Source: Planctomycetota bacterium (GTDB taxonomy: Bacteria > Planctomycetota > UBA11346). From it: 64,000 nucleotides of DNA. The notes under the pieces are model-generated. The model searched no databases, was not told the DNA's origin, and was given only the letters and a program-made list of their open reading frames with translations. The stretch lies in contig JANPIY010000208.1 of the NCBI GenBank assembly GCA_031425255.1, forward strand, positions 6,955 to 70,954. Direction: 5' to 3'. How positions within the stretch are numbered: position 1 is the first letter of the stretch; each line of letters opens with the position of its first letter. The position numbers and the translations under genes are program-made. This document shows positions 1 to 64,000 of the stretch, piece by piece.

Positions 1-1
1 G

Positions 2-2446
2 GAATCACAGGAACTCGCCAATCTGGTGCCGGAGGATCCCTCCGGCAAACACGACCTCCAGGTGTGTCTCGGTCGCAAACCCCTCGATAAGAACAAGAAC
101 GAATTCGGTGCCGTCGATGGCATGGTCAAACGCTACGACAGCGACCAGCGCACTCGCCAGGTACTCGATGTCGCCCTGCAATTGGAGAAGCTCGGCCGCT
201 CGCTCGGCGTCCATGCCTGCGGCATGATCATCGCCCCAGGGCCGGTGTGGAACTACGTGCCCATCTGCAAGGTGAAGGACAAGGCCGCGACCCAGTTCAA
301 CATGACGCAGATCGAAAAATGCGGCCTGCTGAAGATGGACTTCCTCGGCCTCAAGACCATGTCGATCCTCAAGAAGGCCGCCGACATCGCCAAAGAGACC
401 GAGGGGATCACCATCGATTACGGCACGGTGCCGCTCGCCGATCCCAAGACCTTCGCCATGCTCGGCACCGGCCGCACCCTCGGGGTGTTCCAATGCGAGT
501 CGTCTGGCTTCCAGGAACTCATCAAGCTGCTCAAGCCCGACCGTTTCGAGGATCTCATCGCGCTGGTCGCATTGTACCGCCCAGGCCCGCTGATGGCCGG
601 CATGCATACGCAGTACTGCGATCGCAAACACGGACGCGAGAAGGTCGACTACCCGCACCCGGTGCTTGAAGGGGTGCTGAAGGAGACCTACGGCCTCTAC
701 ATCTATCAGGAACAGGTGATGTCGATCAGCCGCGAGCTCTGCGGTTTCTCCCCGGCTGAAGCCGATGATCTGCGCAAGGCGATGGGCAAGAAGGACATCG
801 AGGTGCTGAAGAAGGTCGAGGACAAGTTCATCGAGGGCGCCTGGTCGACCCATCAGTTCGACCGCAAGAAGTGCAAGGAGATGTGGGAGAAGATCCTGGG
901 CTTCGCCTCGTACTGCTTCAACAAATCCCACTCCGCCTGCTACGGACTGATCGCCTACTGGACCGCGTACATGAAGGCCAACCACTACGCCGCCTTCATG
1001 ACCGCGAACCTGATCTACGAAATGGACAACAAGGACAAGATGACCAAGTTCGTCGAAGAACTGCGGTCGTCCGGCATCCCCGTGTTGCCCCCCGACGTCA
1101 ACGAGTCCGGCTGGGAATTCCGCGTGATCAAGCGGAGGAGTCCCGAAGCTATGTCCTCCGGCACGCCCATCGCCGCAGAAGGCGAGGCGGCGGCTTTCTT
1201 GGAACCCACGACCCCCGCCATCGCGGACCTCCCGGCTGCCGCGCCCGGACCTGTGGAGGAATCCATCCGCTTCGGTTTCGGCGGGGTCAAGGCGATCGGC
1301 GAAGGCGCCGCGCAGACCATCATCGCCGAGCGCAACCAACGCGGACCCTTCCAGAGCCTCTATGATCTCTGCGAACGCATCGACACCCGCACCGTCAACA
1401 AGCGCGTCGTCGAATCGCTGATCAAGGTCGGTGCGCTCGACAGCCTGCATCTCAACCGGCGCTCCCTGTTCGAAACCCAGGACCGCGCCTTCGATCGCGG
1501 CAACCGCCTCACCCGCACGCGGGCGGAGAACCAGCAGACGCTGTTCTCGACCTTCGAAGAGGACGACTCCTTCCGCAACGAGACCCGCGGGTATCCCGAG
1601 GTCCCAGACTGGACGATCAGTGAACGGCTGGGCTTCGAGAAGAGCCTCACTGGTTACTGGATTTCGAGCCATCCGGTCGCGGAGCAGCGCGGTTCCCTCG
1701 CCGCGGTCGCCACCCACACCACCCGCGAACTGGCCGCGCAGGCCAATCAGACCACGGTCGCCATCGCCGCGGTCGTGCTCGACAAGCGCGTCATCCGCAC
1801 CAAAGCCGGCAAGACCATGGCGATCCTGACCCTGGAGGACCAGTACGGGCGCTTCGAAGGGGTACTGTTCCCAGGGCGTGAAGGACGCCGCGGTGAACCG
1901 CAAATCGGTGCCTTCGAAAAATTCGGCCACGATTGTGAACCCGATCTGGTCGCCTTGTTCTGCGGGTCCCTCGAACGCCGTGAGCGTCGGCCGCAACGCC
2001 CGCTGATCGCCGGCGACGAGGGCGGCGATGTGCCCCCGATCGATCTCGAGGAGGCCGGTGAGGCGCAGGTGGAGGTCCTGCCCAACCTCCGCATCAGCGA
2101 TGTCATTCCCGCCGCCCTCGCGGTCGAACGGCTCACCCGCGAGGTGGTCCTGCACGTCGATGCCAGCGCCTTCGGCGACGCAGCGGACCAGGCGCGGTTG
2201 CTGCAGGCCAGCGAGACCACTTTCAAGGAGCACGCCGGCACCCGCCCGGTGAGCATCCTGGTGCACACGCCGCAGGACGTGTTGCTGACCGTGACCCTGG
2301 GTGAACTCTGGCGCGTCCACCCCAGCAATGAGTTGCTGGAGAAGCTGCGGGCGATCTGGGGTACGGGCAATGTGCGGGTGGTCAGTGCTGGCCTGGAGGA
2401 GCTTCAACGTTCCGAGTCGCGTAGCAACCACGCCCGCGCCAGTTGA
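2..2446 (+). CDS. dnaE: DNA polymerase III alpha subunit, C-terminal ~815 aa (5' end outside window)
   Basis: Frame of ORF 26..2446 stays open back to nt 2. Translation has DnaE hallmarks (KMDFLGLKTMSIL, LGVFQCESSGFQEL, ALYRPGP, FNKSHSACYGLIAYWTAYMKANH) followed by an OB-fold/C-terminal tail. Confidence 0.95.
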   Translation, partial: ESQELANLVPEDPSGKHDLQVCLGRKPLDKNKNEFGAVDGMVKRYDSDQRTRQVLDVALQLEKLGRSLGVHACGMIIAPGPVWNYVPICKVKDKAATQFNMTQIEKCGLLKMDFLGLKTMSILKKAADIAKETEGITIDYGTVPLADPKTFAMLGTGRTLGVFQCESSGFQELIKLLKPDRFEDLIALVALYRPGPLMAGMHTQYCDRKHGREKVDYPHPVLEGVLKETYGLYIYQEQVMSISRELCGFSPAEADDLRKAMGKKDIEVLKKVEDKFIEGAWSTHQFDRKKCKEMWEKILGFASYCFNKSHSACYGLIAYWTAYMKANHYAAFMTANLIYEMDNKDKMTKFVEELRSSGIPVLPPDVNESGWEFRVIKRRSPEAMSSGTPIAAEGEAAAFLEPTTPAIADLPAAAPGPVEESIRFGFGGVKAIGEGAAQTIIAERNQRGPFQSLYDLCERIDTRTVNKRVVESLIKVGALDSLHLNRRSLFETQDRAFDRGNRLTRTRAENQQTLFSTFEEDDSFRNETRGYPEVPDWTISERLGFEKSLTGYWISSHPVAEQRGSLAAVATHTTRELAAQANQTTVAIAAVVLDKRVIRTKAGKTMAILTLEDQYGRFEGVLFPGREGRRGEPQIGAFEKFGHDCEPDLVALFCGSLERRERRPQRPLIAGDEGGDVPPIDLEEAGEAQVEVLPNLRISDVIPAALAVERLTREVVLHVDASAFGDAADQARLLQASETTFKEHAGTRPVSILVHTPQDVLLTVTLGELWRVHPSNELLEKLRAIWGTGNVRVVSAGLEELQRSESRSNHARAS

Positions 2447-2474
2447 GCGGCCAGCCGCGGGCCACATAAAAAAA

Positions 2475-2496
2475 GGGCAGGCCGAGTGGCCTGCCC
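2475..2496. terminator. GC-rich hairpin between convergent genes; intrinsic terminator for the minus-strand gene, possibly bidirectional
   Basis: GGGCAGGCC-GAGT-GGCCTGCCC is a perfect 9-bp stem. An A7 run lies immediately 5' on the plus strand, which is a U-run 3' of the hairpin on the minus strand. Confidence 0.7.
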
Positions 2497-2537
2497 CGTG
2501 GGACATGTTCGATCGACCGTGGGGTCTGTTGCGCGGA

Positions 2538-2942
2538 TCAGCGCTTGGCGGCCCCGGCAGTGGCGAAGCACCCCTGTTCGGCGATGACGGTCTTGGCCTT
2601 GGCATCCACGTCGGCGGTGGTGACCAGCCAGCCGGTCACCTTCTGCCCCGGATAGCGCTGCTGGAGCTTGTCGCGCATGTCGAGGAAGGCCTCGCCATCC
2701 TGCGGCGACACCTTGCTGGTGCGGCGCTTGATGTCGACGAACCACACGTCCTTGCGGCCGCGGGCGACGACGATGCGACCGGTGCCTTCGATTCCGAAAT
2801 TCTTGACGGGAACGGCTTCGACGCTCTGGAACACCGGCAACCGGGTCTCAAGTTCGCGATCGACCACGTCTCCGGACAATGGGTGACCGGCACGCAGGAG
2901 GCGAATGATGGCTTCCTCGGTGGCTCGGACGGCAATGCGCAT
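2538..2942 (-). CDS. small hypothetical protein with restriction-endonuclease-like (PD-(D/E)xK / Mrr_cat-like) layout
   Basis: ATG at 2942 is preceded by AGGAG with a 5-nt spacer; the GTG at 2981 was rejected. 'VWFVDIKRR...VSPQDGEAFL...GWLVTTADVDAKAKTVIAEQG' resembles the (D/E)xK core and following helix of Mrr-type nuclease domains. Assigned by eye only. Confidence 0.45.
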   Translation of the reverse strand: MRIAVRATEEAIIRLLRAGHPLSGDVVDRELETRLPVFQSVEAVPVKNFGIEGTGRIVVARGRKDVWFVDIKRRTSKVSPQDGEAFLDMRDKLQQRYPGQKVTGWLVTTADVDAKAKTVIAEQGCFATAGAAKR

Positions 2943-3262
2943 GCTGACTCCTTCTAGGGGTTTAGGCGAGCGTTCTGACACAGATGTCGGCCATTTGCGT
3001 TGGCAAAGAGCCTAGACCCAGGCGCTCAAATTTTGCGCGGCGCAGCCTATCAGATAGGAGCAAAACTCAAGAAGAGAATTCGATTGTCTTCGCTGTGGTC
3101 TGCATAGGTGCCAAGCTGGGTTGTGGTTAGGACGCTCTGATCGGTGGAGGCTCGCCCGCGATCGATTTCATCAGATATCGGCGGATATCCGCTAAGGGTA
3201 TGGCGGATCAGCTCGTTTTTTGCCGCTATCGCCAAGTGAAATGACGTCGAGAAAAAACAGCG

Positions 3263-4537
3263 TCACGGCGCCAGCGGATCGAGCGGGCCGAACAGCGGCC
3301 AGCAGGTATCGGTACGGCGATTCCCGCCGTCACCCCGCCCGTCGGGACCGACGCTGTAGGCGCCGCGCACCACCCCCTCCACCAGGATGGGCCGCATGAT
3401 CCCGCCCGCGGGATCGAACCAGTCGACGGGCCAAGGCTCCTCGCGCAGCACGGCGGCCACCAGCTGCGCCCGCAACCAGAGGCGGATGGTATGGTCGACT
3501 TCCCAGCCCCGCGCCCATTCGTTCAGCGAGTGGCCCACCCATAAGGAGGGCTTGGCCATCTCGGTCCATGGAATGGGACGTGGATAGTCGTACCTGAGCT
3601 TGGCCTCGGCACGGACGGCACGGAGGTCGTTGCGGTGGTCGCGCAGGAACCCCGCCCATTCCAACTCGCGAACGAGAAATCCTCCCCGTCCGCCACGCAT
3701 GACCAGCGAGCCGATGACCGGCCACCGGTAGAAATCGAGCATGGTCAGGCCGGAGCTGCGGATCCGTTCATCCGGATCGTCAAAGAAATCGAGGTGCTTG
3801 ACCAGATCGCCGACCTGCGCGCCCGCCAGTTGGGCGCCAGGGTCATCGACCAGGGTCAGCAGGTGATCGGCATAGTCCCGCCGCAATTCGCGCTCCAGGT
3901 CGGCAAGACGATACAGCAGCACCTGGATGAGTTTGTAGAGCGCGGTCGCGCGCACATCGCGATCCGCCCTCGCGACCGGCGGACTCCGCTGCGCACTCTG
4001 CAGCAGACGCTTCAGGAGGACCGGCAGCTCCTCGCGCGGCGCGCCCAGGGCCTGCAGATGCAGCAGGGACAAGGGACGTATCCCCTCCCCCTGGGTGGCC
4101 ATGGTCAAGTTTTCCTCCAGGATCACCGGCTCATCGCCCAGAGCATCGAGGAGCGTTCCCATCTCGCTCAAGCGTGCGCGTGGCAATGCCGCCATATGTG
4201 CATGGTAGGTTTCCGGGAGTGGCGTCCCGGGAATGCCAAAGTTTTTCGGTATGTTGAAATAAGCGGACATGTTCAGGTCGTTGACGACTACCGCCAGGCG
4301 TTCGCGCAGACGGCAACGCTCCTCGGCTGAGCGTTTGCGTCCCATCTCGCTTCCACTGGTGGGAAATCCGGCCGCCGCGACTTGTTCGCGGACCGCGAGC
4401 AGATCGCCGCGCGAATGTAGCCACAGCGTCAGGGTCAGCACCGCGACCACCACCAGACCGCCGCTCCATTTGGCCAGGAACCACCAACCGCTGCGCCGAC
4501 GTGGCGCCAGACTCGGAGCGACCGCTGGGGTGTTCAT
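3263..4537 (-). CDS. hypothetical membrane-anchored protein (N-terminal TM helix, large extracytoplasmic domain)
   Basis: ORF 3263..4855 trimmed to the ATG at 4537 (MNTPAVAPSL...), which overlaps the trpD stop as ATGA. The hydrophobic segment WWFLAKWSGGLVVVAVLTLTLWL follows the start. No family recognised. Confidence 0.75.
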   Translation of the reverse strand: MNTPAVAPSLAPRRRSGWWFLAKWSGGLVVVAVLTLTLWLHSRGDLLAVREQVAAAGFPTSGSEMGRKRSAEERCRLRERLAVVVNDLNMSAYFNIPKNFGIPGTPLPETYHAHMAALPRARLSEMGTLLDALGDEPVILEENLTMATQGEGIRPLSLLHLQALGAPREELPVLLKRLLQSAQRSPPVARADRDVRATALYKLIQVLLYRLADLERELRRDYADHLLTLVDDPGAQLAGAQVGDLVKHLDFFDDPDERIRSSGLTMLDFYRWPVIGSLVMRGGRGGFLVRELEWAGFLRDHRNDLRAVRAEAKLRYDYPRPIPWTEMAKPSLWVGHSLNEWARGWEVDHTIRLWLRAQLVAAVLREEPWPVDWFDPAGGIMRPILVEGVVRGAYSVGPDGRGDGGNRRTDTCWPLFGPLDPLAP

Positions 4538-5574
4538 CCCCCTGCCAACTCCTTGGCCAGGGTCAGGTGCCGGACGAAGGCGGTCTTGGCCTTGCCGCTG
4601 GCGATCAGCTCCTTGGCGTGGTCGAAGCCCACGCTGTCGGACAGCACCTTGCGATCGTGCCAGCAATCGAGCGCCGCGCCGGCATTGGCGCAGACCATGT
4701 CGAGCAGCGGGCCACGTTCCTCGCCCGACAGCATGCGATGGAAGGTCGCGGCGTTGGCGATCGAATCGCCGCATGGCAGATGGGCATGATCCAGCCCATG
4801 CTGATGGATGCGTTCGACGATGACGTGGTGGATCTTGCCACCACGGATATCCCACACGTGGGTCGGACCGGTGATGCTGACCTCGTCGATCCCAGGATGA
4901 CCGCGCACCACCAGAGCGCGTTCGCTGCCTAAGCGCTGGATGGCGTCAGCGACCACGTGGGCCGTGCTCTCGTCGGTGACCCCGATGATCTGCCTGCGCG
5001 GGCGGCACGGATTGGCCAAGGGACCGGCAAGGTTGAAGACCGTGCGCCTGACCCGGCCGGCAGCGAGTTTGCGCGCCGGTGCCACGGCCGCGACCGCCGG
5101 ATGCACGGCCCGGGCGAAGAGGAAACAGACGCCGGTCTCGGCCTGGAGCTTGATGAGCTGGGTCACCGGCAGTTGGAAGGGCACACCCAACGTCTCGAGC
5201 AGATCGAAGCTGCCATTGGGCGCCTTGCTGCCCTTGTTGCCATGTTTGATCACCGGGATGCCGGCGGCAGCCAGGACGAAGGCGGCGGTGGTGGAGACGT
5301 TGTAACGTCCCAGACCGCTGCCGCCGGTGCCGCACAGATCCATGCCACCCGGAATGGGCACCGCGACCGCCTTGGCCAGCAGGCACTCGACCACGGTCGC
5401 CAGTTCGCTGCCGGTCTCACCACGTTCGCTCCAGGCGACCAGGATCTCGGCACCGCGCTCGGGTGTCAGGCTGCCGTCCATGAGGTGATGCATGACGACC
5501 TGGGTCTGCGCCGGCGTCATGCCATCGGCAGAACGCACCAGGGCCACCAGGCTGGGGAACGATGAAGTGGTCAT
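4534..5574 (-). CDS. trpD: anthranilate phosphoribosyltransferase family protein (TrpD-like, divergent motifs)
   Basis: ORF 4534..6186 trimmed to the ATG at 5574 (MTTSSFPSLV), because the upstream part overlaps folA in another frame. Motifs seen: CGTGGSG, NVSTTAAFVLAAAGIPVIKHGN, FLFARAVHPA, RTVFNLAGPLANP, GIDEVS. Confidence 0.8.
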   Translation of the reverse strand: MTTSSFPSLVALVRSADGMTPAQTQVVMHHLMDGSLTPERGAEILVAWSERGETGSELATVVECLLAKAVAVPIPGGMDLCGTGGSGLGRYNVSTTAAFVLAAAGIPVIKHGNKGSKAPNGSFDLLETLGVPFQLPVTQLIKLQAETGVCFLFARAVHPAVAAVAPARKLAAGRVRRTVFNLAGPLANPCRPRRQIIGVTDESTAHVVADAIQRLGSERALVVRGHPGIDEVSITGPTHVWDIRGGKIHHVIVERIHQHGLDHAHLPCGDSIANAATFHRMLSGEERGPLLDMVCANAGAALDCWHDRKVLSDSVGFDHAKELIASGKAKTAFVRHLTLAKELAGG

Positions 5575-5624
5575 GCTGATCTCCGGACGCACGACCGTAG
5601 TCCGGGACCAGGGCGCGCAACACT

Positions 5625-6122
5625 TCAGTGAATGAGGTGGTCGATGCGGTCGAGGCGGTCGAGCGTGCGGAATAGCAGCATGCCACTGAGCCGGCGTTCT
5701 CGTTCCTGCCACCGAGCTTCGTCGAAGAGCGGGAAGAACGCATCCCCTTCGCAGTCGCGTTCGACCACCGTCAGGTACATGGTGGTGACCTGGGGCAAGG
5801 CGAGGGTGTAGAGCTCTCCGCCACCGATGATGAAGGGATCGGGGTCGCTGGCGCGGGCTGCGCGGATGGCGACATCGAGGTCGGTGAAAACCTCGAACCC
5901 AGGAAGCACCAGCTCGTGCTGTCGCGTGACGACCAGATTGCGGCGCCTCGGCAACGGTCTGAACTTCAACGACTCGGCCGTCTTGCGGCCCATGATCACG
6001 GCATGGCCAGAGGTGGTATGCTTGAAATGCGCGAGGTCTTCCGGTTCGTGCCATGGCAGGTCGCCACGGTTGCCGATGACGCGATTGCGCGACATCGCGG
6101 CGATCAGCGAGAGCGGGAGCAT
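5625..6122 (-). CDS. folA: dihydrofolate reductase
   Basis: The start MLPLSLIAAMSRNRVIGNRGDLPW matches the canonical DHFR N-terminus. VIMGRKTAESL and FIIGGGELY are present. The upstream 19 codons of the ORF lie in a heptamer repeat and were rejected. Confidence 0.9.
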   Translation of the reverse strand: MLPLSLIAAMSRNRVIGNRGDLPWHEPEDLAHFKHTTSGHAVIMGRKTAESLKFRPLPRRRNLVVTRQHELVLPGFEVFTDLDVAIRAARASDPDPFIIGGGELYTLALPQVTTMYLTVVERDCEGDAFFPLFDEARWQERERRLSGMLLFRTLDRLDRIDHLIH

Positions 6123-6129
6123 CAGGTAG

Positions 6130-6198
6130 GTCCGATGTCCGATGTCCGTTGTCCAATGTCCCGTCGCCATACGAGACATCGGACATCAGACATCGGAC
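6130..6198. repeat. inverted tandem-heptamer element, family 1 (GTCCGAT)n...(ATCGGAC)n
   Basis: 6130..6153 pairs with 6175..6198 (24 positions, 2 mismatches, ~21-nt loop). The arms are runs of GTCCGAT / ATCGGAC units. It lies between the thyA stop and the folA start. Confidence 0.9.
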
Positions 6199-6210
6199 TG
6201 GTAGTGGACA

Positions 6211-7053
6211 TCATACTGCCACCGCCGCCTTGATCCCCGGATGTGGATCGTAGCCGCTAAGGGTGAAGTCCTCGAAGCGGAAGGCGAAGAGGTCCATCAC
6301 TGCGGGGTTCAGCGTCATGGTCGGCGGCGGGCGGACTTCGCGTGAGAGCTGCAGCTTGGCCTGCTCGACATGATTGGAGTAGAGGTGCGCGTCGCCCAGG
6401 GTGTGGACGAACTCGCCGGGTTTCAGGCCGCAGACCTGGGCGATCATCAGCGTCAGCAGGCTGTAGCTCGCGATGTTGAAGGGGACACCCAGGAAGATGT
6501 CGGCGCTGCGCTGGTAGAGCTGGCAGCTCAGACGGCCGTCCTGGACGTAGAACTGGAACAAGGTGTGGCAGGGTGGCAGGGCGACCTGGGCCTGCTCCTC
6601 GGGATTCCAGCCGGTGATGATCAGGCGACGGCTGTTGGGGTTGCTGCGGATCTCATTGAGCAGCCATTGCAGCTGATCGACTCCGTCCTTGGCGTAGGTG
6701 CCATCGGGGAGCCTGGTCGCGCCGAAATTGCGCCACTGGTGGCCGTACACCGGCCCGAGGTCGCCCTCGGCGCGGCCGAAGCGCGCGCACTGCGGTGCGG
6801 TCGCCCATTCGTCCCAGATGCTGACACCCCGTTCTTTCAGCCACTGGTTGTCGGTGCGCCCGGCAAGGAACCACAGCAGTTCGATGATGATCGAGCGGGT
6901 GTGCAGCTTCTTGGTCGTCAGCAGCGGGAAGCCGGCGCTGAGATCGAAGCGCATCTGATGCCCGAACACCCCGCGGGTGCCGGTGCCGGTGCGGTCCGGA
7001 CGATCGCTGCCGTGAGCGAGGACGTGTTGCAGGAGGTCGAGGTAGGTACGCAC
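6211..7053 (-). CDS. thyA: thymidylate synthase
   Basis: [12 protein letters not shown]...DRTGTGT...FGHQMRFDL...FPLLTTKK...[11 protein letters not shown]...[15 protein letters not shown] are full-length ThyA signatures. Confidence 0.97.
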
Positions 7054-7062
7054 GGCGGGGTT

Positions 7063-9078
7063 CTAGCTGGCCCGTTCGACGGCGGAAGAGCCGGCGGCCG
7101 CAGGGCCGACCGGCAGCCGGCGAGGCACCGCGCGGATGGCAGCGCGCAGTCGCGACAACCCGGCGGTAGCCTCGGGCGGGCCATAGCGCATCTGTTCGTA
7201 GACCGCGCCCACGGCGCGGATGGGTGCCGCCATGGTCGGCAAGGCGATGGCCGCGCGGGTGGTGAAATCGCGGGGACCTTCGCTGGGGTGGCGCGCCACG
7301 CCGAGGCGCGCCAGCTGCTGGCAGAAATGGGCGTAGGCCTCGGCGAGCGGATCGGACGTCCGCCGCCGTGGATTCCGCCGCGACCACAGGGCGAACCATC
7401 CCGCCACCACGGCAAGCGTGACGATGATCAGTGCCAGCAGCAGCCAGTTGCCGAAACGCTCCAGGCCCAGCGCAGTCAACCATTCATCCTGCCGGGTCCC
7501 GTCCATGCCCATGACGCTGGTTTCCCATTTGGCGTCGGCGAAGGCCAGCCATTGATTGGTGCGCGCATACGGGCCGCGCAACCACTCCGGCAACCAGGAC
7601 GGACTGCGATCCGCCGCCGAGAGCGCATCGCCACTGGCGGCCCGCTGTACCGCCGGCTGGGTCTCGCCCGCCGCTGGTGGGATGCCGGCAGTGGGATCGA
7701 CGCGGTGCCAGCCGTCCTGCTCGTACACTTCGCACCAGGCATGCGCGTGTTCGTAACGCACCAGCAGGAAGTCGCCGAAGGGGTTGAGTTCGCCACCGCG
7801 GAAACCCACCACCACGCGCGCCGGCACGCCAGCGATGCGCATCACCAGGGCGAAGGAGGTGGCGTAGTGGGCGCAGAATCCGCTGCGCTTCTCGAACAGG
7901 AAATCGGCGACCTGATCTCCCGCCATGGTTCCCGGGGCGAGCGAATAGGTGAAGCCATTGGCCTTGAACCACGCCACTCCGCGAGCAGCGATAGCCTGCG
8001 CATCCGGCGCGCCGGTGCGCCACTCCTGCGCCAGACGGCGCACCCTGGGATCGATCTCACGTGGCAACGCGCTGCCGATGCCCTCGGCATCGCTGGGCAA
8101 TTCTCCTGGGCGGGAGGTCACGCGGTAACGCAGCACCTGCGTGGGAGTGCCGCCCCGCACCAGGCAACGGTTGAGCGCCAGCCGGGTCCGTTCCGGAGCC
8201 TGTTCCGCGACGTCGAGGGCGAACAGCCAGCGTTGATTGATCGGCTGCAGGGTGACGTCCTGCACCACCGGCTTCAGCCCGGGAACCCGCGGCGCCGGCG
8301 GTTCGGCATAGGCGAGGGTCCGGTTCGATACCCGCCAGGTCGCGCCACTCGCACCCTCGGTTTCGCTGAGGACCAATCCGCGCCAATACAGTTGTTCCGG
8401 GCGATCATGGTTGGGGAACTCCACGCGCATGACCACCTCGTCGCTCAGCGCCATGCGCGCGACGTCGCCTGGGGTGAGCTTGTCGGCGAAGCCGCTGGTG
8501 GCCTGGCCGCCCAGATTGGGAAAGTTGACCTGCAGCCGTGGGAACAGCACGAACAACGCCGCCGCCAGCGGCAGGCCCTGCAGCACCAGGCGCAGGCCCA
8601 GGGCGAAACTGCTGCGCGGGCCGTGTTCGAGGTGGTAGCTCGCCAGAGCGACAGTGATCATGCCCAGGGTGGCGATGGCGTAGAGGCAGGTGAACATCGA
8701 CTGCCGGTCGAAGAGCAGCACCGCCACCAGGAAATAACACAGCACGCAGGCGATGAGGAAGTCGCGGCGCGCTTTCAACTCCAGCAATTTGCTCCACAGC
8801 AGGGCGACGAACAACGGCGTCGCCGCACTGAGACCGAAGCCGAGATTGCCGGTGGCCAGCAGCAGGATGCCGGCGATCAGCACCAGCAGCAGGCGCACCG
8901 GCAAGGCCGGCACCACCACCAGCCCGCGGTGCTCGGTCACCAGGCGCCAGGTCGCGAGGACGATGATGATGAGCGTTAGCCATGGCGGCAGCACCCCGAC
9001 AAATGGCAACGTGGCCATCGCCATCGCCACCACCAGCCACGCGACGCGGGCGAAACCATGCGGCTCGGCGCCGCTCAC
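7063..9078 (-). CDS. transglutaminase-like membrane protein (TgpA-type: N-terminal multi-TM DUF3488-like region plus transglutaminase core)
   Basis: N-terminal polytopic segment. Core motifs GFCAHYATSF (Cys), HAWCEVY (His), WHRVDPT (Asp). The GTG start overlaps the DUF58 stop (GTGA). Confidence 0.85.
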   Translation of the reverse strand: MSGAEPHGFARVAWLVVAMAMATLPFVGVLPPWLTLIIIVLATWRLVTEHRGLVVVPALPVRLLLVLIAGILLLATGNLGFGLSAATPLFVALLWSKLLELKARRDFLIACVLCYFLVAVLLFDRQSMFTCLYAIATLGMITVALASYHLEHGPRSSFALGLRLVLQGLPLAAALFVLFPRLQVNFPNLGGQATSGFADKLTPGDVARMALSDEVVMRVEFPNHDRPEQLYWRGLVLSETEGASGATWRVSNRTLAYAEPPAPRVPGLKPVVQDVTLQPINQRWLFALDVAEQAPERTRLALNRCLVRGGTPTQVLRYRVTSRPGELPSDAEGIGSALPREIDPRVRRLAQEWRTGAPDAQAIAARGVAWFKANGFTYSLAPGTMAGDQVADFLFEKRSGFCAHYATSFALVMRIAGVPARVVVGFRGGELNPFGDFLLVRYEHAHAWCEVYEQDGWHRVDPTAGIPPAAGETQPAVQRAASGDALSAADRSPSWLPEWLRGPYARTNQWLAFADAKWETSVMGMDGTRQDEWLTALGLERFGNWLLLALIIVTLAVVAGWFALWSRRNPRRRTSDPLAEAYAHFCQQLARLGVARHPSEGPRDFTTRAAIALPTMAAPIRAVGAVYEQMRYGPPEATAGLSRLRAAIRAVPRRLPVGPAAAGSSAVERAS

Positions 9079-10031
9079 GTCTTGGCCTCGAACAACGCCA
9101 AGGCCTGCATGCAGCGATGGAAATGATCCTCGCCATTGGCGATGGCGATGGTGCTGCCAGGCAGGCGAAGGCCGTAACGCTGACCCAGGTGTTCGGCCGA
9201 CATGATCCGCCCGGCCAGCACCGAGAGGTGGATCTCGACCTCGCTGATGCGATCATCCTCCCAGGTGATCCAGCGGTCGCGCACGCCACCGACGGTGTAA
9301 TCCTTAATCATCATCGGGCGCCCGCGGGCCACCGCCCGCCAATCGATGCGGCGGTGCGGCTCACCGGTCTGATAGGGTCGATGGCCATGGAAATCACCGG
9401 TGGTGCCGCTGCGCGCGCCGACGCTCTGGTCATCACCATCGCCATCCGCCTCACGCCCGCCGGCGAGTGGTGCCGGATACACCACCCACGACCACGACGC
9501 CGGCACCTCGATCATCACCGTGAGAAGTCCCAGGGGGTACATGCTGGCCAGGCGCACCCGCCCCAAGGCGTGCACCCCACGGCGCCGCCCTGGGAGGACC
9601 ATCTCGACCGTGGCCGGCCGGCCAGCCGGGAGGTGGACCACAGGCACGCCGTCATCCTCAGCCACATCCGGTGCATCGATCACCAGCGCCCAGCGGTCGC
9701 GATGCCCGCCATCGAGCACCACCAGCGCGCGCAGGGGTTCACCGGCGAAGACGGGGAAGGTACGCCCGGGAGTGATGCGGATGTCACGGAGATTGCGCCA
9801 GGCATGCAGTACCGACACCACCGCGGTCGATATCACCACGGCGAGCACCAGGTATGCGGCGTTGCTGCGGTAGTTCACCGCCCCCAGCAGCACGAAGGTC
9901 ATGACCAGGAGGAGGTAGAAGGTGGCATTGGTTGGGCGGACCGAGCGCCGAACGCGTGCGCGGTGCGCGGTGCGAAGTGCGGGGCTGTCGACCAACGAAG
10001 GCCCGGACGGCGTCCCTTCGGCTACCGGCAT
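9075..10031 (-). CDS. DUF58 domain protein (vWA-like partner of MoxR)
   Basis: 'GDFHGHRPYQTGEPHRRIDWRAVARGRPMMIKDY' is the typical DUF58 signature. Two N-terminal TM helices. Start set to the ATG at 10031; the ORF-track start at 10082 lies inside a heptamer repeat. Confidence 0.85.
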   Translation of the reverse strand: MPVAEGTPSGPSLVDSPALRTAHRARVRRSVRPTNATFYLLLVMTFVLLGAVNYRSNAAYLVLAVVISTAVVSVLHAWRNLRDIRITPGRTFPVFAGEPLRALVVLDGGHRDRWALVIDAPDVAEDDGVPVVHLPAGRPATVEMVLPGRRRGVHALGRVRLASMYPLGLLTVMIEVPASWSWVVYPAPLAGGREADGDGDDQSVGARSGTTGDFHGHRPYQTGEPHRRIDWRAVARGRPMMIKDYTVGGVRDRWITWEDDRISEVEIHLSVLAGRIMSAEHLGQRYGLRLPGSTIAIANGEDHFHRCMQALALFEAKT

Positions 10032-10074
10032 GATGACGGCGGGATCAGCCACGTGGCGCCCACGTCCAGCACGA

Positions 10075-10102
10075 CCTCGCACCTCGCACGTCGCACCTCG
10101 TA
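10075..10102. repeat. tandem heptamer array, family 2 (CCTCGCA x4; minus strand TGCGAGG)
   Basis: CCTCGCA CCTCGCA CGTCGCA CCTCGTA read directly, between the moxR stop (10110) and the DUF58 start. No inverted partner seen. Confidence 0.8.
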
Positions 10103-10109
10103 CCTTTCC

Positions 10110-11024
10110 TCACGGCACCGCCACTGCCCGGATCACCGCGTCCGCCAACGAACGCCCATCGCCCTGATGGGCCTCGGCGCCGCGCAGACGATGCGCCATG
10201 ACGCTGGGTGCCACCGCCTGGACGTCTTCGGGGATCACCAGGTCACGTCCCGCCATCAACGCCCAGGCCTGCGCCGCACGGCGCAGCGCGAGGCCGGCAC
10301 GTGGCGACAGGCCATGCCCAGGTGACGCCTCGCTACGGGTATAGGTCAGCAGGTCGAGGAGGTAGTCGGTGAGCGCCGGAGCGACATGGATGCGCGTGAC
10401 CTGGGCCTGCAACGCGACCAGCTGCTCGATGGTCATGTGCGGTTGCAACTGGTCGAGCAGGCCACGCCGGTCCGGGCCGCTGAGCATCGCCCGTTCCGCT
10501 TCTCGGTCGGGGTAGCCCAGATCGAGCCGCATGAGGAAACGATCGAGTTGCGATTCCGGCAATGGGAAGGTGCCGATCTGGTGCTGGGGATTCTGCGTCG
10601 CGATGACGAAGAACGGCTCCGGCAGGGGATGGCGTTCGCCATCGACGGTGACCTGGCGTTCCTCCATGGCCTCCAGCAGCGCGCTCTGGGTCTTGGGGCT
10701 GGCGCGATTGATCTCATCCGCCAATACCACCTGGGCGAAGATCGCTCCCGCATGGAAGACGAAACGTTGCTTGTCGCGATCGAAGATCGCATTGCCGAGG
10801 ATGTCCGCGGGCAGCAGGTCGCTGGTGAACTGCACGCGTTTGAGCTGCAGGCCCAGCAACCGGGCAAGGCCATTGGCCAGCGTCGTCTTGCCGACCCCAG
10901 GGATGTCCTCGATCAGCAGGTGGCCACGCGCCAGCAGGCAGCAGACCGCCAAGCGTACCGTGCGCTCCTTCCCCAGGATCACCTGGTGAAGCTGGGAGAG
11001 GACGAGCGAGATGGGATCGTGCAT
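10110..11024 (-). CDS. MoxR-family AAA+ ATPase
   Basis: Walker A IPGVGKTTLA, Walker B VVLADEINRASPKTQSALLEAMEERQVTV, sensor region FFVIATQNP. Start trimmed to the ATG at 11024 (MHDPISLV). Confidence 0.93.
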   Translation of the reverse strand: MHDPISLVLSQLHQVILGKERTVRLAVCCLLARGHLLIEDIPGVGKTTLANGLARLLGLQLKRVQFTSDLLPADILGNAIFDRDKQRFVFHAGAIFAQVVLADEINRASPKTQSALLEAMEERQVTVDGERHPLPEPFFVIATQNPQHQIGTFPLPESQLDRFLMRLDLGYPDREAERAMLSGPDRRGLLDQLQPHMTIEQLVALQAQVTRIHVAPALTDYLLDLLTYTRSEASPGHGLSPRAGLALRRAAQAWALMAGRDLVIPEDVQAVAPSVMAHRLRGAEAHQGDGRSLADAVIRAVAVP

Positions 11025-11186
11025 GCGCAACCTGGCCACGGGGAGGAATCGTGCTGAGCCTGTGGGTGGGTGCTGCGACGGCAAGGTGTACGGAAGCGTG
11101 TTCGGACGCGGTGACCCGGCGCTCCGTTGGATGGGACAGGGGATCAACCAGCGATCCTCTGTCGGCTGCCGTGATGGTCCCCGCTG

Positions 11187-11708
11187 CTATTTCGGCGCGT
11201 CGTGCCAGCAGCCACCCTGGCGAGGGATCATTACCCTGGGCGCATCGGCCAGGTCCCGTGCGGTGGCGACCACGATGCCGAGATCCTCTGACGGCGGGTC
11301 GACCCCCTCGACCAGGATGACTCCGGCGCAGCCCGCCTGCGCCGCCGCATAGGCATCGACGCTTTCCGTACCGATCAACCAGCTGCTCGGGAGATCGAGT
11401 TCGAGTTCACGTGCCGCCGCCAGCAACATCCCTGGCCGGGGTTTGCGCCAGGATGCCGGGCGGTCGGGCAATGCCGCGTACACTCCTGCGAGTTCGCCAC
11501 CCACCTCGACGATGGCCTTTTTCAGCCGTTCGGCGAAATCGGGAAACTCGTCCGCCTCCACCGGGGCCCGATCGGTCACCGCCACCACCGGCACCCCGCG
11601 CTGACGCAGCCTTCGCAACGCGATGCCGACATTCGGCAGCAGGAGGTCCGGTGCCCAGGCGGCGATCAGGACGCCAGGGATCTCGACGAACAATGCGGTG
11701 CGGGGCAT
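11187..11708 (-). CDS. HAD-IIIA (GmhB/histidinol-phosphatase-like) family protein with degenerate catalytic motifs
   Basis: 'WRKPRPGMLL' matches the GmhB-type motif III region. Motif I reads FVEIPGV instead of DxDGT/V, and motif IV reads GTESVD. Confidence 0.6.
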   Translation of the reverse strand: MPRTALFVEIPGVLIAAWAPDLLLPNVGIALRRLRQRGVPVVAVTDRAPVEADEFPDFAERLKKAIVEVGGELAGVYAALPDRPASWRKPRPGMLLAAARELELDLPSSWLIGTESVDAYAAAQAGCAGVILVEGVDPPSEDLGIVVATARDLADAPRVMIPRQGGCWHDAPK

Positions 11709-11749
11709 GACGCGGGAGTGTTGGCCCCGTCCGGATCATGAAAAGCACG

Positions 11750-11775
11750 GACCCGGCCGGGATCCCGGCCGGGTC
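11750..11775 (-). terminator. perfect 26-nt palindrome, candidate intrinsic terminator of the DUF1800-DUF1501 operon
   Basis: GACCCGGCCGGGATCCCGGCCGGGTC. On the minus strand it is followed by CGTGCTTTTC. It lies 88 nt downstream of the DUF1501 stop. Confidence 0.55.
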
Positions 11776-11862
11776 GAGTGGACGCATCGGACCACTGAGG
11801 CCGCAGGTGGCAGAGCCGTCTCTTCGGCGTGCTTGGCGGACCCGGTCTCGCGGGCTCTCCCA

Positions 11863-13113
11863 TCAGACGTTGATCAAGCCCTGGAGCGCCTGGATCTTCT
11901 TGTCCGACAAGAATGGACGCTGATAGCCGAACCACTGCTGCGCCACCGCGGCGTAGAGCGAGCGGTAATCGGTGGTGTAAGCGAGGTCCCCGTAGTCGAG
12001 CTGGGTCAGGCTCACCGGCTTGCCGTGGTGACCGCCTTTGACCTTGCCGCCCATGACGAAGTGGGGCGCGGCGGTGCCATGGTCGGTACCACCGGAATCG
12101 TTCTCAGAGGCGGTCCGGCCAAACTCGCTGTACGTCATCACCAGGGTGCGTTCCCAGGCGCCGGGCACGCTCTTCAAGCCCTCGCGGAAAGAGGCCATCG
12201 CCTGGCCGAGGTTGGCCAGCAGATTCTGCTGCGCGTACTTTTGGCCGGCGTGGGTGTCGAAACCGCCGATGGTCACCTTGTAGAAGGGACAGAGCGCGCC
12301 GCCGGCGATCAAGCGCGCGGCGACCTTCATGTGACCTCCGAGACCACCTGGGAATTGCCCAGCGAGGTTGGGCGATTTGCGCCACAACGACTCCATCCGG
12401 TCGGCGGTGCCGTTGACGTCGGCCTGGACCTTGAGCACATGCGCGATTGCCGGATTGCCGCTGCCCTCGCCCGGTTTGGGAATGCGTTTGGCGCGGCGGA
12501 CGAAGTCTTCGGGACCGTCCATGGTGATCGTGCGCAGGCCATTGGCGAACATCGGGCCGGCACCGCCATAGGCCACGCTGTCGGCATAGCCGAGCATGAT
12601 GCCGTCTGCGAGGCAGTCGGAGGGCGCTCCGCCGCGCGCCTGCGCGACGATGCGGCCGAGCCAGCCATCACGGGTCATCTCGTCGAACTTGGTCCCACCA
12701 TTCCAGATGTCGATGCCACGGAAATGCGAACGGTTGGGATTGGGATATCCCAGGCCGTGGACGATGGCGAGGTCGCCGTCCCTCCACGCGGTCTCCAACG
12801 GCTTGAGCGCCGGGTGCAGTCCGAACTTCTGATCGAGCTTGACCACCTCGGCCTCGGGGATGCCGATGCTCTTGCGCAGCTTGTAATATTCCGGGTCGCT
12901 GAAAGGCACCAAGGTGTTGAGGCCGTCATTGCCGCCACGCAGTTCGATCAGCACCAGGGTGCGATCATAGTTGAGCGTGGCGGGGGCGTCCTTGTCCACC
13001 TTGGGATCCGCGGCGCCCAGGGATGACGACCATAAGCCGGGAGCGAACAGGCCGGCGACCGAGACGCCGCCGAGCTTGAGGAGTTCACGACGGTGCAGGC
13101 TATCGAACAGCAT
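11863..13113 (-). CDS. DUF1501 domain protein (sulfatase-fold, Tat signal)
   Basis: N-terminus RRELLKLGGVSVAGL; LRGGNDGLN, NRSHF, GGFDTHAGQ, EFGRT...GTDHG motifs. Confidence 0.9.
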   Translation of the reverse strand: MLFDSLHRRELLKLGGVSVAGLFAPGLWSSSLGAADPKVDKDAPATLNYDRTLVLIELRGGNDGLNTLVPFSDPEYYKLRKSIGIPEAEVVKLDQKFGLHPALKPLETAWRDGDLAIVHGLGYPNPNRSHFRGIDIWNGGTKFDEMTRDGWLGRIVAQARGGAPSDCLADGIMLGYADSVAYGGAGPMFANGLRTITMDGPEDFVRRAKRIPKPGEGSGNPAIAHVLKVQADVNGTADRMESLWRKSPNLAGQFPGGLGGHMKVAARLIAGGALCPFYKVTIGGFDTHAGQKYAQQNLLANLGQAMASFREGLKSVPGAWERTLVMTYSEFGRTASENDSGGTDHGTAAPHFVMGGKVKGGHHGKPVSLTQLDYGDLAYTTDYRSLYAAVAQQWFGYQRPFLSDKKIQALQGLINV

Positions 13114-13136
13114 GGCAGTCCTTTCGAGGATCCGGC

Positions 13137-14717
13137 TTATTTGAGGTTGTAGGTGGGGTCGTGCAGGATGACGCGCAAGGCCTCATCGAAGCTCGTCTGC
13201 GGAATGGCATCGAGCGGCTTGGTCGGCAACAGGACGGAGACCGCCAGGGCGATGCCGTCCGCCCCCTTGGTCTTGGCCTCCGGGATCCACGGCTTGGGCA
13301 CCAGCGGGAAGCTGATGGTGTCGCTGGCGGACGCGACCTTCACGTCCTCCTTTTTACCGGGCTTGGTCTTGGTTTCCGTTTTGATCTCGGGCTTCGCGTC
13401 GGGCTTGGCTTCCGGTGCTTTTGGCATCATCGCCTCGCCCCCGCTCATGGTGCCCATGGAGCCGGTGATGGCCTTGCCGGCGCCGACCTTGCCACGGGTG
13501 AAATCTTCGACCACTTCCCAGCGCGAGAGCAGGCTCTCGCTGCTGATCCAGGCGGTGGAACCCTTCCAGCCCTTCACGTTCGGCGGATCGAAGATGTCCT
13601 GGCCGAGTTTGGCCGACAGCTGCACGTAACCGCGCGGGTTGTCATAAGGCAGCTGGAGTGCGCGTGCGGCACCCACCAGCAGTTCCGTTGGTGATTTGAA
13701 CAAGGTGCCGCGATTGGCGGCATCCCAGAAGCGCTCGTGCAGGAATACGCCTTTGAGCAGTTTCTTGATGTCGTACTTGGATTTATAAAAGCTTCCGGCG
13801 AGCTTGTAGACCGCCTTCTCGTCGACCTCGTCGGCGACGAATTCCTTCCAGACCTTCTCGGCGATGTAGAGCGCCACCCGCTCCTCGCTCTTGAGCAGCA
13901 CGATCACCACGTCGTCGCCGGTAAAGGTCCCGCGGTGGCCCATGATGGTCTTCCAGCCGTGATCGTGCACGCCTTCCTGGCGTACTGCGCGTCCGGTGCT
14001 GTTGTCGATCTTGTAGCCGGTGAAGGCGCGGGCGGCCTCTTTGATGTCCTGCTCGCTGTATTTGCCTTCACCCAGGGTGAACAGTTCCATCACCTCGCGG
14101 GCATAGTTCTCGTTCGGCCGTCCAGCGACGTTGGAGTTCGAGTCGAGGTAGTAGAACATCGCCGGGTCGGTGTTGATGTCGCGCATCAAGAAGGCGAAGT
14201 TGTCGAGAGCACCTCGGCGCAAGGTGACGTTCTGCTCGAACATCAGGCGCGGATCCTCGATCGTCCGCAGCGATGAGGTGAAGTGGTTCGACCAGAACAT
14301 CGTCATGCGTTCGGTCAGCGGACTGTCGGTGGTGATCATCTCGGTCATCCACCAGTCCTTGAGCTCCCGGCCCTTCTCCTCGCGCAGGCCGCGGAAGTAG
14401 TTGCCCTTGTCCATGCGCTCCTTCTCGCTGCCGAGCTTCTTGACCTCCTCCTCCTCCTGGTTGCGTTTGGCGTTCCACTGCGGGATCGAATCCTTGGCCC
14501 AGCCCGGCACCTCGGTGCGGGCGACGCCACGGGTGCTGGCGAGCAGCTGGTCGACGGCCTGCTCGCGACTCAATGGTTCCAGGGCTGCGATCTCGGCCGG
14601 GGTCGGGCTGTAACCGGTGCGCAGGAGCAGGTGGCGGGCTTCGTCCCGATCGAGGGCCGCCAGCGAGCCGGCGAAAGCGACCAGGGTTGCGACGATGGAG
14701 GCAGGAAAGCTGCGCAT
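13137..14717 (-). CDS. DUF1800 domain protein
   Basis: FWSNHFTSS and ELFTLGEGKYSEQDIKEAARAFTGY motifs. ATG at 14717 has an AAAGG SD-like sequence upstream. The GTG at 14732 is the alternative start. Confidence 0.88.
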   Translation of the reverse strand: MRSFPASIVATLVAFAGSLAALDRDEARHLLLRTGYSPTPAEIAALEPLSREQAVDQLLASTRGVARTEVPGWAKDSIPQWNAKRNQEEEEVKKLGSEKERMDKGNYFRGLREEKGRELKDWWMTEMITTDSPLTERMTMFWSNHFTSSLRTIEDPRLMFEQNVTLRRGALDNFAFLMRDINTDPAMFYYLDSNSNVAGRPNENYAREVMELFTLGEGKYSEQDIKEAARAFTGYKIDNSTGRAVRQEGVHDHGWKTIMGHRGTFTGDDVVIVLLKSEERVALYIAEKVWKEFVADEVDEKAVYKLAGSFYKSKYDIKKLLKGVFLHERFWDAANRGTLFKSPTELLVGAARALQLPYDNPRGYVQLSAKLGQDIFDPPNVKGWKGSTAWISSESLLSRWEVVEDFTRGKVGAGKAITGSMGTMSGGEAMMPKAPEAKPDAKPEIKTETKTKPGKKEDVKVASASDTISFPLVPKPWIPEAKTKGADGIALAVSVLLPTKPLDAIPQTSFDEALRVILHDPTYNLK

Positions 14718-14925
14718 GGGATTACCTTTCACGACGGGTCAGGACAGGCTGGGCAGAAGTGGTCTGCGCGAGAAGATGATCGTTCTGAGCAACGAATGGC
14801 GCGAGTGTGGTTCGACATGTCATCGGGTTCCTAACAGTCACTGCGGCACCTCAGGTGGATGTGATACACAAGACGTGGTACCAAATCCTGTTGAGGCGAC
14901 TTTTTGCAATTGTGAGCGGCTGAGC

Positions 14926-14948
14926 CACCAGCGGTCAAACCGCTGGTG
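14926..14948 (-). terminator. hairpin downstream of the glycosyltransferase gene (weak terminator candidate)
   Basis: CACCAGCGG-TCAAA-CCGCTGGTG is a perfect 9-bp stem, 24 nt after the stop of the minus-strand GT4 gene. No clean U-run follows. Confidence 0.35.
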
Positions 14949-14971
14949 TCGGTGATCTGCGAACGCAGGAA

Positions 14972-16129
14972 CTAGTCGAATCGGCTTTGGAGACGATCGT
15001 ACAAGGATTCCAGCCGCTCCACCAACCGGTTCTGGGAGAAACGATCGCGCATGTCAGCGGCTGCCATCACGCCCATACCGTGGCGCCGGGAATGGTCCCC
15101 TAAGAGCTGGAGGAGGTTTTCAGCAAGACCCGATTCATCGCCTTCAGAACTTAACAAACCGGTCTCACCATGACGTACCGCCTCAGGAATCCCTGCATGC
15201 TTGCTGCCCACCACGGGAATACCCATCGCCAAGGCCTCCATCACCACGGTTGGAAGCCCCTCGGCGTCCCCGTTGGCTGCGGTGATGCTGGGAACCGCAA
15301 CCAGCTGACTGCGAATCAACCACTCCCGCACTTGTACCGGAGTCTGACGACCACAGAAGGTCACCCTGACTTGGTCGTCATAGGCCTGTTGCTCGAGGCT
15401 GCCACGCAGCGGGCCGTCACCGACGATGACCAACTCTGCGCTGGGCATGTGCGTCTGCACCTGCTTCATCGCTCGCAGTAGATGCGCGCACCCTTTTTTC
15501 TCCATCAGCCGACCAATGAACAAGACGCGGGGGTCACTGGTGGGAAGGTCGGGAGTGAATTCATCACAATCGATGCCCAAGGGAATGACCAGTACTTTTG
15601 TCGGTGGACATCCCAGACCGATCAGGCATTCGCGAATGAACTGCGACACCGCGATGATCCCCTCGGCATATGAGAAGAGCTCATGCAACTTCTTGAGGTA
15701 CACTCGTGCCCGCCGTCTGGTCCGCGAACTCCCCATGCGTTCCGGATCGACCACGGTGGCGTCGAAGCCATGGAAGGTCACGACCAGGGGCACCTTCAGT
15801 CGTTTCGCGAGCCCCATGGCCGCGAGACCATCGGGGCCGAAATGGGCGTGGAGGATTTTGGGTTGCCAGGTCGCCAACCGACGGATCCAAGCCGACGGAT
15901 ACCATCCGACACGCCTGGCGATTTGAGAACGAAGTCGCCCCGCGCGCACGGAATCCGCCAACACGCTCGTCGGGACCATTTCGAGATCCGCACCCCCGAC
16001 CACCCGCGAAAGCCCGGCATAAACCGGACGATACCGCAGATAATGACGTACCTGACGCGGGATGAAGGTCTCGGACCAGCCCAGCAGATCGCGACGGAAA
16101 ATCAGAGCCGTTGGCAAGGCCTCAGACAT
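14972..16129 (-). CDS. glycosyltransferase family 4 (GT-B)
   Basis: C-terminal 'EGLPTVVMEALAMGIPVVGSKHAGIPEAVRHGETGLL' is the EX7E-type GT4 motif. Start trimmed to the ATG at 16129. Confidence 0.88.
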   Translation of the reverse strand: MSEALPTALIFRRDLLGWSETFIPRQVRHYLRYRPVYAGLSRVVGGADLEMVPTSVLADSVRAGRLRSQIARRVGWYPSAWIRRLATWQPKILHAHFGPDGLAAMGLAKRLKVPLVVTFHGFDATVVDPERMGSSRTRRRARVYLKKLHELFSYAEGIIAVSQFIRECLIGLGCPPTKVLVIPLGIDCDEFTPDLPTSDPRVLFIGRLMEKKGCAHLLRAMKQVQTHMPSAELVIVGDGPLRGSLEQQAYDDQVRVTFCGRQTPVQVREWLIRSQLVAVPSITAANGDAEGLPTVVMEALAMGIPVVGSKHAGIPEAVRHGETGLLSSEGDESGLAENLLQLLGDHSRRHGMGVMAAADMRDRFSQNRLVERLESLYDRLQSRFD

Positions 16130-16217
16130 GAGAGCCGCCCACCAGGAGGGTGCTGTGCGCAAAGCCGTCGCTGACGGTGAAGGTCTCTTGCCGATCGTGG
16201 TTCTTCCTCTCCACCCT

Positions 16218-17165
16218 CTAATCCGCCTGATCGTTTTTTCGAAACATCGCCAGCATCAGATCGCCTGCGGGTCGGCCTTCCGTCTGCGGTCGGTGTGCCT
16301 GGGCGTGGAGATGACGGATGAATGACACGGGATGCACCATGCCATGCATCAACTGCTTAGTCCGGTTTGCGGTTTTGCTCAGATCGTGGGTCCCCATCCA
16401 ACACGAGATCAGCGCTCGACTGAATACGCCCTTGGTGCGGTTCGTCTGGATGATGGTTTCGCTTGCTCCCAGAGCAGTCCCCAGTTGCCGCATGCTGGAT
16501 TCTTGCCAGCGAGTAAGGTGATGCGGCGGAATATTGAGCGGATCCCAGCGCCCGATTTCATCGTGTTTAGGGGAAAAAGGTGTGGTGAGGATGACCGCGC
16601 CCCCGGGTCTGATCACTGCCATAAGGCTTTTGGCCAAGCGCAGAGGGTCTTCGACGTGTTCCAATACCTGGAAGGCGACAGCGACATCGAAGGCAGCATT
16701 TCCATCCGTCTCCATCGCCTCGACTGATTTCAGCTCGACTTTCAAACCACGTTCCTGCGCCGCGCGGATCGCCCGCGGATTGAAATCCAACCCAGTACCA
16801 TCAATGTCCTTGGCTTTCAGACGCGCAAGGAATTCGCCATTCCCACACCCGACTTCCAGCACCCGCTTGGCTCCAAAACGCTGCACCAGAGCAGATGCCT
16901 CATCCCAATCCCACCGCTGTGCGGGATAGTAACCCGGATGAGCGCTGATGGCGTCGTAGAAGGCGGCATCACCGCCCACCATGGGATGCGCAAATACCAG
17001 TTCGCAATGAAAACAGCGGAGCAGGGTGGTGTCGGCCACCGTCGATGTGGGGGAAAACCTACCCGTTGTCAGTTGCCCGAGCCGACGGGCGGTGACTTCA
17101 CCACTCAGTTGTGCGATCTCACTGGTCGGGGACAGACAGACCGGGCAGGTGGGAGGTTGCGGCAT
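16218..17165 (-). CDS. class I SAM-dependent methyltransferase with N-terminal Zn-ribbon
   Basis: CPVC...CFHC Cys pairs, then SAM motif I 'VLEVGCGNGEFL' and 'VAFQVLEHVEDP'. Confidence 0.85.
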   Translation of the reverse strand: MPQPPTCPVCLSPTSEIAQLSGEVTARRLGQLTTGRFSPTSTVADTTLLRCFHCELVFAHPMVGGDAAFYDAISAHPGYYPAQRWDWDEASALVQRFGAKRVLEVGCGNGEFLARLKAKDIDGTGLDFNPRAIRAAQERGLKVELKSVEAMETDGNAAFDVAVAFQVLEHVEDPLRLAKSLMAVIRPGGAVILTTPFSPKHDEIGRWDPLNIPPHHLTRWQESSMRQLGTALGASETIIQTNRTKGVFSRALISCWMGTHDLSKTANRTKQLMHGMVHPVSFIRHLHAQAHRPQTEGRPAGDLMLAMFRKNDQAD

Positions 17166-17325
17166 GGGATGGCCCAGCTCTAACGTGGCCGAAGCAGCGA
17201 TCCAGTTCGGATCCTTGCCGAACAGGGCAAAATGCCCATGGTTCCAGCCCCCGCTGTGGCGGTGAGCGGGGACGATTCATCCAACCGCCTTGCCACGGCC
17301 CAGCCGTACCACCTCGCCGTAGGCC

Positions 17326-17943
17326 ATGCACACCAACGCCAAACTCGTCTTCTCCCACCTGGTTCCGAAGTACCTGCGCGATGGGATGCGCATCCTCGAA
17401 ATCGGTCCCGATGGCTTCCCATCGACGTACCAGGGCTTGATCCCGAACCAGGACATCACATGGCATACGCTCGATATCTTCGCCAATGAGCGTCTCACCT
17501 ATCCACTAAGCGATCCGTACCGCTTCTCGATCCCGGACGACTCTTACGACATGGTCCTGGCCGGTAATGTCATCGAGCACGTTCCTGAAATCTGGCGTTG
17601 GCTGCCCGAATTGGCGCGTGTGGTGCGACCCGGGGGGTACGTGATCATCGGCGTACCTATCAGTTGGCCCTACCATGAGGCTCCCGTGGACTGCTGGCGC
17701 ATCTACCCGGAGGGGATGAAAGCGCTTTATACGTTTGCTGGACTCACCGTCCTGGAATCATACTGGGGTTCGCTCGAGATGCCGGGTTGTCGACGGAAGA
17801 TCCCCGGTCGTTCGCCGGAGCGGAAAAAAGCGTACAAGCGTAGCATCAATGCCGTCCTGGGGTGGTTAGGCATGCGCATCGAATGCGCCTACGACGCTGT
17901 GACCATTGGTCAGAAAAAACCAGCCGCCCCCCTCCCGGAGTGA
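17326..17943 (+). CDS. class I SAM-dependent methyltransferase (Methyltransf_11-like)
   Basis: 'ILEIGPDG', 'DMVLAGNVIEHVPE', 'LARVVRPGGYVII'. Lower GC3 than the rest of the window. Confidence 0.8.
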   Translation: MHTNAKLVFSHLVPKYLRDGMRILEIGPDGFPSTYQGLIPNQDITWHTLDIFANERLTYPLSDPYRFSIPDDSYDMVLAGNVIEHVPEIWRWLPELARVVRPGGYVIIGVPISWPYHEAPVDCWRIYPEGMKALYTFAGLTVLESYWGSLEMPGCRRKIPGRSPERKKAYKRSINAVLGWLGMRIECAYDAVTIGQKKPAAPLPE

Positions 17944-17948
17944 GCTCT

Positions 17949-19088
17949 TCACCTGCGAATGCGCCCCCGCCCCAGCAGAGTCGCACAGAATCTGCCGAGC
18001 TGTGCACCGCGCCGGCTCCACCGTAATTCCTCGGCCTTCTTCAGCACGCCTGTGACCAGCCGCGCATAATTCCTTCGACCCGTGACCAGGGCATTCTGCG
18101 CGTCGGCGCCATCCCACTCAGGAAGCAGGAAACCGGTCTCGCCATCATGGACTAGTTCCCGCAACGTTGGCAGATCACTGGCGAGCACGGGGATCCCGCG
18201 GGCATAGAAGTCGAACAATTTCAGAGGTGAGGTGAGATGGGCGTTGAAGAATGACCCGTCGAGCGGCACCAGGCCCCATTTGACGTCGTCGAGTTCACGC
18301 GCCAGCTCCGCCTTGTTGATCCAGCCGGTGATGCGGACGCGGCCGGATAAACCCAACTTGTTTGCCTGGTCGAGCAGCGCGGCCTTCTCGCCCTCATTTT
18401 TTCCACCGATGATCACTACCCGGCTATCCGGGCCGAAGAAACGTGCCGCTGCCAACACTTGGCCAACGCCTTTGTAGGCATCGAGTGATCCCACGTAGGC
18501 GAAGACCTCATCTTTGCCGGACCGTGGCGGAATCACGTCATACAGGCCGGTACGCAGGACTTCGATAGGCAGTCGCGGAAGGTGACGACGATAGAGCGTT
18601 CGCTGGGTCTCCATCAGGCAGATCATGCCGTCCAGCTGCGGGAAACACAGCCGCTCATACAGGCTTTTTCGCCACATCCTGGTAAATGGCACGTCCCGGC
18701 GGAGCGTGGGTGACCAGTGATAGTCGTGGGTTTCGAACATCACCTTCAAACGTTGCCGGGAACGCAACTCCAGGAGATGCGGCAGGAATGACAATGCCCG
18801 CGTGACCACCACGGTTTCGTCATCACGCAACCGCTCGATGAGGGCGATCGCCTCACGGTAGAAGCGCCAATGCCGGCGGTGAGGCAGACGATGGATGCGC
18901 AGCGAGGCGGGCGCCTCGACAGCGAACGCGGCTCGCAATTCCGCCGCCGTCTCACCGCTTGAGTGGTTAGGCACCACCAAGTGGGTCTCGATGCCGTTGT
19001 TCGCCACACCGATGGCATTGTAGGTGACGAAGGTCACGGCCGGGGATTGGGAGACCCATGGCTCAGTGTGGACATAGATGATCTTCAT
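17949..19088 (-). CDS. glycosyltransferase family 4/1 (GT-B)
   Basis: Start MKIIYVHTEPW at the ATG at 19088. C-terminal 'GIPVLASDLPTLRELVHDGETGFL'. Confidence 0.85.
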   Translation of the reverse strand: MKIIYVHTEPWVSQSPAVTFVTYNAIGVANNGIETHLVVPNHSSGETAAELRAAFAVEAPASLRIHRLPHRRHWRFYREAIALIERLRDDETVVVTRALSFLPHLLELRSRQRLKVMFETHDYHWSPTLRRDVPFTRMWRKSLYERLCFPQLDGMICLMETQRTLYRRHLPRLPIEVLRTGLYDVIPPRSGKDEVFAYVGSLDAYKGVGQVLAAARFFGPDSRVVIIGGKNEGEKAALLDQANKLGLSGRVRITGWINKAELARELDDVKWGLVPLDGSFFNAHLTSPLKLFDFYARGIPVLASDLPTLRELVHDGETGFLLPEWDGADAQNALVTGRRNYARLVTGVLKKAEELRWSRRGAQLGRFCATLLGRGRIRR

Positions 19089-19199
19089 GGCGGCTGCGAC
19101 ATTCGCGCGCAGGTGTAGTCCGCGCGCGTGGCCTGGCAACGTGATGTGGTGCGGGACTTTGGACTAGCGTCGACGACTCGGTCCCGAGTATCCCGCGCC

Positions 19200-20387
19200 A
19201 TGAACATCCTGCACACCGAGGCATCGCGTGGCTGGGGCGGCCAGGAAATCCGCATTTTGAGCGAAATCGCCGCCATGCAGCGGCGTGGGCACCGGATCTG
19301 GCTGTCCTGCGCGCCGGAGAGCGAACTCGCCAAGCGCGCCAATGCCATGGTGCCCGATCTGCCCCTGGTACTGCAGCCTTATTCCAGCAATAGCGACATC
19401 GACACCATCAGCGGACTGCATCACCTCATCAGGCGGCATGGGATAACGGTGGTGAATTCTCACAGTTCCATTGACAGCTGGTGCACTGCCATCGCCACCC
19501 TGGTGGTGCGCAGAACCGTTCTGGTTCGCACGCGTCATCTTTCCATACCCGTCAAGCGCAACCTCCCGACGCGTTGGCTGTACCGCCGTCCGGACGCTAT
19601 CGTCACGACCGGCGAAGCCCTACGCCAACGACTGATCGATCACAATGGCCTGCCGCCAAGCCGCCTCCTCTCGATCCCGACCGGGATCGATCTGACGAGG
19701 TTCGATCCGAGCGGATACGATCGGCGGATTGTCCGGAATGAATTGGGCATCGGGGACGATGAATCACTCATAGGCATGACTGCGATGATGCGTCAAATGA
19801 AGGGGCACCGGGTCCTGATCGAAGCTGCGCCAGCCATTCTCGCACGATATCCACGCGTCCGCTTCCTCCTGATCGGACATGTGACCTATGCCAGCACGTT
19901 CATAGATGATCTCAAAGGACGGATCCAGGCTCTCGGGTTGACCGATCGCTTCCTGTTCGCGGGATACCGCAACGATATTCCGCAGGTATTGGCGGCCCTC
20001 GATCTGGCCGTGCTGCCGTCCATCCGCGATGAGGGTGTTCCCCAAAGCCTGACTCAGGCGCTATGCATGGCGAAACCCGTGGTCGCCACCGAAGTAGGCG
20101 CTGTGGGGGAGATCGTCCGCAACGATCGGACGGGATTGCTCGTGCCGCCGTCCGACAGTGCCGCGCTCGCCACCGCCATCATCGCACAATTGGCCGATCC
20201 GGTCCGCGCGCGGATGCTAGGGCAGGCCGGCCGACGCATGGTCATCGATCACTATGGCATCGAATCGATGGCCGACGCAACGGAACGACTCTATGAACGG
20301 CTGCTCCACCGGCAGACTGCATGGCCTGATTCAGTTCCTTCTCCCCACGAGTTCCAACCAGAGCTTTTGCCATCCATTTGCCAGTGA
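19200..20387 (+). CDS. glycosyltransferase family 4
   Basis: Start MNILHTEASRGWGGQE at the ATG at 19200. 'EGVPQSLTQALCMAKPVVATEVGAVGEIVRNDRTGLLV'. Confidence 0.88.
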   Translation: MNILHTEASRGWGGQEIRILSEIAAMQRRGHRIWLSCAPESELAKRANAMVPDLPLVLQPYSSNSDIDTISGLHHLIRRHGITVVNSHSSIDSWCTAIATLVVRRTVLVRTRHLSIPVKRNLPTRWLYRRPDAIVTTGEALRQRLIDHNGLPPSRLLSIPTGIDLTRFDPSGYDRRIVRNELGIGDDESLIGMTAMMRQMKGHRVLIEAAPAILARYPRVRFLLIGHVTYASTFIDDLKGRIQALGLTDRFLFAGYRNDIPQVLAALDLAVLPSIRDEGVPQSLTQALCMAKPVVATEVGAVGEIVRNDRTGLLVPPSDSAALATAIIAQLADPVRARMLGQAGRRMVIDHYGIESMADATERLYERLLHRQTAWPDSVPSPHEFQPELLPSICQ

Positions 20388-20410
20388 CGTGTCAACGAAC
20401 CTGCGAAGAA

Positions 20411-21205
20411 ATGCCCGTCGACTTTGCCTGCTCGCGGAGAGTCTTCCCGGCCATGACCGCCATCGACCGCTTGCTGGGGTTCACCCATGAACTCTGCCGT
20501 CTTCCGAGAAATCTTTCCCGCAGCGTGCGTTATTCAGGATCACAGCGCCATTGTCCGGTCTGCTCCCGCTCCGCCCGTTTGTTCCGCCCCGCCGGAATCG
20601 TCAAACGCCTGGACGCCAATTGCCCGTTTTGCGGCGCGATGGAACGCCATCGGCTGACTTGGCACTACCTGGAAAAAAACTCCGACCTCTTCAACGGCCA
20701 GGCCAAGGCCGTTCTGCACGTGGCGCCCGAGCCGTGCTTCTCCGGGTTGCTCAAGCGCAGGTTGGGATCTTCATACCTCACCGCGGATCTGACCGACCCC
20801 AAGGCCATGGTGCGGATGGACATCACCGCCATCACCTATGCCAGCGACCATTTCGATGTCATCCTTTGCAACCACGTGTTGGAGCACATTCCCGACGATC
20901 GGCTGGCCATGCGTGAACTCTGCCGCGTCCTGAAGCCAGGAGGCTGGGCTCTGCTGCTGGTACCGATCGTAGCCGAACTGACCGAGGAGGATCCGTCGAT
21001 CACCGAACCGAAGGAGCGCCTCAAACAATACGGGCACGAGGAACACGTCCGCAACTACGGCCGTGACTACGCCGACCGGCTGCGCTCCTGCGGGTTCACC
21101 GTTGAAGTGATCCTGCCATCGGCGTTGGCTTCCACTGACGAGTGCATCCGCATGGGCTTCACGCCGGCCGCTGGCGAGATCTACCGCTGCACCAAGCTGC
21201 GCTGA
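20411..21205 (+). CDS. class I SAM-dependent methyltransferase with Zn-ribbon
   Basis: CPVC...CPFC, 'DVILCNHVLEHIPDD', 'LCRVLKPGGWALL'. Start uncertain: TTG 20378, ATG 20411 or ATG 20453. Confidence 0.8.
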   Translation: MPVDFACSRRVFPAMTAIDRLLGFTHELCRLPRNLSRSVRYSGSQRHCPVCSRSARLFRPAGIVKRLDANCPFCGAMERHRLTWHYLEKNSDLFNGQAKAVLHVAPEPCFSGLLKRRLGSSYLTADLTDPKAMVRMDITAITYASDHFDVILCNHVLEHIPDDRLAMRELCRVLKPGGWALLLVPIVAELTEEDPSITEPKERLKQYGHEEHVRNYGRDYADRLRSCGFTVEVILPSALASTDECIRMGFTPAAGEIYRCTKLR

Positions 21206-21215
21206 TCCGGCGTGA

Positions 21216-22037
21216 TCATCCGGGTTCGCCCGAACCACTGTCATCCTGCGCCAAGGCCAGGCCCAGCACGGCATCCAGCGCCACCGACAACGCCACCACC
21301 ACGCCCGCGGCGCCATCGCGGAACCCCTGCTTGGCGACATAGCTGCGCAGGAATCCCCACAAGGCGCGGAAGACCAGTTGGACCGCTCCGGCCCGGCGAC
21401 CTTCCTCGCGATAGCGCATGGCCTTCTTGCGCGCGTAGGAGCCGCAACGGGTGAAGACGTCGGCATGGTCGCTGAAGCTGTAGTGATGCAGCGCCCCAGG
21501 GAGGGTCAGCACCTGGCCCGAAGTCTCGACCGATTCGTGGATCTCGCGGTCGTTGAACTGCGCACAGGTGCGGTTGAACAGGCGCAGGCTGTGATCCGGC
21601 GACCATTGGCCATAACGGATCTCCCGCGCACCGATGTAGGTGCTGCGGCGGATGCGCCAGGCGCGGGTGGGATCGGCATAATCCAGCACCTGGACGGTAG
21701 TGGCGGCCTCGTAGTCGAGCACCTCGTCGTCGTCGATCACCAACACCCAATCGTGTTTCGCCAATTCGACCGCGCGCTGCTTCTGCAGGCCGTAACCGAG
21801 AAAGGACTGATGCTCGACGCGGGCGTGGTGACTGGCGCAGATCTCCCGCGTGCGATCGGTCGAGCCGCTATCGAGGACCAGGATCTCGTCGCAGAATCCG
21901 ATGGCCGCCAGCACGCGGTCGAGATGGCGCTCACCATTGTGGACGATCAGGACGGCCGAGATCTTGAGCTTCTCCAGGCCGGAGAGGGTCGCGCGACGAC
22001 GAAGCGGTGGATGCGGCGAAGAGGCCTGCTCTGACAT
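21216..22037 (-). CDS. glycosyltransferase family 2 (LPS-core WaaE/KdtX-like)
   Basis: 'ISAVLIVHNGERHLDRVLAAIGFCDEILVLDSGSTDRT' and 'VLVIDDDE'. Confidence 0.88.
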   Translation of the reverse strand: MSEQASSPHPPLRRRATLSGLEKLKISAVLIVHNGERHLDRVLAAIGFCDEILVLDSGSTDRTREICASHHARVEHQSFLGYGLQKQRAVELAKHDWVLVIDDDEVLDYEAATTVQVLDYADPTRAWRIRRSTYIGAREIRYGQWSPDHSLRLFNRTCAQFNDREIHESVETSGQVLTLPGALHHYSFSDHADVFTRCGSYARKKAMRYREEGRRAGAVQLVFRALWGFLRSYVAKQGFRDGAAGVVVALSVALDAVLGLALAQDDSGSGEPG

Positions 22038-22043
22038 GGGCGG

Positions 22044-23141
22044 CTACGATCCGGTGCCCACCCGATCGTACAAGGACCGGTACTGATCGACCATGGTGGC
22101 GGCGGAGAAACGTCGTTGCGCACGCTCGTGCGCGGCACTTCCCAGGCGTTGACGCAGGGCGCCATCGGCGATCACCCGCAGCAGCGCCTGCGCCACGCCC
22201 GCGTGATCACGGACCTCGGCCAGCAGGCCATCGACGTCGTGGTCGACCAGTTCAGGCAGTCCGCCCGCCCGCGTGACCACCACCGCCAGACCACCATACA
22301 TCGCGTCCATCACCGAAGAGCCCAGGCCCTCCAGGTGCGAGGTCAGCGTGAAGACGTCGAGCCCGCGCAGGATGTTGTTGATGTCCTGGCGGAAGCCGGT
22401 GAAGACCACCTGGCGCAAGCCGAGCCGCGTTGCCAGGGCCTTCAATTCGGCTTCCAGTTCGCCGGTGCCGACGATGAACAGCCACGCCGCCGGGGCCGCC
22501 CGCTCCACCAGCTCCCAGGCGGCCAACAGCGTGCGATGGTCCTTGTGGTCGCTGAGGTGCGCGGTCACGCCCACCAGCACCGCCTCCGGCGGCAGACCGA
22601 ACTCCTGCCGCAGCGTGCTGATGAGCGGTGGGAAGCGGGCGAAATCGATGCCGTCGTGGATCACCTCGATGCGGTCGGGGGGGACTCCGCCGGCGATCAT
22701 GACCTGGCGCACCCCCTGCGAGACCGCCGCGTGGCGCGCGACCGCGGTGCAATATTTCCAGCGCGCGATCCACCCGCGTTTGAGCGCGAAGTCGACGCGA
22801 CGGGTCACCACCAACGGCACGCCCGTGCCGCGGCAGGCCAATGCCCCGAGGCTGTGGGCATGGCTGGTATGGGCATGGACGATGGCGATGGATCGTTCGC
22901 GGATGAGTGCGCGCAGGCCACGGATCGCCGCGAGATGCCACTGGCCGCGCATCGCCAGCTCCACCGTGTCGAGACCGGCAGCCCGGCTGGCCTGGGCCAT
23001 GGGCGAGCCGGGCTGGGCCACCACCAACGGCCGGTAACCGCCCGTCAGACCCTTGGCCAGCAGCAGCACCTGGTTCTCACCGCCGCGCCAACCGTGTTCG
23101 CTGTTCAGGTGTAGGATGCGGCGGGGACCGTCGCTGGTCAT
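22044..23141 (-). CDS. glycosyltransferase family 4
   Basis: Start MTSDGPRRILHLNSEHGWRGGE at the ATG at 23141. 'EGLGSSVMDAMYGGLAVVVTRAGGLPELVDHDVDGLL'. Confidence 0.88.
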   Translation of the reverse strand: MTSDGPRRILHLNSEHGWRGGENQVLLLAKGLTGGYRPLVVAQPGSPMAQASRAAGLDTVELAMRGQWHLAAIRGLRALIRERSIAIVHAHTSHAHSLGALACRGTGVPLVVTRRVDFALKRGWIARWKYCTAVARHAAVSQGVRQVMIAGGVPPDRIEVIHDGIDFARFPPLISTLRQEFGLPPEAVLVGVTAHLSDHKDHRTLLAAWELVERAAPAAWLFIVGTGELEAELKALATRLGLRQVVFTGFRQDINNILRGLDVFTLTSHLEGLGSSVMDAMYGGLAVVVTRAGGLPELVDHDVDGLLAEVRDHAGVAQALLRVIADGALRQRLGSAAHERAQRRFSAATMVDQYRSLYDRVGTGS

Positions 23142-23323
23142 CGGGTGCCGCCAACGCGCCCTTTGGCCACCACCACCCATTCGCCGTCCTCGCCGGCCTC
23201 ATAGGCGGTGAAGTGGCCGTCGAGCCGTTCCGCCACCGCCCACGAGCGGAAACGCTCGACCGAGGCCCATTCCTCTTCGCGTTCCTCGCCGTCGGCACTG
23301 GTGAAGGCGATGCGGACACTCAT
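23138..23323 (-). CDS. small acidic hypothetical protein (61 aa)
   Basis: MSVRIAFTSADGEEREEEW... Its stop overlaps the GT4 start as ATGA. No family recognised. Confidence 0.45.
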   Translation of the reverse strand: MSVRIAFTSADGEEREEEWASVERFRSWAVAERLDGHFTAYEAGEDGEWVVVAKGRVGGTR

Positions 23324-23422
23324 GGGCGCGCAGCGGATCGCCGAGCGTGCGCCTGACAAGCACGGGCACGCGGCACGCCTTGCCGTGATAGCCAGCCGTC
23401 GGGCACCCGCCATGCTGCCGCG

Positions 23423-25045
23423 GTGGACCGACCGCGTGCCTCGCCGCTACGAGTGATCATTGGACTGCTGATCGCCGCGCTGGCGATCGGCCTGGTGCTG
23501 CCCGATTGGATGTCCCCACTGGCGCGCTGGATCGGCGGACTCAGCGGCGGCGCGCTGGACCCGCTCGCCTGGCTGCAGGTGGGACGCAGCGCCCTCGCCA
23601 GCCTGGCGATGGGCGCTTCCTGGCCGGTACTGCCTGCGCTCGTCAGCGTCGGCCTGCTGCTGGCCTGCTGGGTGATTCCGCCGGCACCCGCTCCGCTGCG
23701 CCGCTCCTCCACCGTCATCCGCGATGAGACCGCCATGGCGGTGGGGGCGTTGCTCCTGGTCGAGCCGCTCATGCACCTGGGATTCCTCGCGTGGAGCGGC
23801 TGGTATCCGTCGGTGGTCAGCCGCGACGCCGTGCTGCCGGTGCCGATGCAGGCGGTCGCCGCCGGTGCCCAGGGCTGGTGGTCGGGCACGCTCACCATCC
23901 TGACCCTGTCCACCCTGGTGCCGGTGGCGGAGGAGCTGTTTTTTCGCGGCCGCCTGCTCGACCTCCTACGGGCCTGGATGGGCGGTACGCGCATGGCGAC
24001 CGTCTCGGCCGTGAGCATCACCACCCTGGCTTTCGCCGCCGCCCACGGCACCCAAGTCCAGGCGCTGTTCGCCATCCCGCTCGGCCTGTTGCTGGCCCTC
24101 ATCCGCCTGCGCGGCGGCGGCATCGGCAGCTGCATCCTCGCTCATGCTTGCCACAACAGCCTGTTCCTCTTCGTCGGACCATTGTTGTTCGCCCGCCCCT
24201 GGGCGGCTCCGCTGTTGGCCCTGGCCGGCGGCATGATGATCGCCGCGGCGTGGATCGACCACCCCCGCACCTCGTCGCAGCGGCGGGTGCCTAACCGCTG
24301 GCGACCGCTGGTGGCGATCACCGCGGTGGTGGCGAGCGCGGCGGTGATCTTCAGCACCTACCCAGGGTATCGGCGGATCCAGGATCACCTGTGGGCGGGC
24401 GCGGCGCATCAGGTGATCGTCCAATGGCGGGTGCCCAACGACGTGCTGCTGCGCCGGCTGGATTACCAGCGCAGCCGCAACCGGCTCAACAGCACGCGAC
24501 GGCAGGCGCTCTTCGACCTGCTGGTCGCGCAACCATGCCAGGAGCTGCCGGGCGGCAATCCGCGCCAGGCGCAGGTGCTCGCCCAACTCGATCCACAGCG
24601 CTTCGTCGACGGGGTGCCGGACGAGCGGATCTATGATGCGCTGCTCGACCTCGCTGATTGCCAGGCCGAATGGGAGCATCTGACAGCGGCGGCACGTCTG
24701 CTCGGTCGGCGCCACGGTCGCGATTTCGCCGCCCTGGTCACCACCCACCAGGAAGCCCTGCTGCAGTGGTTACCGCTGCCTGAACGCAGCGCCGAATGTG
24801 TCCAGCAGTTGCTGGTGAGCAGCGGCCATGATCGCCGTCGTCTGCTCACGGCGTTGGAGCATTGGCAGCCGGGCAAGGTCGCGGCGGTACTCTTCCTCTT
24901 GCCGGTCGAGCACATCACTCCGCTCGATCGGCGGCACCTGTTCATGCATTATCCCGATGCCCAGGCGCGCTTGGCGGAATTGGCCGCGCGGGATCCGGCG
25001 CGTGCCGCTGCCTTCGGTTTCACTGGGCAGCCGTCAGACCGCTGA
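23423..25045 (+). CDS. CPBP (CAAX/Abi) intramembrane protease domain fused to a ~270-aa C-terminal soluble domain
   Basis: Motifs EELFFRG, FAAAHG and HACHNS sit in a polytopic N-terminal half. The C-terminal half is unassigned. Start uncertain (GTG 23423 or GTG 23453). Confidence 0.8.
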   Translation: MDRPRASPLRVIIGLLIAALAIGLVLPDWMSPLARWIGGLSGGALDPLAWLQVGRSALASLAMGASWPVLPALVSVGLLLACWVIPPAPAPLRRSSTVIRDETAMAVGALLLVEPLMHLGFLAWSGWYPSVVSRDAVLPVPMQAVAAGAQGWWSGTLTILTLSTLVPVAEELFFRGRLLDLLRAWMGGTRMATVSAVSITTLAFAAAHGTQVQALFAIPLGLLLALIRLRGGGIGSCILAHACHNSLFLFVGPLLFARPWAAPLLALAGGMMIAAAWIDHPRTSSQRRVPNRWRPLVAITAVVASAAVIFSTYPGYRRIQDHLWAGAAHQVIVQWRVPNDVLLRRLDYQRSRNRLNSTRRQALFDLLVAQPCQELPGGNPRQAQVLAQLDPQRFVDGVPDERIYDALLDLADCQAEWEHLTAAARLLGRRHGRDFAALVTTHQEALLQWLPLPERSAECVQQLLVSSGHDRRRLLTALEHWQPGKVAAVLFLLPVEHITPLDRRHLFMHYPDAQARLAELAARDPARAAAFGFTGQPSDR

Positions 25046-25059
25046 GCGGCTTTTCACTC

Positions 25060-25130
25060 GAGAAAATGCAGTGCGAGGTGCGAGGTTGAAGTCCGCACTC
25101 CGTACGTCGCACGTCGCACGTCATTTTCTC
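25060..25130. repeat. inverted heptamer element, family 2 (GTGCGAG x2 ... GTCGCAC x2) with a 9-bp perfect outer stem; probable bidirectional terminator
   Basis: GAGAAAATG..GTGCGAGGTGCGAG...CGTCGCACGTCGCAC..CATTTTCTC gives 23 Watson-Crick pairs of 27 stem positions by hand pairing. It sits between convergent genes and overlaps the stop of the minus-strand gene by 2 nt. Confidence 0.8.
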
Positions 25131-26631
25131 ACTTCACCGCATCGCCCGCGCGCAGGTCGACCATCTCATCGAGCGCCTGCTCCAGGTCGGAGAGGTCGCT
25201 CTCTCCGGTCTCCGTCGCCAGTCCCAGGGCATCGGCTTTGGCTTGCGCTTCTTCGGCGACGAGCTCCGCGCGCTGGCTGGCCTGCACGGCGGTCAGCGCC
25301 GCGTCGGCCGCGTCCGCGGCTGCACGCCGGGCGACCAGGACCGCCGCGCGGCGCAGGTCCCAGTGGCGCAGGCGCTCCGCCACGGCGGGATCCTTGGCAT
25401 GGGCGCGCCAGATCTTCTCGCGTTCCGCGATGGCGAGGTCCTCTTCGAAGTACGCCCATTGCCACTCACGTTGGTGGCGCACCTGTTCGACGGCCTGCTG
25501 TGCCGTCAATGCGGCAGCCAGGTCAGCGGCCACCAGCGCCTGATGGAAAGCCACCTGTGCGCTCCGCTGCGCCACGGCGAAGCCGTCGAGGAGCGCGCGT
25601 TTCTGCGCCGCCACGGCTGCTGGAGCCTCGTCCAGGACCTCGGCAAAGTCCTGCGCCTGCTCGCGACGTTCGCTTTCGAACGACAGCCACTGCCCGGCCA
25701 TGGTTTTCAGGCGCTCGGCATGGAGCAGGGCGAGGTGCTCGCGCGCGTCCATCCGGCTCCGCTCGGCGGAATCGTCGTTCACACTGCGGGCCAGGCCGAG
25801 CTGGCGAGCGAGCACCCCGATCTGGAGCTCACACGCCCGTCTGAATGTCATCACCTCGGGGACCTCGCCCTCGAGGCCGCAGTCGGCGATGCGCTCGGCG
25901 TTCTGCACCCGCGCGTCGAGAAGGCGGGTGTAGGCGTCGAGGATCTCCTGTTGTTCGTAGGAGCGGTCGTCGTCGACCGTCTCGATGGTCTGTTCCAGGG
26001 TGGTACGGGTGAGCAGCAGGTGTTCGCGATACTCCACCAGCCAGCGGTCATCGCGCGGCAGACTGGTATACCGTTCGGCGGCGACGTGGCCGGCCTCGAT
26101 CAGCGCCAGCAGCGCGGCATGCCGTGCCTGGCGCTGATACCAGGCGGCTGGCGCGACCTGTTCGCGCAGGCGGCCAGCCGAGATCGCCTGCATGCCCTGA
26201 TCGACCGCGTCCACCACCAGGGCGTGGTAGCGCTTGAAGGCCGGCTCAGCCACACAATGGGGGTAACGCCTCGGCGCGTCGCCCAGTTGCTGGGCGAGGT
26301 TGGCGAGCTGCTGCATGCCGGAGACCAGACGTTCCAGGTCGGCGGTGAAACGTACCAGGCCGTGGTCATCGGCTGCGATCGCTCCGCTGTCCAATCGCCG
26401 CTGCCAGTCGGCGGCGATGGTGCGGCGCACGATGAGGACATCGCTCAGGCCACCTGGCACCGTCACGCCGGCGCTCGCACACGCGCTCTGCACCTGCGCC
26501 TGTGCTTCGATCAGATGGGCAGTGGCCTGCGGTAGGGAGTGTCTGACCGCCTTCTCCGCCTCCTCCGCCAGTGATCGCGGCAGAGATGCGCACAGCACCA
26601 GCATCAGCAACAGACCACGTAGCAGATCCAT
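25129..26631 (-). CDS. secreted alpha-helical/coiled-coil hypothetical protein
   Basis: ATG at 26631 gives a classic Sec signal MDLLRGLLLMLVLCASLPRSLA. The rest is A/E/R/Q/L-rich helical sequence. The alternative start GTG 26733 overlaps the pyrG stop but would bury the signal peptide. Confidence 0.7.
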   Translation of the reverse strand: MDLLRGLLLMLVLCASLPRSLAEEAEKAVRHSLPQATAHLIEAQAQVQSACASAGVTVPGGLSDVLIVRRTIAADWQRRLDSGAIAADDHGLVRFTADLERLVSGMQQLANLAQQLGDAPRRYPHCVAEPAFKRYHALVVDAVDQGMQAISAGRLREQVAPAAWYQRQARHAALLALIEAGHVAAERYTSLPRDDRWLVEYREHLLLTRTTLEQTIETVDDDRSYEQQEILDAYTRLLDARVQNAERIADCGLEGEVPEVMTFRRACELQIGVLARQLGLARSVNDDSAERSRMDAREHLALLHAERLKTMAGQWLSFESERREQAQDFAEVLDEAPAAVAAQKRALLDGFAVAQRSAQVAFHQALVAADLAAALTAQQAVEQVRHQREWQWAYFEEDLAIAEREKIWRAHAKDPAVAERLRHWDLRRAAVLVARRAAADAADAALTAVQASQRAELVAEEAQAKADALGLATETGESDLSDLEQALDEMVDLRAGDAVK

Positions 26632-26729
26632 GCCCGCCTCCCACCGCGGCAGTGCATGGGCGACGCTGGGCGAGGGAACCGACGAGGCGGTGCGCAACGC
26701 TGCGCGTGTGCGCCGCCCGCCTGCCGGCG

Positions 26730-28436
26730 TCACCCTTCGGCCGCCTGCGCCTCGCCCTCGGCGTCGCCCTTGGTCTTGTGCTTGTAGGCCGCGCCCAGGA
26801 AACCTCGGAACAGGGGATGGGGCTGGACCGGGCTCGACTTGAACTCCGGATGGGCCTGGGTGGCGAGGAAGAAGGGATGGTTCTTCAGCTCGATGATCTC
26901 CACCAGCGACGCCTCCGGCCGGCTGGGATCGGGGATGTAGAGCCCGGTGAACTGCATGCCCGCGGCCTCAAACTGCGCGCGGTAGGCGTTGTTGAACTCG
27001 TAGCGGTGACGATGGCGTTCCTGCACCACCTCGGCGCCGCCGTAGAGCTTGGTGGTGCGGCTGCTCTTCTTCGGCAGCGTGCACGGGTAGGTGCCCAGGC
27101 GCATGGTGCCGCCCAGGTTGCCGGCGGCGACGATGTCCTTCTGCGACTCCATCACCACGATCAGCGGGTCGGGCGTCTTCTCGTTCATCTCGGTGGAGTT
27201 GGCCTCCGGCAGGTCGAGGACATTGCGTGCGAATTCGATGCATGCGGCCTGCATGCCCAGGCACAGCCCCAGGTAGGGCAGACCGGTCTCACGCGCGAAG
27301 CGGATGGCGCGCAGCTTGCCCTCGAAGCCGCGTTTGCCGAAGCCGCCGGGGACGAGGATGCCGTCGATGCCCTTGAACTTGTCCTGCCAGTGCTCGTCCT
27401 TCTCCAGCGATTCGGATTCGATGCGTACGATGTTGGCTTTGAGCAGGTGGCTATAGGCCGCGTGATCGACCGATTCGGTCACCGATTTGTAGGCGTCCTG
27501 ATGGTCGATGTACTTGCCGACCATGGCGATGGTGACGGTGTCCTTGGGTTTCCTGATGTGGTTCACCATCAGATCCCAGGCCTTCATGTCGCAGTCGCGC
27601 ACGGCCAGCCCCAGACGCTTGCACACCAGGTTATGCACCTGCTGCTTCTCGAGCACCTGCGGCACCTCGTAGATGGTGCTGGGCACGTCCGGCAGGTCGA
27701 TGACCTTGTCCTGGTCGACATTGCAGAACAGCGACAGCTTCTCCTTCACGCTCTTCGACAGCGACTTCTCGGCCCGGCACATCAGGAAGTCGGGGACGAT
27801 GCCGATCTCGCGCAACTTCTGCACGCTGTGCTGCGCCGGCTTGGTCTTGATCTCGCCCGCGGCCTTGATGAAGGGGATGTAGACCAGGTGGATGAAGACC
27901 ACGTTGTCGCGACCGACCTCGTGGCGCATCTGGCGCACCGCCTCCATGAACGGCAGGCCTTCGATGTCGCCGACGGTGCCGCCGACCTCGCTGATGACCA
28001 CGTCGATGTCGGGTCCGGCCAGCGAACGGATGGTGCTCTTGATCTCGTCGGTGACGTGCGGAACCACCTGGACGGTGCCGCCGTTGTATTTTCCGGCGCG
28101 CTCCTTGTGGATCACCGACTGGTAGATCCTGCCGCTGGTGACGGTCGAGTTCTTCGAACACGGCACACTGAGGAAGCGTTCGTAGTGCCCGAGATCGAGG
28201 TCGGTCTCGGCGCCATCATCGGTGACGTAGACCTCGCCGTGCTGGAAGGGGTTCATCGTCCCGGGGTCGACGTTGAGATAGGGATCGAGCTTCTGGATGC
28301 GCACCCGGTAGCCCATGTTGATCAGCAGACGTCCGAGCGAGGCCGCGGCGATGCCCTTGCCGAGCGAGCTGACCACGCCGCCGGTGATGAAGATGTGGCG
28401 GGTGGGACCGTCGCGTTTGGGCGTCGAGTTAGACAT
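26730..28436 (-). CDS. pyrG: CTP synthase
   Basis: Start MSNSTPKRDGPTRHIFITGGVVSSLGKGI. GATase part 'PYLGLCLGMQ' and 'HRHRYEFN'. ORF 26730..28883 trimmed to the ATG at 28436. Confidence 0.97.
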   Translation of the reverse strand: MSNSTPKRDGPTRHIFITGGVVSSLGKGIAAASLGRLLINMGYRVRIQKLDPYLNVDPGTMNPFQHGEVYVTDDGAETDLDLGHYERFLSVPCSKNSTVTSGRIYQSVIHKERAGKYNGGTVQVVPHVTDEIKSTIRSLAGPDIDVVISEVGGTVGDIEGLPFMEAVRQMRHEVGRDNVVFIHLVYIPFIKAAGEIKTKPAQHSVQKLREIGIVPDFLMCRAEKSLSKSVKEKLSLFCNVDQDKVIDLPDVPSTIYEVPQVLEKQQVHNLVCKRLGLAVRDCDMKAWDLMVNHIRKPKDTVTIAMVGKYIDHQDAYKSVTESVDHAAYSHLLKANIVRIESESLEKDEHWQDKFKGIDGILVPGGFGKRGFEGKLRAIRFARETGLPYLGLCLGMQAACIEFARNVLDLPEANSTEMNEKTPDPLIVVMESQKDIVAAGNLGGTMRLGTYPCTLPKKSSRTTKLYGGAEVVQERHRHRYEFNNAYRAQFEAAGMQFTGLYIPDPSRPEASLVEIIELKNHPFFLATQAHPEFKSSPVQPHPLFRGFLGAAYKHKTKGDAEGEAQAAEG

Positions 28437-29172
28437 GGAATGCTCCGATGGAGGGGTGCCAGCGCCCAAGAAAAGCGTCATAGTCTGAGCGCACGTCGAT
28501 GCCGGGCATGGCCTGGGCGACCACGCCGCAGGCGATACCGATGCCGGCCTCGAGCGCGCGCAGCTGTTCGAGTTTCTCCACCTGTTCCAGCCGGCTGGTC
28601 GGCAGGCGGCCGTAACCGAGCAGCACCTCGCGCCGGTAGGCATAGATGCCCAGGTGGCGATGGCAGGCCGCCGCCGGCGCACCGGCATCGCGATCGAAGA
28701 CCGCCGGACTGCGGGTGAACCACAGCGCCCGGTCGCCATGACCCAGGACCACTTTGACCTGGTTGGGGTTACGCTGCTCGGCTTCCCCGCCCGCGACGCA
28801 CAGCGTCGCCATGCCGGCCCACGGGTGGCGCTCGAGCAGGGCGGCCACCAGACGGATGTGCTCGGGATCCATCTCCGGTTCATCGCCCTGGACGTTGACC
28901 ACGATGGCGTCGCTGCGGGCGGCGGCGACCTCGGCGATGCGATCGGTGCCGGACGGGTGATCGACGCGCGTCATCACCGCATCGACTCCGGCGGCACGGG
29001 CGGCGGCGACCAGCGTCTGATCATCGGCGCACACCGTCACCGCCTGCGGCCCGAAGGCCAAGGCCGCCCGCGTGCAGGCGTGGGCGAGCAACGGCCGGCC
29101 GCTTTCAGCCAACAACAGCTTCTCCGGCAACCGGGTGGAGGCCCGCCGGGCGGGGATGAGGACGAGGGTCAT
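28429..29172 (-). CDS. kdsB: 3-deoxy-manno-octulosonate cytidylyltransferase (CMP-Kdo synthetase)
   Basis: MTLVLIPARRASTRLPEKLL, HPSGTDRIAEV, VNVQGDEPEM, EQLRALE. Its 3' end overlaps the pyrG start by 8 nt. Confidence 0.92.
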   Translation of the reverse strand: MTLVLIPARRASTRLPEKLLLAESGRPLLAHACTRAALAFGPQAVTVCADDQTLVAAARAAGVDAVMTRVDHPSGTDRIAEVAAARSDAIVVNVQGDEPEMDPEHIRLVAALLERHPWAGMATLCVAGGEAEQRNPNQVKVVLGHGDRALWFTRSPAVFDRDAGAPAAACHRHLGIYAYRREVLLGYGRLPTSRLEQVEKLEQLRALEAGIGIACGVVAQAMPGIDVRSDYDAFLGRWHPSIGAFHV

Positions 29173-29512
29173 GAATGGACTCCTGGCGTAGCGCGACGCC
29201 AGCCCCACCAGCCACAAAGCGCTCGGCGGCTCCCGACAGCGGAAGCTTGAGGCGATGGACTCAACATGAGCGGATCTTGGATGAGTGCTGCTGGGCGCAC
29301 CGGCTACTCCAAGGCGGGACACCGTAGGGTGGGCACGGGCTAGTCAATGCTTGGTGATACGGCCGGCGAAACCGCAAATTTCGTGGGAAATCGCCGCATT
29401 CCAGCCGCCTCAAGGTGTCATCGCCCGAGCTTGCGATGCACCCCCGGCCGCCGTGCGGGGACCACCGCCCGCACCCGTCGCGCACCCGCGCGGGCTTGTT
29501 AGCGTGCGCGCC

Positions 29513-31234
29513 ATGAAACCCGCCCTGCTCCTGCTGCTGTCTTTTGCCGCCATCCTGGTCGCGCCTGCCGCCGAGGTGGAGACGCCCGCCGCGACCACCC
29601 GGGCGGCACCCGGGCTGCGCGAAGGCACGCTGGTGCTGACGCTCTCCGGGTCCCTGCCGCTGCGCCCAGGGGGTGGGTTCCTGTTCGGCGACAGCGGTAT
29701 GAGCCTGCATGACGCCACCAGCTACCTGAAGCGCGCCCTGGCTGAACCCGAGCGGCGGGTGGTGCTCGATTGTTCCATCGAGTTCCACCCCGGCCTGGCC
29801 GCGGCCGAGGAACTGGCCGCCGTGCTGCGCGCGCGCCCAGCGGGCAAGTCCGTCGCCTGCCTGATCGACAACGCCTCCGACGCGGTGATGGCGATGGCCG
29901 CGGCCTGCGACGAGGTCGTGATGGTCGAGGCCGGCATGCTCAATGTCGACGGCCTGGCGCTGTCGACCGACTACTATGGCGACGCCCTCAACCTGCTGGG
30001 CATCAAATTCCACGCCGTCACCAGCGGCGCCGCTAAGACCGCGCCCGAACCCTTCACCAGCAGCCGCCCGAGCGCCACCGCCATCGCCGAGCACCGGCGA
30101 TTGGTCGACGCCTTGGACCAGGCCTCGCGTGCTCTGATGGTCCGCCCCGATCTCAGCCCCGAGGCGATCACGGCGGCCTACGCCCAGGCACCCCAGACCT
30201 CGGCGATGGCCAAGCGGTTGGGGCTGGTCACCGCGGTGGCGGAACCCGGCACCTGGCTGCGCGATCAGCCGGCGCCGGTGAGACATCTGAAGACCACCAA
30301 GGCCCTGCCGGATCTCTCCACCATCGGTGGCCTGGCGGCGTTCCTCAGCGAGGTGATGAATGGTGAGACCCGTACGCGGCCGGCACGGGCGGTGGCGGTG
30401 GTCGAACTCGAAGGGTCGATCATCGACGGCGATGTCTCGATGCCCGGGTATACCATCGCCGGCAATGACACCGCCCGCCTGTTCGACCGCCTGGTGAACG
30501 ACCAGTCGGTGGTGGCGGTGGTGGTGCGCATCAATTCCGGCGGCGGCAGCGCCGGCGCCAGCGACCGCATCTACCACGCATTGCGCCGCTTGGCGGTCGC
30601 CAAGCCGGTGATCGCGCTCTACGACGCGGTATGCGCCTCCGGCGGCTATTACATCGGCTGCGCCGCTCGCGAGATCCTGGTCCATCGCGGCACCATCACC
30701 GGTTCGATCGGCGTCTTCGCCATGGTTCCCGACCTGGAAGGCACACGCGCGCGGCTGGGGATCCATCGCCATACCATCACCACCGGTCCACGCGCCGGCC
30801 TGTTCTCCACCGATGCCTTCACGCCTGAGAAGGAAGCCGCCTTCCGCCAGGTGGTGCAGGATGTCGATCAGCGTTTCCAGGATGTGGTCGCCGAGTGCCG
30901 ACGCCTCGACCCGGTCAAGGTCCAGGTCCTGGCCGGCGGGCGGGTGTTCAGCGGCGACGAGGCCATCGCCAACGGTCTGGCCGACCGCCTGGGTGACCTG
31001 CCGGCGGCGGTACTGCGAGCACGCGAGATGGCCGGCATCATGGACCCTTTGCCATTGGAGCGGCTCCCGGAGGCCGGCGGCCTCGCGGCCCGGCTCGGAC
31101 TCGGCGGCATCAGCAGTGGGCTCCTCCCAGCATTGGTCCAGGGCTTGCCGAAGGAGCTGCGCCTGTGGCTGCAAGCAGTGCAGAGCGGGCGCGTCCAGAT
31201 CATGACCTGGCAGCCTGCACTGCAGGTGGAGTAA
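29513..31234 (+). CDS. sppA: signal peptide peptidase SppA, two-domain (67K) type, S49 family
   Basis: Signal MKPALLLLLSFAAILVAPAAE, two S49 repeats, 'CASGGYYIGCAAREILVHRGTITGSIGV'. ORF trimmed to the ATG at 29513. Confidence 0.88.
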   Translation: MKPALLLLLSFAAILVAPAAEVETPAATTRAAPGLREGTLVLTLSGSLPLRPGGGFLFGDSGMSLHDATSYLKRALAEPERRVVLDCSIEFHPGLAAAEELAAVLRARPAGKSVACLIDNASDAVMAMAAACDEVVMVEAGMLNVDGLALSTDYYGDALNLLGIKFHAVTSGAAKTAPEPFTSSRPSATAIAEHRRLVDALDQASRALMVRPDLSPEAITAAYAQAPQTSAMAKRLGLVTAVAEPGTWLRDQPAPVRHLKTTKALPDLSTIGGLAAFLSEVMNGETRTRPARAVAVVELEGSIIDGDVSMPGYTIAGNDTARLFDRLVNDQSVVAVVVRINSGGGSAGASDRIYHALRRLAVAKPVIALYDAVCASGGYYIGCAAREILVHRGTITGSIGVFAMVPDLEGTRARLGIHRHTITTGPRAGLFSTDAFTPEKEAAFRQVVQDVDQRFQDVVAECRRLDPVKVQVLAGGRVFSGDEAIANGLADRLGDLPAAVLRAREMAGIMDPLPLERLPEAGGLAARLGLGGISSGLLPALVQGLPKELRLWLQAVQSGRVQIMTWQPALQVE

Positions 31235-31295
31235 GAGCTGGCTACATGATCCACCCCGTTTGTAGCGGAGGCGTGCGCGGGTGGAGGAGCCTGTT

Positions 31296-31388
31296 CACTG
31301 CAAAGCCGCCAAGGGCGCAAAGGAGAACGGAGAATCCCGAATGCTCGCCTCTGCGTTTGGGATCACTGCCTTCGCGCCTTTGCGGTGG
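31296..31388. repeat. REP-like imperfect palindromic element
   Basis: CACTGCAAAGCCGCCAAGGGCGCAAAGG ... CACTGCCTTCGCGCCTTTGCGGTGG pair imperfectly with bulges. It shares GGAGAAT and GCGC(C)GAAGGC blocks with the element at 58601..58723. Confidence 0.45.
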
Positions 31389-31683
31389 ATCCCCTCCCCG
31401 TGAGCGCCCTCTGCGGTTTGACCGCCCTCCCCGAACGATGACCGGATGAGACCGCGCGAGTCCGAATGGAGCCGTCGCCGTCGACCGACAGGATCAGTGC
31501 AACGGTCAGCCACCCCTCCGCAGTCATCCGAATCGGCGGGCGCACCGTGAGAGTATGTTACACCGCCCATGGGCCACCGGGTGGTTGTGGACGCGGGCAG
31601 CAGGGTGGTGGTTATGGTCCAGCCCCCCGGACGCTGCCCGAACCATGGCTGCTGACCGGCGTTCGCCCCCGTGAGGATCCGCC

Positions 31684-34600
31684 ATGCTCAAATACCTCTC
31701 GCCGACCTTGTTCTCCCTGGTCCTCGGTGCCGGCGGAATGGCGCCGCTGTTCGCCGCCAGCGCCGATGAGCGCGACCAGCACGCCATCGCGCTGACCAAG
31801 CTGATGACCAGCAAGCTGCGCCTGCCCGCTGATCGCCAGCTCAAGGAATTCAAAGAGGCCGGTTACCCGGCCAGCGACCCCTATCTCGACAAGGTCCTGC
31901 GTTACACCTACCTCGACCAGTTCATCGCCGATCTCGCGGAAGCTGACAAGGCCAAGCATGAAGCCGAGCTGAAGGCCCTGCGCGCCGAACTCGAGCCCGC
32001 CCTCAAAGGCAACAAGCTTTCCGGAATCGCCAAGCAGATCTTCTCCGGCGGCGGCGGCAGTTCGACGCGCATGGTCAATGAGATCCGCCGCATCATGCAC
32101 ACCGACTCGCCACCCCCGCTGGTGCCGTTGGCGACGGAGAAGACCCAGATCCTGGCGCGTCTGCTCGATACCCTGGGCAAACAGGCGGAGGAGGATTTCA
32201 AGGCCGGCATCGAGAAGGTGAAGGCCAACAAGGCTGCCGACGACAAGATCTGGGATCTCCCGGAAGGTGGCAAGGAATTCCAGGCGGCGGTCAATCAGGC
32301 CGTCGAGATCCGCCTCGAAGCGTTGCGCCCGCTGTTCACCGCCATGATCGCGTTGCGCGATGGCGCCAATCGCGGCCAGGACTTCGGCATCGATACCGCA
32401 CCGGTCAAAGCCCAACTCAAGCAGATGTTCACCACGGAACGGCCGGAGCTCGAAAAGAAGACCTGGGCCGAACTGCTGAACACCTGGGATTTCGAATGGG
32501 GTGAATTCAACCCCTTCATCCGCCTGAACTGCGGCACGCTGCTCGGTGATGCGGCGCTCGCGGGATCCAAAACCGCCAAAGATGACGAGGTCGAAGGCAT
32601 CCTCCAGGCGGTGGCCGATTTCAACGTCAAGGAACTGAAGGACGCCGGCACCAAGATCGAGGCCTACCGCCTCAAGCTCAACGCCTGGGACAGCCTGCTG
32701 CGTTATCGCCTGACGGTGGGCACCACGCGCTCATTCAATCGCGGCACGACGCTGTGGCAGGATTTCCTCAATCGAGCCAAGCTCGAGGACCAGATGCGCC
32801 TGACCCAGGCGTCGCCTCGCCTGGCGGCGGAGCTCGGCCGGCTCTACATCGTCGCCGCCCGCCTGCTGCAGGCCAAGGGCGACAGCAACGGCGCCAGCGG
32901 TCTGCTGGCTGAACTCTCCGGTGCGAAGTCGAATCCCTACAGCCACTACGCCAAAACCTGGATGGCGGCCATGGGCACCGTCAAGAGCGGCAACGGCTGG
33001 TCCGAGCGGCCGCTGGCGATGGATCCTGAGAAATCCATCCTCATCGCGCGCGCCTTCATGAACGAGGCCAACGCCACCGCCGACCCCATCACTGCCCGCT
33101 CCAACTACCTGAATGCGGCCGTCGCCATGCGCAACGGCGTGCTCGGCCTCAACAGCGGCCTGGTCGACGAAAAAGGCTACGTCGAGTTCGCACCGCAGGT
33201 CTACCAGCTCTACGCCTACTCGCTCTACAAGATGGAGCTGCGCCACCAGGCGGTGGTCGCAGCGCAGGACGGCGCGCGGGCGCTCGCGGCCAAGATCAAA
33301 TGGTACGCCGACCAGAAGAAGCCCAATCCCTGGCAGAAGATCAATGCCGAGGGCAAGGCCGTCTGGGACGAAACGCGCCTGACGCCCCTGCGGGTGGGCA
33401 ACGACGGCATGAGCTACGCCAACCAGCTCAAATCCCGTGATCCCAACACCCAGTCGCTCTACGGCCAGGCGATCGAACTGCTCAAAGCCATCGACCCCGA
33501 GGCCGTCGGCGAAAATCTGCTCCGCCTGCAGATGTTCAGCAAACTGCAGGAAGGCGATTATGAGGGCGTCCTGCGTGAAGCGGATGCGTTCCTGAAGGAA
33601 TACCCCGCCAGTTACCTGTGGGTCTTCACCATCAAGAATTCGGCCATCACCCAGTGGATGGACAAGCTCGGCAAGGGCGGCGACAAGGTCAAGATCGAGC
33701 AGCTCTCCGCCCAGTTGCTCAAGGACAACCAGGCGATGGGCAAACGCATCGAGGAGGAACTCGCCAAGCCCGGCGTGACCGACGCCCGCCGTCAGGAACT
33801 CGACAAAGCGCGCACCACCATCAAGAGCAGCGAGGTCGAGAACCTCATCGCCAACGGCAAATTCGAGGACGTCATCAAGCGCATCGACGCCGATGCGGTG
33901 AAGAACCTTCCCAGCGAGGACACCCTCGCCGCGCGCATGTTGCGCCAACTGGCCAAGGCGACGCTCGAGTGGCATGAATCGCGCAGCAAGGAGATCCTGG
34001 CCAAGGATCCCGCGGCCCTGCTCGCGGCCCTCAAGACCTATGAGACGGTGTACCACAATCTCGAGCGTGGAGTGCGCAAGCTGCGCAATCGCAACGTCGA
34101 CGCCACCCTTGATGCCGCCTGCCAGATGCTGGCGATCGTCTTCAACCGCTCGGTGACGATGATCGCGCGGCTGCAACAGGCCGGCAACGCCAGCCCTGAA
34201 TTGCTGGCCATGGCCGAGGTCGCCAACCGCGCCTTCGCTGACCTCTACGAACCGACGATCGACGACAAGACTCCGCCCGCGAACATCCTGTTCATCGCCC
34301 GCACCCTCTGGGACGTCGATGAGAAGCCACGCGCGGCCAAGCAGTTCGCCCGCTTCATCAGCCTGAATGACAAGGATCCCGACCTCACCGCCTTCCGCGC
34401 CGACGCCAAGGGCTTCGCCGAGAAGTACAGTGCGGTCGTCACCGCCCGCGGCGAGTTCCGCAAAGCGTGGGAGGAGATCGTCGACCTGTCGTGGGACTCA
34501 CCCGAGGACAAGCAGGCCTACGAGAACCTGCCCAGGGACAATTGGCCGACGCGTCAACGCGCCAACTATGGCAAGACCCTGGAGAAGATCGGCGACTTCC

Positions 34601-35487
34601 GCAAATTGATGGCGACCAACAAGGCGGTGGTCGCGCCGGCGCAATTCAAGCAGATCGAGGAGGCGGTCGACGCCTTCACCCGCGTGATCACGGCGATGTC
34701 CAACCAGAACACCGCGATCAGCCGCCTGGCGACCTACTACCGCGAAAGCGATCAGTTCGAAAAAGCCCTGCCGCTGCTCGACTACCTCTACAAGCAGGAT
34801 CCGCTCGATCCCAGCAACCAGATGGCGCTGGTGCTGGTGACCTACAACGCGGCACTCAAGGGCAATCCGATGCCGCCGAAGGATGAGCTCGATAAAGCCC
34901 GGCGGGTGGCTGCTGGAATCCGCGATCTCACCGCGGGAACGCCGAACAAGATCGGCTATTGGGAGGCCTACACCCTGGTGATGGAGTTCTCCATCATGCT
35001 CGCCGAGCCCAAGGTGGTGAACGACACCCTGTCGTTCATGCGCCGCAACCGCAGCGACCTGTCGCGCGATCTCATCGCCCCACCCAAATGGGGTGACGAC
35101 AAACGGGCGCGCCGGCCGATGAATGCCCTGTCCGTCCAGCTCGCCAAACGCTTCCTCGGTCTCTACGAGAAGCAGGGCGTCACCGAAAAGCCCGCCTTCA
35201 AGGTGGCGGACGTCGCCGTGAATGGCGAAGCGACGGCGGTGTTCTGCGACATCGATGCTCCCGCCTTCATCGCCAAGCCGATGACCACCCCCGATGACGA
35301 CGAGGTGGTGTCGATCATCGCCGGTGACGGCAGCACCCCGGCACCGGTCAAATCCGCGCCGCCCAGGCCGATTGAATCACGCGAGGAACCCGAAGCGCCC
35401 AAACCCGCCGGCGCAACACCCGCGACGCCCGCCGGCACGACGCCCGCCCCCGCTGCCCCGGCTGCAGCCACCCCGACCGCACCGTGA
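31684..35487 (+). CDS. large secreted alpha-helical repeat protein (1267 aa) with a Pro/Ala/Thr-rich C-terminal tail
   Basis: GAGGA SD 6 nt before the ATG. Signal-like N-terminus MLKYLSPTLFSLVLGAGGMAPLFAASA. Helical TPR-like composition throughout. The tail is ...PAGATPATPAGTTPAPAAPAAATPTAP. Confidence 0.85.
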   Translation: MLKYLSPTLFSLVLGAGGMAPLFAASADERDQHAIALTKLMTSKLRLPADRQLKEFKEAGYPASDPYLDKVLRYTYLDQFIADLAEADKAKHEAELKALRAELEPALKGNKLSGIAKQIFSGGGGSSTRMVNEIRRIMHTDSPPPLVPLATEKTQILARLLDTLGKQAEEDFKAGIEKVKANKAADDKIWDLPEGGKEFQAAVNQAVEIRLEALRPLFTAMIALRDGANRGQDFGIDTAPVKAQLKQMFTTERPELEKKTWAELLNTWDFEWGEFNPFIRLNCGTLLGDAALAGSKTAKDDEVEGILQAVADFNVKELKDAGTKIEAYRLKLNAWDSLLRYRLTVGTTRSFNRGTTLWQDFLNRAKLEDQMRLTQASPRLAAELGRLYIVAARLLQAKGDSNGASGLLAELSGAKSNPYSHYAKTWMAAMGTVKSGNGWSERPLAMDPEKSILIARAFMNEANATADPITARSNYLNAAVAMRNGVLGLNSGLVDEKGYVEFAPQVYQLYAYSLYKMELRHQAVVAAQDGARALAAKIKWYADQKKPNPWQKINAEGKAVWDETRLTPLRVGNDGMSYANQLKSRDPNTQSLYGQAIELLKAIDPEAVGENLLRLQMFSKLQEGDYEGVLREADAFLKEYPASYLWVFTIKNSAITQWMDKLGKGGDKVKIEQLSAQLLKDNQAMGKRIEEELAKPGVTDARRQELDKARTTIKSSEVENLIANGKFEDVIKRIDADAVKNLPSEDTLAARMLRQLAKATLEWHESRSKEILAKDPAALLAALKTYETVYHNLERGVRKLRNRNVDATLDAACQMLAIVFNRSVTMIARLQQAGNASPELLAMAEVANRAFADLYEPTIDDKTPPANILFIARTLWDVDEKPRAAKQFARFISLNDKDPDLTAFRADAKGFAEKYSAVVTARGEFRKAWEEIVDLSWDSPEDKQAYENLPRDNWPTRQRANYGKTLEKIGDFRKLMATNKAVVAPAQFKQIEEAVDAFTRVITAMSNQNTAISRLATYYRESDQFEKALPLLDYLYKQDPLDPSNQMALVLVTYNAALKGNPMPPKDELDKARRVAAGIRDLTAGTPNKIGYWEAYTLVMEFSIMLAEPKVVNDTLSFMRRNRSDLSRDLIAPPKWGDDKRARRPMNALSVQLAKRFLGLYEKQGVTEKPAFKVADVAVNGEATAVFCDIDAPAFIAKPMTTPDDDEVVSIIAGDGSTPAPVKSAPPRPIESREEPEAPKPAGATPATPAGTTPAPAAPAAATPTAP

Positions 35488-35504
35488 AGACGAGGATCGC
35501 CCCC

Positions 35505-36548
35505 ATGAACACCCTCACCACCCGTGGCCGCATCATCACCCTGCTGGCCTTCGTCGCCGCCGCCCAGGCGGTGACCATGGAACCGGCGCCCGCCACGGTC
35601 TCGACGGTGGAGAAGCAGATCGAAAGCGCCTGGGTCGAAAGCGAAACCACCGAGGGGGTGGTGTTCTATCTCGGCGACTGGAAATCACCGAACCGTCTGG
35701 CGACCACGCGCAAGCCTGGGGCCTACCTCAAGGTCATCTATCTCGGCAACAACGACGTCAACGTCATGAAGGCGGACGTGCAGTACGCCAGCAGCGACTG
35801 GGACAAGGCCGCCGAGAGCTACAAGAAAGCCACCACCACCGCCAAGTGGAATTGGGAGGTTGAGCATTCCTACCGCCGTGCCGCCGAATGCCTGGCACGC
35901 GCCAACAAGGCCACTGATGCCATCGCCGTGCAAAAGGAATACCTCACCCGCTTCCCCAAGAATGTGCACATGGCCGAGGTGGTCTCGTTGCGCGCGCGCC
36001 TGGCCCTGGCGGCCGGCGACCACGTCAGCGCCTTGACGGATTACAAGGAGATGACCGCGCAGGGCGCCAAGTGGGGACCGACCGCCGAAGTCGAAGGCCA
36101 TCTCGGTCAGCGCAGCGTGTTGGTCGCGCAGAAGAAATTCGCCGATGCGGTCGCGCTGCTGACGCCGTATTGGGCCAAGCTCAAGCCGGACACCGATGCC
36201 GACGCTTTTGGCCAGGTCGCCCTGGCCGTCGCCAGCGACCTGGAGGCCGATGGCAAGACCGCGGAATGTATCGGCGCGCTGAAGAAGACCTATCTCGCGC
36301 CCATCACCAGCGAAGCGCAGGCGCGGGCGCGCCTGCACCACGCCCGTCTGCTGGCGAAACCCAACGATACCGACAACAATCTCGCCGCCTTCGACCAGGT
36401 CGCCATCGCCGCCCTGCTCGGCGGCGATGCCGAGACCCAGGCCGCCGCCACCAAGCTGGCGCGTGAACTGATCAGCCGTATCGACAAGGACGCCAAGCTG
36501 TCCGATGTCATCCACAAAGAATACCGCTCCTACCTTTCCAGCCTCTGA
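35505..36548 (+). CDS. secreted TPR-like protein (paralog of the next gene)
   Basis: GAGGA SD before the ATG at 35505. Signal MNTLTTRGRIITLLAFVAAAQA. N-terminal beta-rich module, then helical repeats. The alternative start GTG 35484 overlaps the upstream stop. Confidence 0.8.
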   Translation: MNTLTTRGRIITLLAFVAAAQAVTMEPAPATVSTVEKQIESAWVESETTEGVVFYLGDWKSPNRLATTRKPGAYLKVIYLGNNDVNVMKADVQYASSDWDKAAESYKKATTTAKWNWEVEHSYRRAAECLARANKATDAIAVQKEYLTRFPKNVHMAEVVSLRARLALAAGDHVSALTDYKEMTAQGAKWGPTAEVEGHLGQRSVLVAQKKFADAVALLTPYWAKLKPDTDADAFGQVALAVASDLEADGKTAECIGALKKTYLAPITSEAQARARLHHARLLAKPNDTDNNLAAFDQVAIAALLGGDAETQAAATKLARELISRIDKDAKLSDVIHKEYRSYLSSL

Positions 36549-36589
36549 GCCGGCTCCCGTCCCGCTTCTTTCGCGCCTCCGGAGACACC

Positions 36590-37876
36590 ATGATCGTCCG
36601 CTTCCCTCTCGCCGTCCTCATGCTCATCGCCGGCTTCGCGGTGGGCAACGCCGCGCTCCAGGCGGGCGAAGACCGCGACCAGATCATGCGCAAGAATGGC
36701 ACCCGGATAGCCGGCTACATCGAGACCGAGAACACCGCCGGCATCTGGTACCGCACGCTCAAACCCAGCAGCGACGTCCCGGCGGGCAAGGCCCAGGCGG
36801 TCAAGCTCAACGAGTTGGCGACCATCACCTACGTCGGCATGGACGGCGGCGCCTGGGCCAAGGGCCAGGACGAACGCGATGCCGGCAACTACGAAGCCGC
36901 GGCCGAGTTCTTCAATCAGCTCGCCACCAGCGGCACGCGCGAATGGGAGAAGGTCTACGGTTCCATCGCCGAGGGCGAATGCTGGGAACTGGCCCGCAAA
37001 TACGGCGAAGCGGCCAAGGCCTTCGCCGTAGTGGTCGATGGGTATGGCGGCGATGCGGGCAAGAAGATCCTCGCCCATCGGCTGTGGCTGGACGCCAAAT
37101 ACCACCTCGGCATGGCCTATGCCCAGGCCAAGAATCCCTCCGCCGACAAGATCGCTGCCGAACTGGAGGAACTCGGCAAGAAGGAAGGACTGAGCGCCGC
37201 CGAGGCGCGCGCGAATGCCATCCGCTCCGCCAAGTTCGCCGCCGAAGGCAATCTCGCCAAGTTCACCGAGTTCATGAAGAAGGCCACCCTGCGCTCTTTC
37301 GACGAGCCGGAAGTGTGGTTCCATTTCAAACTCTTCTGTGCCGAATCGCTGCGCCAGGCTTTCAAGAAGGGCAAGGAGTCTGCCGGCATCTATCGTGAAA
37401 TCCTCAATGGCCTGGCCGACGATCCGGCTCGCCAGGCGCAGATCTCGCTCGGACTCGGCCTGACCTTGATGGAGAACGACAAGGACGCTGCGTTGATCGA
37501 ACTGCTCAAACTCGACGTGCTCCCCTATGGCTCGCCCGACCAGAAGTGCGAAGCACGTTATAACGCAGGCCGCCTGCTATGGGAGGCCGCACAAGCGATC
37601 AAATCCAACTCCGAAGCGATGAAGGACGAGCGCAAGGCCGCTTTCGTCAAGGAGACCGAACGCGCCGCCCGCCTGGTGGTCACCGCCGCCGCCGACGGCC
37701 CGCCACGGAATCCCAACGTCGAATTGGCCAAGGCCCTGCTGACCTCCTTCGGCGTCGATCCGGACGCGCCCAAGCCGAAGGACGAGAAGAAGAAGGACGA
37801 GCCGAAAAAAGAGGATCCCAAGAAGGCCGAGGTCAAGAAGGACGCGCCGAAGCCGGCACCCCCGGCGAAGAAGTAG
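36590..37876 (+). CDS. secreted TPR-like protein with a Lys-rich C-terminal tail
   Basis: GGAG SD 5 nt before the ATG. Signal MIVRFPLAVLMLIAGFAVGNAALQA. Region 'GNYEAAAEFFNQLA...REWEKVYGSIAEGECWELARKYGEAAKAF' parallels 'SDWDKAAESYKKA...WNWEVEHSYRRAAECLARANKATDAI' of the previous gene. The tail is PKPKDEKKKDEPKKEDPKKAEVKKDAPKPAPPAKK. Confidence 0.85.
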   Translation: MIVRFPLAVLMLIAGFAVGNAALQAGEDRDQIMRKNGTRIAGYIETENTAGIWYRTLKPSSDVPAGKAQAVKLNELATITYVGMDGGAWAKGQDERDAGNYEAAAEFFNQLATSGTREWEKVYGSIAEGECWELARKYGEAAKAFAVVVDGYGGDAGKKILAHRLWLDAKYHLGMAYAQAKNPSADKIAAELEELGKKEGLSAAEARANAIRSAKFAAEGNLAKFTEFMKKATLRSFDEPEVWFHFKLFCAESLRQAFKKGKESAGIYREILNGLADDPARQAQISLGLGLTLMENDKDAALIELLKLDVLPYGSPDQKCEARYNAGRLLWEAAQAIKSNSEAMKDERKAAFVKETERAARLVVTAAADGPPRNPNVELAKALLTSFGVDPDAPKPKDEKKKDEPKKEDPKKAEVKKDAPKPAPPAKK

Positions 37877-37888
37877 TCCAACGCCGCT

Positions 37889-40210
37889 TCACGGCACCAC
37901 GTTGATGGTCTGGTACAGCGTGAACGTCACCGCCTCGCCACCGACGTCGGCGAACTTCATGATGATGGCCTGCTGCATCACTGGCTTCAGGTCGGGGATG
38001 CTGATCACCACCGTGCAGCCGTCGGTTTCCAGGCGCACGCCGCTGATGGCGACGGGGTCACGGACCTTCTGCTGGGGATCGGCGACCGACACGTCGGGCG
38101 AGCCGTAGGCGCCGGTCCAGGCGTAGTTCCAGCGCTGGGCCGTGACGCTGTCGGCATTCACCGTGTCAGGGTCGAGAGCCGCACTGAAGCGCAGACGCAC
38201 CTCACCCTTCCTGACCGTCAGGCCGATGGGCAAGGCGGCATCCTTGCCGTTCCAGCGCATGCGCTGCAGACAGCCATCGCTGCCGGCATTGGTCTGCCAG
38301 CCCTTGAGACCGCTGAGGTAGAGGTGGCCATCCTTGGGACTGACGCGCGCGCGCATGATGCCGCTGGCGAAACGCAGGGGCATGGTGACCACACCGCCTT
38401 GCGCCACGCCGCCGACATCCTCGTGCAGCACCGCCAGCACCGTGCTCTGGCCATAACTCAGGTGCAGCATGGCACCGGATAACGGGCCCCACTGCTTACC
38501 CGCCCACACCTGCGAACCTGGGCAGTTGTCGGCTGCCATCGGGATCCAGCACAGCGGCGGCTCATAGGCCGCGGGATGGGCCGGTTCGTTCTTGCCGTAA
38601 AACTGCGGGCTGCCGACGTAGCCATACCATCGGCCCGGTTTGATCACATTGAGTCGGCAGACGGGCACCCAATTGCCCTGATTGTCGGCGCAGGTCAGCA
38701 GATCTCCCGGGCCCATGCCCAGGCCGCTGGGCACGCGCAAGCCGGTGGCGATCTCCTCGCAGCGGCTGCCATCCTTGGCGATCCGGATCATCGCCGCGTG
38801 CTTCGGGAAGCCGACCGGATTGCCATGCCCACCTTTGCCGAGGTAGAAGTCGCCCGCGCGGTCGGTGGCGAGGTCCATGGTGAAGTCGTTGTACTTGGCA
38901 TAGACCGGGATGTCGCGATTGAGGGCGACATAGGCATCCGCCTCGCCATCGGCGTTCAGGTCATCGAGCCTGACCAACGCATCGCGACAGCAGACGTGGA
39001 TTTTTCCGTCCACCACCTTCAGCCCGAGCGGCTCGAACAGTCCGCTGGCGAAACGTTTCCAGGTGATGGTGCCCAGTGCTTCATCGATGCCGGAAGCGAT
39101 CCACACATCACCCGCCATGGTGGCGAGGGCCAGCCGCCCATCGGCGAAGAAGTCGTGGGCGGTCGGACGGATCCACGATTTCCAGGGGTTGTCGCTGGGC
39201 AGGGCGAGGGTGTCGATCGTATACGCGCCCTGATCCGCCCCACGCGTCCCCACCGTGGTCTGGACCGGCCAGCGCGCCGCTCCACCCCGGCACCACGCGC
39301 TGGCATCCGCGGGCGCGGGAACGGCGGCCAGCGCGCTGCCGATGACGGCGGCATCCGCACCGGTGGTCATGGCGATGGTCAGGCGCAGCGGTTCCCGATG
39401 TGCGGGAAGCCGCAGCTCGATGCGTCCACCACGCACCAGCAGCCGGGCCTGCGCCGGTGCCCCGAGCACCCGCACGGCGGTGCGCTGATCGGCGACGAGC
39501 GCCTGATCGAGCCAGGCCACGGTTCCAGCCGCAACACCGTCCGCCTCGCCGGTGAAGGCCAGCGGAGCGACACCGTCCGCAGCCACTGCGCCGCGCGCAT
39601 CCGCCACCTCGGTGACCAGCAGGGTGATCGCGGCGCTGCTGGCGCTGACGTGCAGCGTGCGGGTGAACACCGTGATGCCGGCGGTGGTCAGTGCTGACGG
39701 CGCATCGAACACCTCGCAGGCGTTGGCGCGTTCACCGATGCGATAGTGGAACACCACCTGGTCGCCATGGCGGTAGAGTCCGAGATAGGCGCCCCAGGCC
39801 GACGGCAGTTCGCCGACGCCCTGCAGCCGCGGATCTGCGCCCATCGTCGTCGCCGCGGGAGCGGCGATCCCAGGGCCCATGGCGGTTCCGGCGACGATGG
39901 TGCCGAGCACTTTCGCTCCCCCCGATCCCTGGACCCAACGCGTCACGTTGGTGGCGGTCATGTCGACATAACCACCGGTCCAGGTCGCCGCGTAACGCAG
40001 GGTCTCGCTATCGAACACCATCGCCGCGGTGTCCGACAGGCGCACGGCGATGGCCTTGGTGACGGTCTGCTTGGGCTGGACGCCGGCGGCCGGCAGCTCG
40101 ACGAAATAGTGCACCAGCGGACCGAACGGCATGGCTTGGCCCTGAGGCGGATGTCTGGCCTCACCGGCAGCCAACGCAGCAGCAATCAACAGCAGGACGA
40201 GATGGCGCAT
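37889..40210 (-). CDS. secreted beta-propeller protein, PVC 'membrane-bound dehydrogenase domain'-like
   Basis: ATG at 40210 gives the signal MRHLVLLLIAAALAAGEA. The central region (FFADGRLALATMAGDVWI..., DLATDRAGDFYLGKGGHG..., CADNQGNWVP) looks like SGDH-type propeller blades. Family call from memory only. Confidence 0.6.
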   Translation of the reverse strand: MRHLVLLLIAAALAAGEARHPPQGQAMPFGPLVHYFVELPAAGVQPKQTVTKAIAVRLSDTAAMVFDSETLRYAATWTGGYVDMTATNVTRWVQGSGGAKVLGTIVAGTAMGPGIAAPAATTMGADPRLQGVGELPSAWGAYLGLYRHGDQVVFHYRIGERANACEVFDAPSALTTAGITVFTRTLHVSASSAAITLLVTEVADARGAVAADGVAPLAFTGEADGVAAGTVAWLDQALVADQRTAVRVLGAPAQARLLVRGGRIELRLPAHREPLRLTIAMTTGADAAVIGSALAAVPAPADASAWCRGGAARWPVQTTVGTRGADQGAYTIDTLALPSDNPWKSWIRPTAHDFFADGRLALATMAGDVWIASGIDEALGTITWKRFASGLFEPLGLKVVDGKIHVCCRDALVRLDDLNADGEADAYVALNRDIPVYAKYNDFTMDLATDRAGDFYLGKGGHGNPVGFPKHAAMIRIAKDGSRCEEIATGLRVPSGLGMGPGDLLTCADNQGNWVPVCRLNVIKPGRWYGYVGSPQFYGKNEPAHPAAYEPPLCWIPMAADNCPGSQVWAGKQWGPLSGAMLHLSYGQSTVLAVLHEDVGGVAQGGVVTMPLRFASGIMRARVSPKDGHLYLSGLKGWQTNAGSDGCLQRMRWNGKDAALPIGLTVRKGEVRLRFSAALDPDTVNADSVTAQRWNYAWTGAYGSPDVSVADPQQKVRDPVAISGVRLETDGCTVVISIPDLKPVMQQAIIMKFADVGGEAVTFTLYQTINVVP

Positions 40211-40391
40211 GGGGCCTCCGATTCCGCGGGCCTGATCCGGCCCAGCGACCGTGGGGATGATGCCTCTGGCCGCGCCTGCGGTCGAGCGCAGAACCACCGT
40301 GGCCGCCTGGTGAGGCGCAAAAAGCCTGCGCGGATCCGTCAGCGGCTGGCGGGCGGGTTCGCGTGCGTAGGCTGCCGCGCGGAGGCCTCCC

Positions 40392-41591
40392 ATGCCCCTC
40401 TTCTCCTGGTGGTCCGCTGCGCTCCTGCTGGTGAATGCCGCTGTGATCGACGTGATCGCCGCCGATCCCACCGTGGTCATCGACCTCGGCGCGTCACCCG
40501 CCACTGATGGCGCCGTGACCCTGCCCGTGCTGCCTGCCGGTGAATGGGTCCTGGTGGCCGCGGACGGCACCCACTTCCCGATCGCCCGCTGCGGCGACGG
40601 CGTGGGACGGACCCTCCTCCCGGGTTTGACCGGCATTCAGCGCTTCACCCTCGCCACCGGTGGTGCGAGCACACCGCTCATCGCGGTCGAGGCCGATGCT
40701 GATGAGCGCCAGCGCTTCTCCCTCGCCGGCAAGGAACTCGCGAGCTGGCAGGGTGGTCGCGGCGTCCTGCCCGCCGGCTACGACGAGAAGTTCCGCCGTG
40801 GCGGTTATCTCGCCCGGCTGCTGACGCCGGCCGGGCGGCTGGTGACCGACGACATGCCGGACAAGCACCGGCATCACCACGGCGTGTGGTTCGCCTGGAC
40901 CAAGACCCGGTTCGCCGGCCGACACCCCGACTTCTGGAACATGGGTGCCGGTACAGGTGGCGTGCAGAACGAGCAGACCACCGCCGCGTGGTGCGCCGGC
41001 GCCTGGGCCGGTTGGACTGCGCGCAACCGCTACGACGACCTCACCGCCGTGCCGCCAGAGGCGGCGCTGGGTGAGCGCATGCAGGTGCTTCTGCGCGCGC
41101 CGCTGCCTGGTGACCCGGTGCTGATCGTCGACCTGACCGTGGTGCAGCAGTGCGTGACGTCGCAGCCGCTGCAGTTGCCGACCTACCACTACGGTGGACT
41201 GGGTGTACGCGGCAACCATGGCTGGGATGGCGCGGCCCACGCGCGTTTCCTCAGCAGCGAGCGCAAGACCCGCGCCGACGGTAACACCACCCGCGGCCGC
41301 TGGTGTTGGATGGGTGGGACGGTCGATGGGGAGACTGCCGGCATCGTCGTCCTCGGCCATCCGAGCAATGTCCGGGCGCCCCAGCCGCTGCGCATACATC
41401 CCAACGAACCCTTCCTCTGTTTCGCTCCCTCCCAGCTCGGCGACTGGCGCATCGCGCCGGACGAACCGCTGATCAGCCGCTACCGTCTGGTCGTCGCCGA
41501 CGGCGAACCGGATGCGGCAGCGATCGAACGCCGGTGGGTGGCCTATGCCAATGAACCGAGCGTGACGATTGATATGAGGGCCACGAAATAG
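40392..41591 (+). CDS. DUF6807 / PmoA-family protein
   Basis: GGAGG SD 6 nt upstream of the ATG. Signal-like N-terminus. 'DKHRHHHGVWFAWTKTRFAGRHPDFWNMG' resembles the conserved His-rich block of this family. Confidence 0.6.
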   Translation: MPLFSWWSAALLLVNAAVIDVIAADPTVVIDLGASPATDGAVTLPVLPAGEWVLVAADGTHFPIARCGDGVGRTLLPGLTGIQRFTLATGGASTPLIAVEADADERQRFSLAGKELASWQGGRGVLPAGYDEKFRRGGYLARLLTPAGRLVTDDMPDKHRHHHGVWFAWTKTRFAGRHPDFWNMGAGTGGVQNEQTTAAWCAGAWAGWTARNRYDDLTAVPPEAALGERMQVLLRAPLPGDPVLIVDLTVVQQCVTSQPLQLPTYHYGGLGVRGNHGWDGAAHARFLSSERKTRADGNTTRGRWCWMGGTVDGETAGIVVLGHPSNVRAPQPLRIHPNEPFLCFAPSQLGDWRIAPDEPLISRYRLVVADGEPDAAAIERRWVAYANEPSVTIDMRATK

Positions 41592-41598
41592 GCTTCCC

Positions 41599-41675
41599 TG
41601 TCGGATGCCCGATGTCGCGTCGACCACGAGGCATCGGACATCGGACATCGGACGTTTCAATCGGACATCGGACAT
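41599..41675. repeat. inverted tandem-heptamer element, family 1
   Basis: 41599..41614 pairs with 41632..41647 (16 positions, 2 mismatches, 17-nt loop). Right side carries ATCGGAC x3, then GTTTCA, then ATCGGAC x2. The loop CGTCGACCACGAGG resembles the loop of the 6130..6198 copy (CGTCGCCATACGAG). Confidence 0.85.
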
Positions 41676-41710
41676 TGCGACCCCGAGGTCCGAACTAGGC
41701 TGCGCCTCCC

Positions 41711-42322
41711 ATGCGCGTTGCGATCATCGACTATCAGGCCGGCAATCTCACCTCGGTGCAACGGGCCCTGGCGCACATCGGTCAGGCCGCGGACATCACC
41801 GCCGATCCGGCCGTCATCGCTGCCGCTGACAAGGTCATCTTCCCTGGGGTCGGCGCCGCCGGCAGCTGCATGGCCAACCTGCGCGCCGCCCGCCTCGACC
41901 ACGCCTTGGCGCAGGTGATCACGGCTGACAAGCCGCTGCTGTGCATCTGCGTCGGCATGCAGCTGCTATTCGCCAGCAGCGAGGAGGACGGCGGCGTGCC
42001 CTGTCTGGATGTCATTCCCGGAGCCGTACGCCGCTTCGCCCTCCGCGATCGCACCCACAAGGTGCCGCACATGGGTTGGAACCCGGTGCACTGGCACCAG
42101 GCCGATCCGTTGTGGCAGGGCATCGCCAACGACACCCCGTTCTATTTCGTGCACAGCTACTTCTGCGCACCCGGCGCCAGTGTCGCCCCACTGGGGAGCG
42201 CCGACCACGGTGGGCGTTTCTGCGCCGCCGTCCGCCGCGGCCCGCTGGCGGCGGTGCAATTCCATCCCGAAAAGAGCGGCGAGGCCGGCCTGCAGCTGCT
42301 GGGAAACTTCCTCCGCGCTTGA
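41711..42322 (+). CDS. hisH: imidazole glycerol phosphate synthase, glutamine amidotransferase subunit
   Basis: MRVAIIDYQAGNLTSVQRAL, catalytic LLCICVGMQLL, HMGWN, FVHSY, QFHPEKSG. Confidence 0.93.
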   Translation: MRVAIIDYQAGNLTSVQRALAHIGQAADITADPAVIAAADKVIFPGVGAAGSCMANLRAARLDHALAQVITADKPLLCICVGMQLLFASSEEDGGVPCLDVIPGAVRRFALRDRTHKVPHMGWNPVHWHQADPLWQGIANDTPFYFVHSYFCAPGASVAPLGSADHGGRFCAAVRRGPLAAVQFHPEKSGEAGLQLLGNFLRA

Positions 42323-42481
42323 TCCCGAACAATCACCGGGCGTCTGGCCCACGGCCACGGGAGTGGCGGCGCCCGCCATGTCAGCTTGGCGCTCGTCCTT
42401 TCAGCGGAGTCGTGTGCGCCTATCCGGTGGGGAGCCGGACACGCCCCTTCACCAGCAGCACGGTTTTCATCGGAAAAAATC

Positions 42482-42518
42482 CTGCGCGGATCGCTCAACG
42501 CGCGTGCGATCCGCGCAG
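42482..42518 (-). terminator. orphan intrinsic-terminator-like hairpin oriented for the minus strand
   Basis: CTGCGCGGATCGC-(11 nt)-GCGATCCGCGCAG is a perfect 13-bp stem. On the minus strand it is followed by GATTTTTTCC. No minus-strand gene lies upstream of it. Confidence 0.5.
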
Positions 42519-42645
42519 ATCGTGATGGCCGACGGCCTACTGCTCAACAACCGGCTCAGTGCGCTGTAATCGCTGGCCCAGGATGCGATTGCACACGCGC
42601 GTGCGAACGACATCCCTGTGGTGACCCATCGGATCGGAACTGCCC

Positions 42646-45600
42646 ATGCGCTTGCCGCCTCGCCTCATTCTGCCGCTCGTCTTCACCTGCCTCATCAGCG
42701 TGGCGCCGGCTGCCGACAAGCTGTCATACAACCGCGACGTGCGCCCGATCCTGTCCGACACCTGCTTCAAATGCCACGGTCCGGACAAGGGCAATCGCAA
42801 GGGTAAGCTGCGGCTGGATGACCGCGAGGCGGCCCTCGCGAAGGAGGCCTTCGTCCCAGGGAAGCCCGCCGAGAGCGAACTGGTCAAGCGCCTGCACGCC
42901 ACCGATCCCGACGACGTCATGCCACCCAAGGATGCGGTGCGCCAGCTCACCGCCGAGCAGCGCAAGATCCTCGAGCGCTGGATCAGCGAAGGTGCGACCT
43001 ATGAACCGCATTGGGCGTACATCGCGCCCCAACGCCCCGCCTTGCCCACGGTCACCGATCGCACGTGGGCGGCCAATCCCATCGACACCTTCATCCGCGC
43101 GCGCCTGGATGCCGAACAGATCGCGCCTTCCGCGGAGGCCGATCGCGCCACCTTGTTGCGCCGCCTCAGTCTCGATCTCATCGGCCTGCCACCGACGCCG
43201 ACCGAACTCGCCGTCTTCAGCGCCGACCGCGCGCCCGACGCCTTCGCCAAACAGGTCGCCCGCCTGCTCGCCTCGCCGCATTATGGCGAACGCATGGCGG
43301 TGCCGTGGCTCGATGCCGTGCGGTTCGCCGACACCGTCGGCTTCCATGGCGACCAGAATCAGAACAACTTCCCCTACCGCGACTGGGTGATCGACGCCTT
43401 CAACCGCAATCTGCCCTTCGACCGTTTCACCATCGAGCAGCTGGCCGGTGACCTGGTGCCGGGCGCGAACGACGCGACGCGCACCGCCTCGGGTTTCAAC
43501 CGCCTGAACATGATGACGCGCGAGGGCGGCGCCCAGCCCAAGGAATACCTCGCCAAGTACACCGCCGACCGCGTGCGCACCCTCGGCGGTGCCTGGCTGG
43601 GCTCGACCCTGGCCTGCTGCGAATGCCACGACCACAAGTACGACCCGTGGGGCATCAAGGATTTCTACCGCTTCGGCGCATTCTTCGCCGACGTGCGGCA
43701 GTGGGGCGTGTACGCCGATTATGGCTACACCAAGAACCCGGAACTGGCCGGCTACAACAACGACTATCCGTTCCCACCTGAGATCGCGGTGGCGAGCCCC
43801 TACCTGCAGGCGCGTAGCGAGCGCTTGCGCGGGCAACGGGCGCAGGTGATCGCCAAGGCCGCGACCGCCGCCGACGGCAAGGCGCGGACGGCATGGCGGG
43901 CCGAGCTCGCCGCCTTCCTCGCGACCAACCGGGATGGCTGGGCGCCGCTGTCGCCAACGTCGCCGGCGCCAGACGCCAAGGCCAGCTACACCGTCGAAGC
44001 CGATGGCGTGATCACCGTCACCGCCAAGAAGGACGAGAAGGTCGTCGTGCGCCTGACCCCGAGCGTGGGCATCATCGCCAGCATCCGCCTGCAACTGGCA
44101 CCAGGGAAGAACGGGGCGCTGCTGAGCGAGAAGGGCGGCCACGTCGAACTGCGTCTCGCCGCCCGCCCTGCCGGTGACAAGAAAGGCGCCAACCTGGGTA
44201 TCCGCCGTGCGGACGCGACCTCCAAACGCGTGAAATACGCCGGTGGAGCCGAGCTCATCGGCATCCAGCGGGGCTGGAGCCTGAGCGCGGAGCAGGCCCG
44301 CACACCGGCCACCGGCGTGTGGGTGCTCGATCGACCGCTGGTCATCGCTGCCGGCGACGCCGTGGAGCTCACGCTGGAGAAGAACGAACTCGCCCGTTTC
44401 ACGGTGGCGGGGTCTCCCCTGGTGCCCGCCCAGTTGAGCCAGCCGGTATTTCCCGCCGAGCTCCTGACCGCCTTGCGTGGCAGCGGCAACGACCCGCGCA
44501 GCGATGAGGCCTGGCTGCTGAGCGGCGCGGGCGACGCCGCAGCGTATGCGCAGGTGGTGCAGCTCGAGCGCGAGATCGACGAGTGCCGTGACGGCAAGGC
44601 CATGACCACGGTGACCGAGGCTTGGCAGCCCATACCCATCCGCGTCCTGCCGCGGGGCAACTGGCAGGATGAGAATGGTGAGGTGGTGACGCCGGGCGCT
44701 CCACATTTCATGCGCGAGATCCCCGCCGAGAAGGAACGCCGGCTGACCCGCCTCGACCTCGGCGAGTGGCTGACCTCGAGTGACAATCCGCTGACCGCAC
44801 GGGTCTTCGTCAACCGGGTCTGGGCGCAGCTCATGGGCATCGGCATCTCGGCCACGGTCGACGATTTCGGGCTGCAGGGCGAATGGCCCTCGCATCCGGA
44901 ACTGCTCGACTGGTTGGCGGTGGAGTTCCGCGAGAGCGGCTGGGACGTCAAACGATTGGTCACCCTGATCGTCAGCTCGGCCACCTACCGCCAATCGTCG
45001 GTGCTGCGTCCCGAGGTGCTGGCGCGCGATCCGCAGAACCGGCTGCGGGCCAGCCAATCGCCTCGCCGGCTGGACGCCGAGTTCGTGCGTGACAATGCGC
45101 TGACCATCAGTGGCCTGCTGGTCGGCGACATCGGTGGGCCGAGCGCCAAACCCTACCAGCCGCCGAACTACTACACCAACCTCCAGTTCCCGGATCGCGA
45201 CTACGTCGCGAACAGCGACGACCGCCAGTTCCGGCGTGGCGTCTACATGCATTGGCAGCGCACCTTCCTGCATCCGATGCTGGCCAACTTCGATGCCCCC
45301 TCGCGCGACGAGTGCGCGGTGTTCCGCACCCAGGCCAACAGTCCGCAGCAGGCGCTCACGCTGCTCAACGATCCGACCTTCGTCGAGGCGGCACGCACCT
45401 GGGCAGCGCGCCTGATCGCCACTGGCGGCGATGACGGGGCCAAGCTCGAACGCGCCTTCCGCGCCGCCGTCGGCCGAGCGCCCGGCGCCACAGAATCCGC
45501 GCCGCTCCTCGCATTCCTCGCCAAGCAACGGGCGACCTACGCCCAGCCTGGGGACGCAGCCAGCGCCCTGCTGCGCACCGGCGTGTCTCCGCTGCCGCCC

Positions 45601-45684
45601 GAAGCCGACCGCGCCGAGATCGCGGCCTGGACGCAGGTCTGCCGGGTGTTGCTGAACCTGCACGAAACCATCACCCGCCTCTGA
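42646..45684 (+). CDS. PSCyt1/PSCyt2(DUF1549)/PSD1(DUF1553) planctomycete-type cytochrome c protein
   Basis: Signal peptide, CFKCHGPDK heme-binding motif near the N-terminus, 'RRLSLDLIGLPPTP' (DUF1549-like), 'CCECHDHKYDP' (DUF1553-like). Confidence 0.9.
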   Translation: MRLPPRLILPLVFTCLISVAPAADKLSYNRDVRPILSDTCFKCHGPDKGNRKGKLRLDDREAALAKEAFVPGKPAESELVKRLHATDPDDVMPPKDAVRQLTAEQRKILERWISEGATYEPHWAYIAPQRPALPTVTDRTWAANPIDTFIRARLDAEQIAPSAEADRATLLRRLSLDLIGLPPTPTELAVFSADRAPDAFAKQVARLLASPHYGERMAVPWLDAVRFADTVGFHGDQNQNNFPYRDWVIDAFNRNLPFDRFTIEQLAGDLVPGANDATRTASGFNRLNMMTREGGAQPKEYLAKYTADRVRTLGGAWLGSTLACCECHDHKYDPWGIKDFYRFGAFFADVRQWGVYADYGYTKNPELAGYNNDYPFPPEIAVASPYLQARSERLRGQRAQVIAKAATAADGKARTAWRAELAAFLATNRDGWAPLSPTSPAPDAKASYTVEADGVITVTAKKDEKVVVRLTPSVGIIASIRLQLAPGKNGALLSEKGGHVELRLAARPAGDKKGANLGIRRADATSKRVKYAGGAELIGIQRGWSLSAEQARTPATGVWVLDRPLVIAAGDAVELTLEKNELARFTVAGSPLVPAQLSQPVFPAELLTALRGSGNDPRSDEAWLLSGAGDAAAYAQVVQLEREIDECRDGKAMTTVTEAWQPIPIRVLPRGNWQDENGEVVTPGAPHFMREIPAEKERRLTRLDLGEWLTSSDNPLTARVFVNRVWAQLMGIGISATVDDFGLQGEWPSHPELLDWLAVEFRESGWDVKRLVTLIVSSATYRQSSVLRPEVLARDPQNRLRASQSPRRLDAEFVRDNALTISGLLVGDIGGPSAKPYQPPNYYTNLQFPDRDYVANSDDRQFRRGVYMHWQRTFLHPMLANFDAPSRDECAVFRTQANSPQQALTLLNDPTFVEAARTWAARLIATGGDDGAKLERAFRAAVGRAPGATESAPLLAFLAKQRATYAQPGDAASALLRTGVSPLPPEADRAEIAAWTQVCRVLLNLHETITRL

Positions 45685-45689
45685 CAGCC

Positions 45690-45795
45690 GTCCGATGTCC
45701 GATGTCGAACCGCCTTGCTTCACTCCGGAGTTTCCATGCCAGCCAATGACCCTCTTCCCACGATGACATCGGACATCGGACATCGGACATCGGAC
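45690..45795. repeat. inverted tandem-heptamer element, family 1, bracketing the DUF1501 RBS/start
   Basis: Left arm GTCCGATGTCCGATGTC (45690..45706). Right arm (GACATCG)x4 GAC (45765..45795). A 17-bp perfect stem is possible in three registers. The loop contains GGAG (45727..45730) and the ATG at 45736. Confidence 0.9.
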
Positions 45796-47187
45796 GTCCT
45801 TCCCCGCCGCGCCTTCCTCGCCCGCGCCGCCTGTGGCATGGGCGGCATCGCTCTCGCCGGCCTGTTCGCGGGCAATGCGGCTGCCGAGGAACGTTGGCGT
45901 GGCATCATCAAGCCGCAGGCGCCGGTGAAGGCCAAGCGCATCATCCATCTGTGTATGGCCGGCGGGCCGTCGCACCTGGAGACCTTCGATTTCAAGCAGG
46001 CGCTCAAAGACCTGAACGGCAAACCGTTTCCGGACTCCTTCACCAAGGGACAACAGCTCGCGCAGCTCCAGGGCAGCGAGCTCAAGGCGCGCGGCCCGTT
46101 CACCGAATTCAAGAAATGGGGCAAATCCGGCCAGGAGATCTCGACGCTGTTCCCGCATCTCGGCTCGATCGCCGACGACCTCTGCATCATCCGCTCGATG
46201 CACACCGAACAGATCAACCACGACACCGCCCACGCCTTCATGAACACCGGCTCGATCATCAAGGGACGGCCGAGTTGGGGTTCGTGGATGGTCTATGGCC
46301 TCGGCGCGGAGACCGAGGAACTCCCAGGCTTCGTGGTGATGACCTCGCAAGGCCGTGGCGGTGGCGCCCAGCCGGTGTCGGCACGCCAGTGGTCGTCGGG
46401 GTTCCTGCCCAGCAAATTCCAGGGCATCCAGTTCCAGTCCAAGGGCGACGCGGTGCACTACGTCGCCAATCCGGCTGGCGTCGATGCGCCGACCCAGCGC
46501 GGCGTGATCGATGAGGTCACCCGCCTCAACGACCTCCTCGACCAGCGCATCCACGACCCCGAGATCGCCACCCGCAACAGCCAGTACCAGATGGCCTACC
46601 GCATGCAGACCTCGGTGCCCGACCTCACCGACGTGGGCAAGGAGCCGAAGGCGGTGCTGGAGCGTTACGGCATCAAGAAGCCAGGCGATGGCAGCTTCGC
46701 CAGCAATTGCCTGCTGGCCCGGCGCATGGCCGAGCGCGGCGTGCGCTTCATCCAGCTCTACCACCGCGCCTGGGATCACCATGGCGACATCGAGAAGAAC
46801 ATGCCGCTCGCCGCCGAGGAGACCGACCGCTCGAGCGCCGCCTTGATCATGGACCTCAAGGAACGCGGCATGTTGGACGACACGCTGGTGTTGTGGGGTG
46901 GCGAGTTCGGCCGCACCCCGATGGGCCAGGGCTCCGGGCGCGACCATCACATCCTGGGGTTCTCGGTCGCGCTGGCCGGCGGCGGCATCAAGCCCGGCAT
47001 CACCTTCGGCGCCACCGATGAACTCGGCTACAAGGCCGTCGAGCACCCGGTGAGCGTCCACGACCTGCATGCCACCATGCTGCACCTCTGCGGCATCGAC
47101 CACCTCAAGCTGACCTACCGCACGCAAGGCCGCGACTTCCGTCTGACCGACGTGTTCGGCGAGGTGGTGAAGCCGATCCTGGCGTGA
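45736..47187 (+). CDS. DUF1501 domain protein (Tat signal)
   Basis: GGAG 5 nt before the ATG at 45736. 'RRAFLARAACGMGGIALAG' Tat motif, MAGGPSHLETFD, WDHHG, GGEFGRTP. Alternative starts are TTG 45715 and ATG 45763. The heptamer array is translated as TSDIGHRTSD just before the RR motif. Confidence 0.88.
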   Translation: MPANDPLPTMTSDIGHRTSDVLPRRAFLARAACGMGGIALAGLFAGNAAAEERWRGIIKPQAPVKAKRIIHLCMAGGPSHLETFDFKQALKDLNGKPFPDSFTKGQQLAQLQGSELKARGPFTEFKKWGKSGQEISTLFPHLGSIADDLCIIRSMHTEQINHDTAHAFMNTGSIIKGRPSWGSWMVYGLGAETEELPGFVVMTSQGRGGGAQPVSARQWSSGFLPSKFQGIQFQSKGDAVHYVANPAGVDAPTQRGVIDEVTRLNDLLDQRIHDPEIATRNSQYQMAYRMQTSVPDLTDVGKEPKAVLERYGIKKPGDGSFASNCLLARRMAERGVRFIQLYHRAWDHHGDIEKNMPLAAEETDRSSAALIMDLKERGMLDDTLVLWGGEFGRTPMGQGSGRDHHILGFSVALAGGGIKPGITFGATDELGYKAVEHPVSVHDLHATMLHLCGIDHLKLTYRTQGRDFRLTDVFGEVVKPILA

Positions 47188-47260
47188 TGCCGACGGCCCG
47201 GGTCCGAGGTCCGCAGCCCGGAGTCTTGTGGTCCTCCTGGTTGCTCCGACACCATGGGCC

Positions 47261-48424
47261 ATGGTAGCCATCAAGCGCGCTCGGTCTGAACGATCCCGGT
47301 CCCCGGACACCGGACCGCGTACGCTTCGGCGCATCGCCCTGCTCTTCCGCCTGACGCCGGGCTACCCGGAGGGCGTGGTGCGCGGCCTGGCATCGCATGC
47401 GCGCCCGGATCGGCCATGGTTGTTCCGATTCTTCGACGCACCGGATGCAGCGGCGATCCGCGCCTTCGCGCCGGATGCCGGGGTGTGCTGTCTGACGGAA
47501 GCCACCTGGGCGGCGATGGTCCGGCGGCTGCGTCTGCCGCTGGTCAACCTCGGCATCCACGAGCTGGCGCCGCGGCTGCCGCAGGCCGGCAACGACGACC
47601 ATGCCATCGGCGCGGCGGCGGCACGGCACTTCCTCGACCGCGGGTTCACCAGCTTCGCCTATGCCGCAGCGACCTCTACACCGGCGACCGCACGGCGAGG
47701 GGAGGGCTTCTGCGCCACGCTCAGTGCCGCCGGACATGCGGTACAGCGGCGCGTCGGCGGGCCCGACGATGCCTGGCTGCGCGCGCTCCCGCGGCGCACC
47801 GCGATCTTCGCTTTCAACGACCATGCCGCGGCGCAGCTCGCCGACCGCTGCCGCGATCTCGGCCTGCGTCTTCCCGAGGACCTCGCGCTGGTCGGCGCCG
47901 ACAACATCGAGAGCCTGTGCCTGCTGGCGTATCCACCGCTTTCCAGCGTCGCCGTTGCGGCGGAACGCATCGGTCAGGCGGCCGGCGCGATGCTCGATGA
48001 ACTGCTCGCCGGGCGTGCCGTGGCGAGCCGCTTTCTGCCTCCACTCGGCGTGGTGACGCGCCAGTCGAGCGACCTCATCGCCGTAGAGGAACCCCACGTG
48101 GCGGCGGCGCTGCGTTTCATCGCCGCGCATGCGGCTCAGCCGATCCGCGTGTCCGACGTGATGCGCGCGGTGCCGATCGCCCGCCGTACGCTGGAGGAGC
48201 GTTTCCGCGCGCGCCTCGGCCGCAGCCTGCTCGAGGAGATCCAACGCGTGCACCTGGAACGAGCCAAGCACCTGCTGCTGAGCACCGACTGGACGATGCC
48301 GCGGATCGCTGAAGCCAGCGGCTTCAACGACGCCAAACGTTTTGCCACGGTGTTCGCCCAGCGCGAAGGCAGCACGCCGATGCGGTTCCGCAAAGGAGGA
48401 ACGACTTTTCGATGCCCGCCGTGA
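47261..48424 (+). CDS. XylR-like transcriptional regulator (periplasmic-binding-protein-like sensor plus AraC-type HTH)
   Basis: 'RRIALLF', 'AIFAFNDHAAAQLADRCRDLGLRLPEDLALVGADN', and the C-terminal AraC HTH 'IAEASGFNDAKRFATVFAQREGSTPMRFR'. Start ATG 47261 or GTG 47228. Confidence 0.82.
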   Translation: MVAIKRARSERSRSPDTGPRTLRRIALLFRLTPGYPEGVVRGLASHARPDRPWLFRFFDAPDAAAIRAFAPDAGVCCLTEATWAAMVRRLRLPLVNLGIHELAPRLPQAGNDDHAIGAAAARHFLDRGFTSFAYAAATSTPATARRGEGFCATLSAAGHAVQRRVGGPDDAWLRALPRRTAIFAFNDHAAAQLADRCRDLGLRLPEDLALVGADNIESLCLLAYPPLSSVAVAAERIGQAAGAMLDELLAGRAVASRFLPPLGVVTRQSSDLIAVEEPHVAAALRFIAAHAAQPIRVSDVMRAVPIARRTLEERFRARLGRSLLEEIQRVHLERAKHLLLSTDWTMPRIAEASGFNDAKRFATVFAQREGSTPMRFRKGGTTFRCPP

Positions 48425-48428
48425 TGGA

Positions 48429-49454
48429 TCAACCGACGGCGTGGTAGGTCGTCCCGCGCGTCTTGCCGCGCATGGTGGCATGACCGTTCACGACCAGTTG
48501 CCGCAGGAGCGCGCGTACGATGACGGCTTTCCAACCGAGCGCGACCTGGGCCTCGGCACAGGTCAATACCTGCGACCGCTGCAGGAGGCGCAGCAGACGC
48601 GCTGATGGATCCTGCGCCGGTTTCTGTCTCGTGACGCTCACGCTGGCCGCTGCCGGAGCGGACGGTTTGACCGTCTTCGCTGCCACCTTCATGACCAGGC
48701 CGCTGCGCTTCTGACCGCCTTGGCCGGCTGGTGGCGTGCTGACGTCGGCCTCCATTTCCAGTCCGAACAACGCGCCAACCTCCGCCACTGCGAGCGTCCG
48801 GCCGGAACCCGGACCGGTGGTCTTCGCCAGCAACCCCACGCCCGCCTGGGCCAGCAGGTCGGTGGGGTTGGTCTGACGCAAAGTGAACAGCAGCTCCGGC
48901 TGGTGATCGAGTCGCGCGCCGACCCCGTACAGCACGGCTGCGGCATGTTTGCACAGGTACGACCCGTCCGGACAGCTGCATTCCACCCGGATCTGCTTGG
49001 GCGAGGGGAAGAGCCCGTCGTCCTGGTGGCACAGGCGCTCCATCACCGCGGCAGCGAAATGGCCCTGCAGGAGTTCGACCAGCGAATCGATACCGCCGGC
49101 GCATGCCGTGCAGAGCTGCGCCCAGGCGGTCTTTTTCAGCGGGGCTATGGTGATGGTGACCCGGTACATGGACGAGCCGCTGATGTGGGCTGCGATCCGT
49201 CCTGGTGCCACCTGCAGGTCCACGACCGAGCCGTTGCGCGCGTAGGTGCGACCGCGCGGCAGGCGGTTGGCGTAATCGCTATAGGCTTCCAGATGCGTAC
49301 ACCACGCCTTCCCCCACACGGTGGTGGCGATCGCGCGGCCCGTGATCACCACCGGCGATACCGGGTGGCCTTTCTTGGCCAACCGGGCCATCGCCGCCGC
49401 GGCGTTCTTGCGGCGTTCAGCGACCGGTACATAGGGGGCCCATTCATAGAACAT
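48429..49454 (-). CDS. SWIM zinc-finger protein with a C-terminal winged-helix-like region
   Basis: 'VECSCPDGSYLCKHAAAVLY' is a CxC...CxH SWIM motif. The N-terminus 'TTVWGKAWCTHLEAYSDYANRLPRGRTYARNG' is typical of SNF2-associated SWIM proteins. Confidence 0.85.
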   Translation of the reverse strand: MFYEWAPYVPVAERRKNAAAAMARLAKKGHPVSPVVITGRAIATTVWGKAWCTHLEAYSDYANRLPRGRTYARNGSVVDLQVAPGRIAAHISGSSMYRVTITIAPLKKTAWAQLCTACAGGIDSLVELLQGHFAAAVMERLCHQDDGLFPSPKQIRVECSCPDGSYLCKHAAAVLYGVGARLDHQPELLFTLRQTNPTDLLAQAGVGLLAKTTGPGSGRTLAVAEVGALFGLEMEADVSTPPAGQGGQKRSGLVMKVAAKTVKPSAPAAASVSVTRQKPAQDPSARLLRLLQRSQVLTCAEAQVALGWKAVIVRALLRQLVVNGHATMRGKTRGTTYHAVG

Positions 49455-49456
49455 GT

Positions 49457-52165
49457 TCAGGCCTCAGCGCTGGCGGTAGAGAGGTCGAGACTCACGAGTT
49501 TCAGCAACTCGTCATTAGAAAGGGCCGTGAGGTCGGGCTCGCCGCGGCGATGATCGTCGAGCAGGTCATCGGAGAGCGCGCGTTTCGAGGCCATCATGGC
49601 GTCGATCTTCTCTTCGATGGTGCCACGACAGACGAATTTATGCACCAGGACCTGACGCGTCTGGCCGATGCGGAAGGCACGGTCGGTGGCCTGGTTCTCC
49701 ACCGCGGGGTTCCACCACCGATCGAAGTGGATGACGTGCGATGCGGCGGTGAGGTTCAAGCCGGAACCGCCCGCCTTGAGCGACAACACGAAGAAGGGCA
49801 CGGACTGGTCCTCTTGGAAGCGCTGCACCAGGTCCTTTCGTTCCTTCACTGCCGTTTCTCCGGTGAGTACCAGCCCTGGACGGCCGAAGATCGCACCCAG
49901 GAACGCGGCCAGAGGTGCGGTGGTTTCACGGAACTGCGAGAACACCAGCATCTTCTCCTGCTTTGCCGCGATGACCTCGGCGAGTTCGCGCAGACGGGCG
50001 AGCTTACCGCTGTCGGCCTCGGCCCAGGCACCATCACCGAGCCAGTGCGAGGGATGATTGCAGATCTGCTTGAAGCGCATGAGGAACGCCAGGACGACTC
50101 CTTTGCGTTTGATACCGTCCAGGTCATCGCCGGCCAGCGTCTTGGCGAGTTCGCCCACCCCTTGCTGGTACAACGCCGCCTGCCGCCGCGACAACGCGCA
50201 GAATGCCGTGAGTTCGATCTTGTCCGGCAGATCGCTGATCACCGACTTGTCGGTTTTGAGCCGCCGCAGCAGATAAGGCTGCACCAGGGCGCGTAGCGGC
50301 GCATACCCCCGTGGCGTACCGGCGAGGCTCTTGGTGAAGGTGGTGAAGGCCTTGGCGCTGCCGAGCAAACCGGGGTTGATGAAATCGACGATCGACCACA
50401 GGTCGCTCAGGCGGTTTTCGATCGGTGTGCCCGTCAAAGCGATGCGCGACTGGGCGGTCAGTTGCTTCACCGCGCGCGTCTGCCGGGTGCCCGGGTTCTT
50501 GATCGCTTGTGCTTCATCGAGCACCGCCAACCGCCAGCGGGTGGCACCCATCCATGACAGGCGACCGAGCGCGCCGTAGCTGGTGATGACCAGATCGAAA
50601 GCCGCCATGCCCGATGCCGTCAGGGCTTTCAATGCCTCACCCGGCATTGCCGAGGGATGTGCGACCAGCACACGCAGGGACGGTGCGAAGCGGGCGACCT
50701 CCTGCGCCCAATTGGCGAGCAGTGATGCCGGAGCCACCAGCAGGTTGGGGGCGCTCCCCTCCGTCTGCTTCCGCACCAGCAACAGAGCGATGATCTGGAT
50801 GGTCTTCCCCAGACCCATGTCGTCGGCCAGGCACGCACCCAGACGGAGGCGGGAAAGCAGGTGCAACCAGCGGACACCGACTTGTTGATACGGCCGCAAG
50901 GTGGCGTGCAGGTCCCGGCCGGGGTCGACCGCGACCAGCCCCTGGGGTCCGCGCAGGCTCTGCAGGGTCTCCGCCAGCCAGGGGCCGGCGACCACCTGCG
51001 ACCACTCGGCCTCGATGCGCATGCCGGGATCGTCTGGCGCCACGCCGGCACCAGCCAGCAAGCGCATCGCGGCGTGGAAACCCAGACCCTTCTGCCGCGC
51101 CACCGCTTCGACCTGCTTGAAGTGATCGAGCGTCTTTTCCAGACGGGCGCGATCGACCTCCACCCAGCGGCCACGGATCAGCACCAGATCCTGGGAGCCG
51201 GCGAGCAACTGGCCGGCTTCCGTGGCCGTCAGCGGCTCGCCGTCGAGCGCGAGGTCGATGGTGAAATCAAGCAACGCATCCTGTCCGAGCTGCGTTGGGG
51301 CTGTGGCGCCCACGGTGGCCTTGACCTGCGCACGCGCCGGCCGGTTCGCACGCCAGGTCGCCGGCATGCGGACGATCAGGCCGGCCTGTTCCAGCTGCGG
51401 CACATCGTGGAGGAATTGCAGTGCTTCAGCAGCGGACCAGCGCAGCGGATGAAAGATCTCACGGCTGTCGATCAACGCCTTCAGCCAGGCGCAGCGCTCG
51501 CCGGCGCGCTGCAACGGCACCAATAGCGCCAGCAGGCGATCCTTGTTCGCCGTGCCGGCGAATTCCTGCAGGGCCTGCCCCAACGGCTGATGCTGGGTCT
51601 TCGCCTGCGCCGACAGCCGCGTGGTGTAGGTCGCCAGGAAGGCAAACGGCTGGTGCTCATCTTTGCGGTTTTCGGCCAGGTGCACGTGCACCCGACCGAC
51701 CAGATGCCAAGCGGGATTGCGCGACTGCAGGAATGCCGGCAACGGCTGACGCGCACTGGCGAACTCGTCGGTGAACGCCTCACCGAGTCCCGACCACAAC
51801 TCCTGCAGGAGTTCGGCGGTGAGGTACTCGGCGCCCGCCATGGGCGGAGCGGTGGCGACCAGACTCCTCAACTCGTCGAGGAGCGGCGCGGGAGGACAAG
51901 GGACGGTCTGCTGCGAAAGGTCCGGCAGCATGCACAACGCCGAGACGAAACGCGCTGAGAGATCACGCCACCAGGCGATCACCGGCGGCAGCGCCACTCC
52001 GATGTCGCACATGCCCATGGACAACAGGCCATGACCAGTGCCGCTAGTGAAGGCGGCGAGCAGGCGCGTCCGCATGGCCACCGGCAGCGGCGCATCATCG
52101 CCATCGAGGGTCAGGATGAGCTGGCCGCGCGGAGTCAGTGCGAGGGAGTGGCCGCGATCGTTCAA
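49457..52165 (-). CDS. SNF2-family helicase/ATPase with a bacterial SNF2-helicase-associated N-terminal domain
   Basis: 'LADDMGLGKTIQIIALLL' (motif I), 'LAVLDEAQAIKN' (DExx), 'LTGTPIENRL', C-terminal 'LKAGGSGLNLTAASHVIHFDRWWNPAVENQATDRAFRIGQ'. The TTG start overlaps the upstream stop (TTGA). The alternative internal ATG is at 52075. Confidence 0.92.
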   Translation of the reverse strand: MNDRGHSLALTPRGQLILTLDGDDAPLPVAMRTRLLAAFTSGTGHGLLSMGMCDIGVALPPVIAWWRDLSARFVSALCMLPDLSQQTVPCPPAPLLDELRSLVATAPPMAGAEYLTAELLQELWSGLGEAFTDEFASARQPLPAFLQSRNPAWHLVGRVHVHLAENRKDEHQPFAFLATYTTRLSAQAKTQHQPLGQALQEFAGTANKDRLLALLVPLQRAGERCAWLKALIDSREIFHPLRWSAAEALQFLHDVPQLEQAGLIVRMPATWRANRPARAQVKATVGATAPTQLGQDALLDFTIDLALDGEPLTATEAGQLLAGSQDLVLIRGRWVEVDRARLEKTLDHFKQVEAVARQKGLGFHAAMRLLAGAGVAPDDPGMRIEAEWSQVVAGPWLAETLQSLRGPQGLVAVDPGRDLHATLRPYQQVGVRWLHLLSRLRLGACLADDMGLGKTIQIIALLLVRKQTEGSAPNLLVAPASLLANWAQEVARFAPSLRVLVAHPSAMPGEALKALTASGMAAFDLVITSYGALGRLSWMGATRWRLAVLDEAQAIKNPGTRQTRAVKQLTAQSRIALTGTPIENRLSDLWSIVDFINPGLLGSAKAFTTFTKSLAGTPRGYAPLRALVQPYLLRRLKTDKSVISDLPDKIELTAFCALSRRQAALYQQGVGELAKTLAGDDLDGIKRKGVVLAFLMRFKQICNHPSHWLGDGAWAEADSGKLARLRELAEVIAAKQEKMLVFSQFRETTAPLAAFLGAIFGRPGLVLTGETAVKERKDLVQRFQEDQSVPFFVLSLKAGGSGLNLTAASHVIHFDRWWNPAVENQATDRAFRIGQTRQVLVHKFVCRGTIEEKIDAMMASKRALSDDLLDDHRRGEPDLTALSNDELLKLVSLDLSTASAEA

Positions 52166-52599
52166 TGAGTCATCCCTGGCATTTCGTCCTCGGGCGCGGC
52201 GTCGACCACGGTGATTCCCAGATCCGCGGCCCAGGCGAGCAGAACGTGGCGGGTAGCGGCTTCTTCATAGCGATGCCAACGCTCCAACAGCCCACGGTCA
52301 GCCAGCAGATGCTTGTAAGCCCGCCACCCGCCGCGTCGGGAGAAGCACCGGACGACATCCTCATGCAGCGGTGGGCATTCGTCGGCCACGAAGGCCAACA
52401 CCAGTCGCTGTTTCAGATCGAGTTCCCTGGCATCGGGCAGGAGGTGCCAGCCGGTCTCATCGGCGGGGGGAGGGCCGTCACCTTGACCATCGTATAACAC
52501 CCTGACCTGACCGGTCTGGCCATGGATCCACGAGCGCGCATCGTGGCTGGCATCGCGGGCCATGAACGCGCTTTCCAGGTCCGTCCATCTCACAGGCAT
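52162..52599 (-). CDS. hypothetical 145-aa protein translationally coupled to the SNF2 helicase
   Basis: ATG at 52599. Its stop overlaps the helicase start. Possibly UPF0158-like; this is a weak impression only. Confidence 0.6.
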   Translation of the reverse strand: MPVRWTDLESAFMARDASHDARSWIHGQTGQVRVLYDGQGDGPPPADETGWHLLPDARELDLKQRLVLAFVADECPPLHEDVVRCFSRRGGWRAYKHLLADRGLLERWHRYEEAATRHVLLAWAADLGITVVDAAPEDEMPGMTH

Positions 52600-52693
52600 G
52601 GCTTGCGGTCTCCGACGCGGGTGAGCGGGCTTCGCCTGAAATCTGGAAGACGCGGTCCGGGCGATATAGCGACAGCATGCGGCAAGCGTCCAC

Positions 52694-53161
52694 TCATCCG
52701 CTCATCTCCGGCCCCGCCGACGGCCCAGGGAGGCCAGCCACCACGTCGGCGTCCGAACGGTCGGGGTCGATGCAGTCGGCGATGATGTGGTCGGCGAGTT
52801 CGCTCAGGTACTGGCTGAGTACGGCATTCATCTCCTGGAACTCCGGCCACAGATCGCGATCGACCTGCGCCCAGGTGAGGCGCACGCACACCGAGGTCCG
52901 GCGCATGCGCGGATAACGATAGGGTTTGAGGCCCTTGCTGCGGCACAACGCCAGGAACAGCCGCAGCGACCAGGGATTGGTCAGGGAAAAACGGTATTCG
53001 ACCGCCGGTTCGACCGCGGGCCCCGCTGACTCCCCGAGATCGAGGCGGCTCTGCATGCGTTCTATCGCCGCTTGCGCCGCCTGCCGCTCACCGGCGGTGG
53101 TGGCCCCGGCGAAGAGTGCTTTGATCTTTGCCAGACGTTCGCGGATCTGCTGCGCATCCAT
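52694..53161 (-). CDS. hypothetical 155-aa protein with a DUF2786-like N-terminal helix
   Basis: 'QQIRERLAKIKALFAGATTAGERQAAQAAIERMQSRL' resembles the DUF2786 pattern (kI.kLLala....nEaeaA...a..L). The remainder is unassigned. Confidence 0.55.
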   Translation of the reverse strand: MDAQQIRERLAKIKALFAGATTAGERQAAQAAIERMQSRLDLGESAGPAVEPAVEYRFSLTNPWSLRLFLALCRSKGLKPYRYPRMRRTSVCVRLTWAQVDRDLWPEFQEMNAVLSQYLSELADHIIADCIDPDRSDADVVAGLPGPSAGPEMSG

Positions 53162-53484
53162 GCGTGGGCAGTCTCCATGGAATGAACCGCGCGCAAACCG
53201 CTGCTACATGCTGGCACGCGCTGAGCGGTCCTTGTCGCTTCTCCGCTGGCCTGAGGACCGCACGCCATTGACTGCGTCGGGGCGGCAGCTGCAGGAGAGC
53301 CGTGACGGTCGGCGAACCCTCCGCGGCCAGAGCCGCCATCGGTACCGTTTCTTGGAACCGGCGGATGAGGCCGCTATGGGCGTTGAACGCCGGCCGTCAA
53401 AGGGGAACTCGAGGAACGTGCCTGGCGGATTGCGAGAGCAGAATCGTCACTGGGCGGCTTTAGCCTGACCACGGGGACCACCCC

Positions 53485-54174
53485 TCACCCCTTTGCGGAG
53501 GCGAATGCCTCCGCCAGCAGCTCGAGCACCACTGCGGCGTGATCGCTGCCCTGCCCGGACGGTTCCAGCTTCATCGCCGTCAGACCGCCCTCGATCTCCA
53601 GGATCGCCAAGCCGTGGACCGCGGCGAGCGCGAGCAGCAGGCGCGGCTGCAACCGCGCCGAGGCGCGGTTGCGGAAGCCCAGGAAGTCCTGCATCGCCTC
53701 CGACACCAGCAGCCAATTTGCGCCGCGCGCGTCCATGAGGTCCTGGTTGCCGGCATCGAGCAGATCCGAGCGCCACATCAGGCGGAACCATTCCCGGTGT
53801 TCGCGGGCGAAGCCCAGGTAGGCCAGCCCGGTCGCCTGGAGGCGCAGGAACGGGTTCTTGCCCGCAGACTCCAATCCGGCGAGCTGGCGTTGATTGAGCG
53901 CTTCGCAACCCGCGGTGGCGATCGCCGTCAGCAGGCCGCGCAGCTCGGGGAAATGATTGATCGGCGCGGCATGCGACACCCCCACCGCGCGCGCCACCGC
54001 GCGGATGGTGAGCCCGGCGAGGCCCTCGCGTTCGAGGACGTGCACCCCCGCCGCCACCAGCGACGCGCGCAGGTTGCCATGATGATAGGCCTTGCGCCGG
54101 CGGACGGGGGCCTTGCTGACGGGCGGCTTGCGGGTGCTCACGCGTGCATCGTGGCGGCCTCTCGCCACGATCAA
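53485..54174 (-). CDS. TetR/AcrR-family transcriptional regulator
   Basis: HTH region 'AYHHGNLRASLVAAGVHVLEREGLAGLTIRAVARAVGVSHAAPINHF'. Start uncertain: TTG 54174 or in-frame GTGs a few codons downstream. Confidence 0.88.
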   Translation of the reverse strand: MIVARGRHDARVSTRKPPVSKAPVRRRKAYHHGNLRASLVAAGVHVLEREGLAGLTIRAVARAVGVSHAAPINHFPELRGLLTAIATAGCEALNQRQLAGLESAGKNPFLRLQATGLAYLGFAREHREWFRLMWRSDLLDAGNQDLMDARGANWLLVSEAMQDFLGFRNRASARLQPRLLLALAAVHGLAILEIEGGLTAMKLEPSGQGSDHAAVVLELLAEAFASAKG

Positions 54175-54228
54175 ATATTGACAGCGACAAGATCAGGCCA
54201 CAGGATCAGATCTTGTCGCTGTCAATAT
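54175..54228. promoter_or_regulatory. 20-bp perfect inverted repeat pair (candidate TetR operator) in the divergent tetR/ABC intergenic region
   Basis: ATATTGACAGCGACAAGATC (54175..54194) and its exact reverse complement GATCTTGTCGCTGTCAATAT (54209..54228), 14-nt spacer. Each arm contains TTGACA. The right arm ends on the first in-frame ATG of the permease ORF. Confidence 0.65.
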
Positions 54229-55402
54229 GCAGCACCCGGGAAGGCGTGGGACGGCGATGGGCATGTTACGGATCGCCTGGGCGATGCTCACCGCCGACCG
54301 CACCAAGTTCCTCGGCATGGTCGCCGCCGTGGCTTTCGCCACCTTGATGCTGCAGAACCAGACCTCGATCTTCGCCGGCATCATGCTGCGTACCGCCCAC
54401 CAAGTGCTCGACGTGGCCGAGGCCGACCTCTGGATCATGGATCCGGGCACGCGTTACTTCGACGAGACGCGCGGGCTGCCGGGGGGCGCGGTCGAACGCG
54501 TGCGCGCGGTCGCTGGCGTTGCCTGGGCGGTGCCGCTGCGCAAGCGCAACGCCACCCTGCGCACAACCGACGGGCGTTTCCGCCAAGCGCTGGTGATCGG
54601 CGTCGACGACGGGAGCCTGGTCGGCATGCCGCGGCGGATGGTTCTGGGCGCGGCTGAAGACCTGCGCCAGCCGGATGCGATGATCATCGATCGCGCGGGC
54701 TTCATCGAACTGTTCCCTGGTCAGCCGCTCGCGCTCGGTGCGGTGGTGGAGAGCGGCGATCAGCGCCTGGTGATCGTCGGCATCAGCGAGGCCTCCGCGC
54801 CGTTCGCACCCTTCCCCATCGTGCATGTGCGCGGGACGGTGGCCGCGCTGATGCCGGTGCCACCACGCGAGGACATCTCCTTCGTCGTCGCCAGCGCCGC
54901 CAAGGGCCACGCGCCGACGGCGCTCGCCGAGGACATCGCCCGTGCCACCGGCCTGCGCGCGCGCACCACCGCCGACTTCAGCTGGGACTGCATCGATTTC
55001 TACCTCGGCAATACCGGCATCCCGGTGAACTTCGGCATCACCATCGCGCTGGCGGTGCTGATCGGGGCGGCGGTCTCCGGGCTGACCTTCTCGCTGTTCG
55101 TGCGCGACAACCTCAGCGCCTTCGCCGCACTCAAGGCCATCGGCGTGACCAACCGCGGCATCCTGGGCATGGCCCTGTTCCAGGCGCTGGCGGTGGTGGC
55201 GATCGGCTGTGCGCTGGGCACCGGCATGTCGGCGGTGTTCTTCGAGATCCTCAGCACGCAGATCGCGACCCGCGGTATCACCATGCCGGTCTCCATCACC
55301 CTCGGCGCCGTCGCGGTCCTGCTGACGGTAGTGGTCGCCGCCAGCGCAGCCAGCATCCGCAGCGTGCTACGCCTGGATCCAGCCGAGGTCTTCCGCGCAT
55401 GA
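54227..55402 (+). CDS. ABC exporter permease, FtsX-fold, DevC-like size (~390 aa)
   Basis: N-terminus 'MLRIAWAMLTADRTKFLGMVAAVAFATLML' plus a short periplasmic domain and 3 C-terminal TM helices. Start is 54227, 54257 or 54263. The stop overlaps the ATPase start (ATGA). Confidence 0.85.
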   Translation: MQHPGRRGTAMGMLRIAWAMLTADRTKFLGMVAAVAFATLMLQNQTSIFAGIMLRTAHQVLDVAEADLWIMDPGTRYFDETRGLPGGAVERVRAVAGVAWAVPLRKRNATLRTTDGRFRQALVIGVDDGSLVGMPRRMVLGAAEDLRQPDAMIIDRAGFIELFPGQPLALGAVVESGDQRLVIVGISEASAPFAPFPIVHVRGTVAALMPVPPREDISFVVASAAKGHAPTALAEDIARATGLRARTTADFSWDCIDFYLGNTGIPVNFGITIALAVLIGAAVSGLTFSLFVRDNLSAFAALKAIGVTNRGILGMALFQALAVVAIGCALGTGMSAVFFEILSTQIATRGITMPVSITLGAVAVLLTVVVAASAASIRSVLRLDPAEVFRA

Positions 55403-56109
55403 CTCCCCCCGCGGTCGAACTGGAGGCGGTGACCAAGTCCTTCCCCTCGCCCGAGGGCGAGGTCGCGGTGCTGCGCGGCGTCACGACCAGCATCCTGCCC
55501 GGCGAGATGACCTTCCTCACCGGACCCTCCGGCTGCGGCAAGACCACGCTGCTGAGCGCGATCGCCGGCATGCTGCGCATCGCCAGCGGCAGCATCCGCC
55601 TGCTCGGGCACGACCTCGCCAGCCTGCGCGGCGATGAGCTGGTGCGCCTGCGCCGGCGGCGGATCGGCTTCGCCTTCCAGCAGTACCACCTGCTGGGCGC
55701 CCTCAACGCGGTGGAGAACGTCAGCGTGCCGCTGATCGCCGATGGCCGCCCACGTCGCCACGCCGAGGCGGTCGCCGCGGCGATGCTGACCCGCCTCGGC
55801 CTCGGCGGCAAACTCCAGCTCACGCCCAAACAGTTGTCGGGCGGCCAACAGCAGCGCGTCGCCCTGGGCCGGGCGCTGGTACATGAACCCGACCTGGTGC
55901 TGTGCGATGAGCCCACCGCAGCCCTCGATCACCGCTCCGGGGACGCGGTGATGGAGCTACTGCGCGCCATCGCGGTCGCTCCAGGGCGCGCGGTGGTGGT
56001 GGTCACCCACGATGCGCGCATGTACCGCTTCGCCGATCGCATCCTCGACATGGAGGACGGCCGCATCACCGCCGATAGCCGTCCCAGCCCCGTCCTGCCG
56101 TCCGCTTGA
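55399..56109 (+). CDS. ABC transporter ATP-binding protein (DevA/MacB-NBD/LolD-like)
   Basis: Walker A GPSGCGKTT, signature LSGGQQQRVALGRAL, Walker B LVLCDEPTAALD. Confidence 0.93.
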   Translation: MTPPAVELEAVTKSFPSPEGEVAVLRGVTTSILPGEMTFLTGPSGCGKTTLLSAIAGMLRIASGSIRLLGHDLASLRGDELVRLRRRRIGFAFQQYHLLGALNAVENVSVPLIADGRPRRHAEAVAAAMLTRLGLGGKLQLTPKQLSGGQQQRVALGRALVHEPDLVLCDEPTAALDHRSGDAVMELLRAIAVAPGRAVVVVTHDARMYRFADRILDMEDGRITADSRPSPVLPSA

Positions 56110-56116
56110 GGTCCCC

Positions 56117-57109
56117 ATGCGCCTATCACGTTCCCCCCTGCTGCTAGTCGTCGCGCTGATGTCGGTGGTATTCGCCGCCTGGTCGATCAACCACCTCGAC
56201 GTGCAGCGGGTGGTGGCCGCGCCGGTCGGCACGCCGACGCCGGGCGGGACGCTGGCCGCCACCGGCATCGTCGAACCCACCGGACGCACCTCGCGCCTGG
56301 GCGCGTCGGCGACGGGCCTGGTGACGCGCGTCCTGGTGGCGGTGGGCGATGCCGTGACTGCCGGGCAGCCGTTGCTCGAACAGGATCGCCGCGTCGCCCT
56401 GGCGGCGGTGGCGCGCGCGCGTGCCGAGGTCGAACGCCTGGAGGCACTGCCCCGCGTGGAGGACCTCGCGCAGGCGGAAGCCACCCTCGCAGTCGCGGCG
56501 GCACAGGATAGCGAGGCGCAGGCGCGTCGTGACGAGGCGCGGGCGCTCACCGAGCCCGGCGCGCTCAGCGCGGCCGAACGCGATCGCCGTGAACGCACCG
56601 CGCAGGCCGCCCTCGCCAACCGCGCGGCGGCGCAGGCCGCCCGCGACCGCGTCGCGGCCGGCGCCTGGGCTCCCGACCTGAGGGTGGCACGCGCCGAGCT
56701 GCAACGGGCCGAGGCGATGGCCGAGCTGCTGATCACCCGCGCGCCGCAGTCCGGCACCGTGCTCCAGGTCAATGCGCGCCTGGGCGAGCCGGCCGATCCC
56801 CTGGCGATGGTTCCGCTGGTGGTCATTGGCGACACCAGCGGCTGGCGCATCCGCGCCGCGCTCGATGAGGAGCTGCTGCCCCGCCTGCGCGCGGGCGATG
56901 CCACCGCGCATGTCCGTGGCGCTGGTGGACGGGCGATCCCGTTGCGCTGGCTCGCGAACGACCGCCTGCTGGTGCCCAAGACCACCCTCACCGGCAACCC
57001 CAGCGAACGCGCCGACACGCGGGTGCTGGAGATCCTCTTCGACATCGCCATTCCCGATCACGGCCTGGTCGCCGGGCAGGTGGTCGATGTGCGCTGGAAC
57101 GGGCCATGA
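56117..57109 (+). CDS. HlyD/DevB-family periplasmic membrane-fusion protein
   Basis: GAGG SD 5 nt before the ATG at 56117. N-terminal anchor MRLSRSPLLLVVALMSVVFAAW, coiled-coil hairpin region, beta-barrel C-terminus. ORF 56012 trimmed. Confidence 0.85.
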   Translation: MRLSRSPLLLVVALMSVVFAAWSINHLDVQRVVAAPVGTPTPGGTLAATGIVEPTGRTSRLGASATGLVTRVLVAVGDAVTAGQPLLEQDRRVALAAVARARAEVERLEALPRVEDLAQAEATLAVAAAQDSEAQARRDEARALTEPGALSAAERDRRERTAQAALANRAAAQAARDRVAAGAWAPDLRVARAELQRAEAMAELLITRAPQSGTVLQVNARLGEPADPLAMVPLVVIGDTSGWRIRAALDEELLPRLRAGDATAHVRGAGGRAIPLRWLANDRLLVPKTTLTGNPSERADTRVLEILFDIAIPDHGLVAGQVVDVRWNGP

Positions 57110-58575
57110 ACAGCGGCGCCCGCTTGCCGACGCTGGCACTGGGTGGCGCGCTGATCGCCCTGCTCGGCGGTTGCGCCGTGGTCGGCCGGGATGCGCAGCC
57201 GCCCGACACCGCCTTCATCGACGACGCGCTCGACGAACCCACACGCGCGGCCGATGCCGGGGCCGCGCAGGGCGAGGCGCTCACCGCCTGGTGGCAGGTT
57301 TATCGCGATCCCACGCTCGACGCCCTGGTGGCGTTGACGGTGACGCAGAACCGCGACCTGCGCGCGGCGTGGGAACTGGTGCGCGCGCAGCGCGCGCTGG
57401 TGGTGGGTGCCGAGGCCGCCGGCCGGCCGCAGGTGGATGCGCTCGGCGATGCCACCCGCCGTGGACGCGGCACGGCCCTGCCGACCGACGGCTATGACCG
57501 CGTCGGCAACCGGTACCAGGCCGCGCTGGTGGCAGGCTGGGAGCTCGACCTGTGGGGCATGGTCCAGCGTCAGGTCGAACAGGCAGTTGCCGGAGTCGAT
57601 GCCGCCAGCGCCGAGGCCCAGGGGCTGCGCCAGGGACTGATCGCGGAAACCGTGCGCTCCTACCTCGCGCTGCGTCATGCCGAGGCGGACACCATGCTGG
57701 CGCGCACGGATCTCGCGGCGGCCCGGCGCCTGCTGCGCCTGCACGATTCCCTGCGCCAGGGCGGCATCGCTAGCGATGCCGCCAGCGACGCCGCCGCCCA
57801 GGAGGTCGAGCTGGCGGTGCAGGCGCTCGCCGCCATGCAGGCCCGGCACGAGACCGCCCTCCGCCGTCTCGCGGTGGCGTGCGGTCGGCCGCCGGCACTG
57901 CTACCGCTCGCCCCAGGTGCGTTGCCATTGCCGGGCAGCGGACTGCCGGCGCTGGTGCCCGCCGAGCTGTTGCGGCAACGGCCGGATCTGCGCGCGCTTG
58001 AGCAGCGCACCGCCGCGCGCATCGCCGCGGCCGGCGTGGCCGAGGGCGACCTCTACCCCCGCGTACGGCTCATCGGAGACCTCGGCCTGACCGCCCAGGT
58101 CCCATCCGACCTGGCGCAACGCGATGCGTCGTTCTGGTCCTTCGGCCTGTCGGTGCAGTGGGCGCTGTTCCGCGGTGGCGCGGTGCGCGCGGGCATCGCC
58201 GCCGCCGATGCCCGCAGCGCCGCTGCCCTGGCCAGCTACGAACAGGCGGTCCTGCGCGCGGTTGGCGAAGTCGGCACGGCGACGGCGGACTGGCAGGCCG
58301 CCGGCCAGCGCCTGGAGTCCAGCACCAGCGAACTGCGCCACGCCGAACGCGCGCTCGCGCACGCGCAACAACGCCAGCGCGCCGGCATCGCCGCCGAGGA
58401 GGAGGTGCTCGCCGCTACGCGCACGCGCATCACGGTGGAACGCCGGGGCCTGGGGCTCCGCCGCGAGCGCGGCGATGCCTACGTCGCCGTGCTCACCGCG
58501 CTGGGCTGCGGCTGGCAGCCCGATCCCGCCGGAGAACCCGCGTCGGCGCAGCCGCTACGCGCGAACGCGCCCTGA
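57106..58575 (+). CDS. outer-membrane efflux factor lipoprotein (NodT/TolC family)
   Basis: ATGA overlap with the MFP stop. Lipobox LLGGC. Two repeated OEP-type helical halves ('RTDLAAARRLLRL...', 'AERALAHAQQRQRAGIAAEEEVL'). Confidence 0.88.
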   Translation: MNSGARLPTLALGGALIALLGGCAVVGRDAQPPDTAFIDDALDEPTRAADAGAAQGEALTAWWQVYRDPTLDALVALTVTQNRDLRAAWELVRAQRALVVGAEAAGRPQVDALGDATRRGRGTALPTDGYDRVGNRYQAALVAGWELDLWGMVQRQVEQAVAGVDAASAEAQGLRQGLIAETVRSYLALRHAEADTMLARTDLAAARRLLRLHDSLRQGGIASDAASDAAAQEVELAVQALAAMQARHETALRRLAVACGRPPALLPLAPGALPLPGSGLPALVPAELLRQRPDLRALEQRTAARIAAAGVAEGDLYPRVRLIGDLGLTAQVPSDLAQRDASFWSFGLSVQWALFRGGAVRAGIAAADARSAAALASYEQAVLRAVGEVGTATADWQAAGQRLESSTSELRHAERALAHAQQRQRAGIAAEEEVLAATRTRITVERRGLGLRRERGDAYVAVLTALGCGWQPDPAGEPASAQPLRANAP

Positions 58576-58600
58576 CGCCTGCCGACCAGATCCGGCAATA

Positions 58601-58723
58601 GAACACAGAGCACCAGAGAACCCGAGGAGATAGGGATTTGCGCCGAAGGCTCTCACCAAAGGGGGGAGCACGGTGCCTTCGTCCAGCGTATTCTCCGCTC
58701 TGGTTCTCTGGTGCTCTGTGTTC
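58601..58723. repeat. 22-bp perfect inverted repeat enclosing a ~79-nt structured core (REP/MITE-like element or bidirectional terminator)
   Basis: GAACACAGAGCACCAGAGAACC (58601..58622) and GGTTCTCTGGTGCTCTGTGTTC (58702..58723). Inner pairing GAAGGC (58645..50) with GCCTTC (58675..80). It lies between the convergent OMF and PKS genes. Confidence 0.85.
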
Positions 58724-58743
58724 GATCCATTGCCGCGTTCAGG

Positions 58744-61700
58744 CTAATTCATCAAGACCGGTATCTCCGCCGCATCCCCCGAGGGCGTGCCCAGGCGCAG
58801 GCAGCCGTCCACCAGCACCTGCGGCAGGGCGGCCGGCAGCCACTGGCCATCGGCGGCGGGCTTGAACCACTGGGCGTGATGTTCGCCCCATGCGAGCTTC
58901 GTCAGCTGGCCTTCGCTCCCCTCGCGGAAGTAGTCGACATGCAGGCGGATGCCCTGGGCGTGGAGCGCAACCAGCGCGATACGGATCAGGATAGTGTCGA
59001 AGGGCATCGCCTCGCGCAGGTGGTCGACCTTGGTGTAGGTGCAGCGCAATTCGCCAGCGGCGCCAACGCCACGCAGCAGTTCGGGCGCCATGCGCTGGAA
59101 ACAGGTGTCGACGATGCGTCCCTGCCAGAGGTAGTAATTGGCGAAGTAGATGTTCCCGACCAGGTTCGCATCCTCCAGCGTGGTGTGGAAACGCTGCTCG
59201 TGCAGGACCACGCGTCCGACCGGACCATGCACGCTCTGCCGCACAACCGGACCCAGGCCGGCGCTGGCGCCGACCTCCCACGGCTGCTCGGCGGCGACCA
59301 CCGGGGCGATGCGGGCGATGAACTCCTGGTAGTAGGCCGGGAAGGGCCGCGCAGCCACCAGGCCATGATCGAGGATCTCGACCCAGGTCGCGGTCATCTT
59401 GCTGCGGCCCAGCAGGACGCGCTCGCCGGATGCGCGTTCCGCGCTCCATTCATAACACAGGTCCATGGTCGAGGCGCTCGGGCCGTATACCCGGTCGAGC
59501 CACACCCGGCCTTCGATGACGTCGCAGGTCGAGGCGCTGCCGAGGATGCAGGTCTCGGAACGGTTGGTCACCATGCCCCAGCGACCGCTGCTGAACTGCT
59601 CGACCAGGGCAGCGTAGACCGGTTGGCAGGCGGCTTCGCGCAACTTGCCCATCCACATGGCGAAATGGCTGAAGTACAGATTGCGACTGAGATGCGCGGT
59701 CTCGCGGAAGGTGAGCGGAAAACGCAGGGTGAAGGCGAGCTGGCCCTGGAGCGCGAGATCGAAGCGCATGCCATAGACGTGGGGCGCGAAACCCGCTGGC
59801 TGCGCCGTCTCGCTGGGCGCGGGCGGCACGGCCATCACCGGCGTCACCGGCGTCACCGCCACCGCGCCCACCACCACCGCGATCAGCCGCTGCGGCCCAC
59901 GCCGCCCGCACCAGGGCAGCGTCAGGACGGCCAAGCGTCCGCCGCTGGCGGTGGCCCCGCTCAGCAGTACCGCGGTGTCGCGTCGCGCGGTTATGGCGAG
60001 GTCGAGGATGACGCCGCCACCAGCCTTGCGCACGGCCTCCGCCGCCGCCCACAAGCGGGTCCCGGCGATGTCGAGGCCGCCGCCGCCAGCCACTAGTGCC
60101 GTGAGCAGCGGCGCGTTCGCGCTGCCGATCAGCGCCAGCCAATCGTCGTGGTCCTGACGATGGGTCACCGGCGCGACGTCGCAGCCCTGATCGCCAGCGC
60201 CGACCACCACCAGGCAGGCGCGCTCATCATGCGCGACCGAGACCCCGAAGCCCTCCACGCCGGCCAGCGTGGGCCGATGGTCGGCGGCCCACACCACCTC
60301 GGCACCAACCAGATCCGCGGCCGCCAGCGTCGCCGTCAGCAGCGGCCGTTCGGCGAGGCGCCGCGCGGCGCGATCCGGTCCATGCCAGTCGCCATAGGCC
60401 AGCGTCAGGAACGGCACGCGCACCCCGAGCGCGCTGGCGGCGTGGTCTAGGCGTTGACGCAGGTCGCCGCTGTCGAACGCATCCGGGTCGGCGATCTGCT
60501 CGGGCGTCGGATGGTCGTCACGACGTTCGAGCACCGCCAAGCGGTAGCCCGTGATCCGCTCCAGGAGCCGGCCGTGCTCATCGCCCACCGTCACGTGCGC
60601 CAGCAGCTGGCGGTCGTTACCGGGCACCGCGCCGTCGAAGACCGCTTCGCCCTGGCGGGCGATCGGCGCCGGTCGTGCCACTGCCTCGGGCTGCCATACG
60701 CGCAGCTCGATGCGGGCGATATGCACCGGCAGGCTCAGCTGCTGCGACACCGTCAATTGCGGCGCCTGCAGCAGGGAATCGCGGAAATACGGATCACCGA
60801 GCAGGTACGTCTCCTCGCCATCCGCCGCGACGCGGTAGTCGCGTTGTTCGGAGGTGAAGGTGCAGGTGTGCGAATCCAGGGTATGGATATGCCGCAGGCG
60901 CTGGAAGCGCGGCCCTTGAAACAGCAGCCAGCTGTAGAGATCCTGCCGCGGGTCGATGGGCAGCGGCTGGGCGGAGAAGACCGGCAGAGCGGCGGGCGTC
61001 GACACCGGCGCCGCGAACACCAGGGTCGCGGTGAAGTGATCGCGCGCGAAACCGGTGGCCTCGCTGGTGATGCCGACGTGGACGCGATAAGGGCTGGTGT
61101 GGTCCGCGCGTTCCTCGACGCGCGCGCGCAAGGCGATGAGCGTGCCCTGCCGCTGGTCGACCACGATCGGACGTTCGAGGTGGATGTCCTCGATGGTGAG
61201 CGCGGCGATGACCGGCAGGCCGAGCACCCAGGCCGCGGCCTGGGCCATGGCTTCCAGGCCGAACACGGTGGGGAACAGGGCCGAGCCCTTGTAGATGTGG
61301 TCGGCGACGTAGGGATCGCGGGCCAGGGTCAGCCGGGTGCGCACGCGCAGCTCGACGCCGGGAATGAAGCCCTGGACCTCGTCGAGGTAGCGTGCCGCCA
61401 TTGGCTTCGCCGGCACCAGCGGGATCCAGGTGTCGAGGCCGCCGAGCGGCGCGCTGATGATGACCTCGCTGCTGCCGGGATCATGGCTGACCAGTTTGAG
61501 GAAGCGGTCGATGCCCTCGCGCGGCGGGATGGCGCCGATGCCCAGGCGCGCGAGATGCTGATCGCTGCCCATGCGCGCACCCATGCCGACCTCGGCCCAC
61601 ACGCTGTAGGCCAGCGAGATGACGTGGGTGCCCGGATGATCGTGCGCGAAGGCGCGAAGGAGCTGCGCCAGGGTCTCATTGGAGAAGGCGTACCACGCGT

Positions 61701-64000
61701 TGCCGGCCATGCCGGAGATGCCGATGATCGAGGAGAAGCCGACGATCAGCCTGGGCGGCGTCGACGCGAGCGCCGTCAGCAGATTGAGCGCGCCCTGGAC
61801 CTTGGGACCGACCTCGGCCAGGGCCACGGCGGCGGTCGCCTGGTCGGCGCGCCGCGGCTTATTGATCGCGGCGCCGTGGATCAGACCGGTGATCGCTCCG
61901 AGCTCACGACGCACATCCGCCACCAGCCCGTCGACCGCCTTGGCATCGACCACATCGCACTGGTAATAACGCGCGGTGAGGCCCGCCTCGTGGAAGCGCG
62001 CCAAGGTGGCGCGCACCTCCTCGCCCGCCGGCGAGCTGCCGACCAGGACCATGCGCACGCCGGTGGCCTGCGCCTGCGCCAAGGCGCAGGCGGCAGTGAT
62101 CCCGCGTGCACCACCGCTGACCAGCACCACGTCGCTGCTGTTCCAGGCCAGTTCGCGTGGCGACCACGACACCGGCTCCGTCAGCACTGACCTGGGTACC
62201 CGGCGCGTGCGCTGGAGATCGTAGGCCGCCCGCGCATAGCGCACGCTGCCGGCCAGTTCCGCCACCACTAGCGGCGCGAGGTCGGCCACTGGCAGGGTTG
62301 GATCGGCGTCGATCACGCGCACGCGCAGGTCGGGTCGTTCCAGGTGCAGGCTGGCGGCGAAGGCACCGGTGCCGGCCTGGGCGAGGCCGGCGGTTCCACC
62401 GGCGCCGAACTGCACGATGGCCAGGAGCGGCTGGGCGCCACCCGCATGCGCGCGCGCCACCGTGGCGAGGGCGTGCAACCGTGCGACTGCGATATCCAGA
62501 CGCGGCTGGGCGGCGTCCTCGCGGCACAGCAGGCCAATGCGGTGGGAATACTGCGGATCGCTGAGCACGTCCGTGCCAAGCGCAACGGCATAGGTGCAAC
62601 TGCGCACCTCGGCAGCCGCGGCGAGCAACGCGGCGCGCAGGACGGCGACCAGGTCGGCCTCGCTCTCCTCGTGCAGCAGCAGCACGCGCGCACCACGCAG
62701 ACCATCGCCGGGCATGGCCGCCAGCGGCTCCGGCACCAACTCCATGCGGAAGCAGCGCACCCAGTCGGAGACCTCGACCGGCGGCGCCAGCGGGCTGGCG
62801 GATGCCACCGGCGCGAGCAGCTCGGCGAAGGCACGGGCGATGTCGCCTAGCGTGGCATTGGCGTACAGCGAGGCGTCGACCGCCGCAGTCAGCCCGACGG
62901 ATTTCGCCCCCGCCGCGACCAGTTCGCCGGCCTTGATCGAATCGAGGTTGAGATCGTCGAGCAGGCGCAGGCCGAGGCGCAGCCCCGCGCGCGCGAAGCC
63001 GGTGCGCTGGGCGACGAGGTCGAGCAACAGCGAGCCGATCGCGGCACTATCAGCGGTGGTCGCGGTGACGGCCTGCGGCAGTGGCGCGCTCGCGACGCCC
63101 ACCGGCAGCGCGCCGCTCAGGGCCTCGGCCACCTCATGCAGCGTGGCATTGGCGAACAGGCTGGGATCGATGCCGCTGGCGATGCCGAGTTCACGCGCCG
63201 CGCTGCCGACCAGTTCCGCCGCCTTGATCGAGTCGAGATTGAGGTCATCGAGCAGGCGCAGGGTGGGCCGGATGCCGGCCAGCGCGAAACCGGTGCGCGC
63301 CGCCACCAGCGCCATCAGCCGGGTTTCGATGGCCTGGCTGGTGACGGGCAGTGCGGCGGGCAATGCGGCGGGCAATGTGGCGAGCAGTGCCGTCGACACC
63401 CCCGTGACCACGCGCCCGGTGGACGGCGGCACGGTAGCGGTGACCGCCGGCTGGGACAGACCAGGGAGGTCGAGGTCGGCGCGGATCACCTGACCGAGGA
63501 AGGTGCCACGGCGCGCGAGGTAGTCGCCGAGCACGCCGGATTCCATCCCGCTGAGCGCGGCCAGCGTCGCCACCGTGCCGCCATCTCCTGCCGTCAACGC
63601 CAGTGGCGTCCAGGCCTGGGTCGGACGGAACGGCCGCTCGCAGGGATTGTCGATGAAGCGTTTGTGCGTGGTCGGCGTGAACGGGCGGATCAGGCGGTCG
63701 CGGTGGAGCTCCGCCCAGGCGATGGTGTGGCCACCGCAGAACGCGCGCGCGAGCACCGCCTGGAGATCGCGGTCGTTACCAGGACGCGCGGCCACCGGCA
63801 GGCACAACTCGCGGTCGAGCGTATCGCGCATGAGCCCGCTGAGCACGCGGCCCGGGCCGACCTCGATGACATGATCAACCTCCCGCGCCAATTGCGTGGT
63901 GATGGCGACGAAATCCACCGGCGCGGCGATCTGCCGCCCGACATGCTCGCGCAGCGGCAGCTGCGCGGTGATGGCCTGGCCGGCGATCCCCGAGTGCAGC
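58744..64000 (-). CDS. iterative type I polyketide/secondary-lipid synthase, C-terminal >1750 aa (N-terminus outside window): AT(part)-ACP-ACP-KR-DH-PPTase-like-4HBT-4HBT
   Basis: By hand translation the frame stays open from 63918 to the window edge (...GIAGQAITAQLPLREHVGRQIAAPVDFVAI...). Domain motifs are listed in the sub-features below. Confidence 0.9.
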   Translation of the reverse strand, partial: LHSGIAGQAITAQLPLREHVGRQIAAPVDFVAITTQLAREVDHVIEVGPGRVLSGLMRDTLDRELCLPVAARPGNDRDLQAVLARAFCGGHTIAWAELHRDRLIRPFTPTTHKRFIDNPCERPFRPTQAWTPLALTAGDGGTVATLAALSGMESGVLGDYLARRGTFLGQVIRADLDLPGLSQPAVTATVPPSTGRVVTGVSTALLATLPAALPAALPVTSQAIETRLMALVAARTGFALAGIRPTLRLLDDLNLDSIKAAELVGSAARELGIASGIDPSLFANATLHEVAEALSGALPVGVASAPLPQAVTATTADSAAIGSLLLDLVAQRTGFARAGLRLGLRLLDDLNLDSIKAGELVAAGAKSVGLTAAVDASLYANATLGDIARAFAELLAPVASASPLAPPVEVSDWVRCFRMELVPEPLAAMPGDGLRGARVLLLHEESEADLVAVLRAALLAAAAEVRSCTYAVALGTDVLSDPQYSHRIGLLCREDAAQPRLDIAVARLHALATVARAHAGGAQPLLAIVQFGAGGTAGLAQAGTGAFAASLHLERPDLRVRVIDADPTLPVADLAPLVVAELAGSVRYARAAYDLQRTRRVPRSVLTEPVSWSPRELAWNSSDVVLVSGGARGITAACALAQAQATGVRMVLVGSSPAGEEVRATLARFHEAGLTARYYQCDVVDAKAVDGLVADVRRELGAITGLIHGAAINKPRRADQATAAVALAEVGPKVQGALNLLTALASTPPRLIVGFSSIIGISGMAGNAWYAFSNETLAQLLRAFAHDHPGTHVISLAYSVWAEVGMGARMGSDQHLARLGIGAIPPREGIDRFLKLVSHDPGSSEVIISAPLGGLDTWIPLVPAKPMAARYLDEVQGFIPGVELRVRTRLTLARDPYVADHIYKGSALFPTVFGLEAMAQAAAWVLGLPVIAALTIEDIHLERPIVVDQRQGTLIALRARVEERADHTSPYRVHVGITSEATGFARDHFTATLVFAAPVSTPAALPVFSAQPLPIDPRQDLYSWLLFQGPRFQRLRHIHTLDSHTCTFTSEQRDYRVAADGEETYLLGDPYFRDSLLQAPQLTVSQQLSLPVHIARIELRVWQPEAVARPAPIARQGEAVFDGAVPGNDRQLLAHVTVGDEHGRLLERITGYRLAVLERRDDHPTPEQIADPDAFDSGDLRQRLDHAASALGVRVPFLTLAYGDWHGPDRAARRLAERPLLTATLAAADLVGAEVVWAADHRPTLAGVEGFGVSVAHDERACLVVVGAGDQGCDVAPVTHRQDHDDWLALIGSANAPLLTALVAGGGGLDIAGTRLWAAAEAVRKAGGGVILDLAITARRDTAVLLSGATASGGRLAVLTLPWCGRRGPQRLIAVVVGAVAVTPVTPVMAVPPAPSETAQPAGFAPHVYGMRFDLALQGQLAFTLRFPLTFRETAHLSRNLYFSHFAMWMGKLREAACQPVYAALVEQFSSGRWGMVTNRSETCILGSASTCDVIEGRVWLDRVYGPSASTMDLCYEWSAERASGERVLLGRSKMTATWVEILDHGLVAARPFPAYYQEFIARIAPVVAAEQPWEVGASAGLGPVVRQSVHGPVGRVVLHEQRFHTTLEDANLVGNIYFANYYLWQGRIVDTCFQRMAPELLRGVGAAGELRCTYTKVDHLREAMPFDTILIRIALVALHAQGIRLHVDYFREGSEGQLTKLAWGEHHAQWFKPAADGQWLPAALPQVLVDGCLRLGTPSGDAAEIPVLMN
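58849..59787 (-). other. PKS domains: two tandem 4HBT/YbgC-type hot-dog thioesterase folds (approximate)
   Basis: The second fold has 'TLEDANLVGNIYFANYYLWQGR' (YbgC-like DxN..G.vy..Y). The first has 'RETAHLSRNLYFSHFAMWMGK' and lacks the Asp. Confidence 0.65.
59884..60471 (-). other. PKS domain: Sfp-type phosphopantetheinyl-transferase-like region with altered metal-binding motif (approximate)
   Basis: 'GVSVAHDERACLVVVGAGDQGCDVAPV' (cf. SxSH...GxDxE) and 'RLWAAAEAVRKAGGG' (cf. WxxKEAxxK). Confidence 0.55.
60514..61386 (-). other. PKS domain: PS-type dehydratase (double hot-dog), approximate
   Basis: 'ADHIYKGSALFP' = HxxxGxxxxP; second half 'GDPYFRDSLLQ' = DxxxQ. Confidence 0.8.
61429..62136 (-). 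other. PKS domain: ketoreductase catalytic subdomain (approximate)
   Basis: Rossmann 'VVLVSGGARGITAA', 'LIHGAAI', 'GNAWYAFSNETL' (Y..N). Confidence 0.8.
62815..63045 (-). other. PKS domain: ACP 2 (approximate bounds), tandem duplicate of ACP 1
   Basis: 'LRLLDDLNLDSIKAGELV'. Flanking sequence is parallel to ACP 1. Confidence 0.8.
63109..63336 (-). other. PKS domain: ACP 1 (approximate bounds)
   Basis: 'LRLLDDLNLDSIKAAELV', phosphopantetheine Ser in an LDSIK context (PUFA/PKSE-like). Confidence 0.8.

Follow-up and report, generated by a model that had tools for sequence, protein, structure and literature searches.

Heptamer repeats are in excess in bacterial genomes, an observation that goes back to 2007 and for which no explanation has been accepted (PMC4692102). 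In Xanthomonas, (GGGAATC)n heptamers are organised in closely spaced inverted pairs, with 70-75 pairs per genome, and about 90% of them are intergenic (Rehm et al. 2015, PMC4692102). Most of these pairs are located between ORFs of the same direction, nearer to the end of the upstream ORF (mean distance of 28 nt), and both the length and the sequence of the arrays vary among related species (PMC4692102).

Other described systems combine heptamers with RNA hairpins. The intervening sequence (IVS) of the Coxiella burnetii 23S rRNA contains an S23p/PF05635 ORF, is closed by a terminal stem of about 28 bp and is cut by RNase III (PMC4990558). GACAGAT heptamers, in two to three copies whose number varies among strains, are present at the RNase III cleavage site, and passages of the same report term the IVS selfish and describe its removal at the RNA level (PMC4990558). 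In the hmw1A gene of Haemophilus influenzae, a heptamer array situated in the 5'-UTR constitutes one arm of a hairpin, whose processing by RNase III affects expression (PMC12721329). This array is a proven heptamer switch that contains 11-63 units, with a broad spread among strains (PMC12721329). Finally, REP and REPIN sequences are short, dispersed extragenic palindromes, tagged by GTAG or CGTC, that are mobilised by RAYTs (PMC3733652).

The window analysed here is the whole stretch of 64,000 nucleotides from a Planctomycetota bacterium, and its relevant features are collected in Table 1. The locus under study is the junction between a PSCyt1/DUF1549/DUF1553 gene and its downstream partner, which codes for a DUF1501 protein.

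Table 1. Coordinates of the hairpin locus, its flanking genes and the other heptamer arrays of the window
Feature	Position	Strand	Basis or location
PSCyt1/DUF1549/DUF1553 gene, upstream partner, 1012 aa	42646..45684	+	ORF list; Pfam PF07635, PF07583, PF07587
TGA stop of the DUF1553 gene	45682-45684	+	ORF list
Left (stop-proximal) arm, C+(GTCCGAT)x2+GTC, untranslated, 5 nt past stop	45689..45706	+	sequence
Interior/loop, 58 nt: SD GGAG 45727-45730, ATG 45736, second in-frame ATG 45763	45707..45764	+	sequence
Right arm, (GACATCG)x4+GAC+G, translated in frame as (M)TSDIGHRTSD(V)	45765..45796	+	sequence
DUF1501 gene, 483 aa counted from ATG 45736	45736..47187	+	Pfam PF07394, E = 4e-154; N-terminal orthologue comparison
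Tat motif RRAFL of DUF1501	45805-45819	+	sequence
Second copy, (GTCCGAT)n/(GACATCG)n inverted array	6130..6198		between two minus-strand genes
Third copy, left arm degenerate	41599..41677		between DUF6807 gene and class-I glutamine amidotransferase (hisH-like) gene
Hairpin of the second heptamer family (GTGCGAG / ACGTCGC)	25071..25122		sequence
Solitary array of the second heptamer family (ACCTCGC x4.6)	10074..10105		sequence

A preliminary description of this DNA had reported an inverted heptamer array around the start of the DUF1501 gene, and its structural observations hold. The sequence GTCCGATGTCCGATGTC is present at 45690-45706, five bases past the TGA of the DUF1553 gene, and (GACATCG)x4+GAC is found 58 nt downstream, at 45765-45795. 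A perfect stem can indeed be formed in three registers: two of them are of 17 bp, and the third, in which 45689-45706 pairs with 45779-45796, is of 18 bp. The predicted RNA fold of the locus contains this 18-bp outer stem (-44.8 kcal/mol, z = -3.2). The hairpin also encloses the ribosome-binding site and the start codon, with GGAG 45727 and ATG 45736 inside the loop, and the GGAG-N5-ATG arrangement is kept in orthologues with and without arms. With respect to the whole window, the 14-mer of the array occurs 15 times when up to two mismatches are allowed, versus 1.1 expected, and none of 100 shuffles reached such a number.

The right arm is part of the coding sequence, as had also been proposed. 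There is no in-frame ATG, GTG or TTG between this arm and RRAFL, so the arm (TSDIGHRTSD) must be translated if the Tat motif is made. ATG 45736 is the true start, since GGAG-N5/6-ATG is kept in all the arm-bearing alleles (for instance, in the orthologues L133, L134, L002, L135, L137 and L139) and in the arm-less allele L005. The peptide encoded by the right arm is part of the n-region of the DUF1501 Tat signal, a segment that is variable among orthologues. The Tat assignment is based on the RRAFL motif, the hydrophobic stretch and the conservation among homologues; a scan of DUF1501 with NCBIfam for a Tat-signal model gave no match. The annotation of the gene can thus be fixed, with its start at ATG 45736 and a repeat-encoded peptide within the Tat n-region.

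A role of the hairpin as intrinsic terminator was rejected, because no terminator-like site was found in 45300-46100 and the right arm is followed by GUCCUUCCCC, with no U-tract. Searches for a promoter consensus around the locus and for Rfam families (nothing at E <= 1) were also negative. Directly 3' of the right arm, within the sequence coding for the Tat signal, Tandem Repeats Finder detected an imperfect 14-nt repeat of 2.1 copies (CCTTCCCCGCCCGCG) at 45798-45828, which is probably compositional.

The genome that holds the window (G000) is a fragmented MAG of 958 contigs and 6.07 Mb, with 66% G+C. Among its perfect tandem heptamers, ACATCGG is the most frequent (140 arrays). When one mismatch is permitted per two units, the family comprises 172 arrays grouped in 107 loci, a number that is a minimum in an assembly that is 83% complete. 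More than half of these loci (58/107) are paired and show the order (GTCCGAT)n-interior-(GACATCG)n, the opposite order being essentially absent, and there is one '++-' locus. Arm length peaks at four full units (89 of 149 arms), usually followed by GAC(G), and the arms of canonical copies are of about 31-35 nt. The interiors range from 2 to 196 nt, mostly 50-100 nt, and are specific to each copy: an all-against-all BLAST of 50 interiors and 12 cassettes containing PF05635 genes (see below) only retrieved assembly duplicates and one 21-nt match. The family cannot be considered a MITE, since its interiors are unrelated and lack a conserved core. The longest interior, of 196 nt in the hairpin C149:3259-3506, consists of an extended series of GGCCAAC, GGCCATC and GGCCGTC heptamers, the repeat families being nested.

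Many unit families coexist in G000, including octamer and nonamer families of similar build. Of the 10 congeneric genomes, five contain the exact 21-mer of the heptamer family, which was missing from all 30 genomes searched in other genera of the phylum; the multi-copy carriers in the public genome collection are several Planctomycetota MAGs. The hairpin of the DUF1501 locus belongs to a family of fold-back repeats that is dispersed in the genome and restricted to the genus. The view of a device specific to the DUF1553-DUF1501 pair is not supported: the hairpin is one of at least 107 dispersed copies, it has been lost in two close relatives and it is absent from four. A general link to DUF1501 genes was also rejected, because only two of about 12 DUF1501 paralogues of G000 have an array near their start.

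The genomic site of the copies was analysed by using our own crude codon-usage gene caller, whose start positions are approximate. According to these gene calls, 109 of the 118 evaluable arrays are intergenic. The neighbours of paired copies with two called genes are co-directional in 40 of 43 cases, versus a background of 63% for spacers of similar size (p = 8e-6) and 71% overall (p = 3e-4). The distance from the upstream stop codon to the stop-proximal arm is about 0-18 nt in most copies, and for about 24 of 40 the downstream gene has its first in-frame start between -3 and +22 nt from the distal arm. A start codon inside the interior apparently occurs only at the DUF1501 locus and at two to three others in G000, and a translated arm is an exception within the family.

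These convergent heptamer pairs, their co-directional neighbours and the proximity of one arm to the upstream stop resemble the Xanthomonas arrays, and the family is rated as belonging to this known, still unexplained kind of paired heptamer arrays. Two differences can be pointed out. The Xanthomonas units are G-rich and have been studied as G-quadruplex formers, whereas GACATCG and GTCCGAT have no G-runs. Besides, neither a link to PF05635 nor a translated arm was reported in the Xanthomonas study (PMC4692102).

Turnover of the copies was assessed at three orthologous spacers, which were compared across G000 and five congeners (G005 to G009). The first spacer has only 6 nt in G006 (TAAttcgtcATG) and 84-125 nt without arrays in G008 and G009, while it is occupied by a CGCAGAG-type hairpin in G005 and by a (GTCCGAT)/(GACATCG) hairpin in G000. 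At the second junction, the two genes overlap in G007 (ATGA), G005 carries a (GTGCGGC)5/(CACGCCG)4 hairpin and G000 again a (GTCCGAT)/(GACATCG) one. At the third spacer (G000:C615:7304-7449), all of the six species but G006 present a repeat-arm hairpin, G006 showing GCAGCTC-like remnants only. At this spacer G000 and G007 share (GTCCGAT)/(GACATCG) arms but their interiors are unrelated, and the arms are GTCCGGAA/GGACTTCC in G005, GAGCTGC/GTAGCTC in G009 and GAGGAACG/CCTCCGTT in G008. Four arm unit families are thus present at one operon junction (orthologues L229 in G005, L230 in G007, L231 in G009, L234 in G008 and L233 in G006). Judging from these sequence comparisons, the copies of the family are insertions subjected to turnover. 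Flanks of ATGA or TGA on both sides, which might be target-site duplications, were found at two junctions only.

The comparison with the Coxiella IVS is supported by genes coding for PF05635 proteins (23S rRNA intervening-sequence/Avd-like four-helix-bundle proteins), of which G000 has 12 matches. The best of them (C791:1202-1513, TIGR02436) is located between (GTCCGAT)4 at 1089-1121 and (GACATCG)4 at 1555-1588; a MoxR-like gene has its stop 3 nt from one arm, and a DUF58-like gene starts 23 nt past the other, everything being on one strand. Hence, this cassette occupies the same kind of site as the hairpin copies without ORF. A perfect heptamer array of at least three copies lies within 350 nt of 11 of the 12 PF05635 genes, versus 5.7% of all called genes (p = 2e-13), and 17 of the 18 PF05635 genes of four congeners are flanked by arrays. 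For instance, G009:C86 shows a PF05635 gene with CGATGTC/GACATCG arms, arranged as in C791, and a PF05635 gene of G007 has GTCCGGG (=GGGTCCG)/GACCCCG arms on its two sides, an arm type that it shares with the orthologue of the DUF1501 locus in that genome. In the literature searched, no generalisation of the link between PF05635 and heptamers beyond the Coxiella rRNA IVS was found.

The C791 and G009 cassettes have the same build as the Coxiella IVS, with GACATCG arms, and the terminal inverted repeats of the DUF1501 locus form a perfect stem of 17-18 bp, also as in an IVS with its long stem. In contrast, the copy at the DUF1501 locus has no ORF (no PF05635 ORF was detected in its 58-nt interior), it occupies an mRNA spacer together with a gene start instead of a 23S rRNA helix, and its cleavage would cut a coding region. 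The hairpins without ORF could come from cassettes or, equally possible, cassettes could have landed in hairpins. An origin of the interiors from PF05635 cassettes was rejected by the BLAST comparison mentioned above, since no sequence is common to both. An rnc gene, coding for RNase III, is present in G000.

The presence of PF05635 genes next to the arrays raises another explanation, namely that the units are iterated DNA or RNA sites for a dedicated protein, such as PF05635 itself, and that the inverted layout results from binding. The unit sequence is unchanged at more than 100 loci and across species, PF05635 genes almost always adjoin heptamer arrays, and passages of the study by MacGregor (PMC4679880) propose a binding-site role for TAACTGA heptamers located upstream of start codons. 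However, the unit differs by species at one and the same junction while complementarity is kept, which points to pairing, and not to sequence, as the constraint. Many unit families coexist, moreover, within one genome, and we consider this protein-binding explanation improbable.

With regard to REP sequences, the family resembles them in forming inverted dimers with long hairpins in operon spacers near stop codons, and many copies of G000 begin with CGTC. Unlike REPs, its arms are tandem repeats and its interiors are unrelated. A link to RAYT was rejected, because the four RAYT-like (PF01797) genes or fragments of G000 are flanked by other repeats. Those of C649 (4752-5096), C765 (1-186) and C439 (6-170) are accompanied by the REP-type palindromes GTCGTCCCTTCGGGAC, CCCAGCACTGAAGTGCTGGG and GGCGCCCCCTGCGGGGGC, and that of C319 (251-583) adjoins (GCCGAAC)x8. 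RAYT/REP is a separate repeat system in G000. The Rickettsia palindromic elements are hairpin repeats that are tolerated in ORFs, where they are read in frame at permissive sites of the protein. In contrast to them, only one arm is coding at the DUF1501 locus, and most members of the family are intergenic.

Taken together, these comparisons make it likely that the hairpin of the DUF1501 locus is a dispersed, IVS-like fold-back repeat that is tolerated in frame and is not a dedicated switch. An element of this kind consists of two arms of about four heptamers each, with (GTCCGAT)4 as the left arm and (GACATCG)4 as the right one, and of a copy-specific interior between them. Such elements settle in spacers between co-directional genes, with the first arm right past the upstream stop, and like the IVS they might be selfish or simply tolerated. 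Copies present in mRNA are predicted to fold into perfect helices of 17-35 bp that, by analogy with the S23p-bearing rRNA intervening sequences, would probably be cut by RNase III or else be unwound by ribosomes. Folding and processing of the RNA could render insertions into operons harmless. At the DUF1501 locus, the element can be tolerated because its distal arm falls in the freely varying Tat n-region, only in-frame changes of array length (three units) survive, and the hairpin may modulate the stability or translation of the DUF1501 mRNA as a side effect. RNase III acting within the stem of this locus would sever the DUF1501 ORF from its start codon, so that the element is either cut inefficiently there, the stem being of only 17-18 bp, or costly. 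The SD sequence and ATG of the loop are like those of the arm-less allele L005 and look native, which is hard to square with an insertion in one block.

Orthologues of the locus were collected from congeneric genomes, from a 90% protein cluster and from metagenome contigs. The window allele and L133, L134, L156 and L183 possess GTCCGAT / GACATCG arms and an N-terminus of the form MP(x7)M-TSDIGHRTSD-VLxRRAFL. The left arm has two units in the window allele and L134, and three in L133, L156 and L183. The right arm is identical at 31 of 31 positions in the aligned window, L133, L134 and L156 alleles, and L183 has the same array, while the flanking coding DNA of the window allele is only 70-82% identical, and its interior 76-79%, to that of L133 or L134. 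The TSDIGHRTSD peptide is also present in the proteins P0001, P0124, P0130 and P0132. The arms of L002 and L137 are GTCCGGG or GTCCGGA / ACCCCGG (N-terminus of L002, MNKTPDPGPRTSDVLLRRAFL), and those of L135 are like those of L002. L136 carries octamers in both arms (GTCCGGAA/GTCCGGAG; ACTTCCGG). L139 only retains a degenerate left arm and one right unit (N-terminus MNLTPDAFSRRAFL), and L003, L138, L004 and L005 have no arms. A metagenome scan retrieved only two further alleles of the lineage, with identical arms in both. A protein tree, with only two of its 11 inner forks supported, was too poorly resolved to put the arm states in order and shows only that the GACATCG-type alleles are not a clade. 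The layout of the locus is repeated in two paralogous DUF1553-DUF1501 pairs of G007 (C51 and C47).

Two alleles of this collection show additional rearrangements. In L135 (1501-1620, ENA scaffold_26210), the right arm and the next 14 nt form an in-frame tandem duplication of 45 nt that gives MNKTPDPGLRTPDLLLHKTPDPGLRTPDAFLRRAFL. In L138 (1236-1511, JGI Ga0453165_0017046), a 91-aa ORF with hydrophobic stretches replaces the hairpin between the DUF1553 and DUF1501 genes.

Because the unit has 7 nt, the locus had been proposed as a potential phase-variation (contingency) switch, in which slippage by one unit in the coding arm would turn DUF1501 on or off by frameshift. The array is within the DUF1501 ORF whichever of the two usable ATGs is taken, its unit is not a multiple of 3, and its length does vary over evolution, with two or three units in the left arm, while the right arms of relatives have one, three or four units or are duplicated. 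Heptamer switches based on simple sequence repeats also exist elsewhere, hmw1A being an example (PMC12721329). However, the coding arm has exactly four units in the five GACATCG-type alleles, in spite of a flanking divergence of about 20%. A comparison among related strains had been called for and was carried out: none of the 14 orthologous alleles is out of frame, and the length differences measured between deeper relatives are multiples of three units. The segment preceding the RR pair, which has 9 aa in L139, is longer by three heptamers (+21 nt) in L002, with 16 aa, and by three octamers (+24 nt) in L136, with 17 aa.

These differences in array length, all of them in frame, indicate slippage over evolutionary time with selection keeping the frame, and nothing in the comparative data suggests reversible on/off switching. 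The tract of 4.4 units is short in comparison with the 11-63 units of hmw1A (PMC12721329), and the genome-wide arm lengths show a sharp peak at four units. As for the features of contingency loci, a unit that breaks the frame of an ORF is present, but unit-number variation with out-of-frame alleles and a long tract are not. The hmw1A array also differs in having variable units, a non-repeat G-rich partner arm, a location in the UTR and a proven phase variation, whereas at the DUF1501 locus the four units are invariant and both arms are repeats, one of them coding. Finally, the bacterium is free-living and has more than 12 DUF1501 paralogues, this gene among them. All this makes a phase-variation switch very hard to believe in, and an in-frame tolerated repeat continues to be the preferred explanation.

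The arms of the locus change in concert across relatives (AT, GG, GA and even octamers). At the arm ends nearest to the interior, 12 of 17 pairs have changed on both sides, a value that was reached by none of 500 shuffles and that collapses in slid registers. The alignment used was built from trimmed arms, and it contains few independent events: two variable unit positions and one change of unit length. Stems of 18-28 bp are predicted in eight of 10 alleles and paralogues, including a perfect one of 26 bp in the G007:C51 copy, and the stem is lost in L137 and L139. Since the arms change together, the hairpin appears to be maintained. This covariation would fit either selection on pairing or arm-templated repair of the other arm together with slippage. 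The perfect conservation of the arm and the covariation could also result from selection for some function, and not from tolerance alone.

Such a function could be that of a selected translational device tying DUF1501 translation to that of the upstream DUF1553 gene. As a coupler, the ribosome terminating at 45682-45684 would melt the base of the stem, 5 nt downstream; as a throttle, the closed stem would limit access or elongation of ribosomes. The maintenance of the stem with compensatory changes is in agreement with this idea, and in three separate DUF1553-DUF1501 pairs of G007 the SD sequence and ATG are in the loop and the right arm is translated. In metagenome contigs from outside the genus (L140-L196), DUF1553-DUF1501 spacers are mostly very short, many of them of 0-15 nt (e.g. 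TGATCATG), which suggests that coupling matters for this gene pair; the spacers of 50-110 nt look peculiar to the hairpin-carrying lineage. At those family members, about 24 of 40, whose first start is close to the distal arm, this arm would occlude the initiation region. At the DUF1501 locus, by contrast, the SD sequence and ATG are in a loop of 58-72 nt and not in the stem, so throttling or coupling is less likely here than at typical members. The right arm starts 29 nt after the ATG, past the footprint of an initiating ribosome, the gene is intact in alleles in which the hairpin is lost (L137, L139) or absent (L003, L004, L005, L138), and the same arms recur at more than 100 unrelated junctions. 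Coupler and throttle, considered jointly, are therefore unlikely, and the reading of this locus as a phase switch or as a dedicated riboregulator is removed as unsupported.

Starting from the tolerated, IVS-like repeat, a broader proposal can be put forward tentatively, and we regard it as possible but rather doubtful. Heptamer-armed hairpins might be PF05635 cassettes devoid of their ORF that home to the stop/start junctions of operons and to rRNA helices, being harmless through their removal or opening by RNase III, while concerted evolution would preserve the complementarity of their arms. The heptamer excess of bacterial genomes would find an explanation in this way, and the arm of the DUF1501 locus would have been co-opted as coding sequence. 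If this proposal were true, DUF1501 expression would depend on hairpin processing. The association between PF05635 genes and arrays opens the question of the heptamer excess to experiment. The orthologues constitute a natural allelic series for studying the evolution of heptamer hairpins, in which arms are missing, limited to one unit, made of three or four heptamers or of octamers, or duplicated, and this series also illustrates the concerted change of the arms and length changes that stay in frame. Further work is best directed at the PF05635 association and at the allelic series, the claims specific to the DUF1501 locus being modest.

Two minor observations concern the cassettes and the assembly of G000. 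A conserved, internally complementary leader of about 150-190 nt (ggcgtcctttc...gtgctcgccgtcaaggc...gccttgac...gaaaggacacc) precedes the ATG of at least six PF05635 genes. It is found at C600:3156-3356, C616:4872-5072, C501:646-846 and C124:7084-7284, and on the reverse strand in C643 and C19, and it may be a structured RNA or a promoter module of the cassette. Near-identical hairpin loci are also present at contig ends (C568/C624, C407/C670 and C586/C681), which suggests that the repeats break the assembly or that the bin contains strain variants. The two loci of C407/C670 can be told apart by one arm unit, GACCTCG versus GACATCG.

Follow-up and report, generated by a model that had tools for sequence, protein, structure and literature searches.

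A SNF2-SWIM gene pair accompanied by two facultative small genes in a Planctomycetota bacterium

The window, that is, the whole stretch of 64,000 nt analysed here, contains a string of four minus-strand genes at positions 48429-53161 (Table 1). In the order of reading, these encode a 155-aa protein, a 145-aa protein, a SNF2-family ATPase and a SWIM zinc-finger protein, and the ORF coordinates and the sequence bear out the arrangement described in a first-pass annotation: 94 nt separate the first two genes, the stop codon of the second overlaps the start of the ATPase gene (TTG and TGA share TTGA), and the SWIM gene begins 2 nt past the ATPase stop (TGA-AC-ATG). GC3 is 0.72-0.81 against a GC2 of about 0.5 in all four frames; since this coding-type composition is accompanied by conserved homologues in every case, chance ORFs can be excluded for all four. 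The non-coding DNA that separates the 155-aa gene from the TetR-like gene contains no ORF showing coding bias, no sigma-70-type consensus, no terminator and no Rfam family, and searches within and around the locus as a whole likewise found no promoter, terminator or Rfam family. The 94-nt gap folds no better than its shuffles. No flanking repeats indicating an integrated element were found around the locus, and a 17-nt imperfect inverted pair at 48380 and 53490, considered as an element border, is at chance level. The neighbours characterised by Pfam comprise an AraC-type regulator and exporter genes (FtsX, ABC, HlyD, OEP); tnpA, tnpB and tnpC are absent among the genes characterised in this manner within approximately 6 kb on each side.

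Table 1. Features of the four-gene locus, in window coordinates.
Feature	Position	Strand	Description
SWIM zinc-finger partner	48429..49454	-	341 aa; Pfam SWIM 4.5e-6, PADLOC PDC-S62 7.8e-7, phrog_29996 7.8e-19
SNF2-family ATPase	49457..52165	-	902 aa, TTG start; DUF3670 + SNF2 core + Helicase_C
Divergent UPF0158-family protein	52162..52599	-	145 aa; hhalign against PF03682-bearing proteins
DUF2786-fold protein	52694..53161	-	155 aa; DUF2786-type N-terminal helical hairpin, beta-alpha-beta-alpha C-terminal domain
Non-coding stretch, TetR-like gene to 155-aa gene	53162..53484	.	323 nt; presumably holds the promoter of the four genes

The ATPase displays the core, with intact helicase motifs, of an SsoRad54-type SWIM-associated pair. 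Pfam recognizes DUF3670 (2e-29), SNF2-rel_dom (4e-61) and Helicase_C (3e-19), and DDMGLGKT, DEAQ and QATDRAFRIGQ are preserved (motifs I, II and VI, as seen in the translated sequence). Its closest solved relative is Sulfolobus SSO1653 (PDB 1z63, E 4.8e-124), with the core at residues 418-894. The best NCBIfam match is NF058637, the SCO1167/SCO6262 family of Streptomyces, with 549.6 bits over residues 200-893; as this lies under the equivalog cut-off of 1200, the protein belongs to a related subfamily and not to the SCO1167/SCO6262 family itself. ZorD (Zorya), DrmD (DISARM) and DpdE have a generic SNF2 core in common with the protein (ZorD structure 8qy7, E 1e-67), yet its scores fall far below their cut-offs (274.7 bits versus 1500 for ZorD; 60.7 and 92.6 bits versus 610 or 950 for the DrmD models) and no nuclease domain, whether Mrr, PLD or any other, is among its Pfam matches.

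The SWIM protein consists of a conserved N-terminal domain (residues ~1-210), within which the zinc finger occupies residues 158-176 (motif CSCPDGSYLCKH, CxC..CxH at 159-171, above the Pfam gathering score), and a low-complexity linker. The winged-helix-like C-terminus noted at first pass stands as a possible winged helix at residues ~280-341, with which faint matches to DUF3489 (E 0.02) and to a Ren-like phrog (E 0.05) are consistent. A PDB sequence search with the SWIM protein returned no relative. Orthologues are 52-71% identical and each lies immediately 3' of SNF2. SWIM is the subject of a 2002 paper by Makarova, Aravind and Koonin.

Together, the SNF2 protein (DUF3670, SsoRad54 type) and its SWIM partner constitute a long-known and widespread pair; that such pairs are common in bacteria, and have no established function, was correctly stated at first pass. 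The SWIM-associated SNF2 (SsoRad54-type) group appears by name in Iyer et al. 2017 (PMC5512222), who describe it as widely present in mobile systems. Like that group, our locus has the ATPase core, a SWIM protein encoded directly downstream and an accessory and plasmid-borne distribution, whereas the bacterial DUF3670 N-terminal region, a SWIM subunit with a possible winged-helix tail and two extra small genes, not described for the group in the literature searched, set it apart. The SWIM protein is regularly adjacent to the ATPase or fused with it: besides the 2-nt gap seen here, the SWIM gene directly follows SNF2 in the same orientation in 18/18 related loci in which both could be identified, and in a paralogue from this genome SWIM forms the N-terminal part of a fusion with SNF2. 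An apparent SNF2-SWIM fusion in another genome (G024) was rejected, its long ORF being a shadow frame in extremely GC-rich DNA, where the two matches fall in different frames; the row for this genome also distorted its own branch in the SNF2 tree, which was disregarded.

The pair is carried by 22 of the 48 genomes of the order and its flanks vary among carriers, one flank being shared by a single genome only (G007). This rules out a fixed core-genome position, which the first-pass annotation had named as the sign of a housekeeping role; the pair is accessory in this order, not a fixed core locus. Neighbours at carrier loci include an IS66 tnpB-like ORF, rve-type transposase fragments, PIN and ParE/Phd toxin-antitoxin genes and, read by eye, an ORF with an HsdR-like N-terminus. 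Copies of the pair approximately 60% identical occur on proteobacterial conjugative plasmids: SNF2 copies on alpha- and betaproteobacterial plasmids of Bradyrhizobium, Cupriavidus and Burkholderia are 59-62% identical, and plasmid SWIM copies are 55-59% identical to the SWIM protein of the locus. These data bear on a highly improbable reading of SNF2-SWIM as a RapA/HepA-like factor that recycles RNA polymerase or counters its backtracking, with the small proteins irrelevant. Such a role has been proposed for the Bacillus subtilis Swi2/Snf2 protein YwqA, which one paper (PMC7385302) lists with translocases that reportedly interact with RNA polymerase and describes as poorly characterised, but the RapA/HepA model scores 41.6 bits on our ATPase against a cut-off of 576, over residues 713-852 in the C-terminal helicase lobe only, and the distribution of the pair, patchy and on plasmids, is not that of a core locus.

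The first of the small proteins, of 145 aa, is by profile comparison a divergent member of the UPF0158 family. The PF03682 HMM (cut-off 21.1 bits) alone does not detect it, at E up to 10, and gives 15.6-17.6 bits with its closest homologues; profile-profile alignment with PF03682-bearing proteins reveals full-length homology (hhalign 99.9%, E 3e-33, 137 columns). The motif RRGAY/W..FK..L...W..FE is common to the protein and to UPF0158, PF03682 is matched by 25 of 60 sampled sequences among the 1029 relatives found by profile search, and tblastn connects the protein to a PGAP 'UPF0158 family protein' at E 1e-16. Its own clade is small, with only five known cluster representatives and only four close homologues among 5.8 billion proteins. 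NCBIfam, PADLOC and PHROGs contain nothing for the protein, and its AF2 model (pLDDT 87.8) retrieved nothing below E 0.1 from the PDB by Foldseek.

How this gene and the 155-aa gene came to lie beside SNF2-SWIM admits a doubtful alternative, namely that both small families are generic cargo of mobile or variable DNA, brought next to the pair through shared residence, and that the overlaps reflect compaction after insertion. Such hitch-hiking agrees with the GC3 of the 145-aa gene (0.72, versus 0.81-0.90 for its neighbours), with the finding of the gene in none of the 24 same-family genomes searched, and with the position of a close homologue (P0007) that adjoins an oxidoreductase, not SNF2. 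Against it stands the recurrence of the association. On a metagenome contig, L038, a homologue overlaps SNF2 by the same 4 nt, so that UPF0158 genes are next to SNF2-SWIM in two planctomycete lineages, and ordinary UPF0158 genes lie 3' of SNF2-SWIM on plasmids of Cupriavidus and Burkholderia (C. necator H16 pHG1, Burkholderia sp. MS455 and Cupriavidus sp. P-10, the last judged from match coordinates). The distances to the pair, in two phyla, are -4, 10 (MS455) and 236 nt, and in the plasmid lineages with both SWIM and UPF0158 matches the two are adjacent in 3/5 cases versus 0.5-4% expected by chance. Most UPF0158 genes, like most DUF2786-like genes, are located away from SNF2-SWIM, and the majority of SNF2-SWIM pairs have neither small gene. 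The recurrent link of UPF0158 to SWIM proteins is the one modestly new lead to emerge from this locus. UPF0158 domains are also found fused to GNAT, PRiA4_ORF3/MM3350, nitroreductase and AHSA1 domains, partners that provide no coherent hint at function.

The 155-aa protein had been called DUF2786-like at first pass, a description that holds at the level of the fold and fails with the Pfam model. The PF10979 HMM (cut-off 23.9 bits) does not match the protein, and its homologue P0043 reaches 12.3 bits (E 0.17). A Foldseek search of BFVD with the AF2 model (pLDDT 81.6, core ~95), however, recovered phage DUF2786 proteins at E 4e-6 to 7e-6, including one from Bacillus phage SP-15 (E 6.8e-6, probability 1.00), and further DUF2786 and DUF7168 proteins, with which it shares fold and architecture; TM-scores are only 0.4-0.5 because of a flexible linker. 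Nothing below E 0.1 was found in the PDB with this model, no sequence match in 50,697 phage records, nothing in NCBIfam or PADLOC and one insignificant match in PHROGs (E 0.28). The sequence search yielded 477 homologues, the best 120 of which are 63-99% identical. Relatives at 46-50% identity are carried as passenger ORFs by IS66 elements of Bradyrhizobium plasmids; on pBq66S1MBb of Bradyrhizobium quebecense (124300-127430), for example, the fourth ORF of an IS66 element, WP_166202962.1 (145 aa), is 50% identical to our protein and lies with tnpA, tnpB and tnpC inside a complete copy with inverted repeats and an 8-bp duplication. These results agree with the expectation that DUF2786 occurs commonly in plasmids and phages, the fold matches being phage proteins and the sequence relatives plasmid-borne. 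Unlike the passenger ORF of such IS66 'transporter' elements, the 155-aa gene sits in an operon-like string with SNF2-SWIM, where the characterised flanking genes include no transposase and a search found no flanking repeats.

The residence of its plasmid relatives inside a complete IS66 element likewise agrees with hitch-hiking, as do several features of the distribution: the 155-aa gene is apart from the pair in 14 of 21 loci, these solitary copies have no neighbour in common, its presence is scattered across the SNF2 tree, and the slot between it and SNF2 is taken by another ORF, of 94 aa, in one genome (G063) and is empty in another (G013). Conversely, the gene repeatedly adjoins the pair within its planctomycete family, upstream or downstream, and in these seven of 21 loci it is on the same strand in 7/7 and at operon-type spacing, overlapping the SWIM stop in G004 (ATGA) and lying ~38 nt from SNF2 in G013, whereas chance adjacency would amount to ~0.2% per genome. 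Because the relatives are kin, fewer independent events lie behind these adjacency counts than the figures suggest. At the level of whole genomes, the 155-aa gene and SWIM do not co-occur significantly (Fisher p 0.14).

The first reading of the locus as a larger four-gene module is not upheld, given that none of the 24 same-family genomes searched yielded the 145-aa gene, that the 155-aa gene is not next to most SNF2-SWIM pairs, is often solitary and varies in position, and that its co-occurrence with SWIM is insignificant. Whether the small genes are conserved next to SNF2-SWIM elsewhere receives a divided answer, in that linkage is non-random for both and each is often absent. Because both recur beside such pairs and yet are frequently missing, they look like optional add-ons rather than parts of a fixed four-gene machine. 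The locus is a known two-gene core plus two facultative accessory genes and not an obligate four-gene system. An integrated system, for instance in anti-phage or anti-plasmid defence, with the small proteins as sensor and/or effector and SNF2-SWIM as the engine, is improbable. All four genes do recur on L038, where their flanks carry PIN and ParE/Phd toxin-antitoxin genes and an integrase; the pHG1 trio described below is near ParDE and a restriction endonuclease; the ATPase core is similar to the models of ZorD, DpdE and DrmD; and the defence candidate PDC-S62 is matched by the SWIM protein. However, L038 is the only other contig with the four genes together, its order differs (the 155-aa gene is first in one locus and last in the other), and most SNF2-SWIM pairs are without one or both small genes. 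Moreover, the defence-family scores, far under curated cut-offs, are confined to the generic ATPase core, and partner genes of Zorya, DISARM (DrmA, DrmB, DrmC and methylase genes), Dpd or BREX are not found among the Pfam-characterised neighbours. The earlier remark that no nuclease or methylase is visible holds for the four genes; Pfam, NCBIfam and PADLOC detected no effector domain among the four proteins, whether nuclease, NADase, pore or other, and PADLOC gave no system-level match.

Taken as a whole, the locus is probably best explained as a horizontally mobile SNF2-SWIM unit that acquired two optional small genes. The unit would comprise a translocase of the SsoRad54/SSO1653 type that acts on double-stranded DNA and has DUF3670 as its N-terminal region, together with a zinc-finger partner encoded by the following gene. 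The SWIM subunit may bind the motor, its C-terminal DNA-binding region placing or gating it, and ATP hydrolysis would then drive translocation on duplex DNA, so that protein-DNA complexes could be remodelled or stripped. The UPF0158 protein might serve as an adaptor or regulator subunit that acts, most likely, via the SWIM protein, and the DUF2786-fold protein as a second, looser modulator; as neither small protein matches a solved fold, these roles are pure inference. Such a module would take part in transactions on mobile or accessory DNA rather than in core housekeeping. A bolder proposal, which we offer tentatively and consider rather unlikely, is that UPF0158 proteins are subunits specialised as partners of bacterial SWIM proteins, forming a SWIM-UPF0158 dyad that serves different engines, here a SNF2 translocase. 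The locus would then be one instance of an undescribed, cross-phylum SNF2-SWIM-UPF0158 machine, to which a DUF2786-fold protein from IS66, phage or plasmid stock was added as a lineage-specific fourth modulator.

SNF2-SWIM is among the commonest bacterial gene pairs without an assigned role, and UPF0158 and DUF2786 are large families without a function; literature searches on DUF3670, DUF2786, UPF0158, helZ/ywqA and the IS66 fourth ORF found no functional study, and a Variovorax 'snf2' paper was set aside, as it concerns unrelated small proteins. If the linkage reflects physical partnership, three orphan families gain one shared, testable context; if it stems only from the families' living in the same mobile DNA, there is nothing unusual about the locus. 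The plasmid operons offer the closest comparison. That of C. necator H16 pHG1 (helicase WP_011154091.1, WP_041688683.1 and WP_011154089.1) and that of MS455 resemble the locus in their SNF2 (59-61% identical) and SWIM (52-55%) proteins and in having a UPF0158 gene in the string. They differ in that UPF0158, only 30% identical, follows SWIM instead of preceding SNF2, and in being without a DUF2786-like gene. The MS455 operon has an additional SEC-C-motif protein, and the pHG1 SWIM protein ends in a Lys/Ala-rich tail where ours has the winged-helix-like end. C. necator H16 is a tractable organism, and the megaplasmid pHG1 that bears its SNF2-SWIM-UPF0158 string is dispensable.

The four minus-strand genes of this locus fit a known two-gene core, an SNF2 ATPase and its SWIM partner, that takes on small, optional partners drawn from the gene stock of mobile DNA. 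Six-frame ORFs and translations reproduced the four genes proposed by the first-pass annotation, and the junctions that it described can be read in the sequence: TTGA is common to the stop of the 145-aa gene (P3) and the SNF2 start, the SWIM gene follows the SNF2 stop after 2 nt (TGA-AC-ATG), and 94 nt separate the 155-aa gene (P4) from P3. Codon-position GC supports the coding status of all four genes (GC3 0.72-0.81, GC2 about 0.5). A 1536-aa minus-strand ORF at window 42724-47334 was rejected as a shadow frame; the plus-strand genes at 42646-45684 and 45715-47187 are favoured by codon-position GC and by their conservation in the related planctomycete genome G007. The window's own genome (G000) is a fragmented metagenome genome of 958 contigs, 83% complete, and is planctomycete to judge from the names that its homologues carry.

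Window positions of the four genes and of the features flanking them
Feature	Position	Strand	Remarks
AraC-type regulator with periplasmic-binding fold	47228-48424	+	left flank
SWIM protein	48429-49454	-	341 aa; six-frame ORF and translation
SNF2 ATPase	49457-52165	-	902 aa, TTG start; six-frame ORF and translation
P3 (145-aa gene)	52162-52599	-	six-frame ORF and translation
P4 (155-aa gene)	52694-53161	-	six-frame ORF and translation
Right-flank gene	53485-54174	-	no Pfam match
FtsX/ABC/HlyD/OEP exporter			right flank, beyond the 53485-54174 gene

The SNF2 ATPase carries DUF3670, SNF2-rel_dom and Helicase_C domains (Pfam) with intact motifs, and its closest solved structure is the core of Sulfolobus SSO1653 (SsoRad54; E 4.8e-124). 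Against curated family models every score fell far under the cut-off: 550 bits for the SCO1167/SCO6262 family (cut-off 1200), 275 bits for ZorD (1500), less than 100 bits for the DrmD models and 42 bits for RapA (576). The partner protein contains a SWIM finger (Pfam), and its N-terminal ~210 residues match both a phage family profile of 1189 positions and the PADLOC candidate PDC-S62. As to the winged-helix-like C-terminus ascribed to it, the last 60 residues yield winged-helix-type matches that are all weak. Because SWIM lies directly 3' of SNF2 in each of the 18 related loci that yielded both genes, and because a paralogue fuses the two, SNF2 and SWIM appear to act as one machine. This paralogue (G000 contig C130, L082 1936-5154) is at least 1073 aa long, with the SWIM finger at residues 86-103, N-terminal to the SNF2 core; the genome also encodes a third SNF2 protein (contig C289, 896 aa), which has neither SWIM nor DUF3670. 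SWIM-associated SNF2 ATPases are widely present in mobile systems (Iyer et al. 2017, PMC5512222), and the Swi2/Snf2 translocase YwqA of B. subtilis has been termed poorly characterised (PMC7385302).

A fixed core-genome position, which would have told against the role first proposed and for a housekeeping one, was not found: a SWIM orthologue occurs in 22 of the 48 genomes of the order (one family) and in two of its seven best genomes, and the flanks differ. A flank in common with the window was seen in G007 alone, next to SWIM, and the P4/exporter side was matched in no relative examined. Elsewhere the neighbours of SNF2-SWIM include an IS66 tnpB-like ORF, rve-type transposase fragments, PIN and ParE/Phd genes, AAA_14/DUF4143 ATPases, an ORF with an HsdR-like N-terminus (judged by eye) and also ordinary planctomycete genes. 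Plasmid copies in Bradyrhizobium, Rhodovastum, Cupriavidus and Burkholderia are 59-62% (SNF2) and 52-59% (SWIM) identical, half of the 110 plasmid records being of conjugative type. We conclude that this is an accessory pair that has crossed from phylum to phylum.

P3 has no match in Pfam, NCBIfam, PADLOC or PHROG, and only four close homologues (52-65% identical) came up among 5.8 billion proteins; a search of 24 same-family genomes gave no copy. A five-sequence profile retrieved 1029 proteins of ~140 aa, and 25 of 60 sampled profile relatives match UPF0158 (Pfam); hhalign aligns P3 to 26 PF03682-bearing proteins over 137 columns (99.9%, E 3e-33); and tblastn directly matches genes annotated by PGAP as 'UPF0158 family protein'. 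Since these three lines agree, P3 is, on sequence grounds, a divergent UPF0158 protein. Its predicted structure is confident (pLDDT 87.8), with no solved structural relative found. In single predicted proteins the UPF0158 domain is fused to PRiA4_ORF3 (MM3350-like) domains and to GNAT acetyltransferases (P0206, P0244, P0203, P0186, P0249).

Ordinary UPF0158 genes are mostly solitary and their settings varied; one close homologue of P3 (P0007) adjoins an oxidoreductase gene. Another, P0006, belongs to a 57-kb contig (L038, a biased sample in that it was reached via P3) whose gene order is XRE-HTH, P3, SNF2, SWIM, P4, with a 4-nt P3/SNF2 overlap as in the window. On pHG1, the megaplasmid of Cupriavidus necator H16, SNF2 and a SWIM-like protein have UPF0158 236 nt further on, and in Cupriavidus sp. 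P-10 the SWIM and UPF0158 tblastn matches are 569 nt apart. SWIM and UPF0158 are adjacent in three of the five plasmid lineages having both matches (chance expectation ~0.5-4%; PLSDB gene tables are incomplete), and the recurrence of UPF0158 beside the pair spans two phyla. The string on a Burkholderia sp. MS455 plasmid (L093 30-6817, NZ_CP041780.1) consists of a phage-type integrase, SNF2, a SWIM-like protein, UPF0158 after a 10-nt gap and a SEC-C-motif protein after a 9-nt gap; a group II intron and an IS256 element come after it. A UPF0158-type gene adjoins a small XRE-type HTH gene on two unrelated metagenome contigs (L038 7613-8441, L069 5001-5782), preceding it on one contig and following it at 6 nt on the other, surrounded by toxin-antitoxin, AbiEii and AAA_14/DUF4143 genes.

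P4 is part of a tight family (477 matches, the best 120 of which are 63-99% identical). Among genomes it turned up in this planctomycete family only, and 16 genomes representing the phylum's other families gave no copy. Its predicted model (pLDDT 81.6) comprises an N-terminal helical hairpin and a well-defined beta-alpha-beta-alpha domain. No PDB match was obtained; BFVD returned phage DUF2786 and DUF7168 proteins (E 4e-6 to 1e-3), so that the DUF2786-like character attributed to P4 holds at the level of structure but not for the Pfam DUF2786 model, which is unmatched. P4 is upstream of SNF2 in G000, G013 (spacing ~38 nt), G020 and G063, and downstream of SWIM in G004 (ATGA overlap), L038 (68 nt) and the contig L049 (two small ORFs between). 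Among the 21 loci whose flanks were long enough it adjoins SNF2-SWIM in seven, each time on the strand of the pair, and no neighbour is shared by the other 14; these adjacency counts take in related genomes, and the genomes analysed are for the most part incomplete metagenome bins. Of the 48 genomes of the order, 19 have P4, 22 have SWIM and 11 have both, a co-occurrence that is not significant (Fisher p 0.14); P4 is beside the pair in five of those 11, far above the ~0.2% expected, although the relatives are not independent. On the SNF2 tree, close relatives differ in whether P4 is present, a scatter that suggests P4 has been gained, lost or relocated repeatedly. In G063 (contig C20, L050 1890-2290) ~400 nt lie between P4 and SNF2, and the slot occupied in the window by the UPF0158 gene is taken by an unrelated ORF of 94 aa that matches no Pfam family. 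A solitary P4 (L047 1-8185, ENA scaffold_3250_c1) stands in a co-oriented series of DUF4132, DUF4132/HEAT, a 406-aa protein, NTP_transf_8, P4 and a 239-aa protein.

The larger four-gene module suggested at first reading was not sustained: since one other contig has all four genes, in a different order, and most pairs are without either small gene, the four are not an obligate system. Nor are the small genes random neighbours of the pair, to judge from how they are oriented, how they are spaced and how they recur. From the established properties of SNF2 ATPases we infer each molecular step of a proposed mechanism, whereas the gene relationships are shown directly: the SNF2 motor would translocate on duplex DNA and remodel protein-DNA complexes, the SWIM subunit would bind the motor and position or gate it, the UPF0158 protein may be a regulatory or adaptor subunit, most likely acting via SWIM, and P4 may be a looser, lineage-specific modulator. 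A defence role is possible but unsupported, because neither an effector nor a system-level defence match was found at the locus and the contexts are mixed.

P4 homologues 46-50% identical are carried by 25 plasmids, 12 from Bradyrhizobium and 15 typed conjugative. On those Bradyrhizobium plasmids that were examined, a complete IS66-family element carries the homologue as its fourth ORF. This ORF is convergent with tnpC, the gap being 0 nt, and lies within a 3.1-kb repeated unit that has GTGAGCGTCAC-type inverted repeats and an 8-bp duplication (CGTCCACT) at its borders. SNF2-SWIM is found on the same plasmid type, not adjoining the IS66-borne homologue. In the copy examined (L087 5849-8981, NZ_CP088024.1, B. 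quebecense plasmid pBq66S1MBb ~124300-127430), the fourth, convergent ORF encodes WP_166202962.1 (145 aa, 50% identical to P4), the terminal repeats are GTGAGCGTCAC.../...GTGACGCTCAC and the 8-bp target duplication is CGTCCACT; the same element boundaries are repeated on many Bradyrhizobium plasmids.

Follow-up and report, generated by a model that had tools for sequence, protein, structure and literature searches.

A TetR-associated tripartite ABC exporter of the MacB/DevCA type, predicted next to an enediyne-PKSE-related polyketide synthase in an accessory island of a planctomycete

Introduction

The MacAB-TolC pumps of E. coli, A. baumannii and A. actinomycetemcomitans are built from a permease to which the ATPase is fused, an adaptor and a TolC-type channel, and the MacB family has further substrates among toxins, siderophores and dispersin-like proteins. 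Exporters gated by TetR repressors are found within antibiotic gene clusters, such as ActR/ActA (actinorhodin) and SimR/SimX (simocyclinone), where a divergent TetR gene and a palindromic operator accompany an export pump beside polyketide genes, and where the product or an intermediate frees the repressor; these pumps are single-component, MFS-type proteins of Gram-positive bacteria.

A second close system is DevBCA-HgdD of Anabaena sp. PCC 7120, in which permease (about 380 aa) and ATPase are separate proteins, accompanied by an adaptor and a TolC-type channel, and which is partnered by a synthase of the Hgl/Pfa type. The order of the Anabaena dev operon is devB-devC-devA and its TolC homologue is unlinked (PMC8277102). 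The devBC homologues hgdBC sit in the heterocyst-glycolipid gene cluster (PMC6161253), while other DevBCA paralogues of the same organism include drug-resistance pumps (PMC8277102). In addition, cassettes of the order TetR-permease-ATPase-MFP-(OMF) with a CecR-type regulator are common in Planctomycetota and Verrucomicrobiota.

Here we describe a locus of this kind in the window, i.e., the whole stretch of 64,000 nucleotides of planctomycete DNA that was analysed, where a complete predicted pump converges on the gene of an iterative polyketide synthase (PKS). We put the chance that this pump exports the polyketide of its neighbour at about even (roughly 0.5).

Results

According to the earlier note, a divergent tetR gene stands in front of a permease-ATPase-MFP-OMF operon, and every feature of that description was found in the sequence. 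The gene of the TetR-family repressor (53485..54141, minus strand) probably starts at GTG 54141 and then encodes 218 aa; the TTG at 54174 proposed previously is in the same frame. The pump operon lies on the plus strand and begins with the permease (54257..55402, 381 aa), a four-helix protein of the FtsX/MacB type (type VII ABC) that has a periplasmic domain but no fused ATPase. Its most likely start is ATG 54257 (MGMLRIAW...), which gives a product as long as its homologues (378-381 aa), and the alternative ATG 54227 falls within an arm of the candidate operator. The ABC ATPase follows (55399..56109, plus strand, 236 aa), its start overlapping the permease stop in an ATGA (55399-55402), and after a gap of 7 nt (56110-56116, from the ATPase stop to the next ATG) comes the membrane-fusion (periplasmic adaptor) protein, MFP (56117..57109, plus strand, 330 aa), which has an N-terminal membrane anchor and starts at 56117, not at 56012. 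The last gene, that of the outer-membrane factor, OMF (57106..58575, plus strand, 489 aa), encodes a NodT-type lipoprotein and overlaps the MFP stop in another ATGA (57106-57109). Between its end at 58575 and the stop codon of the convergent PKS gene (58744-58746, minus strand) there are 168 nt.

In the domain search, the regulator matched TetR_N (26 bits) and TetR_C_33 (39 bits), both over the cut-off; it thus carries the TetR_N HTH together with a ligand domain, and a palindrome lies in its own divergent promoter region. Among solved structures it is closest to 3on2 (E 3e-19), a TetR regulator that is itself uncharacterised, and no DNA homologue of tetR was found in the five congeners. The candidate operator (54175..54228) consists of an inverted repeat, ATATTGACAGCGACAAGATC, whose 20-bp arms match perfectly and are 14 nt apart; the arms occupy 54175-54194 and 54209-54228, and TTGACA is present in each. 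At up to 2 mismatches the palindrome occurs as a single copy in the 6.07-Mb assembly, and no copy was found upstream of the halogenase/PKS operon or elsewhere in the genome. Consensus (sigma-70) promoters or terminators were not called at 53-59 kb. The repressor probably binds the 20-bp palindrome over the shared promoter region, and a small-molecule ligand would make it leave the DNA, with the pump then being made on demand.

Results for the permease show an FtsX domain in the domain search, and an AlphaFold model (pLDDT 86) in which helices 1 and 2 are separated by a large periplasmic domain. A single-sequence search of solved structures gave no match for this protein, and its structural relatives emerged only from a family profile and a search by fold. 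In Foldseek, MacB, LolCDE, Spr0695 and HrtB were on top (probability 1.00), at an identity of only about 11-17% in the alignments, and the profile of the permease family matched MacB at 2.8e-9; in structure and profile searches alike the window permease is matched best by MacB, and the LolC/E models did not match it. Among curated families, the top match is DevC (TIGR01185), with an end-to-end alignment but only 50.3-50.4 bits against a cut-off of 290.35. DevC was also the best match of all members of the permease family (28/28), the lowest E-value being only 1.9e-41.

The other pump proteins gave a similar picture. The ATPase (ABC_tran, 113 bits) aligns to residues 3-226 of MacB and has intact motifs (Walker A GPSGCGKTT, signature LSGGQQQR, Walker B LVLCDEP); it scored 219.8 bits with DevA (TIGR02982, cut-off 295.8), 208 with the N-terminal part of MacB and 191 bits with LolD. 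The MFP contains HlyD_3 and HlyD_D23 domains and is best matched by DevB (TIGR02971, 57.2 bits against a cut-off of 129). The classification of the three proteins with the TIGRFAM models, which the earlier note proposed as a check of its DevCAB-like exporter, therefore has two sides: DevC, DevA and DevB are indeed the top curated families, but all three scores are far under their cut-offs and none reached it. The gene order here (C-A-B-OMF) is not that of devB-devC-devA either, and membership in DevBCA was rejected on these cut-offs together with the gene order. The contrast drawn previously between a DevC-like permease of about 390 aa and the 650 aa of MacB reflects only whether the ATPase is separate or fused. 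In the case of the OMF, the family assignment is clear, as the protein has an OEP domain, an N-terminal lipobox (LLGGC) and 252.9 bits with NodT (TIGR01845), over the cut-off of 210; among solved structures, OprN is its nearest relative (E 1e-58).

The window contains the 3' two thirds of the gene of the iterative type I PKS (58744..64000, minus strand; about 2570 aa in full), which runs to the end of the contig; its N-terminus is on another contig of the same assembly (C194), and a full-length copy of 2570 aa is present on a near-identical contig (L021). KR, PKS dehydratase and ACP domains were found in the domain search. The ACP matches CalE8; for the hot-dog domain at the C-terminus, the matches are CalE7, DynE7 and the ACP-polyene thioesterase 4i4j. 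By its sequence, the PKS is an iterative relative of enediyne PKSE with fused thioesterases of the CalE7/DynE7/SgcE10 type, and not a PfaA/Hgl-like synthase of the kind to which the earlier note had drawn an analogy; the PfaA/Hgl reading was rejected on a PfaA score of 168 bits (cut-off 1010) and on the enediyne-type ACP and thioesterases. A pfaD gene was not found in the genome (83% complete). DUF1702, an enediyne accessory, had no match in the genome, nor in any control genome, so this result is uninformative. Genes of an RPE65-type oxygenase and a flavin halogenase are located upstream of the PKS, on contig C194.

The spacer between pump and PKS contains an inverted-repeat element (58601..58723) with perfect 22-bp arms around a 79-nt core and a fold energy of -87.8 kcal/mol (z = -6.7). 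No Rfam family was found at 53-59 kb, this element included, and no further copies of the 168-nt spacer element were found in this assembly; its relatives are multi-copy in one congener (G005). It is a host-type repeat and likely acts as a two-way transcription stop for the convergent pump and PKS genes.

The DNA homology to the five congeners stops at about position 53152 of the window, just before tetR, and resumes at position 4037 of contig C194, just past the halogenase gene. The accessory island of about 17 kb between these limits contains the regulator, the pump, the PKS, the RPE65-type oxygenase, the halogenase and nothing else, and so the congener DNA comparison places pump and PKS together within one island. 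The PKS was not found in 40 relatives, 10 of them congeners. Both halves are rich in GC when compared with the genome median of 66.5%, the pump with 72.9% (top 0.4% of 5-kb windows) and the PKS with 71.0% (top 1.8%). The site of the island is rearranged relative to another congener (G007), which suggests a hotspot.

The earlier note proposed that co-occurrence of pump and PKS be checked across relatives, and named a lack of synteny as an argument against the pairing; synteny was largely lacking, in both directions. All 26 neighbourhoods compared around related pumps lacked a PKS (20 from the same phylum and 6 of the closest homologues, at 53-56% identity, within about 10 kb), and of the 19 loci that contain PKS relatives only 2 have a pump of the MacB/DevC type. 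The permease of one of these two loci (L042) is only 29% identical to that of the window when directly compared, and that of the other (L101), truncated at the end of the locus, gave only a weak score of 62 bits with the profile. The arrangement of pump and PKS is kept only on one contig, with proteins 94-97% identical. Among metagenomic PKS relatives, 2 of 3 have some efflux pump no more than 7 kb away, of the ABC type in one case and of the RND type in the other.

What is conserved among relatives of the pump is the unit regulator-permease-ATPase-MFP(-OMF), which by its gene content is the pattern expected of a general inducible efflux cassette; one homologue adjoins a second TetR-regulated RND pump. 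The cassettes of Planctomycetota and Verrucomicrobiota have the same order as the window, with permeases that are 36-56% and ATPases that are 47-58% identical. They differ in having a co-directional regulator of the CecR_C type, whereas that of the window is divergent and of the TetR_C_33 type, and, unlike them, the window cassette sits in a PKS island. The best permease match of the congeners is 36-40% identical and groups with the second cassette of this genome (contig C761). The window permease has a long branch (1.33 substitutions per site); an excess of divergence in its periplasmic domain was not seen in comparison with the sister clade, the identity being even across domains (51-60%). 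The closest named relatives of the pump are verrucomicrobial, and that of the PKS is Derxia, a betaproteobacterium. Transfer of both from one donor finds no support in these nearest relatives, a comparison that, at about 55% identity, is weak either way.

Discussion

We are confident that the four genes, together with the regulator, encode a TetR-associated tripartite ABC exporter of the MacB/DevCA type with its own OMF, as judged from the sequences and the structural model. The FtsX-fold permease, the intact ATPase, the adaptor and the outer-membrane channel are all encoded, and, unlike in MacB, ATPase and permease are not fused but encoded by two genes joined by the ATGA overlap. A MacB-type permease dimer with the ATPase as a separate subunit would correspond to the DevCA arrangement, and the adaptor and the dedicated NodT lipoprotein channel would complete the predicted pump, which would take its substrate out of the inner membrane or the periplasm and across the outer membrane. 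The permease fold, the kind of ATPase, the adaptor and a TolC-type channel are common to this pump and MacAB-TolC, with the difference that here a NodT lipoprotein OMF is encoded within the operon.

As for the substrate, the pump may export the polyketide product because a strain-specific island is common to pump and PKS; as stated, we consider this about an even chance. In our proposal, a generic TetR-gated pump cassette would have been recruited as the export or self-protection arm of a small polyketide cluster, and would not be one half of a co-evolved DevBCA/Hgl-like pair. The long branch of the permease and the divergent TetR_C_33 regulator fit re-wiring after such a recruitment. A dedicated pairing of pump and PKS finds no support in the relatives that were compared, and shared control is not apparent either, as the operator is not repeated at the biosynthetic genes and the two units converge with a very stable hairpin between them.

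The strongest rival explanation is that this is a general inducible detoxification pump for antimicrobials or xenobiotics, which has the PKS as a neighbour by chance in a variable region of the chromosome. To us this is quite possible, if somewhat short of an even chance. All 26 neighbourhoods mentioned above have the same cassette, usually with TetR or MarR in front, and no PKS, and several of the copies lie among toxin-antitoxin, transposase or other efflux genes. The drug-resistance pumps among the DevBCA paralogues, the OMF that is closest to the multidrug channel OprN, the operator that is not common to the PKS operon and the possible hotspot at the rearranged site argue in the same direction. 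Pumps are also plentiful in this genome, as it has about 16 OMF loci. However, besides the pump and its regulator the island has only three biosynthetic genes, which means that two independent insertions side by side would be required; moreover, a second strain keeps the pairing of pump and PKS, and both halves are GC outliers.

It is very improbable that a PfaA/Hgl-type synthase makes an envelope lipid or glycolipid which the pump then exports in the manner of DevBCA/HgdD, and the analogy to heterocyst glycolipids is not supported. The rank of DevC, DevA and DevB among the curated families and the position of hgdBC inside the Anabaena heterocyst-glycolipid cluster would favour it, but the scores far under the cut-offs, the different gene order with a linked OMF, the PKSE-like synthase with enediyne-type thioesterases and the missing pfaD (in a genome that is 83% complete) all speak against it, and there is no glycosyltransferase or other lipid-building gene in the island. 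Just as improbable is an exporter of a peptide, a lipoprotein or another envelope component, which the very varied substrates of the MacB family (PMC5985334) and the structural matches to LolCDE and HrtBA might suggest, since the island has no candidate peptide, siderophore or lipoprotein-sorting gene, the LolC/E models do not match, and the dedicated OMF and adaptor point to efflux across both membranes.

Returning to export of the polyketide, we can take the proposal one step further and ask whether the whole island of about 17 kb is a complete unit, for synthesis as well as export, that one planctomycete species has acquired, an idea that we hold to be somewhat short of an even chance. In such a unit, a conjugated polyene would come from the enediyne-type iterative PKS, to be cut by the RPE65-family oxygenase and halogenated by the flavin halogenase, while detection of the product and its removal across both membranes would fall to the re-wired TetR-gated split-MacB pump. 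By analogy, the logic would be that of ActR/ActA and SimR/SimX, where release of the repressor by the product or an intermediate opens the way for export; the difference is that here a three-part ABC system spanning two membranes is predicted.

Conclusions

Taken by itself the pump is ordinary, TetR-gated cassettes of the DevCA/MacB type being common in Planctomycetota and Verrucomicrobiota, and neither a top match to DevA, DevB or DevC nor a permease of 390 aa is by itself a sign of glycolipid export. If the proposed export is true, a MacB-type tripartite pump would be tied to a product of the PKSE family, a link of which we found no report. The limits of the island define a compact unit of nine genes (the regulator, the four genes of the pump, the PKS, the oxygenase and the halogenase, with one repeat element) that could be cloned whole, and this may give access to the product of a widespread family of PKSE-like synthases and to the role of a MacB-type exporter next to it.

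Pump Operon and Its Probable Regulation

Reading of the sequence bore out the gene order, overlaps and spacings that the earlier note had described. The four pump genes form a chain on the plus strand, with ATGA overlaps (55399 and 57106) at two junctions and a 7-nt gap at the third: the permease (54257-55402), the ABC ATPase (55399-56109), the adaptor (56117-57109, with a membrane anchor at its start) plus the outer-membrane factor (OMF; 57106-58575, with the lipobox LLGGC). The permease start was set at ATG 54257 and not at 54227, because its homologues are 378-381 aa long and the N-terminus is conserved; tetR, divergent from the pump, probably starts at GTG 54141. The PKS stop codon (58744-58746, minus strand) lies 168 nt from the end of the OMF gene.

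Between tetR and the permease there is a perfect 20-bp inverted repeat (arms 54175-54194 and 54209-54228) with TTGACA in both arms. This candidate operator occurs once across the assembly, with no further copy and none upstream of the halogenase; the genome (G000) is a fragmented metagenome-assembled one, with 958 contigs, 6.07 Mb, 66% GC and 83% completeness. The window corresponds to positions 6955-70954 of its contig C208, and the relatives of its hisH that bear names belong to Planctomycetota. A perfect inverted repeat of 22 bp lies in the pump/PKS spacer (58601-58723; folding energy -87.8 kcal/mol, z = -6.7), an element which would most likely insulate the two convergent transcription units. 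It belongs to a multi-copy repeat family in the congener G005 (L114-L119), and the single copy assembled in G000 probably reflects repeats breaking the assembly. Its arms carry CTCTGGT-like heptamers, ending in GTGTTCGATCC. Two other stretches point to further genus-wide repeat families: 45756-45798 matches many contigs of the congener G009 at 95-100%, and 49661-49798 matches many contigs at 73-78% in five congeners (G002, G004, G005, G007 and G009).

Family of the Pump

Pfam domains of the five proteins are TetR_N with TetR_C_33, FtsX, ABC_tran, HlyD and OEP. In the classification by Dev models that the earlier note proposed, these models do rank best in NCBIfam, but all three scores fall far below the cut-offs: DevC 50 bits vs 290 for the permease, DevA 220 vs 296 for the ATPase and DevB 57 vs 129 for the adaptor. 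Only the OMF exceeds its cut-off (NodT TIGR01845, 253 vs 210 bits), and its nearest solved relative is OprN. DevC is also the top model for all 28 aligned permease-family members, though with no E-value better than 1.9e-41.

A search of solved structures with the single permease sequence gave no match, while the family profile matches MacB (2.8e-9), Spr0695, HrtB and YtrF. The AlphaFold model (pLDDT 86, pTM 0.75) has the MacB topology, and Foldseek with this model returned MacB, LolCDE, Spr0695, HrtBA and YbbP, each at probability 1.00. Since MacB residues 3-226 align with the ATPase and residues 328-642 with the permease profile, the size contrast drawn earlier between permeases of 390 aa and MacB of 650 aa comes down to a split versus a fused gene. 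DevCA has already been classed as MacB-type (PMC5985334), and the Anabaena DevBCA paralogues include drug pumps (PMC8277102). Anabaena has devB-devC-devA with an unlinked OMF, unlike the C-A-B-OMF order here. We are highly confident that the pump is an ordinary TetR-gated, split-MacB (DevCA-like) tripartite efflux system.

The nearest permeases are 52-56% identical, apart from one 97%-identical protein, and the two nearest that bear names are verrucomicrobial. Maximum-likelihood phylogeny puts the permease of the window, together with its 97% twin, on a long branch (1.33 substitutions per site) and makes the pair sister (100/98 support) to a clade with these two named proteins; the divergence is evenly distributed over the domains. 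A second, co-directional tetR-permease-ATPase-adaptor-OMF cassette of G000 (contig C761, 1567-6868; L109), with a permease 39% identical to that of the window, is the copy common to congeners and family members, and its permease clusters with a congener. G000 has 28 OEP-domain matches, about 16 OMF genes; for a genome of 6 Mb, this is an unusually large number of tripartite efflux systems.

PKS and the Accessory Island

The PKS extends to the contig end (2368 aa), and its N-terminus is located on another contig, C194. Structure matches are to CalE8 for its ACP, and to CalE7, DynE7 and the ACP-polyene thioesterase 4i4j for the hot-dog domain at its C-terminus; the PfaA model scores 168 bits vs a cut-off of 1010, and no pfaD was found in the 83% complete genome. 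These features identify a predicted enediyne-PKSE-like polyene synthase and not an Hgl/Pfa lipid synthase. With Dev scores below cut-off, a different gene order and such a PKS, the analogy to DevBCA export of heterocyst glycolipids is unsupported. Upstream of the PKS and in the same direction, C194:1-4036 (L108) carries an RPE65/carotenoid-oxygenase-family gene (358 bits) and a flavin-dependent halogenase gene with the motif GWIWIIPF. Words resembling CTGTCGAAAG recur four or five times as direct repeats in the spacer (about 4040-4130) that separates the halogenase from the conserved flanking gene, and they could be regulator binding sites for the biosynthetic operon.

DNA homology to five congeners spans the window to about 53152 and then ends; on C194 it restarts at 4037, just beyond the halogenase, within a gene that four congeners share at 78-90% identity. 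Because of these limits, the accessory segment of ~17 kb is predicted to hold solely tetR, the four pump genes, the repeat element, the PKS, the oxygenase and the halogenase. Window 48850-53152 was compared with the congener G007 (C19, L104), in which the SNF2 helicase module is joined directly to sequence homologous to contig C429 of G000. In G000 the module borders the island, beyond which comes a different conserved gene; the comparison thus places the island at a synteny break and indicates that the site is also rearranged. Pump (72.9% GC) and PKS (71.0%) are both outliers vs the genome median of 66.5%, an argument for their link that is weakened by the 70% GC of the resident C761 cassette.

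Does the Pump Serve the PKS Product?

The earlier note named a lack of synteny in relatives as an outcome that would refute its pairing of transporter and PKS. Neighbourhood surveys from both sides rarely show the two together, so that this refuting outcome is largely what was seen. Regulator-permease-ATPase-adaptor is kept on all six long metagenomic contigs with permease homologues of the 52-56% class; the regulator is co-directional (a TetR on five contigs, a MarR on one), an OMF follows the adaptor on four, and no PKS lies within 10 kb on any of them. In the same phylum, 67 of 401 genomes have a permease match at E <= 1e-60 (best 48% identical); permease-ATPase(-adaptor) is retained in 20 neighbourhoods that reach up to 20 kb, where an OMF is present in 11 and a PKS in none. 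Among the upstream ORFs of 22 loci, TetR_N was matched 18 times (15 times together with CecR_C) and MarR once. The pump-PKS arrangement is repeated only on the 97% contig (L021).

From the PKS side, none of 40 relatives, 10 of them congeners, has a close match to the C-terminal 885 aa. Among 19 loci with PKS relatives (16 genomic, 3 metagenomic), a MacB/DevC-type permease lies within 10 kb at just two: a permease-ATPase-adaptor set at 6 kb, whose permease shares 29% identity with that of the window (L042), and a weak permease-profile match (62 bits), truncated by the locus end, 9 kb away, in Microcystis (L101). An RND pump is present at one other locus. Neither oxygenase nor halogenase occurs at any of the 19, which makes the tailoring set look particular to the island. 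FG-GAP/UnbV_ASPIC and DUF1702 genes accompany enediyne synthases; two metagenomic PKS relatives, 49-50% identical, are followed by a gene of each kind (L042:11164-15274, L043:13514-17434), and the window's island has neither.

We therefore give about an even chance (0.5) to the reading that the pump may export the island's polyketide, or protect its producer from it. The island limits and ordinary gene-cluster logic support this role, and GC outliers, the rearranged site and the long permease branch were also counted for the link. The lack of a conserved pairing and of a shared operator weakens it; against shared control we counted the unique operator, the stable spacer hairpin and the ~16 OMF loci.

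PKS relatives of 2400-2700 aa are found in Derxia, Dyella, Rhodococcus, Microcystis, Bryobacterales and others. Those with a fused double hot-dog C-terminus (L097-L100, L101, L102) belong to cultured Rhodococcus erythropolis and R. baikonurensis strains, Microcystis aeruginosa and a Candidatus Electrothrix genome, and these carriers could help to find the product of the PKS family.
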